Positions 1 through 64,000 of a stretch of DNA of 64,000 nt are shown piece after piece. The DNA is taken from positions 32,001-96,000 of the forward strand of contig CBDHEC010000024.1 in NCBI GenBank assembly GCA_965261975.1, read 5' to 3'. The notes beneath the pieces were generated by a model, which had not been told where the DNA came from, ran no database searches, and saw only the letters and a list, made by a program, of their open reading frames with translations. Source of the stretch: Alphaproteobacteria bacterium. Lineage in GTDB: Bacteria; Pseudomonadota; Alphaproteobacteria; UBA6615. The translations under genes and the position numbers were made by a program. Position 1 is the first letter of the stretch. The number at the start of each line of letters is the position of its first letter.

Positions 1-120
1 CACGTGACCTTTCTCGGGCGTCTGCGCAGCATCGGGCCCGCCCAGCCGATCGAGGATCGTCCGCGCTTCCTTGAACGGCCATGCCTTCGCCGCCAGCAGC
101 ATGTCTTGATCGTTTGTCAT
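1..120 (-). CDS. lysS: Class I lysine--tRNA ligase, N-terminal 40 codons (runs off the window edge)
   Basis: Manual translation of the minus strand from ATG at 120 gives MTNDQDMLLAAKAWPFKEARTILDRLGGPDAAQTPEKGHV. AWPFxEAR...PEKGxV is the typical N-terminus of alphaproteobacterial LysRS1. Not in the ORF track. Confidence 0.85.
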   Translation of the reverse strand, partial: MTNDQDMLLAAKAWPFKEARTILDRLGGPDAAQTPEKGHV

Positions 121-212
121 ATGCCCGTTTTCATCCGCCAAATTACGTGCGGCGGAAACTAGGCGCGGGCCGGAATCAGGTCAACCGCCGCGGACAAAAC
201 GACATGACCGCA

Positions 213-485
213 TCAAATCGTCAAGTTGAGGCGCGCGGCTCGGTCGGACAGGGGAAACGACCGATCGACCAGCAGCTCGGTCGGTGTGCGGTCTACCCAC
301 GGCTCGGGTGGGTCCGAGGCTTGGTGAGGCGCTTCGGCCGGATAGCCGGAGCCCTGGTTACCCGAACCGTCACCCGACGTATCGGCCGCCGGCGCCAGCG
401 CGTCGGCCGTGGGGGCAGCCGAGGGGTTGCGCGCCGGCTCCGGGACCAACGTCGATACCTGACTTATGGAACCGAGATCCATCAT
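213..485 (-). CDS. Small low-complexity hypothetical protein (about 90 aa)
   Basis: Part of ORF 213..629. A likely start MMDLGSISQV follows a GGAGCAAGG purine-rich RBS; Pro/Ala/Ser-rich; ends RLNLTI; fills the gap between lysS and dinG. Confidence 0.45.
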   Translation of the reverse strand: MMDLGSISQVSTLVPEPARNPSAAPTADALAPAADTSGDGSGNQGSGYPAEAPHQASDPPEPWVDRTPTELLVDRSFPLSDRAARLNLTI

Positions 486-682
486 CCTTGCTCCGTCCTT
501 GCACCATCCTGGGCAATCGGCTTCGCACCCGGTTAGGGCCACGATCAGCGTCATGAATGTGATGCTTTTGTTCGACGGGGTCATGCACCTTCGTCGGTGA
601 ATTGTGAAAAGTACGCGCGGCATTCTCACAAAGCTTTAGGGATCGCTTTCGGGATTCGGGGCCTCCCCGGTAATGTCCCCCG

Positions 683-3472
683 ATGAGTGAGACGCCTTTT
701 CCCTCCAACGATGTACGCGCCATCGATCTGCCCGCGCTCGTCGCCGGGCGCAGCTTCGCGACCTGGCGCAAACCCGGCGGTGCGCGCGACGCACTCGGTG
801 CGGAGGAGGCCGTCCGCCGGGCGCGCGCGCAACCACCCGTGCTGTGTCACGGTCCGGCCACGGCACGGCGTCTGGGAACCGATTATATCGACGGCTATGA
901 CGTGCTCGAATTGTTCGCCTTCGTCCGCCCGGCCGAATTCACCCTTCCCACTGTCCGGGGGGTCGCACGCACGCTCGGAATATCTGAACCCGAGGATGCC
1001 GACGCGCTGATCGCCATCGCCGACCGCCTGCTGACCGACCTGTCCGATGACCGACAGGGCTATGAAGATGCGGCGGCCATTGCCCGAGCCCTGCAGTGCG
1101 CCGGCTGGTTGTGGGCGCCGCTGGTCCTGGCGGCCCTGGACACGACGGCCTGGCCTGACAACAGCGATAACCGCGTCCCCGGCGCACTGGCCGTTTGGCG
1201 CGAGGTTCCCGAATGGGGCGAGACCGCCCCCGAACCGCCCCCCGGCAACGACCCTGTCTCCGCCGAAGAAGCGCAGAACCGGTTGGCGTTTCTGATCGGC
1301 AGCGACGCGGAAAGCCGCGAGGGACAACGCGACTATGCGGCCGCCACCGCCGAGGCGTTTGCGCCACGCGCGGCCGAAGACAGCCCCAACATCGTCCTTG
1401 CCGAGGCGGGCACCGGCACGGGCAAGACATTGGGCTATATCGCGCCGGCCAGCATCTGGTCCGAGAAGAACGCCGGGCCTGTCTGGATCAGCACCTACAC
1501 CCGCAACCTGCAGCAGCAGATCGACCAGGAGCTGGGCCGCCTTTACCCGGACCCGGACGAAAAGGCGCGACAAGTGGTGATCCGTAAGGGCCGCGAGAAT
1601 TACCTGTGCCTGCTGAACCTCGAGGATGCCGCCGGGCGGTTCACCACATTGCAGCGCCGCAATGCGCTGGGCGTTGCCCTGACCGCGCGCTGGGTGCAGG
1701 CCACCCGCGACGGCGACCTGGGCGGGGATTTTCCCGCATGGCTGGTCGACCTCGTGGGTGTGCCGCCGACCCTGGGCCTGTCTGACCGACGCGGCGAGTG
1801 CATCTATTCTGCCTGCAGCCACTACAGCCGCTGCTTCGTCGAACATTCGGTCCGCAAGGCCCGCAAGGCCCGGCTGGTCGTCGCCAACCACGCGCTGGTC
1901 ATGATCCAGGCGGCACTCGGTGCCGGTGACGGCGGGGGCGACGGGGCAAACGTCCCGTCACGCTACGTCTTCGACGAGGGACATCATATTTTCGACGCCG
2001 CCGATTCAGCCTTCGCCGCCCATCTCAGCGGCCGCGAGATGGCCGAACTGCGTCGCTGGCTGCTCGGCAATGAAGGTAGCGGGCGGCGGCGGCCCGGCGG
2101 GCGGGCGCGCGGCCTGCGCGAGCGTGCCGAAGACCTGATCGCGGCAGAGGATACCGATGCTGCCGACGCGCTCGCAGCGGCGCTCGAGGCAGCACAAATC
2201 CTGCCCGCGCCCGGCTGGCTCAATCGCCTGTCAGGCGCGATGACCGAGGGACCGGCCGAGGCCTTTCTTGCCGAGGTTCGCGAACAGGTCTTCGCCCGCG
2301 CCAAGTCCGGCGATGGCCCCTATTCTCTCGAAACCGAGGTTCGACCCCCTTCCGACGGCATGCCCGACGCCGCCGCGGCATTGCGCGAGCATCTCGTCGC
2401 CCTGGCCACGCCGCTGCGCAAGCTCTGCGCCCGGTTGATCCACCGGCTTGATGCCGACGCCGACGAACTCGACAGCGCCACGCGCGTGCGGATCGAGGCG
2501 GTCGCCCGTGCGCTACAACGGCGCGCGGAGATGCTGATCGGCGCCTGGATCGACATGCTGGATGCGATCAACGAGCCGGTGTCGAGCGCCTTCGTGGACT
2601 GGATCGAGGTCGAGCGGATCGACGGCCGCGAGCTCGACGCCGGGCTGTACCGTCACTGGATCGACCCCACCGAACCCTTTGCCCAAGCGATGGCACCCAT
2701 CGCCCACGGCATGGTCATCACGTCGGCCACGCTGACCGACCGGACTCGCAGCACAGACCCAGACGAACCTGACGAGGCGGCCACCGACTGGGCAAGTGCG
2801 GATGCGCGCACGGGTGCGGTGCATTTTCCGTTGCCCGCGCTTCACGCCCGCGTCGCCTCCCCCTTCGACTATGCCGAACAAACCCGCGTGTTCGTCATCA
2901 CCGATGTGCGCCGAAACGATGCGGACCAGGTGGCGGCCGCCATGCGCGAGCTGTTCATTGCGTCCGGCGGCGGCGGGCTCGGCCTGTTCACGTCGATCGC
3001 GCGCTTGCGCCAGGTCCATACGCGCATCGCCGACGCGCTCGACGCCGCCGGACTGCCGCTCTACGCCCAGCATGTGGATTCCCTGAACGTGGCCACCCTG
3101 ATCGATATTTTCCGCGCCGAGACCGACGCCTGCCTGCTGGGCACCGACGCCGTTCGAGACGGCGTCGACGTGCCGGGACGTTCGCTACGTATGCTCGCCT
3201 TCGACCGCATCCCCTGGCCGCGCCCGACGATCCTGCACCGCGCACGACGCGAGGCGTTTGGCGGCCGGGACCATGATGACCTCATCGCACGGCTGCGCCT
3301 GTCGCAGGCCTATGGAAGGCTCATCCGGCGCAAGGGCGACAAGGGCGTATTTACGATCCTCGACGCCGCGACACCCACGCGCCTGTTCGGTGCGTTTCCC
3401 GACGGCGTGGTGCCCGAGCGGGTCGGACTGGTCGATGCCATCGAGGCGACGGAAGATTTTCTGTCCCGCTAG
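683..3472 (+). CDS. dinG: ATP-dependent DNA helicase, DinG/YoaA family with Fe-S cluster
   Basis: Q motif (REGQ), Walker A AGTGTGKT, KGRENYLC...C-x4-C-x5-C Fe-S ligands, VVANHAL, DEGH, TSATL, GVDVPG, QAYGRLIR. Confidence 0.92.
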   Translation: MSETPFPSNDVRAIDLPALVAGRSFATWRKPGGARDALGAEEAVRRARAQPPVLCHGPATARRLGTDYIDGYDVLELFAFVRPAEFTLPTVRGVARTLGISEPEDADALIAIADRLLTDLSDDRQGYEDAAAIARALQCAGWLWAPLVLAALDTTAWPDNSDNRVPGALAVWREVPEWGETAPEPPPGNDPVSAEEAQNRLAFLIGSDAESREGQRDYAAATAEAFAPRAAEDSPNIVLAEAGTGTGKTLGYIAPASIWSEKNAGPVWISTYTRNLQQQIDQELGRLYPDPDEKARQVVIRKGRENYLCLLNLEDAAGRFTTLQRRNALGVALTARWVQATRDGDLGGDFPAWLVDLVGVPPTLGLSDRRGECIYSACSHYSRCFVEHSVRKARKARLVVANHALVMIQAALGAGDGGGDGANVPSRYVFDEGHHIFDAADSAFAAHLSGREMAELRRWLLGNEGSGRRRPGGRARGLRERAEDLIAAEDTDAADALAAALEAAQILPAPGWLNRLSGAMTEGPAEAFLAEVREQVFARAKSGDGPYSLETEVRPPSDGMPDAAAALREHLVALATPLRKLCARLIHRLDADADELDSATRVRIEAVARALQRRAEMLIGAWIDMLDAINEPVSSAFVDWIEVERIDGRELDAGLYRHWIDPTEPFAQAMAPIAHGMVITSATLTDRTRSTDPDEPDEAATDWASADARTGAVHFPLPALHARVASPFDYAEQTRVFVITDVRRNDADQVAAAMRELFIASGGGGLGLFTSIARLRQVHTRIADALDAAGLPLYAQHVDSLNVATLIDIFRAETDACLLGTDAVRDGVDVPGRSLRMLAFDRIPWPRPTILHRARREAFGGRDHDDLIARLRLSQAYGRLIRRKGDKGVFTILDAATPTRLFGAFPDGVVPERVGLVDAIEATEDFLSR

Positions 3473-4407
3473 CCGGTCCCGAACCAGGCGAGCAACGCGC
3501 TGACGGTCACCACGGACACAATCGTCGAGACGAGAATCGCCGCCGAGCAGCGTTGCACGAAGACCCCGTACTTCTGGGCCACAACGAAGGCGAGCGCCCC
3601 GGTCGGCAAGGCTGCGATCAGTACGACCCCGCGGGTCATTTCGAAATCAAGCGCGAAGACCTCCACGGCCAGCCACCATGTGGCCAGCGGCTGGCCGATC
3701 AGCTTCACGAACACCATCCAGCCGACTTCCGGTGCGCCACTCGTGATCGGCTTGCCGACCATGAACAGACCCATCGCGAACAGGGCACAGGGCGCGGCCG
3801 CCGCCCCCATCAGCGTAAGGAAGTTGGAGGCCGGCTCCGGCAGGCCGAGGCCCGACCAAGACCACAGGATGCCAGCCAGGGGCGCCAGGAAAAGCGGTCC
3901 GCGCACCACCGCACCGACGGCGTTCGCGAACACGCGCAACGGCGAAGGTCCACTCCCGCCGTCCATCTCGATCAACAGTATCGTCAACCCGAGCAACACC
4001 GCATTGTTGACCGCCGTTGCGATCACGGCCGGCAGCGCGCCATCGGGCCCGAACGCGGCCAGGAACAGCGGGATACCCATATAGCCGGTGTTGGCGAACA
4101 CACCTGTTAATCCGTGGAGAGTGACGCCGCTCAAACTGTTGCGGAACAGCGTACGTGCGAGGACAAGCGACGGGATCGCGACGATCGCCATGCCGCCCAG
4201 AAGGGTCCAGATGAACGGCCAGTCGAAAATCTCGCGGACGGGCACGCTCGCCATCGACAGGAACAGGACCGGCGGCAGGGCAAACCAGTAGACAAAGGCG
4301 TTCAACGCCTCTGAACTCGCCTCTCCGAGAATACGGAATCGCCCGGCGAGGTAACCCGCAAACATGATTGCAAAAACCGGAACGGCGACATTGATTACGG
4401 CAGACAT
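3469..4407 (-). CDS. AEC (auxin efflux carrier/MdcF-like) family transporter
   Basis: About 10 hydrophobic helices, FVYWFALP, NTGYMGIP, KLIGQP and ALPTG motifs. Confidence 0.88.
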   Translation of the reverse strand: MSAVINVAVPVFAIMFAGYLAGRFRILGEASSEALNAFVYWFALPPVLFLSMASVPVREIFDWPFIWTLLGGMAIVAIPSLVLARTLFRNSLSGVTLHGLTGVFANTGYMGIPLFLAAFGPDGALPAVIATAVNNAVLLGLTILLIEMDGGSGPSPLRVFANAVGAVVRGPLFLAPLAGILWSWSGLGLPEPASNFLTLMGAAAAPCALFAMGLFMVGKPITSGAPEVGWMVFVKLIGQPLATWWLAVEVFALDFEMTRGVVLIAALPTGALAFVVAQKYGVFVQRCSAAILVSTIVSVVTVSALLAWFGTG

Positions 4408-4534
4408 AAGACCAACCTATTGGGGGTCCGAGGCCGTGTCGATACGGACTTTCGGCGAACCCCGCGAAGACCGCTTGACGCCACGCCCCCCGGCCGCTTT
4501 AACGAGCCACGCACCATTAAGGAAGCAACTTGAA

Positions 4535-4939
4535 ATGATCGATTCCCAGACCGCCCTCGTCTACACCATGGTCATGGTCTCCGCCGCCGACAGCGACATG
4601 ACCGATTCCGAAATTGGCCGGATTGGCGAAATGGTCAGCCAGCTGCCGGTTTTCTCCGGCTTCGACACCGAACAGCTCACGGATATCGCGCGCGACTGCG
4701 CGGACCTGCTGTCCAAGGAGGACGGGCTGGACGATGCGATCGGCCAGATCCGCGACGCGCTTCCCGAACGGCTGCGCGATACCGCCTATGTTCTCGCCTG
4801 CGACATCGCCATAGCCGATGAAAAGGCAAGTCAGGAAGAGCTGCGTCTACTGGAGATGCTGCGCCATTCGCTGAACATCGAGCGCCTGACCGCCGCCGCC
4901 ATCGAGCGGGCCGCGCGCGCGCGTTACGCGCCCATCTAG
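4535..4939 (+). CDS. Tellurite resistance TerB family protein
   Basis: MVSAADSDMTDSE...AYVLACDIAIAD...EELRLLEMLR...AAAIERAARAR pattern; start chosen at ATG 4535 after an AAGGAAG RBS. Confidence 0.85.
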   Translation: MIDSQTALVYTMVMVSAADSDMTDSEIGRIGEMVSQLPVFSGFDTEQLTDIARDCADLLSKEDGLDDAIGQIRDALPERLRDTAYVLACDIAIADEKASQEELRLLEMLRHSLNIERLTAAAIERAARARYAPI

Positions 4940-4953
4940 GCCACGAGCATATC

Positions 4954-5835
4954 TTGGCCAACCTCGACGGCATGAAGATCGGTTTCATCGGCCTCGGCCT
5001 GATGGGCAAGCCGATGGCCCGCAACCTGTTCGATGCCGGCGCGTCCGTCACGGTGACGAGCCGCAGCCCCGGCCCGGCCGAAGAGTTGGCGGCGCTCGGC
5101 ATGAACACCGCGCCCACCCCGCGCGATGTGGCTGCAGCAAGCGACATCACCATCCTCATGGTTACCGACACGCCATCGGTGGACAAAGTCCTGCATGGTG
5201 AGAACGGTGTGTTCGCAGGGTTGTCCGCCGGAAAAACCGTTATCGACATGGGCACCACCAAGGTGCGCGAGACCCGCGCCTGGGCCGAGGAGGCAAGGGC
5301 GCTGGGTGCGGACTATGTCGACGCTCCGGTCTCCGGCGGCACCGTGGGCGCAGAGGCCGGCAATCTGACGATCATGGTCGGGGCCGCCGACGACGCGTTC
5401 CCGAAGGTCGCGCCGGTGTTTGCCGTGCTCGGCCAGAACGTGACTCACATCGGCGATGTCGGTGCCGGCCAGGTGACCAAGACCGCCAACCAGGCGATCG
5501 TCGGGGTCACGCTCGCCGCGGTCGCGGAGGGGCTGACGCTGGCCGCGCGCGCCGGCGTCGACCCGGCCAAGGTGCGCGAAGCACTGCTCGGCGGCTTTGC
5601 CGAATCCCGGGTGCTCGACCTGCATGGCGGGCGCATGGTCGAACGCGCCTTCGAGCCCCATGGCCGCGCCTCCGTGCATCACAAGGACATCCTCCAGGCC
5701 CTGGAACTGGCCGAACAGGTCGGTATCGATCTCCTGTCGGTGAAGACAAATCTCGAACTCTGGCAAAAGATGATGGACCGGGGGTGGGCCGATCTCGACC
5801 AGGCCGGCATCATCCGCGCGGTCGAGGAAGAGTAG
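4954..5835 (+). CDS. NAD(P)-dependent beta-hydroxyacid dehydrogenase (2-hydroxy-3-oxopropionate reductase / 3-hydroxyisobutyrate dehydrogenase family)
   Basis: IGFIGLGLMGKPMA Rossmann motif, DAPVSGG, GAGQVTKTANQ with the catalytic Lys. Confidence 0.9.
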   Translation: MANLDGMKIGFIGLGLMGKPMARNLFDAGASVTVTSRSPGPAEELAALGMNTAPTPRDVAAASDITILMVTDTPSVDKVLHGENGVFAGLSAGKTVIDMGTTKVRETRAWAEEARALGADYVDAPVSGGTVGAEAGNLTIMVGAADDAFPKVAPVFAVLGQNVTHIGDVGAGQVTKTANQAIVGVTLAAVAEGLTLAARAGVDPAKVREALLGGFAESRVLDLHGGRMVERAFEPHGRASVHHKDILQALELAEQVGIDLLSVKTNLELWQKMMDRGWADLDQAGIIRAVEEE

Positions 5836-5877
5836 CCCCGCCGCGCATCCTTCGCCGTATCGCCAAGAACCCCTGAT

Positions 5878-5916
5878 AGAAAAAGGGCCGCACCGTTGCC
5901 GGTGCGGCCCTCTTTG
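5878..5916. terminator. Probable bidirectional intrinsic terminator between convergent genes
   Basis: AGGGCCGCACCG-ttgc-CGGTGCGGCCCT, a 12-bp perfect stem with an A-run on the left (U-tract for groEL) and CTTTGT on the right. Confidence 0.85.
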
Positions 5917-5937
5917 TCTTGTCCGGTAGGGACTGGC

Positions 5938-7617
<1,680 letters not shown>

Positions 7618-7932
7618 TTAAGCGGCCTTCTTGGATTTCTTCTTGGCCTCGATGACACCCATGATGTCGGACTCCTTCATGATCAGGAGTTCCTCGCCAT
7701 CGATCGAAACTTCCGTGCCCGACCACTTGCCGAACAGGACCCGATCACCGGCCTTCACATCCATGGCAATGGCCTTGCCATCTTCGGTGCGGCCGCCGGG
7801 GCCCACGGAGACGACTTCGCCTTCCGAAGGTTTTTCCTGGGCCGTATCCGGAATAATGATGCCACCCGCCGTCTTTTCGTCGGAACCGACGCGACGCACC
7901 ACTACCCGGTCATGCAAAGGGCGAAAGCTCAT
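7618..7932 (-). CDS. groES: Co-chaperonin GroES
   Basis: [14 protein letters not shown]...[13 protein letters not shown]...GKWSGTE; start at ATG 7932 after an AGGAGG RBS. Confidence 0.99.
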
Positions 7933-7982
7933 CCCCTTATCCTCCTGTAATATATGAATATTTTCGCGGTCTCGCCGAGTTA

Positions 7983-8009
7983 ATAGCACTCATCCCGCGT
8001 GAGTGCCAG
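7983..8009. promoter_or_regulatory. CIRCE (HrcA operator) upstream of groES
   Basis: ATAGCACTC-N9-GAGTGCCAG versus the consensus TTAGCACTC-N9-GAGTGCTAA, directly downstream of the groES promoter. Confidence 0.88.
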
Positions 8010-8011
8010 AC

Positions 8012-8039
8012 AGGTAGTGGTCCGGCTGGCCTCTGTCAA
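8012..8039 (-). promoter_or_regulatory. Putative groESL promoter (-35 TTGACA, -10 CTACCT)
   Basis: Minus strand reads TTGACA-16 nt-CTACCT immediately before the CIRCE, the usual layout for alphaproteobacterial groE. Confidence 0.6.
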
Positions 8040-8094
8040 CCCGCGGTCAGCGTGGAAATCGAACTTTTTTTGCCGCCGGCAACCCGGTCCGTTA

Positions 8095-8121
8095 GCAGCA
8101 CTCGACGCCGATCGGTGCTAA
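8095..8121. promoter_or_regulatory. Second CIRCE-like element, on the usg side
   Basis: GCAGCACTC-N9-CGGTGCTAA: correct 9-nt spacer, 7/9 match in each arm. Confidence 0.6.
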
Positions 8122-8220
8122 TGCCTTGTTGTTAAACGTTTTTGTTGCCGATGCGGCTGTCCCTCGGGATAATTCTGATCACCTGGCGATTCGGTTTGTT
8201 CAACCATTGAGGTGTCAGCG

Positions 8221-8487
8221 ATGCAAAGGAACATGGCGTTACAGATGGAAGGGTGGCGGATGACCACCGCCGAGATCATCTATCACATGCCCGATCACCC
8301 CGGCATTCTCCAGAGTTTCGTCTGGCAAAAGCTCGACTACCCGCCGGCGTTTCCCAAGCTGCACAAGTTCCTGGATTTCTGGACCGAGAATCTCGACGGG
8401 CCGCTGCATTCGGTCCGCGTCGGGCACACCGAGATCATCGCGCCGCCGAAGTTCCGCAACGTCGAAAAGTCGTTCGACCTGCACTGA
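8221..8487 (+). CDS. usg: Usg-family protein
   Basis: TTAEIIYHMPDHP..LQSFVWQ..D..P.FP.L..FLDFW...LDGPLHSV signature; divergent from groES. Confidence 0.88.
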   Translation: MQRNMALQMEGWRMTTAEIIYHMPDHPGILQSFVWQKLDYPPAFPKLHKFLDFWTENLDGPLHSVRVGHTEIIAPPKFRNVEKSFDLH

Positions 8488-8502
8488 GTATCTCGCCCCG
8501 GT

Positions 8503-9216
8503 TCAGGGCGTCAGATAGGCCTCGCGCACGCTCTCGTCGGCCGCGATGTCCGCGATCGGTCCCTCGACGAGAATACGGCCCCGCTCGATGACCGCGGCCC
8601 GGCTCGCCACATGGGTGGCGAACCGGACATTCTGCTCGGACAGAAGAACCGTCAGTCCCTCGGCCGCGAGCGTGCCTATCGTCGCGGCGATCTGCTGCAC
8701 GATCACAGGCGCCAGCCCCTCCGACGGTTCGTCCAACAGGATGATCTGCGGATTGCCCATCAGTGTGCGCGCGATTGTCAGCATCTGCTGTTCGCCACCC
8801 GACAACTGACCGGCCTGGCGATCCCGCATCCCGGCGAGCGGCGGAAACAGATCGAAGATTCTCTCACGGGTCCATGTCGCGCTGTCGCCAACACCGGCGC
8901 GCTCCCCCACGAGGAGGTTTTCGTCCACGCTGAGACCGCCGAAAACCCGCCGCGTCTCCGGCACATAGCCCAGGCCCGCGCGAGCAATCGTGTAGGACGC
9001 CGCCCCCGTCACATCGCGCGCGCCGACAAACACACGCCCGGCGCGCACGTCCACCAGCCCCATGGCCGCCTTGAGGGTCGTCGATTTTCCCGCGCCATTG
9101 CGGCCGAGCAGCACCGTGACCGCCCCGGACGGCACTTCGAGATCGACCCCGAACAGCGCCTGCGCGGTGCCGTAAAAGGCCTCGATCCCCGTTAAACGCA
9201 GCGCCGGATCGCTCAT
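8503..9216 (-). CDS. Branched-chain amino acid-type ABC transporter ATPase (LivF-like)
   Basis: GRNGAGKST, LSGGEQQML, LLDEPSEGLAP. Confidence 0.93.
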   Translation of the reverse strand: MSDPALRLTGIEAFYGTAQALFGVDLEVPSGAVTVLLGRNGAGKSTTLKAAMGLVDVRAGRVFVGARDVTGAASYTIARAGLGYVPETRRVFGGLSVDENLLVGERAGVGDSATWTRERIFDLFPPLAGMRDRQAGQLSGGEQQMLTIARTLMGNPQIILLDEPSEGLAPVIVQQIAATIGTLAAEGLTVLLSEQNVRFATHVASRAAVIERGRILVEGPIADIAADESVREAYLTP

Positions 9217-9974
9217 GTCACCGCCTCGTCGGCATCGAAACTGCCGAGATAGACGGCCTGCACTTTCTCATCCGCGCGAATTTCGTCCGGGCGACCCTCC
9301 GCGATCACCTGGCCCCGGTCGAGAACGATCACCCGGTCCGCATGGCCAAACACGACGTCCATGTCATGTTCGGTGAAAAGCACCGCCACGCCACGCTCCG
9401 CAACCATCAAGTCCACCAAATCCATCATCCCGCCGCGCGCGTCGGCCGCCATGCCCGCCGTGGGCTCGTCCATCAACAGCAGCGAGGGCTGGTTGGTCAT
9501 CGCCACGGCGAGCTCCAGTCGCTTGAGATCGCCATAGGGCAGTTCCACCGTCGCATCGCCGCCACGGGCCGCGAGCCCGACCAGCTCGACCAGCTCCCCG
9601 GCCTCGTCCAGATACCGGTCGCCCAGCCGCCGCAGGAGACCGGTCGCCGCCCCATCGGCTGACGCAAGTGCCACCTGAATATTCTCGACAACCGTCATGC
9701 TGGAGAATGTTGCGGTGATCTGGAAGGTGCGGCCGACACCATGGCGCCAGATCCGGTGCGGCGCATGGCCTGTAACGTCGCGCCCGGAGATATGTATCCG
9801 GCCCTCGTCGGGCGGCAACTGGCCATTGATGCAATTGAACAGGGTCGTTTTGCCCGCACCGTTGGGCCCGATCAACGCGACCCGCTCCCCCTGGCCCACC
9901 GTAAAGGATACGCCGCCGACCGCCTGCACGCCGCCAAACGCCTTGGAAAGTCGTTCGATCTGCAGAACGCTCAT
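9213..9974 (-). CDS. Branched-chain amino acid-type ABC transporter ATPase (LivG-like)
   Basis: GPNGAGKTT, RTFQI, LPYGDLKRLE, LMDEPTAGM, EHDMD; start at ATG 9974 overlapping the upstream stop. Confidence 0.93.
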   Translation of the reverse strand: MSVLQIERLSKAFGGVQAVGGVSFTVGQGERVALIGPNGAGKTTLFNCINGQLPPDEGRIHISGRDVTGHAPHRIWRHGVGRTFQITATFSSMTVVENIQVALASADGAATGLLRRLGDRYLDEAGELVELVGLAARGGDATVELPYGDLKRLELAVAMTNQPSLLLMDEPTAGMAADARGGMMDLVDLMVAERGVAVLFTEHDMDVVFGHADRVIVLDRGQVIAEGRPDEIRADEKVQAVYLGSFDADEAVT

Positions 9975-11812
9975 GACGACCGCCGTTGCAAAATCGATGA
10001 CAGGCCGGCGAGGCCATGCGGCAGCACCACGACGAGCAGGATGATCAGAATGCCCAGACACAATTGCCAGAGATCGGTCAGGCGCGTCAGCTCGGTCTCG
10101 ATCTCCGTCAGCGCAATCGCCCCCAAAATGGGCCCGGCCAGTGACTGCAACCCGCCGAGCAGCACCATCACCAGCCCGTCGACCGAGGTGGAGACAAACA
10201 GGACGTCGGGAAACACGCTGCCCTTGGCGAACGCAAAGAAGCCGCCCGCCACACCGGCTGCGGCACCCGCCAGCGTGAAAGCGAGCCATCGATGCCGGGT
10301 CACGTCCACCCCGATCGCGGCCGAGCGCAGGGCAGAATCGCGGGTCGCACGCAGCGTGTAGCCGAACGGGCTGTAAACCATGTGCCGCAATCCCCAGATC
10401 ACGGCCGCGCACACGGCGAAGGCCAGGTAATAAAAGACGACAGGATCTGCCGCCCAGTCGCTCGGCCAGACACCCAGTATGCCGTTGTCACCGCCCGTGA
10501 AGCCGATCCACTGGAACGCGGCCGACCAGGCGATCTGCGCGAAGGCCAGCGTCAGCATCGCCATATAGATGCCCGACAGCCGCACGCAGAACCAGCCGAA
10601 CAAAAGCGCGCCGGCCGCCCCCGCCAGCGGCGCCAGCAACAACGCCGGGGCCATCCCCAGCGACAGGTGGAACACCGCCAGGCCCGACCCATACGCCCCG
10701 AGCCCGAAATAGGCCGCATGGCCGAAGGTGATCAGCCCGCCGCCCCAGAGAAGGAAATGCAGGCTCGCGGCGAACAGGGCCAGGATCGCGATCTCGGTCA
10801 GCACCACGATCGTGAAATCGCCGATGATCAACGGGGCTGCCACCCCCACGACCAGCAAGGCCAACCAGAAGACCCGGCTGAGACCATCGCCGGCCCGCAA
10901 CGGCGGATCGGGGTTGCGCCGGTCCTCGGCCGTCGTGAACTCCGGCCGCCCGAAAAGTCCGCTCGGCTTCAATACCAGCGTGACCGCCATCACCAGGAAG
11001 ATCAGGACCAGCGTGATCTCGGGAAATATCACCACGCCGAAGGCGAGTAATTCACTGATCAGCACGGCCGCAACGAAGGCGCCCATGATGGACCCCATAC
11101 CGCCGACCACGACGACGACAAATGCATCGACGATGATGTTCAGATCCATCGACAGGCTCGCCGCCTGACGCGGAATCTGCAGCGCACCACCCAGCCCGGC
11201 CAGTGCCGCGCCGAGTATGAAGGCGCCGGTGAACAGCCAGCGTTGATCAATGCCGAGTGCGGCGACCATTTCGCGATCCTCGGTCGCCGCGCGCACAAGC
11301 ACGCCAAACCTCGTATGCCGAAACAACGCCCACAGGCCGCCGAGGACGACAAACGCGATGGCGATCAGAAACAGGTCATACTCGGGAACCGCATGACCGA
11401 GGATCTCGATGGCGCCATCGAGGCCGGGCATGCGCGGCGCAAAAAGATCATCCGCACCCCAGACAATCCGCGTCAGGTCCTGAACAGCGAGCACGACCCC
11501 GAATGTCGCGAGCAGCTGGAACAGTTCGGGGGCACGGTAGATCCGCCGCAGCAGGCCGGTCTCCATAACCGCGCCCAGGCCACCGACAATAATCGCGGCA
11601 AGCAGGATCGCCGCGAGGTAGCCGAGGAAAGTGTCACCGAACGCGGCGGCGAAGCTGAACGCGAGATAGGCGCCGAGCATATAGAGCGAGCCGTGTGCGA
11701 AATTGACGACCCGGGTGACCCCGAACACGATCGACAACCCGACCGCGATCAGGAACAGGGACGCTGCACTGGCCAGTCCCGTGATCGCCTGGACGACAAT
11801 AAAGCTCAACAC
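9971..11812 (-). CDS. Fused LivH-LivM ABC permease
   Basis: N-half has VVNFAHG and VVVGGMGS (LivH); C-half has TFGHAAYFGLGAY, MLTLAFAQ and GGDNG (LivM). Confidence 0.92.
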   Translation of the reverse strand: MLSFIVVQAITGLASAASLFLIAVGLSIVFGVTRVVNFAHGSLYMLGAYLAFSFAAAFGDTFLGYLAAILLAAIIVGGLGAVMETGLLRRIYRAPELFQLLATFGVVLAVQDLTRIVWGADDLFAPRMPGLDGAIEILGHAVPEYDLFLIAIAFVVLGGLWALFRHTRFGVLVRAATEDREMVAALGIDQRWLFTGAFILGAALAGLGGALQIPRQAASLSMDLNIIVDAFVVVVVGGMGSIMGAFVAAVLISELLAFGVVIFPEITLVLIFLVMAVTLVLKPSGLFGRPEFTTAEDRRNPDPPLRAGDGLSRVFWLALLVVGVAAPLIIGDFTIVVLTEIAILALFAASLHFLLWGGGLITFGHAAYFGLGAYGSGLAVFHLSLGMAPALLLAPLAGAAGALLFGWFCVRLSGIYMAMLTLAFAQIAWSAAFQWIGFTGGDNGILGVWPSDWAADPVVFYYLAFAVCAAVIWGLRHMVYSPFGYTLRATRDSALRSAAIGVDVTRHRWLAFTLAGAAAGVAGGFFAFAKGSVFPDVLFVSTSVDGLVMVLLGGLQSLAGPILGAIALTEIETELTRLTDLWQLCLGILIILLVVVLPHGLAGLSSILQRRSS

Positions 11813-11875
11813 ATCCTCCGGCGCCGTGGCCTGTCCAGGCGCCGCTCCCCCGGGCTGGCGGGGCGACCCGTGACG

Positions 11876-13096
11876 TTACTTGGCGGTTCGAAGTTTACGG
11901 ACCGTCGCGTCGTCGGGCAGATAGTCGGCGCCATTCGCATAGCGGAAATCCACCATGACGCCCTTCCCGTCAACCTTTGCGGTACGCCCCACATAAGCGC
12001 CCATCGTCGATTGATGGTCGATCGCGCGATAGGTGATCGGGCCGAACGGCGTGTCGAGCTCGAGATCCTTCATCGCCGCGACCATCGCATCGGTCTCGCT
12101 CGAGCCGGCCTTCTCGAGCATGGCGGCGATCGTCAGGATCGTGTTGTAACCGACGATCGAGCCCGCCCGCGGGTAATCGTTGAACCGCTTGCTGTAGGCG
12201 TCGAGAAAAGCCTTGTGCCCGGCATCATCGATCAACTGCCAGGGATATCCGGTAACGATCCAGCCCTCCGGCGCCTCGCCCTTGAGCGCGTCGAGATACT
12301 CCGGCTCCCCCGTCAACAGGCTGACCACCTCGCGGTCCTGGAACAGGCCACGCAATTGTCCCTCGCGCACGAACTTCGCCAGGTCGATCGAGAAGGTCAC
12401 GTTGAAGATCGCATCGGGCTTGGCCTGGGCAATCGCCTGCACGGTCGCACCCGCATCAAGCTTGAACAGCGCCGGCCACTGCTGGCCGACGAACTCGACG
12501 TCCGGGCGCAAACTCTTGAGCACATCCTGGAAGGCCTTCACCGCCGACTGACCATATTCATAGTTCGGTGCAACCGTCGCCCAGCGCTTTGCCGGCAGCT
12601 TGGCCGCCTCCTCGGCGAGCATCGCGGCCTGCATATAGGTCGAGGGACGCAGCCGGAACGTATAGTCGTTCCCCTTCGCCCAAACGATGGCGTCCGACAG
12701 GGGCTCCGAGGCGACGAACAAAACCTTGTTGCGCGCGGCAAAGTCGGCCACCGCGAGACCTATATGCGACAGGAACGTGCCGGCGATCAGGTCGACCTTC
12801 TCACGCCGCACGAGTTCCTCGGCAAACTTCACCGCGTCAGCGGGTTTCGCGCCGTCGTCGCGCGAGATGACCTCGAGCTTGCGGCCCAGCACGCCGCCAT
12901 TCGCGTTGACCTGCTCGACCGCGAGTTGCCAGCCGTTGCGGTAGGGCACGGTGAAGGAGGCCAGCGGACCGGTGTAGCTGTTGATCTCGCCAATCCGGAT
13001 CGGATCCTGCTGGGCCTGGACGACTGGCGCGGATGTCAGGGCCAGCAATGCCGCAGCGGCGGCGATGAAATAGTTGCGAAAGCGCATGCGCAGCAT
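11876..13096 (-). CDS. ABC transporter substrate-binding protein (PBP1/LivJ-like)
   Basis: Signal peptide, IRIGEINSY, NANGGVLGRKLE.I.RDD, FRLRPSTYMQ, NYEYG. Confidence 0.92.
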   Translation of the reverse strand: MLRMRFRNYFIAAAAALLALTSAPVVQAQQDPIRIGEINSYTGPLASFTVPYRNGWQLAVEQVNANGGVLGRKLEVISRDDGAKPADAVKFAEELVRREKVDLIAGTFLSHIGLAVADFAARNKVLFVASEPLSDAIVWAKGNDYTFRLRPSTYMQAAMLAEEAAKLPAKRWATVAPNYEYGQSAVKAFQDVLKSLRPDVEFVGQQWPALFKLDAGATVQAIAQAKPDAIFNVTFSIDLAKFVREGQLRGLFQDREVVSLLTGEPEYLDALKGEAPEGWIVTGYPWQLIDDAGHKAFLDAYSKRFNDYPRAGSIVGYNTILTIAAMLEKAGSSETDAMVAAMKDLELDTPFGPITYRAIDHQSTMGAYVGRTAKVDGKGVMVDFRYANGADYLPDDATVRKLRTAK

Positions 13097-13340
13097 GGTC
13101 GCGGTCTCCTGTGCAATCGGTGGCAAGTTGCGACGCGTTGATCGCGTCCTTCCGTTCCCTTGAAATCGGTGGATCACGACCCACCGGCCAGACACATATA
13201 CTCAATGTGAGATCAAGGTTCAACGACAATCGGATACCCTGCGAATCGCGCGCGCGGATACCCTCCAAATCAGTTGGCGAGATGGGATGGCAGACGCCAA
13301 TCGGTTTGGATATAGTCCAGCCGAGTTCTAGGGAGGAATC

Positions 13341-14642
13341 ATGACAATCAATGTTGCCGTCATCGGCGCAGGGCCGAGCGGATTTTACACGGTCGATGCC
13401 TTGCTCAAGGGCGATCAAGACGTCCGGGTCGATATCATCGAACGTTTGCCGACACCCTTCGGATTGATCCGTGGTGGTGTCGCACCGGATCACCAGACAA
13501 CGAAAAAAGTTGCCCGCGTCTATGAAAAGACAGCGTTGCGTGACGGTGTCGGTTATTACGGCAACGTCGAGGTCGGCCGCGATGTCACGATGGCGGAGTT
13601 GCAGGAGATGTACGACGCAGTCGTGCTGGCCGTCGGCGCACCGCGCGATCGCAAGCTTGGAATCCCCGGCGAGGACAAGACGGGCGTTTTCGGCTCGGCC
13701 GACTTCGTGGGCTGGTACAACGGGCATCCCGACTTCACGGACCTGCAGCCGGACTTGAACACCGGCACGGTGGTTGTCATCGGCCAGGGCAATGTCGCCG
13801 TCGACGTCGCCCGGGTGCTGGTCAAGACGCCGGAAGAAATGACCGAGACCGATATTGCCGATCACGCGGCCGACGCCGTCGAGGCCTCGCCCATCGCCGA
13901 CGTGTATATGGTCGGTCGGCGCGGCCCGATCGAAGCGAAGTTCACGAATGTCGAACTGCGCGAGATGGGCAAGTTGGACGATTGTCAGCCTGTCATCGAT
14001 CCGGGCCAGCTGCCCGACGAGGTCACCGGCGACTGGTCCGATCGGGACAAGCGCCTCAAGGACCGCAACCTCGCGACGATGAAGGAATTTCCCGACGTCG
14101 ACCCGGCGGGCAAGTCGAAGCGCGTCCATTTCACCTTCTATGCGAAACCGATCGAGATTCTCGGCGGCGACAAGGTGGAAGGCATCCGGATGGAACACAC
14201 CCGTGTCGAGGATGGTCGCTCGGTGGGAACCGGCGAATTTTTCGAAATCGAATGTGGCCTGGTCATTCCGGCGATCGGCTATTTCTCCGATCCGTTCCCC
14301 GGCGTGCCGTTCGACGCCGATAACGGCATCGTGGTGCATGACGAGGGCCGGGTCAGCGACGGCGTCTATGCGGTCGGCTGGATCAAGCGCGGTCCGACCG
14401 GCGTGATCGGCACCAACAAGCCCGACGGAGACATCGCCGCGACGCAGATCTTCGAGGACATCGCGGACGGTACGAAGCCCGGCCGCGAGGCGCTGGAAGC
14501 ATTGCTGAAGGACCGCGATGTTCGCTGTCTGACCTATCAGGACTGGCAGACAATCGACGCCGCCGAAGTGGCGGCGGCGAAGCCTGGCGCGCCACGGCGG
14601 AAATTCGTGACCATCGACACGATGATCGACGCTCTTGACTGA
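13341..14642 (+). CDS. Ferredoxin--NADP+ reductase, adrenodoxin reductase/FprA type
   Basis: GAGPSG, PFGLIRGGVAPDH, FVGWYNGHP, GQGNVAVD, GRRGP, GWIKRGPTGVIGTN. Confidence 0.92.
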   Translation: MTINVAVIGAGPSGFYTVDALLKGDQDVRVDIIERLPTPFGLIRGGVAPDHQTTKKVARVYEKTALRDGVGYYGNVEVGRDVTMAELQEMYDAVVLAVGAPRDRKLGIPGEDKTGVFGSADFVGWYNGHPDFTDLQPDLNTGTVVVIGQGNVAVDVARVLVKTPEEMTETDIADHAADAVEASPIADVYMVGRRGPIEAKFTNVELREMGKLDDCQPVIDPGQLPDEVTGDWSDRDKRLKDRNLATMKEFPDVDPAGKSKRVHFTFYAKPIEILGGDKVEGIRMEHTRVEDGRSVGTGEFFEIECGLVIPAIGYFSDPFPGVPFDADNGIVVHDEGRVSDGVYAVGWIKRGPTGVIGTNKPDGDIAATQIFEDIADGTKPGREALEALLKDRDVRCLTYQDWQTIDAAEVAAAKPGAPRRKFVTIDTMIDALD

Positions 14643-14793
14643 CTGGCAAAACACCTTAGTTGGGCCTTTAAGGCACCAGTTTATGCTTGAAACGAGCACA
14701 CAGGCGGATGAATGTAGCGCCGCGCAACGAGACGTGCGTGCATCCGAACATTAATCTGAATTCAAAGCCGAGTTTACGGGAAGGAAATACCCG

Positions 14794-16662
14794 ATGTCTG
14801 AGGTAGCGGCCGTCGAAAGGCCGGAAGAGAAACGCCACGAAATTGAATCCGCGGTTGTAAGATTCGCAGGTGATTCCGGTGACGGCATGCAGCTCACCGG
14901 CAGCCAGTTCACCATGACCGCGGCAATCGCCGGCAACGACCTGGCCACCTTCCCCGATTTCCCCGCCGAGATTCGCGCCCCTGCGGGCACGACCTTCGGC
15001 GTCTCGGCGTTCCAGATTAATTTTGGTGCCCGCAAGATCATGACCTCGGGCGACCTGCTCGACGTGCTGGTGGTGATGAACCCCGCCGCACTCGTGACCA
15101 ATCTCGCGGACGTGAAACCGAACGGCATCGTCATCGCCGATTCCGGCGCCTTCACCGACCGCAACCTGACCAAGGCGGGCTACACGGAAAACCCGCTCGA
15201 GAATGACAGCCTCGACGGCTACCGGCTGGTCAAGATCGACATGTCCCGCCTCACCGTCGAAGCGGTCAAGGAATTCGGGCTGTCCAACAAGGAAGCGCTG
15301 CGCTCCAAGAACATGTGGGCGCTCGGCCTCGTTTATTGGATGTACGGCCGCAAGCGGCAGGCCTCGGTCGACTGGCTCGAAGCGAAGTTCGCCAAGAACC
15401 CGGATGTCGCCAAGGCGAATATCGCGGCGCTCAATGCCGGCCACGCCTTCGGCGAGACCGCCGAGATGCCGGCCGAGCTGGGCACCTTCGATGTCGAGCC
15501 GGCCAAGATCGAACCCGGCCTGTATCGGACGATCACAGGTGCAGAATCGGTCTCCCTCGGGCTGCTCGCAGGCTCCCTGCTCGCCGATCTGAAGATCGCC
15601 TTCTGCTCCTACCCGATCACGCCGGCCTCTGCCCTGCTGCATCAGCTGGCGCGGATGAAGGAGTTCGGCGTCGTGACCTTCCAGGCGGAAGACGAGATCG
15701 CCGCCGCCGCGGCCGCCATCGGGGCCTCCTATGCCGGCTCACTGGGCATCACCTCGAGCTCCGGCCCGGGCATCGCGCTCAAGATGGAGGCAATCGGCCT
15801 GGCCATCGCCACCGAGCTTCCCCTGGTCGTGATCAACTCCCAGCGCGCAGGTCCGTCGACCGGGCTGCCAACCAAGACCGAACAATCGGACCTGTATCAG
15901 GCCGTATATGGCCGCAACGGCGATGCGCCGATGCCGGTGATTTCGGTCTCGACGCCGTCCGACGGGTATGAGGTGGCCATCGAGGCCATCCGTATCGCGA
16001 CGAAATACATGACCCCGGTCATGGTCCTGACGGATGGCTACATCACCAATGCATCCGAACCCTGGCTGATCCCCGACGCGGACGATGCCGAGCGCTTCGA
16101 CGTCAGTTTCCGCACCGATCCGGAGAACTTCCAACCCTTCATGCGCGACGACGAAACCCTCGCGCGTCCTTGGGTCAAGCCGGGCACGCCGGACCTGATG
16201 CATCGGATCGGCGGCATCGAGCGCTCCTACGACAGCGGTCATATTTCCTACGATCCGGAAAACCATCAGAAGATGACCGATGTGCGCGCCGCGAAGGTGC
16301 TCGGGATCGCCGACGACATTCCCGAACAGACGGTCAGTGTCGGTGAGGCCGGCGCCAAGCTCGCGGTCGTGGGCTGGGGCTCGACCTACGGGCCGATCAA
16401 CCGCGCCGTCAACAACATGCGCGACGATGGGCTGGACGTGGCACAGATTCACCTGCGCTACATCTGGCCGCTGCCGCGCAACCTCGAGGCACTTCTCGGC
16501 ACCTTCGACCAGATCCTGGTGCCGGAAATGAACACCGGTCAGTTGCGCACCCTGTTGCGTGACCAGTTCCTCTTGCCCGCTGAAGGGCTCAACAAAGTCA
16601 ACGGCAAGCCGTTCCTCATCGGAGAGCTTGAAGACGCAATCCGCGCCCGGCTGGAGAAGTAG
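14794..16662 (+). CDS. korA: 2-oxoacid:ferredoxin oxidoreductase alpha subunit (fused gamma-alpha, KorA-like)
   Basis: VRFAGDSGDGMQLTG, YPITPAS, QAEDEIA, SSGPG, QRAGPSTGLPTKTEQSD. Confidence 0.93.
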   Translation: MSEVAAVERPEEKRHEIESAVVRFAGDSGDGMQLTGSQFTMTAAIAGNDLATFPDFPAEIRAPAGTTFGVSAFQINFGARKIMTSGDLLDVLVVMNPAALVTNLADVKPNGIVIADSGAFTDRNLTKAGYTENPLENDSLDGYRLVKIDMSRLTVEAVKEFGLSNKEALRSKNMWALGLVYWMYGRKRQASVDWLEAKFAKNPDVAKANIAALNAGHAFGETAEMPAELGTFDVEPAKIEPGLYRTITGAESVSLGLLAGSLLADLKIAFCSYPITPASALLHQLARMKEFGVVTFQAEDEIAAAAAAIGASYAGSLGITSSSGPGIALKMEAIGLAIATELPLVVINSQRAGPSTGLPTKTEQSDLYQAVYGRNGDAPMPVISVSTPSDGYEVAIEAIRIATKYMTPVMVLTDGYITNASEPWLIPDADDAERFDVSFRTDPENFQPFMRDDETLARPWVKPGTPDLMHRIGGIERSYDSGHISYDPENHQKMTDVRAAKVLGIADDIPEQTVSVGEAGAKLAVVGWGSTYGPINRAVNNMRDDGLDVAQIHLRYIWPLPRNLEALLGTFDQILVPEMNTGQLRTLLRDQFLLPAEGLNKVNGKPFLIGELEDAIRARLEK

Positions 16663-16663
16663 A

Positions 16664-17689
16664 ATGAACGTCCAAAGCCCCCCGGAAAAACTGACGGCCC
16701 GCGACTTCGCGACCGACCAGGAAGTTCGCTGGTGCCCTGGTTGTGGCGACTACGCCATCCTCAAGGGCGTCCAGAACACGCTGGCGCAGCTGGAAGCCGA
16801 CCCCAAGAACACGGTCTTCGTGTCTGGTATCGGCTGCGCGGCGCGCTTCCCTTATTACATGGAGACCTATGGTTTCCACACGATCCATGGCCGCTCGCCG
16901 GCGGTGGCGTCGGGCGTGAAGCTCGCCAACCCCGAGCTCGATGTCTGGGTCGTGGGCGGCGACGGCGACATGCTGTCGATCGGCGGCAACCACACAATGC
17001 ATGCGATCCGCCGCAACATCGACCTGCAGATCCTGCTCTTCAACAACCAGATCTACGGCTTGACCAAGGGTCAGTATTCGCCGACATCCAAGATCGGCAC
17101 CAAGTCGCCCTCGACCCCGCTCGGATCGATCGACAACCCGGTCTCGGCGGCCCAGTTCGCGCTCGGCGTGGGCGGCACCTTCATCGCCCGCTCCTCGGAC
17201 ATTCTGCAGAAGCATCTGCCCGAGGTCCTCAAACGTGCTTACAAGCACAAGGGTGCCTCCTTCGTTGAAATCTTCCAGAACTGCATCGTCTACAACGACG
17301 GTGCCTTCAAGCACTTCACCGAGAAGAGCGTTCAGGAAGAAATGCAGATTCATGTGGAGCATGGTGAGCCCCTACTCTTCGGCAAGGAGAAGTCGAAAGG
17401 CCTGATCCTGAACAAGGAGGAGATGCGCCTTGAGGTGGTCACGCTCGGCGAGAACGGCGTCACCCTCGACGATATTGCCATCCATGATGAGACCAACCGC
17501 GGCCTCGCCACGATGCTGGCCCAGATGGATCCGCCGAACTATCCGGTCGCACTCGGCGTTCTCTATGCCGAGCCTGCACCCACCTACGAGACTTCCGTGC
17601 ACACCCAGATCGAGCAGGCATCAAAAGATGCCGACAAGCCCGATATCAACAAACTGCTGCAGCGCGGTCAGACCTGGACTGTCGAGTAA
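16664..17689 (+). CDS. korB: 2-oxoacid:ferredoxin oxidoreductase beta subunit (KorB-like)
   Basis: WCPGCGD, SGIGC, TPP-binding GDGD...NNQIYGLTKGQ; start at ATG 16664. Confidence 0.93.
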   Translation: MNVQSPPEKLTARDFATDQEVRWCPGCGDYAILKGVQNTLAQLEADPKNTVFVSGIGCAARFPYYMETYGFHTIHGRSPAVASGVKLANPELDVWVVGGDGDMLSIGGNHTMHAIRRNIDLQILLFNNQIYGLTKGQYSPTSKIGTKSPSTPLGSIDNPVSAAQFALGVGGTFIARSSDILQKHLPEVLKRAYKHKGASFVEIFQNCIVYNDGAFKHFTEKSVQEEMQIHVEHGEPLLFGKEKSKGLILNKEEMRLEVVTLGENGVTLDDIAIHDETNRGLATMLAQMDPPNYPVALGVLYAEPAPTYETSVHTQIEQASKDADKPDINKLLQRGQTWTVE

Positions 17690-17712
17690 ACAGCGACACC
17701 GAGCAATAAGCC

Positions 17713-17746
17713 CGCCCGTCGGTCGCAATCCTGCGACCGATGGGCG
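17713..17746 (+). terminator. Strong hairpin after korB (terminator or mRNA-stabilising stem)
   Basis: CGCCCGTCGGTCGCA-atcc-TGCGACCGATGGGCG, 15-bp stem with one G-U pair; no clear U-tract on +. Confidence 0.55.
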
Positions 17747-17818
17747 CGGCGCCTTGCCCCCATCTCCATGACGCACCAGATTGACCCTGCACCGGATGCG
17801 GGCAACTGACGCGAGATC

Positions 17819-18874
17819 ATGACCACAACCAGTAACACCGAATTTACCGGCCCCCGCCAACGCGCCAATGACCTCGCCATTGGCCGGTGGCTGCTGCTCT
17901 GCGCCGGGATGGTTCTCGCCATGATCGTCATTGGCGGGATCACGCGGCTAACCGAATCCGGCCTTTCGATTGTCGACTGGCGTCCGGTCACGGGCTTCCT
18001 GCCGCCCCTTTCCGACGACGCCTGGGAGCGGGCCTTCCAGCTCTATCGGACGAGCCCGCAATATCTCGAGATCAACGCCGGCATGACGATGGCGGAGTTC
18101 CGCGAAATCTTCTGGTGGGAATATATCCACCGGGCCTGGGGCCGGCTGATCGGACTGGTCTTCTTCCTGCCCTTTGTCTGGTTCCTGATCCGCGGCCGGG
18201 TGCGGAAATCGCTGGTGCCGCGCCTGATCGGGTTGTTCCTGCTCGGCGGCGCGCAGGGGGTGCTTGGCTGGTACATGGTGCGCAGCGGCCTCGTCGATGT
18301 CCCCGAGGTCAGCCAGTACCGGCTCGCCGCACATCTGTCTCTCGCGTTCCTGATCTACGCCGCGCTCGTCTGGACGGGTCTCTCGCTGATCTACCCCGAC
18401 CCGGTCACGATTACCGATCGGATGGGCAGGCAAGTCCGGCGCTTGGCGCTGATCGCGCTGGTGCTGATCGCCGTGACAATCCTGTCGGGTGCGTTCGTCG
18501 CCGGCACCGATGCGGGCCTTATCTTCAACAGCTTCCCGCTGATCGAGGGCGCCATCCTGCCGCCGGACTATTTCAACCACCCCGCCGCGCCGTTCGAGGA
18601 TCACGGCACGGTCCAGTTTCACCATCGTGTACTGGCGCTCGTCAGCCTCGCCGCCGTGGCAACACTCTGGTGGCGCAGCCGCTGGCTGGCGCTGACACCC
18701 CGGGCACGCAGGGTCGTGAATGCGCTGATGATCGTTGCATTGCTTCAGGTCGCGCTCGGCATCACGACGCTGGTGCTCGTGGTCCCGATCCACGTCGCCG
18801 CCTGCCATCAGGCCGGCGCGGTTTTGCTGTTCACGATGATCTTGTGGTTCACCCACGAACTGCGTGGCCATTAA
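17819..18874 (+). CDS. ctaA: Heme A synthase, COX15/CtaA type 2
   Basis: GGITRLTESGLSI.DW, WWEYIHR.WGRLIG, QG.LGWYMV.SGL, VSQYRLAAHL, QFHHR, HQAGA. Confidence 0.95.
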   Translation: MTTTSNTEFTGPRQRANDLAIGRWLLLCAGMVLAMIVIGGITRLTESGLSIVDWRPVTGFLPPLSDDAWERAFQLYRTSPQYLEINAGMTMAEFREIFWWEYIHRAWGRLIGLVFFLPFVWFLIRGRVRKSLVPRLIGLFLLGGAQGVLGWYMVRSGLVDVPEVSQYRLAAHLSLAFLIYAALVWTGLSLIYPDPVTITDRMGRQVRRLALIALVLIAVTILSGAFVAGTDAGLIFNSFPLIEGAILPPDYFNHPAAPFEDHGTVQFHHRVLALVSLAAVATLWWRSRWLALTPRARRVVNALMIVALLQVALGITTLVLVVPIHVAACHQAGAVLLFTMILWFTHELRGH

Positions 18875-18904
18875 ACAGCCCGACCGGTTTGACTCAATCG
18901 AGGT

Positions 18905-20356
18905 TCAGGCGGTCTCGTTTCGGATCGACTTATAGGCGTCGAGCGCGCGGTTTCGCGCGGCTGCATGGTCAACCATCGGTTTCGGGTAACTCTCGCCGAG
19001 AACCACTCCCGCCACATCCAGCACTTGGCCCGGCGCCATCCAGGGTTTGTGAACCCACTTGTCGGGTAGATCGGCAAGCTCCGGAACCCAGCGCCGCACA
19101 TAATTGCCCGAAGGGTCGAACTTCTCGCCCTGGGTGATCGGATTGAAGATCCGGAAAAACGGCGAAGCGTCCGCCCCCGACCCCGCGACCCACTGCCAGT
19201 TGCAGGCGTTGTTTGCCAAATCTGCATCAACGAGCGTGTCCCAGAACCAGGCCTCGCCCGCGCGCCAGTCGATCATCAGGTCCTTGATCAGGAACGACGC
19301 AACGATCATGCGCACCCGGTTGTGCATGAAACCAGTGTACCAGAGTTCCCGTATGCCGGCGTCGACCAGCGGATAACCCGTCTCGCCGCGTTGCCACACC
19401 GCCAGGCCATCCGGGTCATCGCGCCAGGGGAACCGGTCGAAAAATTCGCGCCAGTTCGACGTCGCGATTCCGGGAAAATGAAACAGCAGGTGATGATTGA
19501 AGTCCCGCCATGCGAGCTCGCGCAACAACGCCTCGGCGCCCGCGGCGATTCCACCGCTCCTGTCCAGGTACGGGGCAGCCGCACGCCACACCCGATGCGG
19601 GCTGATCTCGCCGAAATGCAGATGGGGTGAAAGGCGTGAGGTCCCCGGCCGGTCGGGCCTGTCCCGATCGTTCGGATAGTCGGCCACAGCCTCGTCCAGA
19701 AACTCCGTCATTCGATCCAGCGCGGCGCGCTCCCCGACCCGCCAGCTCTCGCGAAGTCCACCCGCCCAGTCGGACCTGGAGGGCAGCAGCGCCCAATCGG
19801 CTATTTCGCCCGCCGCAACACTCCTCGCGGCAGGCAACCTGTCCGGCACATCGGCAATATCCGGTGCTTGATACAGCTCGCGCAGGCGCCGCCAATAGGG
19901 TGTGAACACCTTGTAGGGGCCGCCCTGCCCGGTCTCGATCTCCCAGGGCTCGATCAGCAGGGAACCATTGAAACTCTCTGCCTCGACCCCCGCTTCGCGC
20001 AGCATCGCCTTGACCGCCGTGTCCCGCGCGATCGACCCGGGCTCGTAGCACCGGTTCCAGACGACCTCGACCGCGTTCACTTCATCGATGAGCCGGGCCA
20101 GTTCCACCGCCGCGGCGCCCCGGCGCAGCACAAGCTGCAATCCACGATCACGCAGGTCGGACGACAGCGAGTCGAGACTATGGTGCAGCCACCAGCGCGA
20201 CGCGCCGCCCAGTTGGCGCATATCCGGGCTGTCCTCGTCCAGAATATAGAGCGGCAGGATCGGCCGGCCGGACACGACGGCGGCGGCCAGGGCCGGATTA
20301 TCGGCGAGGCGCAGATCCTGGCGGAACCAGACGATGACGGGGTTTTCGGAAGGCAT
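18905..20356 (-). CDS. phrB: Deoxyribodipyrimidine (CPD) photolyase
   Basis: WFRQDLRLADNPAL, TSRLSPHLHFGEIS, GETGYPLVDAG, MHNRVRM, WQWVAGSG.D, RIFNP. Confidence 0.95.
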   Translation of the reverse strand: MPSENPVIVWFRQDLRLADNPALAAAVVSGRPILPLYILDEDSPDMRQLGGASRWWLHHSLDSLSSDLRDRGLQLVLRRGAAAVELARLIDEVNAVEVVWNRCYEPGSIARDTAVKAMLREAGVEAESFNGSLLIEPWEIETGQGGPYKVFTPYWRRLRELYQAPDIADVPDRLPAARSVAAGEIADWALLPSRSDWAGGLRESWRVGERAALDRMTEFLDEAVADYPNDRDRPDRPGTSRLSPHLHFGEISPHRVWRAAAPYLDRSGGIAAGAEALLRELAWRDFNHHLLFHFPGIATSNWREFFDRFPWRDDPDGLAVWQRGETGYPLVDAGIRELWYTGFMHNRVRMIVASFLIKDLMIDWRAGEAWFWDTLVDADLANNACNWQWVAGSGADASPFFRIFNPITQGEKFDPSGNYVRRWVPELADLPDKWVHKPWMAPGQVLDVAGVVLGESYPKPMVDHAAARNRALDAYKSIRNETA

Positions 20357-20368
20357 GAACTTGGTACG

Positions 20369-21106
20369 TCAGGCCGCGCGTTTTGGATCGGGCAGCAGCT
20401 GGTCGTGGCGAAAGGAGAACAGCCCCGCCCGGCCGATCAGATAGACCTTGAACCGGGACGCCAGGAGTCCGGCGATTGCCGGCTCCCGCGCGTTCAACCC
20501 CCCGGCATAGGCCCCGAAGGCCGGCAGGATCAGGCGCCGCCCGTCGGTCGCGAAACAGCGCCCGGAAATCCGGCGGCCCCGCACCCGCACGGCGGCCTTG
20601 GGGTGGTAGTGGCCACAGACCTCCGCCACGGGAATCCCGTTCGCATTGTTTTCCGCCACATCATGGCAAAGGCGAAGATCGCCGATCCGCAGCTCGTCCA
20701 CCGCGGTACCACCCAATGCGGCGGGCGGTTCGGGGTCGTGATTTCCCGCAATCCAGATCCAGTCCTGCTTCTCCACCAGTCGGGAGAGTCGTTGTCGGTC
20801 ACTCTCGGCCATGCGGGCCTCACCGGCGAGGTCATGCAACGTGTCGCCGAGGCAGATCACACGCGCCGGCTGCAGCCGGGCAACGACCCGCTCCAAGCGG
20901 GCCAGCGTCTCGGCGGTGTCATAGGGCGGCAGCAGGCCCTGCCCGCGCGCGGCATAGGCCGAGCCCTTCTCGAAATGCAGGTCGGCCACCAGCAGATCAC
21001 CGCTGTCGCGCAACCAGACAGCGCCCGAATGATCGAGGACGATAGACTGTCCGCCGAGCTTCTCTACGACAGCGGTCGTGGGTCTGGTCTTTGTCCCGGG
21101 CGGCAT
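20369..21106 (-). CDS. pdeM: Ligase-associated DNA damage response endonuclease (metallophosphoesterase PdeM/MPE)
   Basis: ADLHFEKG, LPPYDT, LGD.LHD, GNHDP, GHYHPK, ILPAFGAYAGGLN. Confidence 0.92.
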   Translation of the reverse strand: MPPGTKTRPTTAVVEKLGGQSIVLDHSGAVWLRDSGDLLVADLHFEKGSAYAARGQGLLPPYDTAETLARLERVVARLQPARVICLGDTLHDLAGEARMAESDRQRLSRLVEKQDWIWIAGNHDPEPPAALGGTAVDELRIGDLRLCHDVAENNANGIPVAEVCGHYHPKAAVRVRGRRISGRCFATDGRRLILPAFGAYAGGLNAREPAIAGLLASRFKVYLIGRAGLFSFRHDQLLPDPKRAA

Positions 21107-21219
21107 TGGTATTTGAATCACTCCAGAGAGTGTTGCGGAGCTTCGTTCTCTGGACGCATGCTAGGGTCGAGACCCGAACACAACATTCATTCGGAAGGCA
21201 GTAAAGCATGTGTTGGTAC

Positions 21220-21972
21220 ATGATTCGCCGACTATCAAGGTGGTGTGCGCTCGCTTGCACAACTTTGATGTTCGCCGTCGTCGCTCCGCACACGCCAACA
21301 GCGAAGGCCGAAACCAATCACTACTTCGTCGTGCTCGACGGCACGTGGCTCGCCACCGACTTCGTCTGGTCCGAGATCGAGACCGTATGGCTCGTCGCAG
21401 CAACGATCAAAATCGCAAAAGCCCCACCGCAGAAACTGACCGGACCGGAGATGTTCGCAGCCTTTTGTGCGGAGATCCTGCGCGCGCGCCCGGGCGCACC
21501 AGCCTCGCCCAACAAGGACAACGAAATATTCCGCGTCGACATCAACATCAATGACGCCAATGGCCGGCCGATCACCAAAGTACCCGCACCCATTTCTGTA
21601 AAACAGGGCAAGTGTCAGATCACAGACGGGAACGACAGATTGCTGCCCACCTATCCGGGAAAGCTACAAGGCTGGCAGCTGGCGAATGGCAATGTCCGGC
21701 GAAACGGCGAATCCCACCGCCGGACCATACTTTTTGTGCCGTCCCGGGAGTCTAACGTCAAAGTCGCCGATTTCGATATGGCGCTAGCGTGCAATGCGAC
21801 ACTGAAAGACCCGACCGTCCAGACGCTGCAGAGCAACTTCGAACAAAGGCTCCGGAACGTTACGGTCGAACCGAACATCGTCACGATTTACGCCAAGGAG
21901 CGCGCGACGAAGGGCGTGTATGCACAAATGACCTTCGATACGTCAGATGGGACCTGCGTCGAGTTGAAATAG
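21220..21972 (+). CDS. Hypothetical exported protein with paired cysteines
   Basis: Signal peptide ending AKA, four Cys in the mature part, visibly more A/T-rich codons than its neighbours, antisense between pdeM and lhr. Confidence 0.7.
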   Translation: MIRRLSRWCALACTTLMFAVVAPHTPTAKAETNHYFVVLDGTWLATDFVWSEIETVWLVAATIKIAKAPPQKLTGPEMFAAFCAEILRARPGAPASPNKDNEIFRVDININDANGRPITKVPAPISVKQGKCQITDGNDRLLPTYPGKLQGWQLANGNVRRNGESHRRTILFVPSRESNVKVADFDMALACNATLKDPTVQTLQSNFEQRLRNVTVEPNIVTIYAKERATKGVYAQMTFDTSDGTCVELK

Positions 21973-21997
21973 TCCGACCGCCGGCCTGCTCCGCCAC

Positions 21998-24454
21998 CTA
22001 GGCGGCATCGAAACCAAGCTCCTTCGTTCCCACATTCTCCATGGCCTCGGAGATCAGGTCCTCAGCCTGCTCACCAAGTAGTTCGTCAATCGCCGCGCCA
22101 TAGACACTCTCGCGGCCGATCTCGAGCAGGATGGGCACGGCCAGCGGCGAGACCCGGTCCAGGTGGCGGTGGGTGATGCGTCCGCGCACCCGGGCCAGCA
22201 TGTCCGACAGGCGGCGCACGTCGGTCAGGCCCGAGCCCGCATCCGCGCGGGTCGCACGCAGCAGGATGTGGTTGGGCTCGTGGGAGCGCAGCACGTCGTA
22301 GATCAGGTCCGAGTTGAAGGTCACCTGGCGGCGGGTCTTCTCCTCACCCGGGTGGCGGCGCTGGATCAGCCCGGCGATCACCGCGACGTTGCGGAAGGTG
22401 CGCTTGAGCATGGAGGATTCCGCCATCCACGCCTCCAGGTCGTCGCCCAGCATGTCCTCGTCGAACAGGGCGTCGAGGTCGGCGGCCTCGCAGGACTTGG
22501 TGCTCCACACGCCGATCACATAGTCCGTCGCCACGAAACCGAGCGGCCCCAGCCCGGCCCGCTCCATGCGCCGGGTCAGCAGCATGCCCAGGGTCTGGTG
22601 GGCGTTGCGCCCCTCGAAGCAATAGGCGACCAGGTAATGCTTGTTGGCGCGCGGAAACGTCTCGACCAGCAGCCCGTCGCGCGATGGCAGCACCGAGCGC
22701 CAACGCTGCACATCGAGCCAGTTGGAGACCTGCTCGGGCAAGTCCGCCCAGGTCTTGGGGTCCGACAGGATCATGCGCACCCGGTCGGCCAGGTGGGTCG
22801 ACAGCGGGAAGCGGCCGCCCACATAGGCCGGCACCGCCGGGGCATCGCCCTTGCCCGGCCGGGTGATGACGCTGGTCTCGCGCACCTCGACGAATTCCAG
22901 CAGCCGGCCCGAAAAAACGAAGGTATCGCCGGCGGTCAGGTGGTTGACGAAGCTCTCCTCCACCTCGCCCAGAACCCGGCCCCGGCCAAGCCGGACCTTG
23001 AGCGTCGGCGCTTCGACGATCGTGCCCACGTTCATCCGGTAATCACGCATCGCCGCCTTGGTCGCGATCTCGTAGGTCCCGTTCGATGTGCGGAACAGCC
23101 GCTGAAACTTCTTGTAGCCGCCCAGCGCATAGCCGCCCGTAGCGACGAACTCGAACACGTCGTCGAAATCCTCGCGTGACAGCTCCATATACGGCCCGGC
23201 GGTTCGCACCTGCTCATAAAGTGCTTCGCGGTCGACCGGCCCGGCGCAGGCCGTCCCCAGGACGTGCTGGGCCAGCACGTCGAGCCCGCCAGGGCGGGCG
23301 GGAAGACCATCGAGGGTATGCGCGCGCACCGCGTCGACCGCCGCGCGGCACTCCAGCACCTCGAACCGGTTGGCCGGCACCAGCACCGCCCGGCTCGGGC
23401 TGTCCAGCCGGTGATTGGAACGCCCCACACGCTGCAACAGCCGCGTCGAGCCCTTGGGTGCCCCCACCTGGAGCACCAGGTCAACCGCCGCCCAGTCCAC
23501 CCCCAGGTCGAGCGACGACGTCGCCACGACGGCGTCCAGATCACCCCGCGCCATCGCCGCCTCGACCTTGCGGCGCTGCTCGGGCGCCAGGCTTCCATGA
23601 TGCAGCGCGATGCGCAGGTCATCCTCGTTCATCCGCCAGAGCTCCTGGAAGATGATCTCCGCTTGGGCGCGGGTGTTCACGAAGACGATGGTCGTGCCCG
23701 CATCGCGCAGCTGATCATAGATTTCCGGAATGGCATGGGTGCCCATATGCCCCGACCAGGGCATCTCGACGGCGCTCTCCAGCACCTCGATCCGCGGTTC
23801 CGCACCGCTTTCGCCCAGGACCAGCGACACGTCGTCGACGTCACGGGTCGGCGACAGCCAACGCCGCAGCCGGTCGGGTTCCGCCACCGTCGCGCTCAGG
23901 CCGACCCGGCGCGCGTTGGGGGCCAAGTCCGTCAGGCGGGACAGGCCCAGCGCCAGAAGATCGCCGCGCTTGTTATCCTCCAGCGCATGTAGTTCATCGA
24001 CGATCACGCAACGCAGGTTCGCAAAAATTTCCGGTGCGTCCTCGTAGGACAGCAGCAGGGCCAGGCTTTCGGGCGTGGTCATCAGCATCTGCGGCGGCGT
24101 TCGGCGCTGGCGCTGGCGTTTCGACTGCGGGGTATCGCCGGTGCGGGTCTCGGCCCGGATCGGAAGGTTCATTTCCGCGATGGGCAGCTCGAGATTGCGG
24201 TGGATGTCCACGGCCAGCGCCTTCAGCGGCGAGATATACAGCGTGTGCAGGCCGTCGGGCGGCGGATCGGCGGTGATCAGGTCGACCAGGCTCGGCAGGA
24301 AGCCGGCGAGGGTCTTGCCGCCGCCGGTGGGCGCGATCAGCAGCGCCGAGCACCCGGCTGCCGCGGCGTCGAGCATCGCCAGCTGGTGGGGGTGCGGCGC
24401 CCAGCCGCGGGCGGCGAACCAGTCGGCGAGCGCGGGCGGCAGCTTGTTACACAT
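21998..24454 (-). CDS. lhr: Ligase-associated DEXH-box helicase (Lhr-core)
   Basis: PTGGGKT, YISPLKAL, TTPESL, VDELH, LSAT, HHGSL, QRVGRSNH, FEGRNAHQTL. Confidence 0.93.
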   Translation of the reverse strand: MCNKLPPALADWFAARGWAPHPHQLAMLDAAAAGCSALLIAPTGGGKTLAGFLPSLVDLITADPPPDGLHTLYISPLKALAVDIHRNLELPIAEMNLPIRAETRTGDTPQSKRQRQRRTPPQMLMTTPESLALLLSYEDAPEIFANLRCVIVDELHALEDNKRGDLLALGLSRLTDLAPNARRVGLSATVAEPDRLRRWLSPTRDVDDVSLVLGESGAEPRIEVLESAVEMPWSGHMGTHAIPEIYDQLRDAGTTIVFVNTRAQAEIIFQELWRMNEDDLRIALHHGSLAPEQRRKVEAAMARGDLDAVVATSSLDLGVDWAAVDLVLQVGAPKGSTRLLQRVGRSNHRLDSPSRAVLVPANRFEVLECRAAVDAVRAHTLDGLPARPGGLDVLAQHVLGTACAGPVDREALYEQVRTAGPYMELSREDFDDVFEFVATGGYALGGYKKFQRLFRTSNGTYEIATKAAMRDYRMNVGTIVEAPTLKVRLGRGRVLGEVEESFVNHLTAGDTFVFSGRLLEFVEVRETSVITRPGKGDAPAVPAYVGGRFPLSTHLADRVRMILSDPKTWADLPEQVSNWLDVQRWRSVLPSRDGLLVETFPRANKHYLVAYCFEGRNAHQTLGMLLTRRMERAGLGPLGFVATDYVIGVWSTKSCEAADLDALFDEDMLGDDLEAWMAESSMLKRTFRNVAVIAGLIQRRHPGEEKTRRQVTFNSDLIYDVLRSHEPNHILLRATRADAGSGLTDVRRLSDMLARVRGRITHRHLDRVSPLAVPILLEIGRESVYGAAIDELLGEQAEDLISEAMENVGTKELGFDAA

Positions 24455-24487
24455 GAGTCAGCCCGGAATCGCCGTGTCGCATCCGTC

Positions 24488-24895
24488 TCAGCCGAACGCC
24501 CGGCGCAGATCCGCACAGCGCGCGTCCAGCGCGTCGCCCCCGTAGGCCTCGGCCGGGACCACGCCCCAGATCGAGTTCGGCCATGCCGCGTCGGTCGTAA
24601 AGCGCGCGACCACATGGATATGCAGCTGGGGCACCATGTTGCCCAGCGCCGCGACGTTGACCTTGTCGGGCGCGAACAGATCCACAAGCGCCTCGCTGGC
24701 CCGGCTGATCTCGCGGCCCGCCGTGACCATGTCGTCGGGCGAGAGGTCATGGAAATCGCGCAGATCAGGGCGCGCGGGTACCAGCACCAGCCAGGGATAG
24801 TTGGCGTCGTTGAGCAACAGCACCTCGCATAGCGGCCAAGTTGCGACGGGGACGGTATCGGCGGCAAGCTGGGGGTGGAGTTCGAAGTCGGGCAT
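24488..24895 (-). CDS. HIT family nucleotide hydrolase
   Basis: FELHPQLAADT, YPWLVLVP, KVNVAALGNMVPQLHIHVVAR. Confidence 0.9.
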   Translation of the reverse strand: MPDFELHPQLAADTVPVATWPLCEVLLLNDANYPWLVLVPARPDLRDFHDLSPDDMVTAGREISRASEALVDLFAPDKVNVAALGNMVPQLHIHVVARFTTDAAWPNSIWGVVPAEAYGGDALDARCADLRRAFG

Positions 24896-25019
24896 GACAC
24901 GCGTTCTTTTCGGGTTCGGGGCTCGACAGTCTAGCGCGATCCGCTTGCCGCCTCACCCGGCTAGTGCAGACGGGCCGCCTGGTGCAAACTCGAACGGCCA
25001 AATCGAAGAGAGAAACGTC

Positions 25020-26015
25020 ATGAAAGCCGCCTGGTATGAAGAACTCGGCCCCGCCCGTGAGGTCCTGACGTTCGGTGAGATGGACTCCCCCGATCCGGGC
25101 CCCGGCGAGGTGCGCGTAAAGCTCCACGCGTCGGGCGTGAACCCGGCCGACGTGAAGCGCCGGGGGCTGGGCACCTACGGGATGGAGCATCCGCGCATCA
25201 TCCCCAACAGCGACGGCGCGGGGGTCATCGACGCGCTGGGCGACGGGGTGACGGGCCTGGCGGCCGGACAGCGCGTCTGGCTGTTCAACGGCCAGCGGCA
25301 GGGCCGCGCGTTCGGCACTGCGGCGGAATACATCACCCTCGCGTCGTGGCTTGTGGCCCCGCTGCCCGACGGTCTCAGCTTCGACGAAGGGGCATGCCTG
25401 GGCATCCCCTGCATGACCGGCCATCACAATGTGTTCTCCGACGGGCCGGTTGCCGGCAAGACGGTCCTGGTCACCGGCGGCGCGGGCGCGGTCGGCCACT
25501 ACGCCGTGCAATGGGCGAACTGGGGTGGCGCGACGGTGATTGCAACGGTCAGCTCGGACGCGAAGGCCGCTCACGCGATCGCCGGCGGCGCGCATCACAC
25601 GATCAATTATCGCGACCCCGGCGCGGCCGACCAGATCCTGGAACTGACGGACGGCAACGGTGTTGGCCGAATTGTCGAGGTCGATCTGGCCGCAAATCTC
25701 GATCTGACGTCCAAAGTCCTTGCCACCGGCGGCACGATCTCGGTCTACGCCACCACGGGCGATCCGAAGAATCTCATGCTGCGCATGGCGCTGCGCAACG
25801 CGATCATCCGGTTCATGGTCCTCCACAGCGTACCGCGCACGGCAATCGATGCCGCGCGCGCCGACATCGTCAAATGGCTGGCCGAGGGGCACGGGCTGCA
25901 TACGATCGCCCGGACCTTCCCGCTGGACCAATGCGTGGCGGCCCATGAGTTCGTGGAATCGGGCGACAAGCTGGGTACGGTGGTTGTCAGGCCCGCCGAA
26001 TGGAACAGAAGCTGA
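25020..26015 (+). CDS. NADPH:quinone reductase (zeta-crystallin-like MDR)
   Basis: SGVNPAD, PNSDGAG, GTAAEY, VLVTGGAGAVG; start at ATG 25020. Confidence 0.9.
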   Translation: MKAAWYEELGPAREVLTFGEMDSPDPGPGEVRVKLHASGVNPADVKRRGLGTYGMEHPRIIPNSDGAGVIDALGDGVTGLAAGQRVWLFNGQRQGRAFGTAAEYITLASWLVAPLPDGLSFDEGACLGIPCMTGHHNVFSDGPVAGKTVLVTGGAGAVGHYAVQWANWGGATVIATVSSDAKAAHAIAGGAHHTINYRDPGAADQILELTDGNGVGRIVEVDLAANLDLTSKVLATGGTISVYATTGDPKNLMLRMALRNAIIRFMVLHSVPRTAIDAARADIVKWLAEGHGLHTIARTFPLDQCVAAHEFVESGDKLGTVVVRPAEWNRS

Positions 26016-26029
26016 GCAAGGAACATGGT

Positions 26030-26731
26030 ATGTCGACGAAGATCACGCGTTCCGAATGGGCGGTACTGGCAGCGACACTGGCCTATATAGCAGGGTTCGC
26101 TGCGGTATTTCTGTCGACGGGAAACCGCGAATTCCTCTGGTACATCATCACGCTGCTGATACTTGTCGCGCTTGTCGGCGTCGGCCAGCGCAAGGCGGCC
26201 TTTCCTCCGGCGATACTCTGGTCACTTTCCCTGTGGGGTTTCCTCCACATGGCCGGCGGCGGGACCCCGGTCGGTGAAACCGTGCTCTACGGCCATGTGA
26301 TCATGCCGATCCTCCAGGCCGGCGAGATCGTGATGCTGCGCTATGACCAACTGGTCCATTTCTATGGCTTCGGCATCACCGCCTGGCTGCTTTGGCATCT
26401 GCTGCGGCGGCATTTCCCGGAGATGAACGGCAGCGCGAGCATCTATGTATTCGCCGTGCTCGGCAGCATGGGCCTCGGGGCGGTGAATGAGATCATCGAG
26501 TTTGCAGCCGTCATCATGTTTCCCCAGACCAACGTCGGCGGCTATGTGAACACCGCACTCGACCTCGTCTTCAATGAGATCATCGAGTTTGCAGCCGTCA
26601 TCATGTTTCCCCAGACCAACGTCGGCGGCTATGTGAACACCGCACTCGACCTCGTCTTCAACGCCGCGGGCGCCATCACGGCCATGATCGTCGCGGCGAT
26701 CGTCGCCCCGACACCTGCAAATTCCGCATAG
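26030..26731 (+). CDS. Integral membrane protein, DUF2238-like, carrying an internal 29-aa duplication
   Basis: Multiple TM helices; HMAGG, RYDQLVHFYG, NEIIEF and NTALDL motifs. Confidence 0.75.
   Translation: MSTKITRSEWAVLAATLAYIAGFAAVFLSTGNREFLWYIITLLILVALVGVGQRKAAFPPAILWSLSLWGFLHMAGGGTPVGETVLYGHVIMPILQAGEIVMLRYDQLVHFYGFGITAWLLWHLLRRHFPEMNGSASIYVFAVLGSMGLGAVNEIIEFAAVIMFPQTNVGGYVNTALDLVFNEIIEFAAVIMFPQTNVGGYVNTALDLVFNAAGAITAMIVAAIVAPTPANSA
26486..26661 (+). repeat. Perfect 87-bp tandem duplication (2 copies plus 2 nt)
   Basis: 26486-26572 is identical to 26573-26659 and encodes NEIIEFAAVIMFPQTNVGGYVNTALDLVF twice, in frame. Confidence 0.97.
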
Positions 26732-26864
26732 GGTTCTGCCAACGCCGGCAAACACACCGGATGGGTTGCCAAACACTCACGGTTTTGTGACATAAAGAAC
26801 CAAGTGGGGAGGCACCGGAATCACGGGTGCCAATGACACCCGCAGTCTTTGCGGAGGTTTTACG

Positions 26865-27803
26865 TTGAGTATTGTTTTCGAAGGGGGCGCCAACGCCATC
26901 ACGGGCGACGGCAGACGACGAGGGTTCGTCGGTTACACGCTGACATTTCTGCTCTGGCCAGGCATCCTCGCCGCTTGTCTCTACGGTACCTGGCTCGGCT
27001 TCGAGGCCGGCCATTCCGCGATCTATTTCAACATCACCTACCTGTTGCTGGCGCTCTGCCTGTTCACGCTCGAACGCATACTACCCCATGAGCGCAACTG
27101 GCTGGCAAATGACGGCCAGATCGGCCCGGACCTCGCTCACACGCTCCTGAACAAGGGCTTCGCCCAGGTCCTCGTCGTGGTTGGCGTGACCATCGGGATC
27201 GCAGAGGTCGCGGCCAGCAAGGGCGGCGGTTTCTGGCCCGGCGACTGGCCGTTGGCGCTGCAGATCATCCTCGGCATGGTCATCGCCGAGGCCGGCATGT
27301 ACACGGCCCATCGCGTCGCCCATGAATGGTCACTGCTCTGGCGCTTCCACGCCGTCCACCATAGTGCCCCGCGACTGTGGTTCTTCAACACCGGACGCTT
27401 TCATGTGGTCGACACGGTGGCCAGCATCCTGCTGAGCCAGCCGCTGCTTTTTCTCGCCGGCGCGCCGTCCGAAGTCTTCATCTGGGTGAACTCGATCACC
27501 GCTTTCATCGGCATGCTGACCCACTGCAATATCGAGATGCGGTTCGGCCCGTTGAACTATGTGTTCAACACACCCGCGGTGCATCGCTGGCACCATTCGC
27601 GCATTCCCGCCGAAGGCAACAGCAACTACGGCGAGAACCTGATGCTGTACGATGTTCTCCTGCGGACATTCTACTGCCCTGACCGGCGCCCGCCCGCCGA
27701 CATCGGGATCGACGGCCCCATGCCCACCAGCTTCGCGGGCCAGGTCGCACAACCCTTCCGGCGCAACCAGGCAGCGGTCCCGTCCACACCGGACGACAAG
27801 TAA
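26865..27803 (+). CDS. Sterol desaturase / fatty acid hydroxylase family di-iron membrane enzyme
   Basis: His boxes HRVAH, HAVHHS, LTHCN, HRWHHS, plus NYG; TTG start after GGAGG. Confidence 0.9.
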   Translation: MSIVFEGGANAITGDGRRRGFVGYTLTFLLWPGILAACLYGTWLGFEAGHSAIYFNITYLLLALCLFTLERILPHERNWLANDGQIGPDLAHTLLNKGFAQVLVVVGVTIGIAEVAASKGGGFWPGDWPLALQIILGMVIAEAGMYTAHRVAHEWSLLWRFHAVHHSAPRLWFFNTGRFHVVDTVASILLSQPLLFLAGAPSEVFIWVNSITAFIGMLTHCNIEMRFGPLNYVFNTPAVHRWHHSRIPAEGNSNYGENLMLYDVLLRTFYCPDRRPPADIGIDGPMPTSFAGQVAQPFRRNQAAVPSTPDDK

Positions 27804-27857
27804 CCCGTTTCACGCGGCATCATGGACCGCGACACGCCGCCCGATTCTTGCGCGATG

Positions 27858-29108
27858 TCACCGCCGGTCCGGGCGATAGATCAGCATCCAGGCGAAGGCC
27901 GAGACCTGCAGGGCGAGGGCCACGCCGAACGCTGCGCGATATCCCATTACTGAATAGGCGCCGTCGGCGGCCACGGGCCAGAGGTTGATCACCTCACCCA
28001 TGCCCCATTGCAGGGCGAACGCCGCCCCGAAGATCAGCAGGTTCTGGGCCGTGCTGGCCCGACCCGCCAGCTCGGGCGGAAACATGCGCGCGAGGACGGA
28101 GAACATGACCACGCCGGTGGTCCCGGTCGCACCGAAGATGAACCAGAGAAAGCCCGGCGCGGACGTCCACTCGAACAGCACCAACAGCTGGACCAGGATA
28201 AACATCGCCATGCCACCCGCCGCGGTCACCAGCGGCGGAATGTTTCGCCGCGCCAATCGCTCGGCGACAAGTCCCACGACCACGTTGCCGAGCACGAAGC
28301 CCGCAGCACCGGCCAGCAGGGTAAAGCTGACCGTCCAGGAATCCAGACCTGCGATGTCGCGCAACCACGGCCCCGCCCACAATGTCTGGATGGCGAGGAA
28401 GCCGCCCTGGGACAGGGCGGCCAGCGGTGCGACCCGCCAGAACAAGCCGCTGCGGTAGATGGAGACCATGCCCGAAATACGCGATGCCATGGGCTCCGAC
28501 GCCCCGGCGCGTTCGCGTTCGGGCGCCACGAACCAGATCGCCACCGCGACCACGAGGGTGGCCAGCGCCAGCGCGACGAAGCCGTAACGCCAGCCGACCT
28601 CGGACACGAGCGCCTCCGTCGGCGCCGTCGCGACCATGGCCCCCAGCCCGCCGAAGGCGACGATCAAGCCATTCATGAAAGGCAGCTTGTCGCCGGGGAA
28701 CCACTCGCTCATCGCCTTGAAGGCCCCCATCAGGCAGGCCGCGACACCGAGCCCGATCAGGGCGCGGCCCAGCACCAGGCCCCACAACCCCTCGCCGATC
28801 GAGAACAGGAAGGCCCCGATGGCGGCGACCAGCAGCAGCGCGGTCACGACCCGGCGCGGGCCGTGGCTGTCGAGATAAATGCCGACCGGGATCTGGGCCG
28901 CGGCGAAGGCGATGAAGTAGGCGCTGGTGAGCATGCCCAGCTGGCCCGGTGACAACGACATCTCGAGCGCCAGGTCGGGACCGATCACCGCGTTCACGGT
29001 GCGGTAAAGATAGGAAAAGAAGTAGCCCAGCGCGAAGGGCAGGAAGATCACCGCAAACAAGCGCACGGTGGGCGGCCGGTCGCCCGCCCGGGTCTGGATA
29101 TCTGCCAT
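27858..29108 (-). CDS. MFS transporter
   Basis: About 12 TM helices, motif A-like GIYLDSHGPRR, GRALIGLG. Confidence 0.9.
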   Translation of the reverse strand: MADIQTRAGDRPPTVRLFAVIFLPFALGYFFSYLYRTVNAVIGPDLALEMSLSPGQLGMLTSAYFIAFAAAQIPVGIYLDSHGPRRVVTALLLVAAIGAFLFSIGEGLWGLVLGRALIGLGVAACLMGAFKAMSEWFPGDKLPFMNGLIVAFGGLGAMVATAPTEALVSEVGWRYGFVALALATLVVAVAIWFVAPERERAGASEPMASRISGMVSIYRSGLFWRVAPLAALSQGGFLAIQTLWAGPWLRDIAGLDSWTVSFTLLAGAAGFVLGNVVVGLVAERLARRNIPPLVTAAGGMAMFILVQLLVLFEWTSAPGFLWFIFGATGTTGVVMFSVLARMFPPELAGRASTAQNLLIFGAAFALQWGMGEVINLWPVAADGAYSVMGYRAAFGVALALQVSAFAWMLIYRPDRR

Positions 29109-29888
29109 CTAGCTGCCGCGAAACTTGGGCTTTTCGCGCGCCTTGAACGCGTTGTACCCGATCATGTAGTCCTCGCTGTCGGCATAATCGAACTGGGCCT
29201 CGAGCTCGGCCCGGCTCAGGGGCCGCGGATCGGCCAGCCGCGCGAGCGCGGCCCGGTGATAGCGGTGGGACAGCGGCGCGCCGTCGGCGATCCGCCGCGC
29301 GGCCTTCATGACCTCGTCTTCCAGCTCGGCATCGGGCACGACCCGGGTCAACAGGTTCTTCGTCAATGCCTCATCGGCCGAAATGGCCCGGCCCTCAAGC
29401 AGGATCTCGGCGGCCACGGCGCGACCGCCGGCATCGACCAGATACTGGACCAGGTGGTAGCCGAGGAAGAGCCCGATATTCTTGGCCGGGACACCGAACC
29501 GGCCCGACTCGCCCGAGATACGCAGATCGGCTGCCAGCGCCAGCTCAAAACCGCCGCCGATGCAAAACCCATGGATCATCGCGATGACCGGGTGGCGTGA
29601 ATTACGCACGCCCAGGAAGGCACGGTCGGTGGCGGCCTCATAGGCCTTCACCTTCTTTCGGTCGGATCGCTCGGCCTCGAAATTGGTGATGTCCGCGCCG
29701 GCACAGAACGCCTCCTCGCCCGCACCGCGCAGGATGATGCAACGCACATCATCGTCCTCACCCAGCGCATCGATGGCGTCGCCCACGGCGACCCAGTCTT
29801 CCTGGCGCAGCGCGTTGCGCTTCTCGGTGCGGTGAAGGGACACGATGGCGATATCGTCGCGGCGCTCGACCTTAACGGTGTCGGACAT
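29109..29888 (-). CDS. Enoyl-CoA hydratase/isomerase (crotonase) family protein
   Basis: KRNAL, AFCAGADI, GFCIGGGFELALAADLR; the second catalytic Glu position is Ala (GVPAKNIG). Confidence 0.88.
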   Translation of the reverse strand: MSDTVKVERRDDIAIVSLHRTEKRNALRQEDWVAVGDAIDALGEDDDVRCIILRGAGEEAFCAGADITNFEAERSDRKKVKAYEAATDRAFLGVRNSRHPVIAMIHGFCIGGGFELALAADLRISGESGRFGVPAKNIGLFLGYHLVQYLVDAGGRAVAAEILLEGRAISADEALTKNLLTRVVPDAELEDEVMKAARRIADGAPLSHRYHRAALARLADPRPLSRAELEAQFDYADSEDYMIGYNAFKAREKPKFRGS

Positions 29889-29970
29889 GGGGTTCTCACT
29901 TTTTGAGGGCAACTGCCCGGCGAACGGGCCCGTAGTATCGCGCAATTCAAGCCGGGTTGCGAGGCACGCG

Positions 29971-31107
<1,137 letters not shown>

Positions 31108-31133
31108 TACTGTCTCTCAATCACTCTCGCCCG

Positions 31134-31166
31134 CTTGACATTTGCCGGGCGCAAACCGTTATAACA
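31134..31166 (+). promoter_or_regulatory. Putative sigma70 promoter for hisI overlapping a GTTATAAC palindrome (possible Zur box core)
   Basis: CTTGACA at 31134-31140 and GTTATAAC at 31158-31165 in the divergent COG0523/hisI gap; the -35/-10 spacing is slightly long. Confidence 0.5.
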
Positions 31167-31217
31167 CGCGCGAAACCGGGCGCCGCAACATGCGCGCCCC
31201 ATACAGAAAGTCGTCCG

Positions 31218-31697
31218 ATGTCAGATAGTCCCATGTTCGCCCCGCGCCAGACCATCGAACAGGTCGAGGAAGGCCATGAGCTGGCCCCGAAGTTCGATGC
31301 CGACGGCCTGATGCCCGTCGTCACCACCGACGCCGACAGCGGCGAGGTGCTGATGCATGGCTATATGAACGCGGAAGCCCTGACCAAGACCATCGAGACC
31401 GGCGAGGCCCATTACTGGTCCCGCTCGCGGCAAGTCCTCTGGCACAAGGGTGCGACGTCCGGGCTGGTCCAGAAGGTCAAGGAGATCCGCATCGACGACG
31501 ACCAGGACGCCGTGTGGCTCAGGGTCGATGTCCAGGGCGGTGCCAGCTGCCATGTGGGCTACCGATCCTGCTTCTACCGCTCGGTGCCGGTGGGTGCGGC
31601 GGACGACGCGCCAGTGGAACTGGGCTACGAGGAGACCGAGAAGGTCTTCGACCCGGTCGAGGTCTACGGCGACGCGCCGAACCCCACGAAGCTTTAG
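31218..31697 (+). CDS. hisI: Phosphoribosyl-AMP cyclohydrolase, Cys-to-Asp variant
   Basis: [31 protein letters not shown] in place of DCDx[11 protein letters not shown]. Confidence 0.93.
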
Positions 31698-31700
31698 CGA

Positions 31701-33032
31701 CTAACGCAACGTCTCCACGAAACGCACCGGTTCACCGACAGGTCCGTCGGCGAGCTCGCCGTCTCGCATGACCACATTGCCGCGGATGATCGTGCCCACC
31801 GGCCAGCCGGTGATGTTCATGCCCTCATAGGGGGACCAGCCGCACTTGTAGGCGAGCCAATCGGCGGTGATCTCGCGCTTGGCCTTCAGGTCGACCAGGG
31901 TGAAGTCCGCGTCATAGCCCCAGGCGATGCGGCCCTTGCCGGCGATGTTGAAGATGCGTTGCGGGCCCGAGCACAGGAGATCGACCAGCCGCGCGAGGCT
32001 GAGGCGCCCGTTGGCTACATGGTCGAGCATGACGGCGACCGTCGTCTGGGCGCCGGGCATGCCCGAGGGGCTGGCCGGATAGGGCTGCGCCTTCTCTTCT
32101 TTGGTGTGGGGCGCGTGATCCGAACCGATCACGTCGAACACGCCTTGTTCAATGCCGCGCCACAGCCCGGCCCGGTGGGCCTCGCCGCGGATCGGCGGGT
32201 TCATCTGGGCATAGCTGCCGAGGCGCTCATAACAATCGGGTGCCGCGAATGTCAGATGCTGGGGCGTCACCTCGCAGGTCGCCACGTCCTTGTACCGGGC
32301 CAGGATCTCGACCTCCTCGGCCGTCGTGATGTGCAGCACATGCACGCGCCGCCCGGTCTCGCGCGCAATCTTCAGGAGACGCTTGGTCGAGCGGATCGCG
32401 GTTTCCTCGTCGCGCCATACGGGGTGGGACGACGGGTCGCCCTCCACGCGCTCGTCTTTTCGTTCGTTCAGCCGGTACTCGTCTTCCGAATGGACCGACA
32501 TGCGCCGGGTGCCGTTGGAAAGTGCCCGGCGGACCGTCTCGTCGTCGGGCACCAGAAGATTTCCGGTGGAGCTGCCCATGAACATCTTCACGCCGCAGCA
32601 GCCGGGCACCCGCTCGAGCGCGGCCAGATCGTCCGCATTCTCGGCGGACGCCCCCATGAAGAAGGCGTGATCGGTCCAGGACCGGCCGGCGGCGCGGGAA
32701 ATCTTGTCGGCCAGCGCCTCGGCGCTCGTCGTCAGCGGATCTGTGTTCGGCATCTCGAAGACGGCCGTGATTCCGCCGAGCGCCGCGGAGCGGGTGCCGG
32801 ATTCGAGGTCTTCCTTCTGCTCGTTGCCGGGCTCGCGGAAATGCACCTGGCTGTCGATCATGCCCGGCAGGACCGTCAGCCCCGCCGCGTCGATGACCGT
32901 GCCGGCATCGGCACCGCTCATGTCGCCGACATGGGCAATCTTGCCGTCGCGCACCGCGACATCGGTTTGGGCCAGCCCGCCGGTGGCCCAGACGTCGCCA
33001 CCCCTGATGATCAGATCGTAAGTTTCAGTCAT
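31701..33032 (-). CDS. pyrC: Dihydroorotase
   Basis: DSQVHFREPG, EMPNT.P, KMFMGSSTG, HVLHIT, MNPPIR, SDHAPH, KCGWSPYEG. Confidence 0.9.
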   Translation of the reverse strand: MTETYDLIIRGGDVWATGGLAQTDVAVRDGKIAHVGDMSGADAGTVIDAAGLTVLPGMIDSQVHFREPGNEQKEDLESGTRSAALGGITAVFEMPNTDPLTTSAEALADKISRAAGRSWTDHAFFMGASAENADDLAALERVPGCCGVKMFMGSSTGNLLVPDDETVRRALSNGTRRMSVHSEDEYRLNERKDERVEGDPSSHPVWRDEETAIRSTKRLLKIARETGRRVHVLHITTAEEVEILARYKDVATCEVTPQHLTFAAPDCYERLGSYAQMNPPIRGEAHRAGLWRGIEQGVFDVIGSDHAPHTKEEKAQPYPASPSGMPGAQTTVAVMLDHVANGRLSLARLVDLLCSGPQRIFNIAGKGRIAWGYDADFTLVDLKAKREITADWLAYKCGWSPYEGMNITGWPVGTIIRGNVVMRDGELADGPVGEPVRFVETLR

Positions 33033-33091
33033 CCGATATTCGTATCATTTTGTGGTCTCGGGTGAACAGGTGAGGTCATCCACAGGCGCGG

Positions 33092-33895
33092 TCACCCGTC
33101 TGCCTCATCCGTCAGCGCGACGGCGAAATCGGCCATCACCTGCAACACGCCCTCGGTCGCATCACGGTGCGGCGTGTGACCGCAGTCGGGCACCATCACG
33201 GCGTCGACCGGGCCCGCAGATTGTCGTCCGATGGCCGCGGGTTGGGCTTCGGTCCCGTATTCGTCGTCGACGCCCTGGATGACAAGGGTCGGACAGCCGA
33301 TCGCCGGCAGATACTCCTCGATGTTCCAGTCGCGAAAGGCCGGGCTGAGCCAGATGTCGTTCCAGCCCCAGAAGGTCTTGTCGCCGTCGGTGTGGCGGCG
33401 CGCGATGCGCGCCGGGAGATCGGTGGTCTCGTAGGCCGTCTTCGCATCCTCGATGCCGGCGATGCTCGCATCCTCGACGAAGAAATGCGGCGCCTCGAGG
33501 ATCAGGCCGCGCACGGGCCATTGCCCGGCCCCGGCGTGGATCGCCGCAATCGAACCGCCGTCGCTGTGACCCACCAGGATCACATCATCGAGATCGAGGG
33601 CGTCGCGGATCACCGGCAACGCCTCCAGGGCCTCGTGATGCATGTAGTCCACGCCGCGCGGCGCCTCCAGCACATCCGAGCCGCCATAGCCGTAGCGGGA
33701 ATAGACCAGCGCGGGCAGGCCGGTTGCCGCCGTGACCAAGGCCGGGAAATCCCGCCACAGACCGGCCGATCCCAGCCCTTCATGGAGGAAGATCAGCGCC
33801 GGGCTCTCGCCGTCATGTTCGGCCGTCCAGTAATATTCGAGGCAGCGTCCCGCTGCGGTCAGGTGCTGCATGTCCGGGATGGCGGCAATCGACAT
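33092..33895 (-). CDS. Alpha/beta hydrolase of the type found next to box genes
   Basis: LHEGLGS, GHSDGGS nucleophile elbow, QG.DDEYGT, CGHTPH; divergent from boxC. Confidence 0.88.
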   Translation of the reverse strand: MSIAAIPDMQHLTAAGRCLEYYWTAEHDGESPALIFLHEGLGSAGLWRDFPALVTAATGLPALVYSRYGYGGSDVLEAPRGVDYMHHEALEALPVIRDALDLDDVILVGHSDGGSIAAIHAGAGQWPVRGLILEAPHFFVEDASIAGIEDAKTAYETTDLPARIARRHTDGDKTFWGWNDIWLSPAFRDWNIEEYLPAIGCPTLVIQGVDDEYGTEAQPAAIGRQSAGPVDAVMVPDCGHTPHRDATEGVLQVMADFAVALTDEADG

Positions 33896-34008
33896 CGCCA
33901 AGTTCCTTTCGGGTCTCGCCAATTCGTTGGATATACCGACTATTGGGTTCACAAAGTGATGGGCTTGGATTACTGTTCTAGCGGCAAACAGGAGGGGAAA
34001 GCGATCCC

Positions 34009-35664
34009 ATGATCGCCTTTGAAACACACCCGGAACGCTACCGGCACTGGCAGCTTTCGATCGACGGGCGGGTTGCGACCCTCACCCTCGCCGTGGACGA
34101 GGCCGGCGGGCTGGCGCCGGGCTATGAGCTCAAGCTCAACTCCTATGATCTGGGTGTCGATATCGAGTTGTATGATGCCATTCAACGCTTGCGTTTCGAA
34201 CACCCGGAAGTGGCCGCGGTGGTGGTCACCTCGGCCATGGACCGGGTGTTCTGCGCCGGGGCCAACATCCCCATGCTCAAGGCCTCCAGCCACGACCATA
34301 AGGTGAATTTCTGCAAGTTCACCAACGAGACCCGCAACGCCATCGAGGATGCGAGCGAAAACTCCGGCCAGGCCTATATCTGCATGGTCAACGGCACGGC
34401 CGCGGGCGGCGGCTATGAACTCGCGTTGGCCTGCGACGAAATTTTGCTGGTCGACGACGGGTCGAGCGCGGTCTCCCTGCCGGAGGTGCCCCTGCTGGCG
34501 GTGCTGCCGGGCACCGGCGGGCTGACCCGGGTGGTGGACAAGCGCCATGTGCGCCGCGACCGGGCGGATTTCTTCTGTACCACCGGCGAGGGCCTGCGTG
34601 GCAAGCGCGCGCTCGAATGGAAGCTCGTCGACGCACTGGTGCCCCGCTCGAAACTCGAAGAAACACTCGCCGCGCGAACTGCCGAACGTACAGATACCTC
34701 GGACCGCCCGGCGGACGGCGCGGGCGTGGAACTTACCGCGCTCACGCGAGATATTTCCGATGCCGAGCTCACCTACCCCAACCTCACGGTCGCGCTGGAC
34801 CGGGAGACACGCACCGCGACCTTCACGGTGCGCGCGCCCGAAAACGCCCCGCCCGAAGACATCGACGGCATTCACGCGGCGGGCGTGGGGTTCTGGCCCC
34901 TGGCGATCGCCCGCGAGCTCGATGACGCGATCCTGCATCTGCGGTTCAACGAGACCGAAATCGGCACCTGGGTGTTCCGCACCGAGGGCGACGGCGAACT
35001 TGTCGCGGCCCATGACGCCGCGCTGCTGGAACACGCCGACGACTGGCTGATCCGCGAGATCACGCTTTATCTGCGACGCACCCTCAAGCGCATCGACGTG
35101 TCCGCCCGCTCCCTGCTGGCGCTGATCGAGCCCGGCTCATGTTTCACCGGCACGTTGCTGGAGCTCGCGCTCGCCGCCGACCGGTCCTACATGCTCGACG
35201 GTGCGTTCGAGGAAGACGGCTCGAACCTGCCGCCCGCAACCATCGCGCTGACCGGCATGAACACCGGTCCGCTGAAGATGTGCACGGGCCTCACCCGGCT
35301 GCAAACACGTTTCTACGGCGACGACGACGCCCTGGCCGCCGTCGAGGCCGAAATCGGCACCGCGCTGGAGGCGGTCGACGCCGAGGCGCTCGGCCTGGTC
35401 ACCTTCGCGCCCGACGACATCGACTGGGAGGACGAGGTTCGCCTGGCCATCGAGGCCCGCGCCGCCTTCTCGCCCGACGCGCTGACGGGCATGGAAGCAA
35501 GCCTGCGCTTCCCCGGGCCCGAGACCATCGAGAGCAAGATTTTCGCGCGCCTGAGCGCGTGGCAGAACTGGATATTCCAACGTCCCAACGCCGTGGGTGA
35601 CAGCGGCGCGCTGGAGCTCTTCGGCACCGGCAAACAACCCGAATATGACCGCAGGCGGGTGTGA
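34009..35664 (+). CDS. boxC: 2,3-epoxybenzoyl-CoA dihydrolase (benzoyl-CoA-dihydrodiol lyase)
   Basis: YRHW, YELKLNSYDLGVDIELYDA.QRLRFEHP, HKVNFCKFTNETRN, RLSAWQNWIFQRPNA. Confidence 0.96.
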   Translation: MIAFETHPERYRHWQLSIDGRVATLTLAVDEAGGLAPGYELKLNSYDLGVDIELYDAIQRLRFEHPEVAAVVVTSAMDRVFCAGANIPMLKASSHDHKVNFCKFTNETRNAIEDASENSGQAYICMVNGTAAGGGYELALACDEILLVDDGSSAVSLPEVPLLAVLPGTGGLTRVVDKRHVRRDRADFFCTTGEGLRGKRALEWKLVDALVPRSKLEETLAARTAERTDTSDRPADGAGVELTALTRDISDAELTYPNLTVALDRETRTATFTVRAPENAPPEDIDGIHAAGVGFWPLAIARELDDAILHLRFNETEIGTWVFRTEGDGELVAAHDAALLEHADDWLIREITLYLRRTLKRIDVSARSLLALIEPGSCFTGTLLELALAADRSYMLDGAFEEDGSNLPPATIALTGMNTGPLKMCTGLTRLQTRFYGDDDALAAVEAEIGTALEAVDAEALGLVTFAPDDIDWEDEVRLAIEARAAFSPDALTGMEASLRFPGPETIESKIFARLSAWQNWIFQRPNAVGDSGALELFGTGKQPEYDRRRV

Positions 35665-35668
35665 GACC

Positions 35669-37087
35669 ATGAAAGCCAACTACAACGAAATGATCCCCAA
35701 CAACGTCAACCTCGGCGACGACCGCCGTCTGTTGCGCGCGCTGGAACGCTGGCACCCGGCCTATATCCAGTGGTGGAAGGACATGGGGCCGGTCGAATCC
35801 ACCGACTTCGATGTCTATCTGCGCACCGCCATCAGCGTCGACACCGACGGCTGGGCCATTTTCGATCATGTGAAGATGCCCGACTATCGCTGGGGCATCT
35901 TCCTCGCCGAACCCGGCCCCGAGCGGAAGATCGCCTTCGGCGCCCACAAGGACGAACCGGTCTGGACCGAAGTGCCGGGCGAGTACCGCACCGAGCTGCG
36001 CCGCCTGATCGTTACCCAGGGGGACACCGAGCCCGCCTCGGTGGAGCAGCAACGCCAGCTGGGCCGGACCGCGCCGTCGCTGTATGACCTGCGCAATCTC
36101 TATCAGGTGAACGTCGAGGAAGGCCGCCATCTGTGGGCCATGGTCTATCTGCTGCATGCCTATTTCGGGCGCGACGGACGCGAGGAGGCCGACGAGATGC
36201 TCGAGCGCCACGCGGGCGACCCGGACCGGCCGCGGATCCTCCAGGCCTTCAACGAGCAGACCGACGACTGGCTGTCGTTCTTCATGTTTACCTATTTCCA
36301 GGACCGGGACGGCAAGTTCCAGCTGGCCGCGCTCGCCGAGTCCGGCTTCGACCCGCTGTCGCGGACCTGCCGCTTCATGCTGACGGAAGAGGCCCACCAC
36401 ATGTTCGTGGGCGAGACCGGCGTGATGCGTGTCCTGCAGCGGACCTGCGAGCTGATGCGCGAGCATGACACAGAGGATGTGCGCCCCTTCGGCGGCATCA
36501 ACCTCGACACCATCCAGAAATGGATCAACTTCCACTATTCGATCTGCCTGGATCTGTTCGGCTCGGAACGCTCGACCAATGCCGCGAACTACTTCTCCAT
36601 GGGCCTCAAGGGGCGCTACCAGGAGACGAAACTCGACGACGACCACAAGCTCGACGGCGAACAGATGGAAATCGCGAAGGTGACCGAGGACGGCGACATC
36701 GACAGCGAGACCATCTCGGCGCTGACGGCGATGAACCTGAAGCTGCGCCAGGACTACACCACCGACAGCCAGCGCGGGCTCAACCGCTTCAACAAGATGA
36801 TCGCCGCCCATGACGTCGACGTCAAACTCACCCTGCCCGATGAGAAGTTCAACCGCTCGATCGGCATCTATTCGGCCATCGAGGCGACCCCGGAGGGCGA
36901 GCTCATCTCGGCCGAGGAATGGTCCAATCGCAAGGCGGCATGGCTGCCGACGGACGAAGACAAGGCCTATGTGAATTCGTTGATGGTGCCCGTCACCGAG
37001 CCGGGCAAGATGGCCAGCTGGATCGCGCCGCCCAAGCGCGGCATCCACGGCCGGCCCATCGACTTTGAGTATGTGCTGTTTCACTGA
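35669..37087 (+). CDS. boxB: Benzoyl-CoA 2,3-epoxidase di-iron subunit
   Basis: IPNNVNL, VKMPDYRWGIFL, QGDTEPASVEQQ, NVEEGRHLWAM, DRDGKFQL, EEAHHMFVG. Confidence 0.96.
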   Translation: MKANYNEMIPNNVNLGDDRRLLRALERWHPAYIQWWKDMGPVESTDFDVYLRTAISVDTDGWAIFDHVKMPDYRWGIFLAEPGPERKIAFGAHKDEPVWTEVPGEYRTELRRLIVTQGDTEPASVEQQRQLGRTAPSLYDLRNLYQVNVEEGRHLWAMVYLLHAYFGRDGREEADEMLERHAGDPDRPRILQAFNEQTDDWLSFFMFTYFQDRDGKFQLAALAESGFDPLSRTCRFMLTEEAHHMFVGETGVMRVLQRTCELMREHDTEDVRPFGGINLDTIQKWINFHYSICLDLFGSERSTNAANYFSMGLKGRYQETKLDDDHKLDGEQMEIAKVTEDGDIDSETISALTAMNLKLRQDYTTDSQRGLNRFNKMIAAHDVDVKLTLPDEKFNRSIGIYSAIEATPEGELISAEEWSNRKAAWLPTDEDKAYVNSLMVPVTEPGKMASWIAPPKRGIHGRPIDFEYVLFH

Positions 37088-37098
37088 GCGGTGATGCC

Positions 37099-38666
37099 AT
37101 GACCAACAACACCGTCACCGTCGACATGTCGACCAGCCCCGCGACCCTCACCTATGCGGACCGGTTCAACGTGGCCGTGCCTTTCATCGACCGGCATCTG
37201 GCCGAGGGCCGGGGCGAGAAGGTGGCGATCCGGAACGACGACGGCGACACGACCTACGCCGCACTGGCCGAGGCGGTAAACCGGGCGGGCAATGCGCTGG
37301 CCGACCTGGGCCTCGCGCAAGGCGACCGGGTGATCCTGGCCATCAAGGACAGTCCCGCCTTCTTCTTCGCCTTCTGGGGCGCGATCAAGGCGGGCTTCGT
37401 GCCCGTGCCCGTGAACACGCTGCTGCGCGCGGGCGACCACCAGTTCATCATCGAGGATTCGGGTGCCGCCTGCGTGATCTGGTCGCCGGAATTCGCCGAG
37501 ACCATGCAGCCGGCAATCGCCGCGGCGGCCCCGGCCCATAACTTCCCGACCGAGGGCGCCGACGACAGCCTCGCCGCGCGCATGGCCGCGGCCTCATCCG
37601 AACTTGAGGCCGCCCCCGCCACAGCCGATGCCGACTGCTTCTGGCTCTACACGTCCGGTTCCACCGGCACGCCCAAGGGCGCTGTCCATGCCCACCGGGA
37701 CATGGTGGTGACCAGCCAGTATTACGGGGTCGAGACCCTGGGCATCACGGCCGACGACATTCATTTCTCCGCCGCCAAGCTGTTCTTCGCTTACGGGCTC
37801 GGCAATGCCATGACCATGCCGCTGTGGACCGGCGGCCAGGCGGTGCTGTTCGCCGGGCGGCCGACGCCGGACATCATGGCCGACCATATCGAACGCTACC
37901 GCCCGACGCTCTATTACGCGGTGCCCACCCTGTTCGCCGCCCAGCTCCACGCACTCGAGGCGGGCGACGCGGACTTCTCGAGCCTGCGGGCGTGTGTCTC
38001 GGCGGGCGAGCCCCTGCCCGCCACGTTGTTCGAACGCTGGCGCGACCAGACCGGCCTCACCATCCTCGACGGGATCGGCACGACGGAGATCCTGCACATC
38101 TTCATCGGCAACGGCCCCGACGATGCCAAGGCGGGGACCAGCGGCAAACTGGTGCCCGGCTACGAGGCGCGGATCGTCGACGACGCGGACCAACCCGTCG
38201 CCACGGGCGAGATCGGCAACCTGCTGATCCGGGGCGATTCCGTGACCTCGCGCTACTGGAACCAGCCCGAGCGCACGGCCGCGGCCATCACCGACGGCTG
38301 GATCCGCACCGGCGATTCCTACTCGCTCGACGACGACGGCTACTTCACCTGCCAGGGGCGCAGCGACGACATGCTCAAGGTGGGCGGCATCTGGGTCTCG
38401 CCGGTGGAGATCGAGGCGCGGCTGGTCGCCCATGACGCGGTGCTGGAAGCCGCGGTCATCGGCCGGCCCGACGACGAGGAACTGATCAAGCCCGAGGCGT
38501 TTGTGATTTTGAAGGATGCCGGCGACGCGTCGGACACGCTCGCGGAAGACCTCAAGACCTTCTGCCAGGAAGAGCTCGCTCGCTACAAGTACCCGCGCTG
38601 GGTGCATTTCGTGGACGAGCTGCCGAAGACCGCGACGGGGAAAATCCAGCGGTTCAAGCTAAGGGG

Positions 38667-38670
<4 letters not shown>
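37099..38670 (+). CDS. bclA: Benzoate--CoA ligase family protein
   Basis: WLYTSGSTGTPKG, AAKLFFAYGLGN, SAGE.LP, DGIGTTEILHIF, PKTATGKIQRF. Confidence 0.9.
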
Positions 38671-39367
<697 letters not shown>

Positions 39368-39368
<1 letters not shown>

Positions 39369-40144
39369 CAGCCCGCCTCCTCGCTTGCGTCATCGCCGAG
39401 ATAGGCCGCGCGCACCGACGCGTCGTTGCGAATTTCTTCCGGCGTGCCCGTGGCGATCGCCTTGCCATACACCAGCACGGTGATCCGGTCGGCGAGCGCA
39501 AACACCGCATCCATATCGTGCTCGACCAAGAGCATCGTGTAGTCGCCCTTCAGCGCCTTGAGGAAGTCGATCATCCCCTGGCTCTCCTCGGGCCCCATTC
39601 CCGCCATGGGTTCGTCGAGGAGCAGGAAGGTCGGGTTGGTCGCCAGCGAGATCGCGATCTCGAGCTGGCGTTGCTCACCATGGGCGAGGTTGCCGGCGGT
39701 CACGTCCATCCGGTCAGCCAGGCCGACACGCTCGAGGAGGTCCCGCGCGGGCCCGCGCAGGCTCTCGTCGCGCGCGGCGGGCCGCCAGAAGCGGAAGCTA
39801 TGCCCCTGCCCGGCCTGGACGGAAAGCATGACATTCTCCAGCACCGTGAAGTCGCGGAAGATGCTGGTGATCTGAAACGACCGGGCCAGGCCCTGGTTTA
39901 CCCGGGCGGGGGCCGACAGGCGGGTGATATCGCGGCCCTCGAACAGGATTTCGCCCCCGTCGGGCTTCATGATGCCCGAGAGGAGATTGACGAACGTCGT
40001 CTTGCCGGCGCCGTTGGGACCGATGACCGCATGGATCTCGCCGCGGGTGGCCTCCAGCGACAGGTTGTCGGTCGCGACCAGGCCGCCGAAGCTCTTCTGC
40101 AGGCCGCGGGCCTCCAGGCTTATGCTCGCGCGCGCATCATTCAT
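39368..40144 (-). CDS. ABC transporter ATPase (LivG-like)
   Basis: GPNGAGKTT, RSFQITS, LLDEPMAGM, EHDMD. Confidence 0.92.
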
Positions 40145-41093
40145 CGCGGGATGACCTCGGCGTCAGCAGCCCGTGGATGCCGCCGCGCGCGAACAGCACG
40201 ACCAGCACCAGGAACGGCCCGAAGATGATGTGCCAGTGGATCGTCCAGGTGGACAGGATCTCCGACAGCATGAGGAAGACGAAGGCCCCCGTGACCGGGC
40301 CGAACAGGGTCGACATGCCGCCCAGCACCACCATGAAGATGAGCTCGCCCGAGCGCGGCCAGTTCATCATGTCGGGCGAGACGAAACGCTCGAAATTGGC
40401 CTGCAGCAGCCCGGCAATGCCGCACATCACCCCGGCGATGACGAAGGCGGTGAGGCGGTATCGGTAGGTCGAGACACCGACCGCCTGGACGCGCGTGTCG
40501 TTGGATTTCGCCGCCCGCATGACCACGCCGAAGCGGGAATGGATAATCTTCCAGCTGATGAACACGCTCGCCACCAGGAACGCGAAGATCGTGTAGTACA
40601 TGGTCAGCTTGTCGTTCAGATCGAAGAAGCCGAGCCCGAAGTCGCTGCGCGAGAGAATGTTCAGCCCGTCGTCGCTGCCGTAGCGCTCCGCGCTGACGCT
40701 CAGGAAGAAGATCATCTGGGCGAGCGCAAGCGTAATCATGATGAAATAGACACCGCGGGTCCGCAGGCTGATCGCGCCGAAGATGAGCGAGATCATGGCG
40801 CAAAGCCCGATGGCCACCGGCCACTGGATCCACGCACTGGTGATGCCATGGAAGGCGAGGATGCCGATCGTGTAGCCGCCGATCCCCAGATAGACCGCAT
40901 GACCGAAGCTGATCATGCCGCCATAGCCCATGATCAGGTTGAGGCTGACCGCCGCAATCGCCCAGATCATGATCCGCGCGAAGACGATGACATAGAAGGG
41001 CTCGCCCAGCGCGGGTGCGAGGAAGGGCACGACCGCGAACAGGGCGATCACGATGACGGTCAGGATGTTCGCCGGGTTTTTCAGGTTCTCCAT
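40137..41093 (-). CDS. ABC transporter permease (LivM-like)
   Basis: GYGGMISFGHA, YFIMITLALAQ, VLGGM. Confidence 0.92.
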   Translation of the reverse strand: MENLKNPANILTVIVIALFAVVPFLAPALGEPFYVIVFARIMIWAIAAVSLNLIMGYGGMISFGHAVYLGIGGYTIGILAFHGITSAWIQWPVAIGLCAMISLIFGAISLRTRGVYFIMITLALAQMIFFLSVSAERYGSDDGLNILSRSDFGLGFFDLNDKLTMYYTIFAFLVASVFISWKIIHSRFGVVMRAAKSNDTRVQAVGVSTYRYRLTAFVIAGVMCGIAGLLQANFERFVSPDMMNWPRSGELIFMVVLGGMSTLFGPVTGAFVFLMLSEILSTWTIHWHIIFGPFLVLVVLFARGGIHGLLTPRSSRDE

Positions 41094-41098
41094 GGCCC

Positions 41099-42022
41099 CT
41101 ACCCCGCGCCCTTGGGCGGGAAAAGGCCCTGGGGCCTGAAGAACAGGATCGCGGCCATCAGGATGTAGATCATCATCGATGACAGGGCCGGCCCGGCGGA
41201 TTCCGCCGCGTTTTCCGGCAGGAACAGCAGCAGGAACACGTCGAGGAATGACCGCCCCATCGTGTCGATCACGCCGGTGACGATGGAGGCGATGAAGGCG
41301 CCGCGGATCGAGCCGATGCCGCCGATCACGATCACCACGAAGGCAAGAATGAGTACATCCTCACCCATGCCGATCTGGGCCGCGGTGATGGGGGTGATGA
41401 TCAACCCGGCGAGGCCGGCCAGCACGGCGCCGATGCCGAAGACGATGGAGAACAGCAGCGGGATGTTGACGCCCAGCGCGCCCGCCATGGTGCGGTTCGA
41501 CGCACCCGCGCGGATCAGCATGCCGATCCGGGTGCGGGATACGAGGATATAGAGGCCCAGCGCGACCAGCAGGCCGATGACGATGATGACGATCCGGTAG
41601 ACCGGATAGGTGATCGCGCCCAATGCGACCGAGCCATCGAGGAATGCCGGCAACGGCACGACGAGGCCCTCCGGGCCCCAGATCAGGCGGGTCGCCTCGT
41701 TGAAAAACAGAATGAGACCGAAGGTGGCCAGCACATGGTCGAGATGATCACGCGGATAGAGCGTCCGCAGGGTAGTCATCTCGACGACGATGCCGATGAT
41801 CAGCATGGCCGGGATCATCACGATCACGCCGATGATGAAGGAGCCGGTGAGCAGGGCGATGGAGCCACCGACGAAGGCGCCGATCATGAACATCGACCCG
41901 TGGGCCAGGTTCACCAGGTCCATGATCCCGAACACCAGGGTCAGCCCTGCCGCCATCAGGAACAGGATGATCCCGAGCTGAAACCCGTTCAGGAATTGTT
42001 CGGTGAGGAGGACGTAATCCAT
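41099..42022 (-). CDS. ABC transporter permease (LivH-like)
   Basis: GLTLVFGIMD.VNLAHG, VIVIGGIGSIRGA. Confidence 0.92.
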   Translation of the reverse strand: MDYVLLTEQFLNGFQLGIILFLMAAGLTLVFGIMDLVNLAHGSMFMIGAFVGGSIALLTGSFIIGVIVMIPAMLIIGIVVEMTTLRTLYPRDHLDHVLATFGLILFFNEATRLIWGPEGLVVPLPAFLDGSVALGAITYPVYRIVIIVIGLLVALGLYILVSRTRIGMLIRAGASNRTMAGALGVNIPLLFSIVFGIGAVLAGLAGLIITPITAAQIGMGEDVLILAFVVIVIGGIGSIRGAFIASIVTGVIDTMGRSFLDVFLLLFLPENAAESAGPALSSMMIYILMAAILFFRPQGLFPPKGAG

Positions 42023-42056
42023 CGCGCCCTAGCAGCTAACGGCAGCGGACATGCAA

Positions 42057-42080
42057 GCGGGGATGCCTACGCATCCCCGC
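42057..42080 (-). terminator. Intergenic hairpin after the substrate-binding protein gene (attenuating or stabilising stem)
   Basis: GCGGGGATGC-ctac-GCATCCCCGC, a perfect 10-bp stem between SBP and permease. Confidence 0.6.
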
Positions 42081-42105
42081 CCACAGGTTTCAGATAGCCG
42101 TGTGC

Positions 42106-43278
42106 CTACATCTTGCACTGGCTGGCATAGGGGTCCTGATGATCGGTCAGAACCGCACGGCCCACGGCGGTGGTCCAGTTGCCTTCGGCATCCTTGACCA
42201 CGGTTCGCTCGTAGAAGTTCTGGATGGGGAAGTGATTGTTGCCCATCTTGAAGTCACCGCGGATCGAATCGAAGTCTGCCTTCTTCAGCGCGGCGCGCAT
42301 CCCGTCGGTATTGCCGATATCGCCGCTCACGGCCTCGACCGCCGACTTGATGAACATGATCGAGTCGTAGCTCTGCGCGGCATAGAAGGACGGGTAACGC
42401 CCATACTTCTTGCGGAAGTCGCCAACGAACTTCTTGTTCGCCGCATTGTCCAGATCAGGTGCCCAGAACTGGGTCATCTTGGTGCCCAGCACGGTCTCCA
42501 TGCCGGCCTTCTGGAACAGCGGCAGGCTGATCGAATCCAGCGTGTAGACCGAGTAGAGCGGCACCTGGCCCTCGAGCCCCGCCTGCTGATACTGCTTGAT
42601 GAAGGCCGGTCCGGCCGGACCAGGATAGAAGGTGAAGACACCGTCCGGCTTGGCCGCCTTGACCTTGGACAGCTCGGCCGACCAGTCCCGCTGGGACGGC
42701 CAGACGGTCATGTCCTTGCCGACGACCTTGCCCTTGAAGGTGCGTTCGACGCCCGCGACCATGTTCTGGCCGGCGGCATAGTTCGGCGCGACCAGGTAGA
42801 GGGACTCGACCCCCTGCTGGTTGAGCAGTTCACCGAGCGCCATCGGGGTCTGGTCATTCTGCCAGGCGATGTTGAAGAAGTTCGCATTGCACTGCGCACC
42901 GGCGAGCGGCGACGGCCCCGCATTGGCGCTGATCAGGATCTTGTCGGCGTTGAGCACGACGGGTGCAGAGGCAAGCAACACGTTCGACCAGATGTAACCG
43001 GCGACGATGTCGACATCGTCGCGCAACACCAGGCGCTCGGTCGCTTGTTTGCCTTTCTGCGAATTGAACTCATCGTCAGCGTAGACGATCTCGACATCCT
43101 CGCCGGCCATCTTGCCACCGATATGTTCCATCGCCAGTTCGACGGCATCGCGCATGTCCTTGCCGATGACCGCCACGGGCGTCGTCAGCGTGGTCACGAA
43201 ACCGATCTTGATATCCGCAGCAGCCGGTGACGCCAGAAGCGTCAGGGCCGTGGCTGTTCCCAGTAATTTCTTGAGCAT
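42106..43278 (-). CDS. ABC substrate-binding protein, aromatic-acid-binding PBP1 subfamily
   Basis: Signal peptide, WSNVLLA, SANAGPS.LAG..C, WQNDQ, APNYAAG; context next to benzoate-CoA ligase. Confidence 0.85.
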   Translation of the reverse strand: MLKKLLGTATALTLLASPAAADIKIGFVTTLTTPVAVIGKDMRDAVELAMEHIGGKMAGEDVEIVYADDEFNSQKGKQATERLVLRDDVDIVAGYIWSNVLLASAPVVLNADKILISANAGPSPLAGAQCNANFFNIAWQNDQTPMALGELLNQQGVESLYLVAPNYAAGQNMVAGVERTFKGKVVGKDMTVWPSQRDWSAELSKVKAAKPDGVFTFYPGPAGPAFIKQYQQAGLEGQVPLYSVYTLDSISLPLFQKAGMETVLGTKMTQFWAPDLDNAANKKFVGDFRKKYGRYPSFYAAQSYDSIMFIKSAVEAVSGDIGNTDGMRAALKKADFDSIRGDFKMGNNHFPIQNFYERTVVKDAEGNWTTAVGRAVLTDHQDPYASQCKM

Positions 43279-43366
43279 TTTCAACTCCTCCCTAGAGATT
43301 TTCCCTATGAGACCATATCGCCCGACCGATGGAAAGCGCCGTGCGTGTCCGTCTTTCGGGGGAGTT

Positions 43367-43768
43367 CTATTTTTGCGGCAAAACCGCTGTCGCCTCGATC
43401 TCGACTCGCGCGCGATCTTCCACCAGCGCGGACACCTCGACGACCGACATGGCGGGGAAATGACGGCCCATGACCGACCGGTAGAACCCACCAACCCCCT
43501 TTGGGTTCTCCAGGTAAGCCTGCTTGTCGGTCACGAACCATGTCAGGCGGGTGATATGTTCGGGAAGGCCACCCGCCTCGGCCAGGACCGCGCGCACATT
43601 CTCCAGCGCCTGGCCGACCTGGGCGGCGAAATCGTCGGTCTCGAAGTGACCCGTCTCGGGGTTCCAGCCAATCTGGCCGCCGACAAATACGAGGCGCCCC
43701 GTCGCCGCCATGCCGTTGGCATAGCCTTTCGGCGGCACCCAGTTTTCCGGTTGAAGAATCTCGATCAT
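43367..43768 (-). CDS. RidA/YjgF family enamine/imine deaminase (abm-cluster type)
   Basis: LQPENW.PPKGYANG, GGQIGWN, G.HFPAMS...V.ALVE.RA.VEIEATA; start at ATG 43768. Confidence 0.9.
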   Translation of the reverse strand: MIEILQPENWVPPKGYANGMAATGRLVFVGGQIGWNPETGHFETDDFAAQVGQALENVRAVLAEAGGLPEHITRLTWFVTDKQAYLENPKGVGGFYRSVMGRHFPAMSVVEVSALVEDRARVEIEATAVLPQK

Positions 43769-43792
43769 CGCGCTTGATATTTCATCTCTATA

Positions 43793-43810
43793 TATTTTAA
43801 TTCTAAAATA
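43793..43810. promoter_or_regulatory. Palindromic operator in an AT-rich divergent promoter, probably bound by the MarR protein
   Basis: TATTTTA-attc-TAAAATA, a perfect 7-4-7 inverted repeat in a strongly AT-rich patch between ridA and the SDR-marR operon. Confidence 0.7.
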
Positions 43811-43836
43811 ATAATAGAGCGGAGCACAAGCGTAGG

Positions 43837-44616
43837 ATGACCACACCCCTGGACGGGAAACTGGCGATTGTTACCGGCGGCGGGCGCGGCATCGGCCGCG
43901 AAATCGCGCTGGCCCTCGCCAAGCGCGGCGCCAATATCGCGCTGCTCGGCCGTACCGAGCGCAGCCTCAAGGAGACCGCCGTCGAGATTCGCCTGCAGTC
44001 CGAGGTCTCGCCCCATGTGCATACGCTCGACGTCACCAACGGCGATGGTGTCGTGCAGACGTTCACGGAGCTGATCGCCGAACTGGGCCCACCCGCCATC
44101 CTGGTCAACAACGCGGGTGGTGCCGAGAGCACACCGTTCACGCGGCTCGACCGGGAAAGCTGGGACGGAGCATTGGCTCTCAACCTGACCAGCGTCTACG
44201 CCTGCACGCACGCGGTCCTCCCCGCCATGCTCGACGCAGGCTATGGGCGAATCATCAACATCGCATCGACCGCGGGGCTGGAAGGCTACCCCTATGTGGC
44301 CGCCTATTGCGCCGCCAAGCACGGTGTCGTCGGCCTGACCCGGTCGCTGGCGCTTGAAGTCGAGAACAAGGGAATTACCGTCAACGCCGTGTGCCCCGGC
44401 TATACGGACACCGAAATGCTGCAGGCGGCCATCCGCAAGATCGCCGCGACCACCGGCCGGTCCGAAGCCGACGCGCGCGACGAACTCGCGGCCGCCAACG
44501 CCGGCGGGCGCCTGGTCCAGCCGGGTGAAGTTGCGGAGATGGTCGCAGCCCTGTGCGGCCCGGCGGCGAAAACGGTGACAGGACAGGCGATTGAAATCAC
44601 CGGCGAGGATTCGTGA
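43837..44616 (+). CDS. SDR family oxidoreductase (3-hydroxyacyl-CoA dehydrogenase-like, abm-cluster type)
   Basis: TGGGRGIG, NNAG, ASTAGL.GYPYVAAYCAAKHG, NAVCPGYTDT. Confidence 0.9.
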   Translation: MTTPLDGKLAIVTGGGRGIGREIALALAKRGANIALLGRTERSLKETAVEIRLQSEVSPHVHTLDVTNGDGVVQTFTELIAELGPPAILVNNAGGAESTPFTRLDRESWDGALALNLTSVYACTHAVLPAMLDAGYGRIINIASTAGLEGYPYVAAYCAAKHGVVGLTRSLALEVENKGITVNAVCPGYTDTEMLQAAIRKIAATTGRSEADARDELAAANAGGRLVQPGEVAEMVAALCGPAAKTVTGQAIEITGEDS

Positions 44617-45110
44617 TGCCCGACGGCGTTCCTCAAGGTGATCTCGAGACAGGCCTGACGGCCGACGATCGGCTCGACCTGCGGACCTGGTTGCGCCTGA
44701 TGACCTGCACCAACATGATCGAGGGTGAAGTCCGCGCCCGGTTGCGCAGCCGTTTCGACATTTCAATCGCCCGCTTCGACTTGCTTGCCCAGCTCGACCG
44801 GGCGAATGGCGGCCTCACCATGGGCGAACTGTCGCGTCGCCTGATGGTCACCAACGGCAACGTCACATCGCTGATCGATCGCCTCGTCGAGGAGAAGATG
44901 GTCACCCGGCGCCCGGACCCGAACGACAGGCGGGCGCAGATCATCGAGCTCACGCCCGGCGGCGCACGGGCCTTCGCGAAGATGTCGGATGCCCATGCCG
45001 ACTGGATCAGCACGCTCTTCGAGGGTGTCGACCGGAGGAGCCTCGAAGCGCTCTATCGTAATCTCGCCCAGCTCAAGGCGTCCCTCGCCACCACCAACGA
45101 GGACAGCTGA
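44616..45110 (+). CDS. MarR family transcriptional regulator
   Basis: LRTWLRLMTC, RFDLLAQL, MGELSRRLMVTNGNVT, DRRA. Confidence 0.93.
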   Translation: MPDGVPQGDLETGLTADDRLDLRTWLRLMTCTNMIEGEVRARLRSRFDISIARFDLLAQLDRANGGLTMGELSRRLMVTNGNVTSLIDRLVEEKMVTRRPDPNDRRAQIIELTPGGARAFAKMSDAHADWISTLFEGVDRRSLEALYRNLAQLKASLATTNEDS

Positions 45111-45112
45111 TC

Positions 45113-46573
45113 ATGTGGCGCCCGCCCGAACGTATCCGCTGGGAGCCCGACCCCGGGGAATGGCCGGCCGCAGACGAAGCCGGCGCCGCGATGCTGTTCC
45201 AGCCGGTTGATATCGGCCCCATCGCGCTGGATTCCCGCACCTGGGTCCCCGCCATGGTGCCATGGCGGGCAACCGGCGAGGGCGAGGTGACCGACAATGT
45301 GCTCGACTGGTATGGCCGCTTCGCGCGCGGGCGCCCCGGCGCCATCGTCGTCGAAGCGACGGGCATCCGGGATATTCCCTCGGGGCCGCTGTTGCGGATC
45401 GGAGATGATCGCTACATTCCCGGACTGACCAGGCTCGCCGAGACCGTCCGCCGGGAGAGCGACGGCCACACGAAGCTGTTTATCCAGCTGATCGACTTCC
45501 TCGCCGTCCGCCGCCGCCCCGACCCGGCAAAATATTTCGAGCGATTCCTCGCGATCACCGACCGGCACCGCGATGCATTGAATGCAAGTGACTGGCCCGA
45601 AGAGACAATCCGCACCCACCTGGCGGGCCTGCCCGAGGACGAGCTCGCCGATGTGCTCACCCCGCGCGAACGCGAATCCCTGCACCAGGGCTACCGCGAG
45701 CGGGTGACCGATACCGACCTGCCCCAGATCGCCGAATTGCCCTTCGTCCTGCCCGGGCTGTTCGCCGATGCCGCCCGGCGCGCGCGCGAGGCCGGGTTCG
45801 ACGGGGTCGAGCTGCATTACGCCCACGCCTACACCATGGCCTCGTTCCTCTCGGCCCTGAACACCCGCGCGGACGGCTATGGCGGATCGCGCGAGAACCG
45901 CGCGCGGCTGCCGCTCGAGGTGTATGCCGCCGTGCGCGCCGCCGTGGGCGAGGATTACGTGGTCGGCACGCGGTTTCTGGCCGAAGACTGCATCGACGGC
46001 GGCAACGAGGTCGTGGATGCCGCCTATTTCGGGTCGGCGTTTGCGCGCGCCGGCTTCGATGTGCTGTCGCTATCGCGCGGCGGCAAGTTCGAGGATGCCA
46101 AGCGGCCGGCGGTGGGCCAGGCGGCCTATCCCTACACGGGCCCCAGCGGATACGAGTGCATGCCGCAATATATCTCCGACGCGCGGGGGCCGTTTGGCCG
46201 AAACATCGAGCCCGTGTCGGCGATCCGCAAGGCGGTGCGCGACGCGGGCTGCGGTACGCCGGTGGTCCTGACCGGCGGCATCCACGGGTTCCGCCAGGCC
46301 GAGGATATCCTGCAGGCGGACCAGGCCGATATCATCGGCTTCGCCCGCCAGAGCCTCGCCGACCCGGACTGGTTCCGGAAGGTCCGCGGCGGTCATGGCG
46401 GGGCGGTCCGGGTGTGTGAGTACACGAACTACTGCGAGGCACTGGACCAGAAGCATGTGCCCGTCACCTGCCAGCTGTGGGACCGGAAAAACCTGGACGA
46501 ACCCGGCATCGCCAAGACGGAAGACGGCAAGCGGCGGTTGGTCGCCCCCGAATGGGAGCCGAACGACAGCTAG
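45113..46573 (+). CDS. NADH:flavin oxidoreductase (old yellow enzyme family), standalone
   Basis: PAMVPW, VVEATG, AGFDGVELHYAHAY...FLS..N.R.DGYGGSRENR, GFARQSLADPDW, C-terminal CEYTNYC-x11-C. Confidence 0.88.
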   Translation: MWRPPERIRWEPDPGEWPAADEAGAAMLFQPVDIGPIALDSRTWVPAMVPWRATGEGEVTDNVLDWYGRFARGRPGAIVVEATGIRDIPSGPLLRIGDDRYIPGLTRLAETVRRESDGHTKLFIQLIDFLAVRRRPDPAKYFERFLAITDRHRDALNASDWPEETIRTHLAGLPEDELADVLTPRERESLHQGYRERVTDTDLPQIAELPFVLPGLFADAARRAREAGFDGVELHYAHAYTMASFLSALNTRADGYGGSRENRARLPLEVYAAVRAAVGEDYVVGTRFLAEDCIDGGNEVVDAAYFGSAFARAGFDVLSLSRGGKFEDAKRPAVGQAAYPYTGPSGYECMPQYISDARGPFGRNIEPVSAIRKAVRDAGCGTPVVLTGGIHGFRQAEDILQADQADIIGFARQSLADPDWFRKVRGGHGGAVRVCEYTNYCEALDQKHVPVTCQLWDRKNLDEPGIAKTEDGKRRLVAPEWEPNDS

Positions 46574-48663
46574 CGGGTGAAGCTGCCGCCCTCGGCTACC
46601 AGACGCTCCAGCAGGGGCGACGGGGCCCAGAGTTTGCCGTGAACCTTCTCGAACGCCTTGATCTGGTCGAGAATCTCGCCCAACCCGATCTCATCGGCCA
46701 TGAACATGATGCCGCCGCGCCAGCGCGGGAAGGCGAAGCCGTAGAGCCACATCACATCGATGTCCGAGGCGCGGCTGGCGATACCCTCGTCGAGAATCTT
46801 GGCCCCCTCGTTGATCGCCGCGTACAGACAGCGCGCGCGGATCTCGTCGTCGGAGATATCCCGGCGTGCGATGCCCTGCTCCTTCGCCACGGCCGCCGCG
46901 ACGCCCTCGACCTCCGGGTCGGGCTGCGGCCGCCGCCCGCCCTCTTCATAGGCATACCAGCCCTGCCCGGCCTTGATGCCGAATCGGCCGAGCTCGCACA
47001 TCCGGTCGGCCAGATGCATGTAGCGCGCATCCGGATCGCGTTGATCGGCGAGGGACTGGCGCATCCGCCAGCTCACATCGAGGCCTGACAGGTCGCTCAC
47101 CGCGAGCGGGCCCATGGGCATGCCCAGATCGGTCAGTACCTTGTCCACCTGGGCCGGTGACGCCCCCTCCTCGACCAGGAACGTGGCTTCCCGGACCAGC
47201 GGAAGACGCGAGCGGTTGGCGACGAAGCCATGGCAGACGCCCGCCAGCACGCCGACCTTGCCGGTGCGCTTGGCCAGCGCCATCCCCGTGGCGATGGCGT
47301 CGGGCGCACAGTTCGCCGGGCGCACCACCTCGAGCATGCGCATCACGTTGGCGGGTGCGAAGTAATGCAGGCCGATGATGTCTTCGGGCCGCGACGTGGC
47401 CGCCGCGATGGCATCGATATCCATATACGACGTGTTGGTGGCGAGGATCGCACCGGGCTTGGCGACTTTCTCCAGGGCACCGAAAATCTGCTTCTTCACG
47501 TCCATATCCTCGAACGCGACCTCGATGACGAGGTCGGCGTCCGACAGGGCGCCATAGTCCAGCGCACCGGAAATGCGTCCGAGGCGTTCGTCCTTCGTGG
47601 CCGTGTCGATCCGGCCCCGCGCCACCATCGCCTCGTAGAGCTTCGCGATCTCGGCCAAAGCCGCATCCAGCGCCTCCTGGCCGGTCTCGACGATGGTCAC
47701 GGGGAGGCCCGAATCCGCCAGGCTGATGGCGATGCCGCGGCCCATGGTGCCCGCGCCGATCACGCCTGCACTGTCGATCGGACGCGGGGCAACATCCTTG
47801 CCGATGTCGGGAATCTTCGCCGCCTCGCGCTCGGCGAAGAAGGCGTAGCGCAGGGCTGCCGACTGGCCACTCGTCTTGCAGGCCTCGAACCGCACACGGT
47901 CCGCCGCCACCGCATCCGGGTACGGCATGCGCAGCCCGTCGATGACGCTCTCGATGGCCTGATGGGGCGAATCCTGGCCGCGAAAGCGACGGTTGGCGAG
48001 GTCGCGATATTTCTCGATGGTCTCGGCATGTTCCTCCGGCGAGCCGATCCCGTTTTGCGGTTCGCTGGAGATTTGGCGCGGCGTGCCGTCGGACAGGATC
48101 TTCTCGGCAAACGCGACGGCTCCGTCGCGCAGATCGCCTTCGATGATTTCGTCGATGATCCCGTATTCGAGCGCCTTGGCGGCCCCGACGGGTTTTCCCA
48201 GAACGATCAGCTCGAGCGCGTGGTCCAGCCCGGCCACCCGCGGCAGGCGCTGTGTCCCGGCCGCTCCGGGAAATATCCCGAGATTGACCTCGGGCGTGCC
48301 GACCCGCGCGCTCGAAGACGCGACGCGGAAATGACAACCCAGGGCCAGCTCCAGCCCGCCGCCGAGCGCGGTCCCGTGGATCGCGGCGACGATGGGTTTC
48401 TCGATGTCGTCGAGCCGGTCGATCACCGTCATCAGATGGGGTTCGCGCGCCGGCTGGTCGAACTCTCGGATGTCCGCGCCGGCGGGAAACGTGCGCCCCG
48501 CGCCGATCAACACGATGGCCTCGACGGATGCATCGGCAACCGCACGTTCCATCCCGGCGACGATACCCTCGCGCACCGCGTGACCCAGCGCGTTGACCGG
48601 CGGGTTGTCGATGGTCAGGACAGCGACCCGTCCCGCGATCTCATAGCTCACAACGTCACTCAT
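46570..48663 (-). CDS. Bifunctional enoyl-CoA hydratase / 3-hydroxyacyl-CoA dehydrogenase (FadB-like)
   Basis: NPPVNAL, AGADI, GGGLE, PEV, GAGTMG, NTS, GLHYFAP. Confidence 0.93.
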   Translation of the reverse strand: MSDVVSYEIAGRVAVLTIDNPPVNALGHAVREGIVAGMERAVADASVEAIVLIGAGRTFPAGADIREFDQPAREPHLMTVIDRLDDIEKPIVAAIHGTALGGGLELALGCHFRVASSSARVGTPEVNLGIFPGAAGTQRLPRVAGLDHALELIVLGKPVGAAKALEYGIIDEIIEGDLRDGAVAFAEKILSDGTPRQISSEPQNGIGSPEEHAETIEKYRDLANRRFRGQDSPHQAIESVIDGLRMPYPDAVAADRVRFEACKTSGQSAALRYAFFAEREAAKIPDIGKDVAPRPIDSAGVIGAGTMGRGIAISLADSGLPVTIVETGQEALDAALAEIAKLYEAMVARGRIDTATKDERLGRISGALDYGALSDADLVIEVAFEDMDVKKQIFGALEKVAKPGAILATNTSYMDIDAIAAATSRPEDIIGLHYFAPANVMRMLEVVRPANCAPDAIATGMALAKRTGKVGVLAGVCHGFVANRSRLPLVREATFLVEEGASPAQVDKVLTDLGMPMGPLAVSDLSGLDVSWRMRQSLADQRDPDARYMHLADRMCELGRFGIKAGQGWYAYEEGGRRPQPDPEVEGVAAAVAKEQGIARRDISDDEIRARCLYAAINEGAKILDEGIASRASDIDVMWLYGFAFPRWRGGIMFMADEIGLGEILDQIKAFEKVHGKLWAPSPLLERLVAEGGSFTR

Positions 48664-48780
48664 ATCCGTCCCCTGATTCCCGCATACGCCTGTGCTAATT
48701 CTGTGGTCTAATTTCATTCCAGGCGGCAGTGACCAATATGATGCGCAGACCCGCGCGGCCGGTCAAACGGAGCAAGAAAA

Positions 48781-49263
48781 TTGTCTCATTACGGACACCC
48801 CGATGAATTTCTCGACAAGGTCGGCCAAGAACTCGGCGTCAGCGACTGGGTCCTGATCGACCAGGCGCAGATCGATGCCTTCGCCGAGGTCACCAACGAC
48901 CATCAATGGCTGCATGTGGACCCCGAGCGCGCCGCGACCGAAATGCCCACCGGCACGACGATTGCCCATGGCTTCCTCGTGCTGTCGCTGATCCCGGGGC
49001 TGAGCTACCCGTTCTTCCAGGTCGACAACCTCGCCCACACCATCAATTACGGGCTCAACAAGGTGCGCTTCACGGCCATGGTGCCGGTCAACTCGCGGGT
49101 CCGCCTGCGCCAGTCCCTGGCCAGCGCGGAGAAGCGCCCCGACGGCAGCGTGCATCTCGTCCTCGACGGCGTCATCGAACTCGAAGGCAGCGAACGGCCC
49201 GCCGTGGTCACCCAGACCGTCCGCCTGCTGTTCCCCGAACCCATCGGGGCCACCTCACAATGA
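48781..49263 (+). CDS. MaoC family (R)-specific dehydratase
   Basis: FAEVTNDHQWLHVDP, TIAHGFL.LS, NYGLNKVRF; TTG start after GGAG. Confidence 0.9.
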   Translation: MSHYGHPDEFLDKVGQELGVSDWVLIDQAQIDAFAEVTNDHQWLHVDPERAATEMPTGTTIAHGFLVLSLIPGLSYPFFQVDNLAHTINYGLNKVRFTAMVPVNSRVRLRQSLASAEKRPDGSVHLVLDGVIELEGSERPAVVTQTVRLLFPEPIGATSQ

Positions 49264-50333
49264 GTACCGCTGCGCGTACTTTCTCACGCACCGACCAGGT
49301 CGTGCCCGTGCTCGAACAGCACCGTTTCGACGATGCACCACTGGTCACGTGGATGGCCGCCAACATCGAAGGCTTCGAAGGCCCGCTCGAGCTGGCGCAA
49401 TTCCAGGGCGGCATGTCGAACCCGACCTTCCTGCTGACCGACGCGAACGGCCGGCGCTACGTGCTGCGCAAGAAGCCGCCGGGCGAGCTGCTGCCGTCGG
49501 CCCACGCGGTCGACCGGGAGCACCGGATCACCTCGGCCCTGGCGGATACGGACGTACCGGTCGTGCGAACCCTGGCGCTGTGCGAGGACACGTCCATCGT
49601 CGGCACCGAGTTCTTCCTGATGGACCATGCCGACGGCCGCGTGTTCCACGACCCCTCCCTGCCGGACCTGACGCCGGATGAGCGCGCCGCGGTCTCGGCC
49701 TCGATGATCGAAACACTCGCCGCCCTCCACCAGGTGGATTTCGAAGCGGTGGGCCTGGGCGACTATGGCCGGATCGGCGGTTACATGGGCCGCCAGGTGG
49801 CACGCTGGTCGAAGCAGTATGAGGCGTCCAAGACCGACGAGCTGGCCGAGATGGACCATCTCATGGCCTGGCTGCCCGACAACATGCCCGACGACAGCGA
49901 GACGACCATCGTCCATGGCGACTTCCGGCTGGAAAACCTGATCATCGCCCATGACGAACCCAAGGTGATCGCGGTGCTGGACTGGGAGCTCTCGACCTTG
50001 GGCCATCCGCTCTCGGACCTGGCTTATAACTGCCTGCCCTACCACTGGCCGGAGGAATCCTTCGGCGACATGCGCGGGCTCGACCCGACGACCCCGGGCA
50101 TTCCATCAGTCGACGACTATGTCGCCGCCTATTGCCGGCATACCGGACGCGGCGAGATCGAGAACTGGAACTTCTACCTGGTGCTCTCCCTGTTCCGCCT
50201 CGCGGCGATCATCCAGGGCGTCTATTACCGCGGGCTGCAGGGCAACGCCTCGTCGCCCGAGGCGCTGCTGCGCCGGGATCTGACCCGCCAGCTGTCGATC
50301 AGGGCCTGGGGGTTGGTGGAGGCGGGCGACTAG
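49260..50333 (+). CDS. APH-family phosphotransferase (ACAD10/11 kinase domain / LvaA-like)
   Basis: QFQGGMSNPT, LRKKPPGELLPSAHAVDRE, HGDFRLEN, LDWELSTLGHP; ATGA overlap with maoC. Confidence 0.9.
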   Translation: MSTAARTFSRTDQVVPVLEQHRFDDAPLVTWMAANIEGFEGPLELAQFQGGMSNPTFLLTDANGRRYVLRKKPPGELLPSAHAVDREHRITSALADTDVPVVRTLALCEDTSIVGTEFFLMDHADGRVFHDPSLPDLTPDERAAVSASMIETLAALHQVDFEAVGLGDYGRIGGYMGRQVARWSKQYEASKTDELAEMDHLMAWLPDNMPDDSETTIVHGDFRLENLIIAHDEPKVIAVLDWELSTLGHPLSDLAYNCLPYHWPEESFGDMRGLDPTTPGIPSVDDYVAAYCRHTGRGEIENWNFYLVLSLFRLAAIIQGVYYRGLQGNASSPEALLRRDLTRQLSIRAWGLVEAGD

Positions 50334-51577
50334 TCCCCGCCGCCGGCCAGTTCGAGCATCGCGCCCAGCAGAACCTGGCCGCCGGCGCTCACCCATTCGG
50401 GCTTCGCATCCTCGATTTCGTTGTGGCTGATGCCGTCGACGCAAGGGATGAAGATCATCGACGTCGGCGCGACCGCCGCCACGTTGCAGGCATCGTGACC
50501 CGCACCCGAGATGATATCGCGGGCCGACAATTCCCGGCTCGCGGCGGCATTGCGCACCGCGGTTACGCAGCGCTCGGCGAAGACAATCGGCTCGATATAG
50601 AAGATTTCCTCGAATTCGCTCTCGAGGCCTATCTCGGCGACGATGTCTTTCATGCCCGCATGCAGCTTCGCGTCCATATCGCGCAGGATGTCGTCGTCGG
50701 GATGGCGAAACTCCGCGGTCATGAAGACCTGGCCCGGGATGACGTTCCGCGAGTTGGGATAGGATTCGATCATGCCCACGGTCGAGCGCGCATCGGGCGC
50801 ATTGTCCATGCCGATCCGGTGGACCAGCTCGACGATTCGCGCCGCGCCGACCAGCGCATCGCGGCGACGCTCCATGGGCGTGGTACCGGCATGGGATTCC
50901 TGGCCGGTTAGCGTGATCTCGTACCAGCGTTGACCCTGGGCCCCGGTGACGACGCCGATGGAGATGTCCTCATCCTCGAGGATCGGCCCCTGCTCGATAT
51001 GCGCCTCGACATAGGCGTGCAGGTCGCGGCCGCCGACGGGTTGATCGCCGGCATAGCCGATTCGTTCAAGCTCCTCGCCGATGGTCTTGCCGTCCACATC
51101 GGCACGCGACAGTCCGTGTTCCAACGTGTGCTGGCCGCCGAAGACGCCGGACGAGATCATGGCCGGCGCGAACCGGCTGCCCTCCTCGTTGGTCCAGCAG
51201 ACAACCTCGATGGGGTGCTCGGTCTCATAGTCCAGATCGTTGAGGCTGCGGATCACCTCGAGGCCCGCGAGCACGCCGTAAATCCCGTCGAACTTCCCGC
51301 CGGTCGGCTGCGTGTCCAGGTGGCTGCCGGTCACCACGGGTGGCAGGGAATCATCCCGCCCGGCGCGGCGGGCAAAGATATTGCCCATCTGGTCCACGCT
51401 CACGGTGCAACCGGCCGCCTTGCACCAGTCGACGAACAGGTCCCGCGCCTCTCGGTCGAGATCGGTGAGCGCCAGGCGGCGGCTGCCGCCCTTCTCGGTC
51501 GGGCCGATCTCGGCGATGTCCATGATGCTCTGCCAAAGACGATCTCCGTCGATGGAAAGGTTGCGCGGTTCATTCAT
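50330..51577 (-). CDS. Zn-dependent N-carbamoyl-amino-acid hydrolase (beta-ureidopropionase/HyuC, M20 family)
   Basis: GSHLDTQPTGGKFDG, WTNEEGSRF, HIEQGP, HAGTTPM, SGAGHDA, GISHN. Confidence 0.9.
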   Translation of the reverse strand: MNEPRNLSIDGDRLWQSIMDIAEIGPTEKGGSRRLALTDLDREARDLFVDWCKAAGCTVSVDQMGNIFARRAGRDDSLPPVVTGSHLDTQPTGGKFDGIYGVLAGLEVIRSLNDLDYETEHPIEVVCWTNEEGSRFAPAMISSGVFGGQHTLEHGLSRADVDGKTIGEELERIGYAGDQPVGGRDLHAYVEAHIEQGPILEDEDISIGVVTGAQGQRWYEITLTGQESHAGTTPMERRRDALVGAARIVELVHRIGMDNAPDARSTVGMIESYPNSRNVIPGQVFMTAEFRHPDDDILRDMDAKLHAGMKDIVAEIGLESEFEEIFYIEPIVFAERCVTAVRNAAASRELSARDIISGAGHDACNVAAVAPTSMIFIPCVDGISHNEIEDAKPEWVSAGGQVLLGAMLELAGGGD

Positions 51578-51678
51578 GGCGGGCATTCCGGGATGGGGTG
51601 GGAGAAGCGGTTTCGCCCATGATACCTTTTCCGGCCCCTTCCTCACAGATCACGTTCGCACTGACTGGGTTGCAATAA

Positions 51679-53301
51679 ATGAACACGCAAACCGGACGGC
51701 CGGTCACCCTGGCACCCAACGGCCTCGTTACCTCGCCGCATTCGCTGGCCTCGGCAGCCGGGGTCGACGTGCTGCGCGCCGGCGGTTCGGCCGTCGATGC
51801 GGCGATGGCCACGAGCGCCGCCCTGGCCGTGCTCTACCCGCACATGACCAGCATCGGCGGCGATGCCTTCTGGCTGATCCACGACGCCAAGACCGGGGCG
51901 GTCAAATATCTTAACGGCGGCGGACGCGCCGCGGCCGGCGGCACCCTGGACGCCATGGCGGCCCGCGGCCTGTCCGACATCCCCTTCCGCGGCGTGATCC
52001 CCGCGACCCTGACGGTGCCCGGCGCGCTGGCGAGCTGGGACGAAGCGCACATGGCGTATGGCCGCCTGCCGCTGCCGCGCATCCTCGAGGCCGCGATCGG
52101 CTACGCGCGCGACGGCTTCCCGGTCACCGAGCGGCTGGCGGGACATATCGTCGAGCGTCGGGACGACCTGGGCGCCAACGAATATTCCGCGCGCATCTTC
52201 CTGCCCGACGGTACGCCGCCGGCGACGGGCACGAAGCTGGTCAACCCGGACCTCGCGCGCAGCCTCGAGCAATTCGCAGAGGCGGGCCGGGCCGGTTTCT
52301 ATGAGGGCGAGACAGCCGCCGAGATGGCGCGGTTCGCCGCGGCGGCGGGCGGCATCTTCACGGAAGCGGATTTCGCCGGTCAGACCGCGCGATGGGGCGA
52401 GCCCATTTCCAGCGAGTATCGCGGCGTCACCATCTACAACACGCCGCCCCCGACCCAGGGTTTCACGGTGCTGGAGATGCTCAACCTGATCGAGCCGTTC
52501 GAGCTCCACAAGCTGGAGATGCTGAGCCCCGAGCACATCCATCTTCTGGTCCAGGCCAAGCAGATCGCCTTTCACGACCGCGACCGGCTGCTCGCCGACC
52601 CCGACTTCATCGACGTGCCGGTCGACCAGCTGATCTCCAAGGCCTATGCCGACGAACGCCGCGGGCTGATCGACCTGGAGACCGCCCTGCCCTGGGACAA
52701 GGTGCCGTCGCATGGCAGCCTCGCGGGTGATACGGTCTACATGGCCGCCATCGACAGCGAGGGCAACGCCGTCTCTCTGATCCAGAGCCTGTTCGCGGCC
52801 TTCGGGTCGGGGCAGGTCGCGGGGCGTACCGGGATCATGCTGCAGAACCGGGCGAGCTATTTCTCACTCGACCCGGCGCACCCGAACCGGCTGGAGCCGG
52901 GGAAAATCCCCCAGCACACCCTGATGGCGTCAATGTCCAAGCGCGACGGCGAGCTCTGGTCCCTGCTCGGCACCCAGGGGGCCGACGGGCAGCCGCAGAT
53001 CCAGCTGCAACTGTTCACCGACATGATCGATTTCGGCCTGAACATCCAGGAGGCGCTGGAACTGCCGCGTTTCCTGTCGGGCCGCATTTCGCTGGGCGAG
53101 GCCCGCGACATGCTGCATCTCGAGGGACGCATGCCCGAGCCCGTCTTCGAAGGGCTGGCGTCACGCGGCCACAAGATCAACCGCTGGGCGGACTGGAACA
53201 ACCGCGCGGGCCAGGCCCATGGGATCGTGATCGAACCCGGCTCGGGGCTCTACACCGGCGGCTCGGACCCGCGCTCGGACGGCGCGGCGATCGGTTACTG
53301 A
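51679..53301 (+). CDS. Gamma-glutamyltransferase-family Ntn hydrolase (cytoplasmic, HpxW-like)
   Basis: GGSAVDAA, GGDAFW, TVPG, PPPTQG, autocleavage site GD|TVY, QNR, GSDPRSDG; no signal peptide. Confidence 0.9.
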   Translation: MNTQTGRPVTLAPNGLVTSPHSLASAAGVDVLRAGGSAVDAAMATSAALAVLYPHMTSIGGDAFWLIHDAKTGAVKYLNGGGRAAAGGTLDAMAARGLSDIPFRGVIPATLTVPGALASWDEAHMAYGRLPLPRILEAAIGYARDGFPVTERLAGHIVERRDDLGANEYSARIFLPDGTPPATGTKLVNPDLARSLEQFAEAGRAGFYEGETAAEMARFAAAAGGIFTEADFAGQTARWGEPISSEYRGVTIYNTPPPTQGFTVLEMLNLIEPFELHKLEMLSPEHIHLLVQAKQIAFHDRDRLLADPDFIDVPVDQLISKAYADERRGLIDLETALPWDKVPSHGSLAGDTVYMAAIDSEGNAVSLIQSLFAAFGSGQVAGRTGIMLQNRASYFSLDPAHPNRLEPGKIPQHTLMASMSKRDGELWSLLGTQGADGQPQIQLQLFTDMIDFGLNIQEALELPRFLSGRISLGEARDMLHLEGRMPEPVFEGLASRGHKINRWADWNNRAGQAHGIVIEPGSGLYTGGSDPRSDGAAIGY

Positions 53302-53310
53302 CGCTGGACG

Positions 53311-54546
53311 CTAGGGGCGGTGCAGGTCGACCGCGGTGCGGGTGAAGGTCCGCCGCCCGGCCTTGAAGCCGAAACGCGCCTCGGCGTTGATCGCCACCGC
53401 GTCGGCGGCCGTCTCCGCGTCCCAGACCACCAGGTCCGCCGCGTTGCCGACCGCGACACCGTAATCCTCGCGACCCAGGAACTTCGCGGGCCGGTCGGTC
53501 ATCATCGCGAAACACTCGGTCAGCTCGTCCCGCGTGCCGCGCTGGGCAACATTCGCGTACATGTTGGCGATCCGCATCAATGAGCCGTCGCCAAACGGCG
53601 TGAACGGATTGAGAATGTTGTTGGTGGACAGGCAACAATTCACACCGTGGGCGGCGAGCGCGTTGCCGTCGGCCACGCCGCGCATCACCGAATGGTCCTG
53701 ATGCCGGCCCACCGTAAACAGATCCGTTGCCGGCAACACCGTCAGGGTCACGCCGCTGTCGGACATCAGCTTGCCCAGGTCACGCAGCTTCTCCGGCGGC
53801 ATGGATGAGTATTTCGAGCCGTGGCCCACGGCCACGCAGCCGCCCCAGCCGATTTTGTCGGCAAGCTCGCAGACCTGGTAGATATCGAGATGATCATGGT
53901 TCGGGCCGACGTCGAGATGGATGTCGACATCGACGTCATACGCCTTGGCCAGCTCGAAGATACGGTTGATCTGTGCGGGGCCGTCTTCGTCGTAACTCGG
54001 CGCACCGCCGATGGCCGTCGCCCCGCGTTCAAGGGTCGCCACCAGATTGGCGTCACCCTCGGGCACGCCCGTCCAGCCCTCCTGCAGGAACACGCAGAGC
54101 TCGAGTTCGATGGCCCAGGCGTAATCCTTTGCCAGCTGCTCCAGCGCATCCACGCTCTTCAGGCCGACATTGGGGTCGACCTCCACATGGGTCCGCATAT
54201 GGGTACAACCGTGGGCAATCGCGGTCTCCAGCGAGGCACCGGCGCGCTTGTAGACATCCTCGACCGTGAAGCCCGGCTTCACCGCCGAGACGCGCTTCAT
54301 ATGGTCCACACCCCGGTCGGGTGCCGGCTCGGAGCGGTCGAGCAGGCGGGACTTGTCGAGATGGATGTGGGTTTCGATCAGTCCGCCGGACACCAGCCCG
54401 CCGTCCACATCGAGGCTCTCGACCGCCTCGGGCAGCTCTGCCTCGATCGCCGCGATGCGGCCCTCGGAAACGCCAATATCCTGTAACGGCGCATCGGCGT
54501 CGCCACCGACGATCCGCGCGTTGCGCAGCACCAGATCCAGACTCAT
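53311..54546 (-). CDS. Amidohydrolase, cytosine deaminase (CodA)-like fold
   Basis: HIHLDK, RTHVEV, QEG, DIHLD, GH, NPFTPFG, G.AADLVVWD. Confidence 0.85.
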   Translation of the reverse strand: MSLDLVLRNARIVGGDADAPLQDIGVSEGRIAAIEAELPEAVESLDVDGGLVSGGLIETHIHLDKSRLLDRSEPAPDRGVDHMKRVSAVKPGFTVEDVYKRAGASLETAIAHGCTHMRTHVEVDPNVGLKSVDALEQLAKDYAWAIELELCVFLQEGWTGVPEGDANLVATLERGATAIGGAPSYDEDGPAQINRIFELAKAYDVDVDIHLDVGPNHDHLDIYQVCELADKIGWGGCVAVGHGSKYSSMPPEKLRDLGKLMSDSGVTLTVLPATDLFTVGRHQDHSVMRGVADGNALAAHGVNCCLSTNNILNPFTPFGDGSLMRIANMYANVAQRGTRDELTECFAMMTDRPAKFLGREDYGVAVGNAADLVVWDAETAADAVAINAEARFGFKAGRRTFTRTAVDLHRP

Positions 54547-54652
54547 AGCCTACTCCCCGAAATGTTCCCGACGTCAGCGTAGTGCAGGGCTGCGGCCCGC
54601 GCAAAGGAACAGCACGCAAGGCAGGGCTGCGCCTGCCGACACCCCGCCGGCT

Positions 54653-54990
54653 TTACTTGCCGCCAGCCGTGTCCCCCGGCGCTTCGGCGCGCTCGTCGGG
54701 TCCGTAGTCGCGCAACACCTCGGCGACCCGAAGGCGGTAGTTCCAGAAAATGCCGCCGCGACCCTTCGCCTGCGCGATCTGATGTTTCGCATGGGTCCGC
54801 CAGGCTTTCACGGCCTCTTCGTCGCGAAAGAACGACAAGGCCAGGTACTTGCCCGGGTTGTAGATGCTCTCGAACCGCTCGACCGAGACGAATCCGTCGA
54901 TTTTCTCGAGCTCCGTCGCCAGATCATGGGCGATCCCGAGATAATCCTCGAGGCGCCCTTCGGCGGGCCAGACCTCGAAGATGACCGCGA

Positions 54991-54994
<4 letters not shown>
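54653..54994 (-). CDS. Antibiotic biosynthesis monooxygenase (ABM) family protein
   Basis: [32 protein letters not shown]...H..AQ..GR, YRLRVA.V.RDYG; ATGA overlap with the ACAD stop. Confidence 0.88.
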
Positions 54995-56229
<1,235 letters not shown>

Positions 56230-56334
56230 CTCTTCCCCCGGGAACAGGCCAACGAGCATTCCATCGTCCGAGCGGGTGCCGAACGTTGTGACTTCGCCTA
56301 GGATACCGGCATTGGAGTGAATAGGGGAATCGTC

Positions 56335-57108
56335 ATGAGCACGCCGTTCGACCTTTCGGGCAAAACCGCCATCGTCACGGGTTCGACCAAGGGCATCGGT
56401 CGCGCGATCGCATTCGCCCTGGCCGAGGCCGGCGCGAATGTTTCGGTTTCCAGCCGCGATGCCGGTCGCGTCTCCGAAACCGAAGCCATGCTGAAAGATG
56501 CCGGACACAACGTGGTCGGCGTGCCCTGCAATGTGGGCCGGAAAGACGAGCTGGAAAACCTCGTCGCGCGCACCAGAGAGACGCTCGGTCCGGTGGATAT
56601 CCTCGTCTGCAACGCAGCCATCAACCCCTATTACGGCCCTTCGATGGACATCCCCGACGATGTCTTCGCCAAGGTCATGCACACCAACATCCAGGCCCAG
56701 CTCTGGCTCGCGCAGCTGGTCGTGCCGGACATGAAAGAAAACGCGAAAGACGGCGGGGCGATCATCCTGGTTTCGTCGATCGGCGGCCTGCGCGGCAGCG
56801 ATGTGATCGGCGCCTACAACATTTCCAAGGCCGCCGACATCCAGCTCGCGAAGAACCTCGCCGTCGAGCTCGGCCCGGACAACATCCGGGTCAACGCCAT
56901 CGCACCGGGGCTGGTGAAAACGGATTTTGCGCGCGCGCTTTGGGAGAATCCGAAGTTCGCCGATCCGCGTATCGCCGCCACGCCGCTCAGGCGGCTGGGC
57001 GAGCCGGAAGATATCGCCGGGGCCGCCGTTTTCCTGGCGTCAGATGCCGGCCGCTGGATGACAGGCCAGACCCTGGTGATCGACGGTGGCGCGACGGTGC
57101 CGGTCTAA
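56335..57108 (+). CDS. SDR family oxidoreductase (DHRS4-like)
   Basis: [37 protein letters not shown]. Confidence 0.92.
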
Positions 57109-57126
57109 TCCCGGGCGTTGCCCCGC

Positions 57127-59256
57127 TCAAGCCGTCCGGCCCGCGTCCCATTCCTTGAAGCTGGAACCGCCATCCGCCAACTCCCGCAGAAGTGCTGCGG
57201 GTTCCCATTTGTCGCCCCACTCACCGTGGTAGCGGTCCATGGTCGCGACGATCTCCGGCAAGCCGACCATGTCGGCATAGAACATCGGGCCGCCGCGCCA
57301 GCGCGGGAATCCGTAGCCGTGAAGCCAGATGACATCGATATCCGACGACCGGATCGCCATGCCCTCTTCGAGAATTTTCGCGCCCTCATTTATCAACTGA
57401 TAAATACAGAGCTGCAGAATTTCCGAATCCGTGATCGCGCGCCGGGTAATCCCCATTTCCTCGGACCGCGCGGTGATCAGGGTCTCGATCTCATCGTCCG
57501 GCACCGCGTTGCGGCCCTCATAGCGATACCAGCCGGCACCGGTTTTCTGTCCGAAGCGTCCCTTCTCGCAGATCCGTCCCAGCAGGGGTGAAAACCGCTC
57601 ATCGGCGGGACGCGTTTCGGCCCGGCGCTGCTCGATCGCCCAGCTGATATCGAGACCGGCCAGGTCCGAAACCCGGAACGGGCCCATGCGGAAACCAAAC
57701 TCCTCCATGACCCGGTCGACGTCCTGGGGGGAGGCGCCTTCCTCAACCAAAAAGTCTCCCTGACGCCAGAACGGCGCCAGCATCCGATTGCCCACAAACC
57801 CGTCGCACACGCCGACCACGACACCGGTCTTCCCGATCCGGGCCGACAGATCGAGCACGGTTGCAATAACCTCTTTATCTGTCTTCTCGGCTCGTACGAT
57901 CTCGAGCAGGGTCATGACGTTCGCGGGGCTGAAAAAATGCAGGCCCAGCACGTCGCCCGGCCGTTTGGTGACGGCCGCGATCTCGTCCACGTCGAGGGTC
58001 GACGTGTTGGTCGCCAGAATGGCGCCGTCGCGGGCAAGCGCGTCCAACTCACCGAATATCTTCTGCTTGATGTCCATTTCTTCAAACACGGCTTCGATGA
58101 TCAGGTCGGCCTCGGCTGCCGCGTTGACGCCGACCGCGCCGGTGATCAACGCCATGCGTGTTTCCATGTCTTCAGCGCTCAGGCGGCCGCGGTCGCGGGT
58201 GGCCGCATAATTTTCCCTGATCCGCGCAATTCCCCGGTCGAGCGCGGACTGTCCCGAATCGATCAATGTCACCGGCATGCCAGCGTTGGCGAACGACATG
58301 GCAATTCCGCCGCCCATCGTACCCGCCCCGATGATCGCCACTCGTTCAATGGTTCGCTTCGGGGTATCCGCGGGAATGTCGGGAATCTTGGAAACCTGTC
58401 GTTCGGCGAAGAACGCGTGTACCAACGACCGGGACTCATCGGATGCCACCGCCTCGGTGCTGATTTCCGCCTCGCGGGCCCATCCGTCGGCGAACGACAT
58501 GGTCAATGTATTCGCGACACTTTCGAGGCACCTGAACGGCGCCCGCATGCCGCGCGCGGTTTTTTCGAGTTTCTGGCGGATTTCGCCGACCAGCGCCTCG
58601 CCGGCTTCGACATCCAGATCGATCGGCATTTCGCTGACCCGGCGCGGACCGATATCACCGGCGACCAGGTCTTCGGCAAACCTGACCGCATCGGCGCAGA
58701 CATCATCGTCCTCCGCCACCCGGTCGACGAGGCCGATCTCCAGCGCTTTGGGCCCATCCACCGACGCGGCGCTGGTGATCATCTCAGCCGCGGTGCGAAA
58801 GCCAACAAGACGTGGCAGGCGTTGCGTGCCGCCCGCACCAGGGATGACACCGCGCAGGACCTCCGGCAGGCCGAGTCGGGCATCGCGATGGGTGACCCTG
58901 TAGTGGCAGCCGAGCGCGAGCTCCAGGCCGCCGCCCAGTGTCGGCCCGTGGATTGCCGCCACTACCGGCTTGTCCATCGCCTCGATCAGATTCATCAGAT
59001 CACGCGTCATGGGCCGGACCTGGCGGTCGGGCGTGTTGAACTCGCGGATGTCGGCGCCACCACACAGGTTGCGGCCATTCCCGGAAATCACCACCGCCCT
59101 CGTCATATGGTCGCCGGCCGCCGTCTCGAGATAGTCGGCGATCGCCATTCGCACTTGTTTCGCAAGCGCGTTGACCGGCGGGTTGTTGATGGTGATCACA
59201 GCAACCGCACCGAAATTGCGATACTGCACAGGCTCGTTCGAACTGTTGCTGTTCAT
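57127..59256 (-). CDS. Second bifunctional enoyl-CoA hydratase / 3-hydroxyacyl-CoA dehydrogenase (FadB-like)
   Basis: NPPVNAL, GADI, GGGLE, PGAGGTQRLPR, GAGTMGGG, NTSTL, GLHFFSPA, GFVGNRM. Confidence 0.93.
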   Translation of the reverse strand: MNSNSSNEPVQYRNFGAVAVITINNPPVNALAKQVRMAIADYLETAAGDHMTRAVVISGNGRNLCGGADIREFNTPDRQVRPMTRDLMNLIEAMDKPVVAAIHGPTLGGGLELALGCHYRVTHRDARLGLPEVLRGVIPGAGGTQRLPRLVGFRTAAEMITSAASVDGPKALEIGLVDRVAEDDDVCADAVRFAEDLVAGDIGPRRVSEMPIDLDVEAGEALVGEIRQKLEKTARGMRAPFRCLESVANTLTMSFADGWAREAEISTEAVASDESRSLVHAFFAERQVSKIPDIPADTPKRTIERVAIIGAGTMGGGIAMSFANAGMPVTLIDSGQSALDRGIARIRENYAATRDRGRLSAEDMETRMALITGAVGVNAAAEADLIIEAVFEEMDIKQKIFGELDALARDGAILATNTSTLDVDEIAAVTKRPGDVLGLHFFSPANVMTLLEIVRAEKTDKEVIATVLDLSARIGKTGVVVGVCDGFVGNRMLAPFWRQGDFLVEEGASPQDVDRVMEEFGFRMGPFRVSDLAGLDISWAIEQRRAETRPADERFSPLLGRICEKGRFGQKTGAGWYRYEGRNAVPDDEIETLITARSEEMGITRRAITDSEILQLCIYQLINEGAKILEEGMAIRSSDIDVIWLHGYGFPRWRGGPMFYADMVGLPEIVATMDRYHGEWGDKWEPAALLRELADGGSSFKEWDAGRTA

Positions 59257-59463
59257 GTTCCTTCAGATCGCATCGTGCGGCGTGGATTCCAGATTTACAC
59301 TTCACGAGAATTCTTCACAATCATCCAAATGTCTGGACCGCGTTCAGCGTATGGCTGCCGCGCCATACCATGGTACCCGACAGCTCGCGCAACCCTCTGT
59401 CGATTGCTAAAATACGCGTCCCAGCCTCTCAGTTGGCCGCACCGGCCGGACAAGCGGAAAACC

Positions 59464-60858
59464 ATGAGCGAACTAGTGAGAGCGCGGTTCAACACCGCAC
59501 AATTGTTCGGATTGCTGACAACGATCGTCGCGGCAATCCTGCTCGCGGCACCGCTATGGACCGAAACGCCCGGCGTCCTGCCCGCCGCCGGCGTGATCCT
59601 GTTCGCCATCGGTTTTTGGGCCACCGACGCGATCCCGCCCTACATCACGGCGCTGCTTCTGTTCCTGCTGACGGTGGTGTTCTCGATCGCGCCACCGAAC
59701 GTCGCCTTCTCGGGCTTCCATGCCAGCGCCACCTGGCTGGTGTTCGGCGGCTTCGTTATCTCGATCGCGGTCCACAAATCCGGCCTCGCCGCCCGCATGG
59801 TCCAGGCGCTGATGGCCCATCTGCCGGCACGCTACCTGCTGATGGCCGGGGGTCTGGCGATCGGCGGCATGCTGCTCAGTTTCATCATGCCCTCGGCGTC
59901 GGGACGCGCCATCATGATGGCGCCACTGGCCGTCGCGGTCGCGACCGAACTAGGGTTCGGCGAGAACACGCGCGCGCGCCACGGCCTGGTTCTTGCCGCC
60001 GGCTGGGGGACGACGATCCCCGCCTTCGGAATTCTGCCGTCCAACGTCGTCAACATGGCCTTCGTCGGCGCATCCGAAAGCATCTTCGACATCGGCTTCA
60101 CCTATTTCGGTTACACCTTCCTGAACTTCCCGGTGGTCGGATTTCTCGGCGCGCTCGTCGTGATCGTGCTGATCACCATCCTGTTCGGCGCGAAGCCCGA
60201 ACCCAAGGGCAAGCCGGCGATGCAGACGGGCTGGAGCAGCGCCGAGCGCCGCCTGATGGGCATCATGTTGATCGCCCTGGCGCTGTGGATGACGGACTCG
60301 CTGCACGGCATCTCGCCGGCCTGGGTCGCACTCGCCGCCGCGTTGCTCTGCATCACCCCCGGGATCGGCATGCTGCAGGCCTCGGTCATCACATCGGAAG
60401 TCAACTACGGGGCGTGGCTGTTTGTGGCCGGCGTGATCGGCATGGGCGCGATCGCCAACCATTCCGGGGTCGGCGGCGCGATGGGCGAACTTCTGCTCGC
60501 GCATATCCCGCTGACCCATGACGGCGGCATCGTCACCTTCTACGAAATCTTCGCGATCAGCGCCGCCGTGGGCGTGGTCACGACCTTTCCTGCCGTCCCC
60601 CCGATCGTGACCTCCTTCTCCGACGCCATCGCGCAAGCCACCGGCTGGCCTTTGAAGTCCGTGCTGCTGGTCCAGGTCCCAAGCTGGATGATCTACCCCT
60701 TCCCCCATGAAGCACCGCCGGTGGCGATGGCCATGGCTGTTGGCGGTGTACCCATGCGTGAGGCGTTTCGGTTGACCTCGGTCTACTTCGTGATCGGTAT
60801 TCTGCTCATCTTGCCCCTGCAATATCTGTGGGGCCGGATGCTCGGCGTCTATTTCTAG
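59464..60858 (+). CDS. SLC13/DASS family (di/tricarboxylate or anion) permease
   Basis: Highly hydrophobic; FSGF, GLAAR, MPSASGR, PSNVVN, LWMTDSLHGI.PAW, FPHEAPP. The true start is ATG 59464 inside the 973-aa ORF. Confidence 0.85.
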   Translation: MSELVRARFNTAQLFGLLTTIVAAILLAAPLWTETPGVLPAAGVILFAIGFWATDAIPPYITALLLFLLTVVFSIAPPNVAFSGFHASATWLVFGGFVISIAVHKSGLAARMVQALMAHLPARYLLMAGGLAIGGMLLSFIMPSASGRAIMMAPLAVAVATELGFGENTRARHGLVLAAGWGTTIPAFGILPSNVVNMAFVGASESIFDIGFTYFGYTFLNFPVVGFLGALVVIVLITILFGAKPEPKGKPAMQTGWSSAERRLMGIMLIALALWMTDSLHGISPAWVALAAALLCITPGIGMLQASVITSEVNYGAWLFVAGVIGMGAIANHSGVGGAMGELLLAHIPLTHDGGIVTFYEIFAISAAVGVVTTFPAVPPIVTSFSDAIAQATGWPLKSVLLVQVPSWMIYPFPHEAPPVAMAMAVGGVPMREAFRLTSVYFVIGILLILPLQYLWGRMLGVYF

Positions 60859-60895
60859 GGCAAGGCCCTCTCAAACAGGAAAAGGGAGACACCCC

Positions 60896-61207
60896 ATGCT
60901 GTTCATGGTGCGAATCAAGGTTGAACTGCCGGGCGAGATGGACCCGGCGAAGGTCAAGGCGCTGGGCGACGCGGAGGCCGACCGGGCGATCGAGCTGATC
61001 CAGGCCGGCCGGATGCGCAAGGTCTGGCGGATCGTCGGCGAACGCGCGAACTTCTCGATCTGGGAAGCCGACAGCCTGGAAGACTTCCACGCCGACATTT
61101 CCTCGCTGCCGCTCCACCCCTGGATGACCGTCGAGGTCACGCCGATGATCGAGCATCCGGCCACACAGGCCTATGAGGATCGCGTCGGGCCCTTCCCGAC
61201 AATCTAG
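60896..61207 (+). CDS. catC: Muconolactone delta-isomerase family protein
   Basis: MLF.V...V.LP, E27, WRIVG..AN.S, H..ISSLPL.PWM..EVTP...HP. Confidence 0.8.
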   Translation: MLFMVRIKVELPGEMDPAKVKALGDAEADRAIELIQAGRMRKVWRIVGERANFSIWEADSLEDFHADISSLPLHPWMTVEVTPMIEHPATQAYEDRVGPFPTI

Positions 61208-61217
61208 GCGCAGCGGC

Positions 61218-62021
61218 CTAGTAGCCGCGCTCGGCCTTGAGTTCGGAGACCGGACGGAAATAGTCCGGGTAACGCTCGGAAATACGCGCGCCGGGATAGA
61301 AGGCGGCCGCGAAGGACGGCCGTTCGCGAATGCGCGCGAGCCAGGCCGTCATCTCGGGCAGATCGTCTTCCCACAGGAAGGCATAGCCAAGATCGTCCAT
61401 GCGATCGATCAGCGGCGTCACCTGGGCATCCACCATCGTGTACTGATCCCCCATGATCCACGGCCCGCCGAGTTCGTTGATCGTCGCGTCGATCCGCTCG
61501 CAGGTCTGCCTGATCTGGAACTCGGCATTTTCGAGTTCGTCCTTGCCGAAGCCGGTCTGGGACATGCGCTGATAGAACTGCTTGCGAAGCGGCAGCCGGT
61601 CCGCATGGGCGGCGAACTCGTCATTGCTCGCCTTGGCGAACCGCATGGGCGCCAGCATGTTGGCAAAGGTCGGCACGCGCACCGCGACCGTCGGCACCTC
61701 GTCGATGTAACGCATCCAGGCGCGCATCCGGGCGCGCCCGACCGCATCGCCGGGCGCCAGTGCGGGATCGGGAATAATCTCCTCGAGATACTCCAGAATA
61801 GCCGAGGATTCGATCAGGATCGTGCCGTCATGCACGAAGGTCGGGACCACGCCATTGGGATTGATCTTCAGATAGTCCGGCTCGAGCTGCTCGAACTTTC
61901 CCAGATCGATGTCGTGCTCGACCCAGTCCTTGTTCATTTCAGGCAGGCCCTTCTCGGCCAGAGTGATTCGCACCTTCTGGCTGCAGGTCGACTGGGGCGC
62001 CTGATACATCTCGATCTTCAT
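61218..62021 (-). CDS. Glutathione S-transferase family protein (paralog B)
   Basis: STCSQKVR, YLKINPNGVVP, ESSAILEYL, GPWIMG..YT.VD; start at ATG 62021. Confidence 0.92.
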   Translation of the reverse strand: MKIEMYQAPQSTCSQKVRITLAEKGLPEMNKDWVEHDIDLGKFEQLEPDYLKINPNGVVPTFVHDGTILIESSAILEYLEEIIPDPALAPGDAVGRARMRAWMRYIDEVPTVAVRVPTFANMLAPMRFAKASNDEFAAHADRLPLRKQFYQRMSQTGFGKDELENAEFQIRQTCERIDATINELGGPWIMGDQYTMVDAQVTPLIDRMDDLGYAFLWEDDLPEMTAWLARIRERPSFAAAFYPGARISERYPDYFRPVSELKAERGY

Positions 62022-62791
62022 TCGGACTCTCCGTCGGCAAAAAATTGCGGATACTTGTCGCTGACATTCGTGTTGGCATAGAACGCCGTCGAAAATGACG
62101 GGCGCGCCTTGATACGTTCGAACCAGGCCGTCATCTCGGGCAGGTCGGGTTCCCAGACCGGGCCGTAGCCAAGATCGGCCATGCGTTGAATCAGCGGTGT
62201 CAGCGTAACGTCGATGAGCGTGTACTGCGCGCCCAGGATCCAGGGGCCGCCGGTCTCGCGCACCGCGGCATCGATGCGTTCGCACGTCTGGCGTATCTGT
62301 GCAATCGCATTGTCCATCTCCTCTTCCGAGAAGCCGTCCACCTGTCCCATGCGGCGATAGAACGCCTTTCGGAGCGGCATTTTCTCGACCCGCGCCTCGA
62401 AATCCTCAGGCGCCGCATTCTCATAGCGCAGCGGCCTGAACACCTTGTTGAAAGATGGGACACGAACCGCCGGGGTCGGCACCTCTTCCATGTAACGCAT
62501 CCATATCCGCAGCCGCGCGCGTCCCAGCGCATCGGCCGGCGACAGGGAAGGTTCGGGATGGATCTCATCGAGATACTCGACAATCACCGAGGATTCGATC
62601 ACCGGTTCGCCGTCGTGGATAAGGGTGGGTACGACCCCGTTCGGGTTGAGCTTGAGATAGTCATCCGTCAGGTGATCGCCCGATGCGAAATGCATCACAT
62701 GGCTCTCCCAATCGAGCCCCTTTTCAGCGAGGCAGATGCGCACCTTCTGGCTGCAGGTCGAATGATCTGAATGATAGAGCTCAAGCCCCAT
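62018..62791 (-). CDS. Glutathione S-transferase family protein (paralog A)
   Basis: STCSQKVR, YLKLNPNGVVP, ESSVIVEYL, GPWILG..YT.ID; start at ATG 62791 after GGAG. Confidence 0.92.
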   Translation of the reverse strand: MGLELYHSDHSTCSQKVRICLAEKGLDWESHVMHFASGDHLTDDYLKLNPNGVVPTLIHDGEPVIESSVIVEYLDEIHPEPSLSPADALGRARLRIWMRYMEEVPTPAVRVPSFNKVFRPLRYENAAPEDFEARVEKMPLRKAFYRRMGQVDGFSEEEMDNAIAQIRQTCERIDAAVRETGGPWILGAQYTLIDVTLTPLIQRMADLGYGPVWEPDLPEMTAWFERIKARPSFSTAFYANTNVSDKYPQFFADGESE

Positions 62792-62896
62792 GGCCTGCTT
62801 CTCCCGAAATGTTGAAGCGCCTTCTATGGACGCAATCTTCGAAGCCATTATACCAAGGGCGACGACAAACTTCGCGACCGCCGGTCAACAACTGCC

Positions 62897-63943
62897 ATGC
62901 ACAATCCACATATCGTTTCAGCCCTTCTGACCCTGGCATTCTTCGCGCTGGCCACGCCCACCTCCGCCGACCCCGTGGACCTGACCGACTGGCCCGACCA
63001 CACGACGATCTCCGGCGCGCGCGGTGAGCTCGTCACCTATCCAAGCCACAGCCCGTTTACGCTCTGGGAAGTCGGCAAGAGCGAAATGCTCGACCCGCCG
63101 ACCGAGGCCCGCGCCGCGTTGTTCCTGCCGGACGGCGCAAGCGCCGAGGCCCCGGTTCCCGCCGTCGTGTTGTTGCATGGCGCGGCCGGCGTTCTGGGAG
63201 CGCGCGAGCTGACCTACGGCGCCCAGTTCGCCGAAATGGGCGTGGCCGCACTGGTGGTCGACGCCTTCGGCGCCAGGCGCGACCAGGCCTCCGGGTTTAT
63301 CGACCGCTTACTCAACATCACCGAGACCATGGCCCTGGCCGATGCCTATTCCGGGCTGCGGTTCCTGGACCGCCTGCCCGAGGTCGACGGGGACCGGGTC
63401 GCCCTGATGGGATTCTCCTATGGCGGGATATCGACCATGCTCGCCGCGTTTGCGCAAACGGCGGAGACGTTGAATCCCGATGGCAAGCGGTTCGCGGCCC
63501 ATGTCGCCTTCTACGGTCCCTGTATCGCGCGCTTCGACGACACCCGGGCAACCGGCGCGCCGGTGCTTCTTCTCGCAGGATCGGAGGACGGCATCGTCGA
63601 CCCCGAACGCTGCCGCGAGATCGTTGAAGATTTGCAGGAAGGCGGCGCCGACGCCGAATTCGTTCTGTATGACGGTGCCTATCATCAGTGGGACGGCAGC
63701 TTTCCCGGGCCGCGCACCATCGGGCGCAATCTCGCCGACTGCGATCTCAACGTGAATGCGAAAGGCGTCGTGCGCGACACCCTCACCCTGTTGCCGATGT
63801 CCGGACCGTTCCTGCGCAAGGTGATATTGGGCGTGTGCTCGGACTCGGACGGCTATCTGATCGGCCGGGACGACGCGATCCGAGATCGTTCGAACCGGGA
63901 CGTGGGCGCATTCCTGATGCGCACCTTCAACGGCAAGCGCTAG
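62897..63943 (+). CDS. Exported dienelactone hydrolase-like alpha/beta hydrolase
   Basis: Signal peptide, PAVVLLHG, GFSYGG, AFYG.C, G.ED, Y.GAYH.WD. Confidence 0.85.
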   Translation: MHNPHIVSALLTLAFFALATPTSADPVDLTDWPDHTTISGARGELVTYPSHSPFTLWEVGKSEMLDPPTEARAALFLPDGASAEAPVPAVVLLHGAAGVLGARELTYGAQFAEMGVAALVVDAFGARRDQASGFIDRLLNITETMALADAYSGLRFLDRLPEVDGDRVALMGFSYGGISTMLAAFAQTAETLNPDGKRFAAHVAFYGPCIARFDDTRATGAPVLLLAGSEDGIVDPERCREIVEDLQEGGADAEFVLYDGAYHQWDGSFPGPRTIGRNLADCDLNVNAKGVVRDTLTLLPMSGPFLRKVILGVCSDSDGYLIGRDDAIRDRSNRDVGAFLMRTFNGKR

Positions 63944-64000
63944 GCCCGCAGCTCCAGTACTTCAGCGGCTCGGCCCAGCCCGTCGGCACCTTCACGCGGA
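63927..64000 (-). CDS. Possible C-terminal end of a gene entering from the right edge
   Basis: The minus frame RVKVPTGWAEPLKYWSCGPSACR* has strongly GC-ending codons; an alternative frame stops at 63940. Too short to identify. Confidence 0.3.
   Translation of the reverse strand, partial: RVKVPTGWAEPLKYWSCGPSACR

Follow-up and report, generated by a model that had tools for sequence, protein, structure and literature searches.

The interval 33092-46573 of the window (the whole 64,000-nucleotide stretch of DNA that was analysed, from an uncultured marine alphaproteobacterium whose own genome is 94.6% complete) probably holds two separable CoA-dependent aromatic-acid modules lying side by side, the second of them a remnant of a neighbouring abm-type cluster; we put the probability of this reading at roughly 0.65. 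The locus comprises an alpha/beta-hydrolase gene and boxC-boxB-benzoate-CoA ligase, followed by five convergent genes for an aromatic-acid ABC importer, by ridA, and by the SDR-marR-OYE operon, which diverges from ridA. The first module would be a box core in its usual alphaproteobacterial form, in which the importer would bring in benzoate or a close analogue, the ligase would convert it to benzoyl-CoA, BoxB would epoxidise the ring and BoxC would then open it, with electrons for BoxB supplied by some donor other than BoxA and the alpha/beta-hydrolase serving as a conserved companion. The second, the cassette ridA // SDR-marR-OYE485, presumably under MarR control, would be the residue of a 2-aminobenzoyl-CoA (abm-type) cluster and may now handle some enamine- or enone-type metabolite independently of BoxB. 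The first-pass annotation had read the interval as a possible hybrid pathway. In the two-module reading, this hybrid look arises because a lineage-wide lack of boxA coincides with the loss of part of the adjacent abm cluster, two unrelated facts, and the earlier interpretation as a whole is partly supported. The features of the locus, with coordinates and strand, are listed below.

33092..34027, minus strand: alpha/beta-hydrolase (Pfam Abhydrolase_1/6), divergent from boxC, start codon uncertain
34009..35664, plus strand: boxC (TIGR03222 equivalog, 911 bits, cut-off 712)
35597..37087, plus strand: open reading frame of boxB, diiron benzoyl-CoA 2,3-epoxidase component (TIGR03225 equivalog, 797 bits, cut-off 499)
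37099..38670, plus strand: benzoate-CoA ligase family gene (TIGR02262, 608 bits, cut-off 375), substrate predicted
38667-39368 and 39368-40144, minus strand: two ABC ATPases of a liv/urt-type importer (Pfam ABC_tran)
40137-41093 and 41099-42022, minus strand: two ABC permeases of the liv/urt-type importer (Pfam BPD_transp_2)
42106..43278, minus strand: periplasmic substrate-binding protein (SBP), 390 aa with signal peptide (Peripla_BP_6, 258 bits)
43279..43366, minus strand: conserved 5' region in front of the ABC operon, of which some 80 bp ahead of the SBP start are also kept in G001, G005 and G006, which lack the cassette
43367..43769, minus strand: ridA (Rid/YjgF family, 134 aa; Ribonuc_L-PSP, 83 bits), first gene of the abm-type cassette
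43770..43836, no strand: AT-rich promoter/operator region between the divergent genes, containing nested inverted repeats (TATTTTA-N4-TAAAATA at 43793-43810; CTCTAT...ATAGAG at 43786-43819)
43837..44616, plus strand: SDR oxidoreductase (adh_short, 200 bits)
44613..45110, plus strand: MarR-family regulator (MarR_2 and MarR)
45113..46573, plus strand: OYE485, a 486-aa Old-Yellow-Enzyme-type flavoprotein (Oxidored_FMN in three stretches)
46570..48717, minus strand: FadB/FadJ-like hydratase/dehydrogenase (Pfam ECH_1 and 3HCDH), the right flank of the cassette and outside it

Profile matches confirmed the gene content and order given by the first-pass annotation, with every gene it named present; the interval also includes the alpha/beta-hydrolase, and the longest open reading frames that had been used were too long for the SBP, which starts at 43278 as supported by a GGGAGGAG ribosome site and the signal peptide, and for ridA, which starts at 43769. 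The TIGR03225 profile begins at residue 28 of the boxB reading frame, so that a start near 35678 is likely. BoxB matched Azoarcus BoxB (PDB 3PER) with 675 bits over residues 1-468, and the best solved relatives of the SBP were 4EVQ/4EVR, 4EY3 and 4F06. The liv-type ABC operon (38667-43278, minus strand) lies tail-to-tail with the benzoate-CoA ligase gene, the stop codons of the ligase and ABC_F overlapping, and its ATPases and permeases are kept with the box genes in relatives both with and without the cassette. The alpha/beta-hydrolase gene adjoins boxC in G001, G003, G005, G006, G008, G009, G010, G012, G016, G017 and G022 and belongs to the conserved box core of the window's family.

With respect to the box module, the passages of PMC4498308 and PMC10803450 that outline the pathway in Azoarcus/Aromatoleum evansii and Burkholderiales list BoxA, BoxB, BoxC, BoxD and a benzoate-CoA ligase. 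The window resembles these systems in its equivalog-level BoxB and BoxC with an adjoining benzoate-CoA ligase and aromatic-acid ABC importer, and differs from them in the hydrolase gene beside boxC and in several missing components. No BoxA was found in the window's own genome (best TIGR03224 match 29.5 bits, cut-off 459) or, at E<=1e-20, in any of 41 relatives, 22 of which have a BoxB above cut-off. No aldehyde dehydrogenase, of BoxD type or other, lies in the locus; genome-wide, the Aldedh model gave only three matches at E<=1e-30, one of them SSADH-like below its cut-off and another MMSDH. A BoxR-type regulator was not seen. Among 201 Alphaproteobacteria genomes (the class sample) BoxB occurred in 40 and BoxA in 6, such that only 6 of the 40 BoxB-bearing genomes carry BoxA; all 6 of these BoxA genes adjoin boxB, which served as the positive control for the search. 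BoxB without BoxA is thus the norm across the class and is independent of OYE485. This result speaks against the proposal that the two halves of the locus complete one another.

The same sample bears on whether OYE485 is the missing reductase, taking over from BoxA as the electron supplier of BoxB, a role for which the lack of a detectable boxA in the genome leaves room. The protein is encoded by a separate gene, as had been described, but it differs from generic OYEs: some 100 extra residues are inserted between residues ~125 and 215, and a Cys motif lies at the C-terminus, which set it apart as a distinct type. Its best PDB matches were thermophilic-type OYEs (115 bits, in split stretches), and its relatives number more than 8000, with 71-91% identity among the best 120. 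It shares the FMN TIM barrel of 2,4-dienoyl-CoA reductase (1PS9), trimethylamine dehydrogenase (1DJQ) and histamine dehydrogenase (3K30), and its C-terminus aligns with their four-Cys [4Fe-4S] motif, Cys 1, 3 and 4 being kept and position 2 being Thr, a partial motif for a putative cluster. Unlike these enzymes of 671-729 aa, OYE485 ends at residue 486 without C-terminal ADP/NAD(P)H-binding domains, and Pfam finds Oxidored_FMN only, with no NAD(P)H/FAD domain; with its FMN barrel and partial Fe-S motif, the protein could take part in an electron chain. The distribution nevertheless disfavours this role and makes it extremely improbable. OYE485 was found in only 4 of 34 BoxA-less BoxB genomes, being missing from the other 30, it was present in 2 of the 6 BoxA-bearing genomes, and it is absent from congeners with intact box genes.

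As for abmA, an AbmA-type gene occurred in all 7 other OYE485 genomes of the class sample, adjacent to the OYE gene in G121 and G196. G000 is the sole one of the 8 OYE485 genomes without such a gene, and the window's genus is therefore unusual rather than ordinary. BoxB was found together with OYE485 in 6 of these 8 genomes versus 34 of 193 elsewhere, an association for which the co-occurrence of AbmA and BoxB (BoxB in 22 of 33 AbmA genomes) can account. At the level of gene neighbourhoods, 80 OYE485 loci from elsewhere included 14 with an AbmA-type hydroxylase, 8 with a Rieske-type ring oxygenase, 19 with a RidA-like gene, 17 with an abm-type ECH, 22 with an SDR and 18 with marR, while boxB lay within 10 kb in 2, both of which share the window's own arrangement. 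OYE485 accordingly accompanies abm genes, not box genes, and its orthologues beyond the window's family show no linkage to boxB.

The original abm cluster, for aerobic 2-aminobenzoate metabolism, is that of Azoarcus. AbmA (ACMR) is a 2-aminobenzoyl-CoA monooxygenase/reductase whose product is described in passages of PMC3534580; the profile used here, NF006101 (cut-off 1078 bits), is named in NCBIfam salicylyl-CoA 5-hydroxylase/oxidoreductase. A fused hydroxylase/OYE gene of 747-801 aa lies beside the RidA/SDR/MarR/OYE set in L071, L114, G019 and G015, three of the four passing the cut-off and that of L114 reaching 1040 bits, which upholds the earlier description of RidA, SDR and MarR as an accessory set of AbmA-type clusters and adds OYE485 to it. 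ECH, ACAD and a CoA ligase accompany the fused gene in L114 and G015; in L071 ECH and ACAD are present and a ligase was not found, and in G019 the ligase is present and ECH and ACAD were not found within the fetched stretch. The RidA, SDR, MarR and OYE485 of the window are orthologous to the AbmA-flanking genes of these four loci; its ridA is 44-65% identical to the ridA beside OYE485 in other loci and its SDR shares 44-54% identity with those encoded in abm-type loci. In sister genera the ridA//(SDR-)marR-OYE block is continued by genes for a second CoA ligase and AbmA and still lies beside the box and ABC genes, with the orders abmA-ligase2-OYE485-marR-SDR // ridA...SBP-ABC...ligase-boxB-boxC in G019 and boxC-boxB / ABC / ridA // marR-ECH-ACAD-OYE-ligase2-abmA in G015. 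Judged from these gene orders, the adjacency of box and abm genes is probably ancestral.

Unlike these clusters, the locus has neither AbmA, a dedicated ligase, ECH nor ACAD, and the genome as a whole lacks them too. As had been noted for the window, abmA is missing, as is boxA, and neither reached its cut-off in the whole genome; a search of 12 genus genomes likewise found no abmA. The best match to the second ligase of G019 and G015 was the window's own benzoate-type ligase (38-39% identity), and orthologues of the abm ECH and ACAD are absent, the best matches being 35% and 39% identical, respectively. The first-pass annotation had named canonical boxA and abmA elsewhere, together with a lack of conserved OYE-box linkage, as the sign of two unrelated fragments; only the latter was found, there being no such linkage beyond the synteny of one family.

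The best NF006101 matches in the genome were two unlinked single-domain genes, one on contig C41 that covers the N-terminal half (412 bits) and one on C47 that covers the C-terminal half (362 bits). The function of AbmA could be split in trans, with the 375-aa FAD monooxygenase encoded on C41 hydroxylating 2-aminobenzoyl-CoA made by the window's ligase and OYE485, RidA and SDR continuing from there. The C41 protein matches NF006101 positions 1-382 and shares 44-45% identity with AbmA over its N-terminal half, and L125 provides a precedent, having a stand-alone hydroxylase beside OYE485, ECH, ACAD and ridA. However, the C41 gene also occurs in G001, G006 and G009, which lack the cassette, it lies between a BKACE gene and a DNA ligase gene rather than among aromatic-acid genes, and neither an abm-type ECH nor such an ACAD was found in the genome; we regard this arrangement as unlikely, if the least so of the alternatives to two separable modules.

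The cassette measures 3.2 kb (43367-46573) and lies 6.3 kb from boxB. It is kept in 8 of the 12 genus genomes and gone from 4, and several further genera within the family have lost it as well. In G001, G005 and G006, three of the genus genomes without it, the SBP and fadB-like genes are immediate neighbours and the box, ligase and ABC genes are intact, and the fourth genome has no OYE in its assembly; these losses may represent one or two events only. The left boundary is clean, coming straight after the stop codon of ridA, and the region upstream of the SBP gene is kept even where the cassette is missing.

These observations also bear on a functional hybrid, in which, after loss of abmA and its ligase, the benzoate-type ligase with BoxB and BoxC would act on 2-amino- or 2-hydroxybenzoyl-CoA, and OYE485, RidA and SDR would reduce, deaminate and oxidise the product. 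The proximity to boxB, the retention of the cassette under purifying selection without AbmA, and the occurrence of OYE485 beside several kinds of ring oxygenase are consistent with such a scheme. On the other side, BoxB and BoxC are canonical equivalogs (dN/dS 0.05-0.17) with no sign in their sequences of altered function, their conservation is just as strong in congeners without the cassette and in abmA-bearing sister genera, and the ABC operon, with its own conserved 5' region, separates the two modules; together with the distribution of OYE485 described above, this makes the hybrid quite unlikely. Slightly less probable again is the specific case of a cassette rewired, after loss of abmA and its ligase, to act together with the benzoate-type ligase, BoxB and BoxC on an ortho-substituted benzoate such as anthranilate, which if true would constitute a diiron-based, AbmA-independent aminobenzoyl-CoA route.

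Finally, the cassette could be an inert relic in which decay has not yet begun, as its patchy loss and the absence of the usual pathway partners might suggest. All four open reading frames are intact, however, and within the abmA-less genus, at dS reaching about 1.0, dN/dS was 0.12-0.13 for OYE, 0.03-0.11 for ridA, 0.14-0.18 for SDR and 0.16-0.25 for marR, values similar to those of the box genes; for dS of 0.4-1.6 among abmA-less congeners, the overall range was about 0.03-0.25. Because the cassette is not decaying, it would have a function without AbmA, a point that counts against the two-module reading as it stands, and an inert relic is very improbable. The inverted repeats at 43770-43836, presumed to be a MarR site, are likewise conserved, their core being found in G008, G010 and the abmA-bearing G019.

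Genes of the locus were identified from an ORF listing together with profile searches of the window, and the gene list of the first-pass annotation was borne out. The box core and the 3.2-kb cassette beside it, ridA // SDR-marR-OYE485 (43367-46573; // marks divergence), are composed as follows.

33092-34027 (- strand): alpha/beta-hydrolase gene
34009-35664: boxC (TIGR03222, 911 bits)
35597-37087: boxB (TIGR03225, 797 bits; 675 bits to the Azoarcus BoxB structure 3PER)
37099-38670: gene of the benzoate-CoA ligase family (TIGR02262, 608 bits)
38667-43278 (- strand): five-gene liv-type ABC importer, convergent with the box genes
43367-43769 (- strand): ridA
43837-44616: SDR gene, divergent from ridA
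44613-45110: marR, divergent from ridA
45113-46573: OYE485, encoding a 486-aa OYE-type flavoprotein, divergent from ridA

From a reading of the DNA, the start of the gene for the importer's binding protein (SBP) was corrected to 43278 and that of ridA to 43769. The SBP gene is preceded by GGGAGGAG and its product carries a signal peptide; its closest solved relatives were 4EVQ, 4EY3 and 4F06, which appear under generic names only in the structure table and which we take to be Rhodopseudomonas binding proteins for benzoate derivatives. The spacer between ridA and the SDR gene (67 bp, AT-rich) contains nested inverted repeats, TATTTTA-N4-TAAAATA and CTCTAT...ATAGAG, the core of which was kept in three relatives (G008, G010 and G019); judged by its sequence, this repeat is a putative MarR site. 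No reductase or ferredoxin gene adjoining the box genes was found in the 64-kb window. The only ferredoxin-linked enzyme seen there was a 2-oxoacid:ferredoxin oxidoreductase encoded by two genes (POR plus POR_N, then TPP_enzyme_C; 14794-17689, + strand). These genes precede the box genes by some 17 kb and lie close to another liv-type ABC transporter (8503-11812, - strand). A 356-aa ORF without family match (51643-52713, - strand) lies opposite a gamma-glutamyltranspeptidase gene (51679-53301, + strand, 458 bits) and is probably a shadow of it.

The first-pass annotation had also reported boxA and abmA as missing. This stands for the assembly that contains the window, which has 59 contigs and is 94.6% complete, as the best BoxA match in a profile search was weak (29.5 bits versus a cut-off of 459) and the best matches to NF006101, the family of AbmA, the fused FAD monooxygenase/OYE reductase of 2-aminobenzoyl-CoA (abm) clusters, were two unlinked single-domain genes. 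One, on contig C41, encodes a 375-aa FAD monooxygenase (412 bits to NF006101 positions 1-382), and the other, on C47, encodes a 386-aa NamA-like OYE (362 bits to the C-terminal half); genes of the C47 type also matched ordinary NamA-type OYEs in control genomes. No aromatic-acid genes were found around either, and the C41 monooxygenase gene lies directly 3' of a BKACE-family gene (G000:C41:7363-9412, locus L044). For the ECH, ACAD and second ligase (ligase2) of abm clusters, the genome had no orthologues. A half-length aldehyde-dehydrogenase match was seen within a 3709-aa open frame (G000:C3:100140-100793).

When the window genome was taken together with the 40 genomes closest to it, BoxB scored over the cut-off in 22 of 41 genomes and BoxA was found in none at E<=1e-20. 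The search was extended to 201 genomes drawn evenly from the class, which the source labels of close homologues give as Alphaproteobacteria; in each genome only the 8 top candidates from a first look were scored, and BoxB was called at E<=1e-50. BoxB was present in 40 (38 over the cut-off) and BoxA in 6, in every case directly adjoining boxB; recovery of these six served as a positive control for the BoxA search. Thirty-four of the 40 BoxB genomes had no BoxA, so that judging the box pathway incomplete from its marker genes would mislead for BoxB-bearing Alphaproteobacteria, at least in this sample. Absence of BoxA is thus a trait of the lineage. Our literature search returned nothing treating BoxA-less box clusters in Alphaproteobacteria; single clusters without BoxA are noted for Burkholderiaceae in a section of PMC10803450.

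Orthologues of OYE485 (full-length, E<=1e-100) were present in 8 of the 201 class genomes. They occurred in 4 of the 34 BoxA-less BoxB genomes (G000, the window's own, G074, G097 and G121), in 2 of the 6 BoxA-bearing genomes (G096 and G196), and without BoxB in two more (G030 and G145); on this distribution, OYE485 was rejected as a substitute for BoxA. Beyond the window's family, OYE485 and boxB lay on separate contigs or 1.8 Mb apart. An AbmA-type gene was found in 33 of the 201 genomes, including all seven OYE485 genomes besides the window's own, and adjoined the OYE gene in G121 and G196. As 22 of the 33 AbmA genomes also carried BoxB, the association of the OYE with BoxB at genome level can be explained by the co-occurrence of AbmA and BoxB. 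The expectation that OYE485 would be tied to boxBC and avoid boxA and abmA was not supported.

Database searches returned more than 8000 relatives of OYE485 of like length (the best 120 being 71-91% identical) and at least 571 OYE485 loci in species genomes, the best 80 of which were searched with the window's proteins and those of two well-assembled loci. Among these 80, boxB lay within 10 kb in two (L049 and L052), both with the window's arrangement, and an AbmA-type hydroxylase within 10 kb in 14 (11 fused, 2 cut by the locus end and 1 stand-alone). Also nearby were genes for SDR (22), ridA-like (19), marR (18), abm-type ECH (17) and ACAD (19, a count that takes in weak matches of 28-35% identity); about half of the 80 loci had no searched partner. 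When neighbours in the same 80 loci were clustered de novo, no partner common to all emerged, and the most widespread cluster covered 13 loci.

The recognition of an abm-type accessory set lacking AbmA was correct, as ridA, SDR, marR and OYE485 also occur near an AbmA-type gene in L071 (Iodidimonas muriae), L114 (a Woeseiaceae MAG) and G019, a genome from a sister genus within the window's family. In L071 and L114 these four genes, with ACAD and ECH, adjoin a gene for a FAD_binding_3 plus Oxidored_FMN protein (Pfam/NCBIfam) of 769 or 801 aa; its NF006101 score was 1316 bits in L071 and 1040 bits in L114, with the cut-off at 1078. L071 has in addition a gene of class-V aminotransferase fold that weakly matched the kynureninase C-terminal family (PF22580, E 5.6e-08) and whose sole NCBIfam match was SufS-type and under cut-off, and L114 has genes for a CoA ligase and a member of the cyclase family.

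The full arrangement was retained in two sister genera of the window's family, with the following gene orders.

G019: abmA (1148 bits) - ligase2 - OYE485 (76%) - marR - SDR // ridA - two extra genes - SBP...ABC - aldo-keto reductase - ligase - boxB - boxC
G015: boxC - boxB / ABC / ridA // marR - ECH - ACAD - more distant OYE (46%) - ligase2 - abmA

In both genomes ligase2 is borderline for membership in the benzoate-CoA ligase family, with scores of 377 and 366 bits versus a cut-off of 375. In the G019 locus, genes for DUF1428, an HpcH/HpaI-type lyase and an aldo-keto reductase lie between the modules (L026, 7813-9053 and 13802-14827). Direct contact of abmA with boxA-boxB was also seen in a genome from a different family of the class (G067:C1:346394-352582), so adjacency of box and abm genes recurs beyond the window's family.

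Within the window's genus, abmA was found in none of 12 genomes and OYE485 in eight; the four cassette loci read (G000, G003, G008 and G010) all had the full four genes. In G001, G005 and G006 the SBP gene directly adjoins a fadB-like gene, with hydrolase, boxC, boxB, ligase and ABC genes intact; in G009 the assembly has no OYE485 and the contig stops at the ligase. The edge of the cassette was clean, with homology to the cassette-less genomes restarting a few bases past the ridA stop. The 88-bp spacer upstream of the SBP gene was kept in genomes without the cassette, with about 80 bp conserved in all of them, and a role for ridA as promoter-proximal gene of the ABC operon was thus not supported; a consensus scan for promoters and terminators there gave nothing for or against. 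In a tree built on the genes common to 14 loci, from which G002, G004, G007 and G011 were omitted for want of a suitable stretch, the cassette-less genomes were nested inside the genus, with G001, G006 and G009 in one clade and G005 weakly placed, so the cassette may have been lost in only one or two events.

The proposal that the two halves complement each other was not supported, given that BoxA is lacking lineage-wide, that boxB lies near OYE485 in so few of the best 80 loci and that cassette-less congeners keep their box genes intact. The locus most likely pairs a box module that lacks BoxA, as is usual in Alphaproteobacteria, with the remains of an adjoining abm cluster that selection has kept, and its hybrid look would arise from a lineage-wide trait combined with partial gene loss. 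For annotation this is a caution: missing key enzymes side by side suggested a hybrid pathway, and comparative genomics explains them otherwise.

With respect to the OYE485 protein, thermophilic-type OYEs matched the FMN barrel in split stretches only (best 115 bits), and no NAD(P)H domain was present. Its last 157 residues align with the segment that binds the Fe-S cluster in histamine dehydrogenase, trimethylamine dehydrogenase and 2,4-dienoyl-CoA reductase, with the cysteines at positions 1, 3 and 4 kept but Thr at position 2. A Rieske oxygenase gene preceded OYE485 in 8 of the best 80 loci; five of the eight also had methylamine/aromatic-amine dehydrogenase-like genes (both names from Pfam on cluster representatives only). 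In L067, L068, L072, L074 and L119 (about 6700-11500 in each; gammaproteobacterial MAGs), genes resembling those for the heavy and light chains of such a dehydrogenase are followed by the Rieske ring-hydroxylating oxygenase gene and then directly by OYE485, which gives this OYE a second context, free of AbmA. Thirteen of the same 80 loci (L050, L086, L092, L093, L106, L108, L110, L112, L114, L115, L117, L123 and others) had an indolepyruvate:ferredoxin-oxidoreductase-like pair (TPP_enzyme_C; POR plus DUF6537) no more than 10 kb from OYE485, which hints at a link to indole- or tryptophan-derived acids. OYE485 is very widespread and travels with ring oxygenases of the AbmA and Rieske types. For an unresolved step in the CoA-dependent anthranilate pathway it is a concrete candidate; according to a passage in PMC9007349, a 2022 curation effort omitted this pathway because knowledge was lacking.

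For the window genome against G008, G010 and G003, dN/dS (Nei-Gojobori, own script; dS of the compared pairs about 0.3 to 1.6) was 0.12-0.13 for OYE485, 0.03-0.11 for ridA, 0.14-0.18 for SDR and 0.16-0.25 for marR, and 0.05-0.20 for boxB, boxC and the ligase gene. With these low ratios and all four genes intact, the cassette is under purifying selection in a genus without AbmA. This retention is the one feature that the remnant reading does not account for, and the genus offers a natural experiment on accessory enzymes acting alone. The stand-alone C41 monooxygenase could in principle supply a hydroxylase for the cassette. Co-variation of the C41 and C47 genes with the cassette was rejected, as both were present in 9 of 10 genus genomes tested, cassette or not; in G005 (82% complete) only the C47-type OYE half was seen, and the C41-type monooxygenase was retained in the cassette-less G001, G006 and G009.
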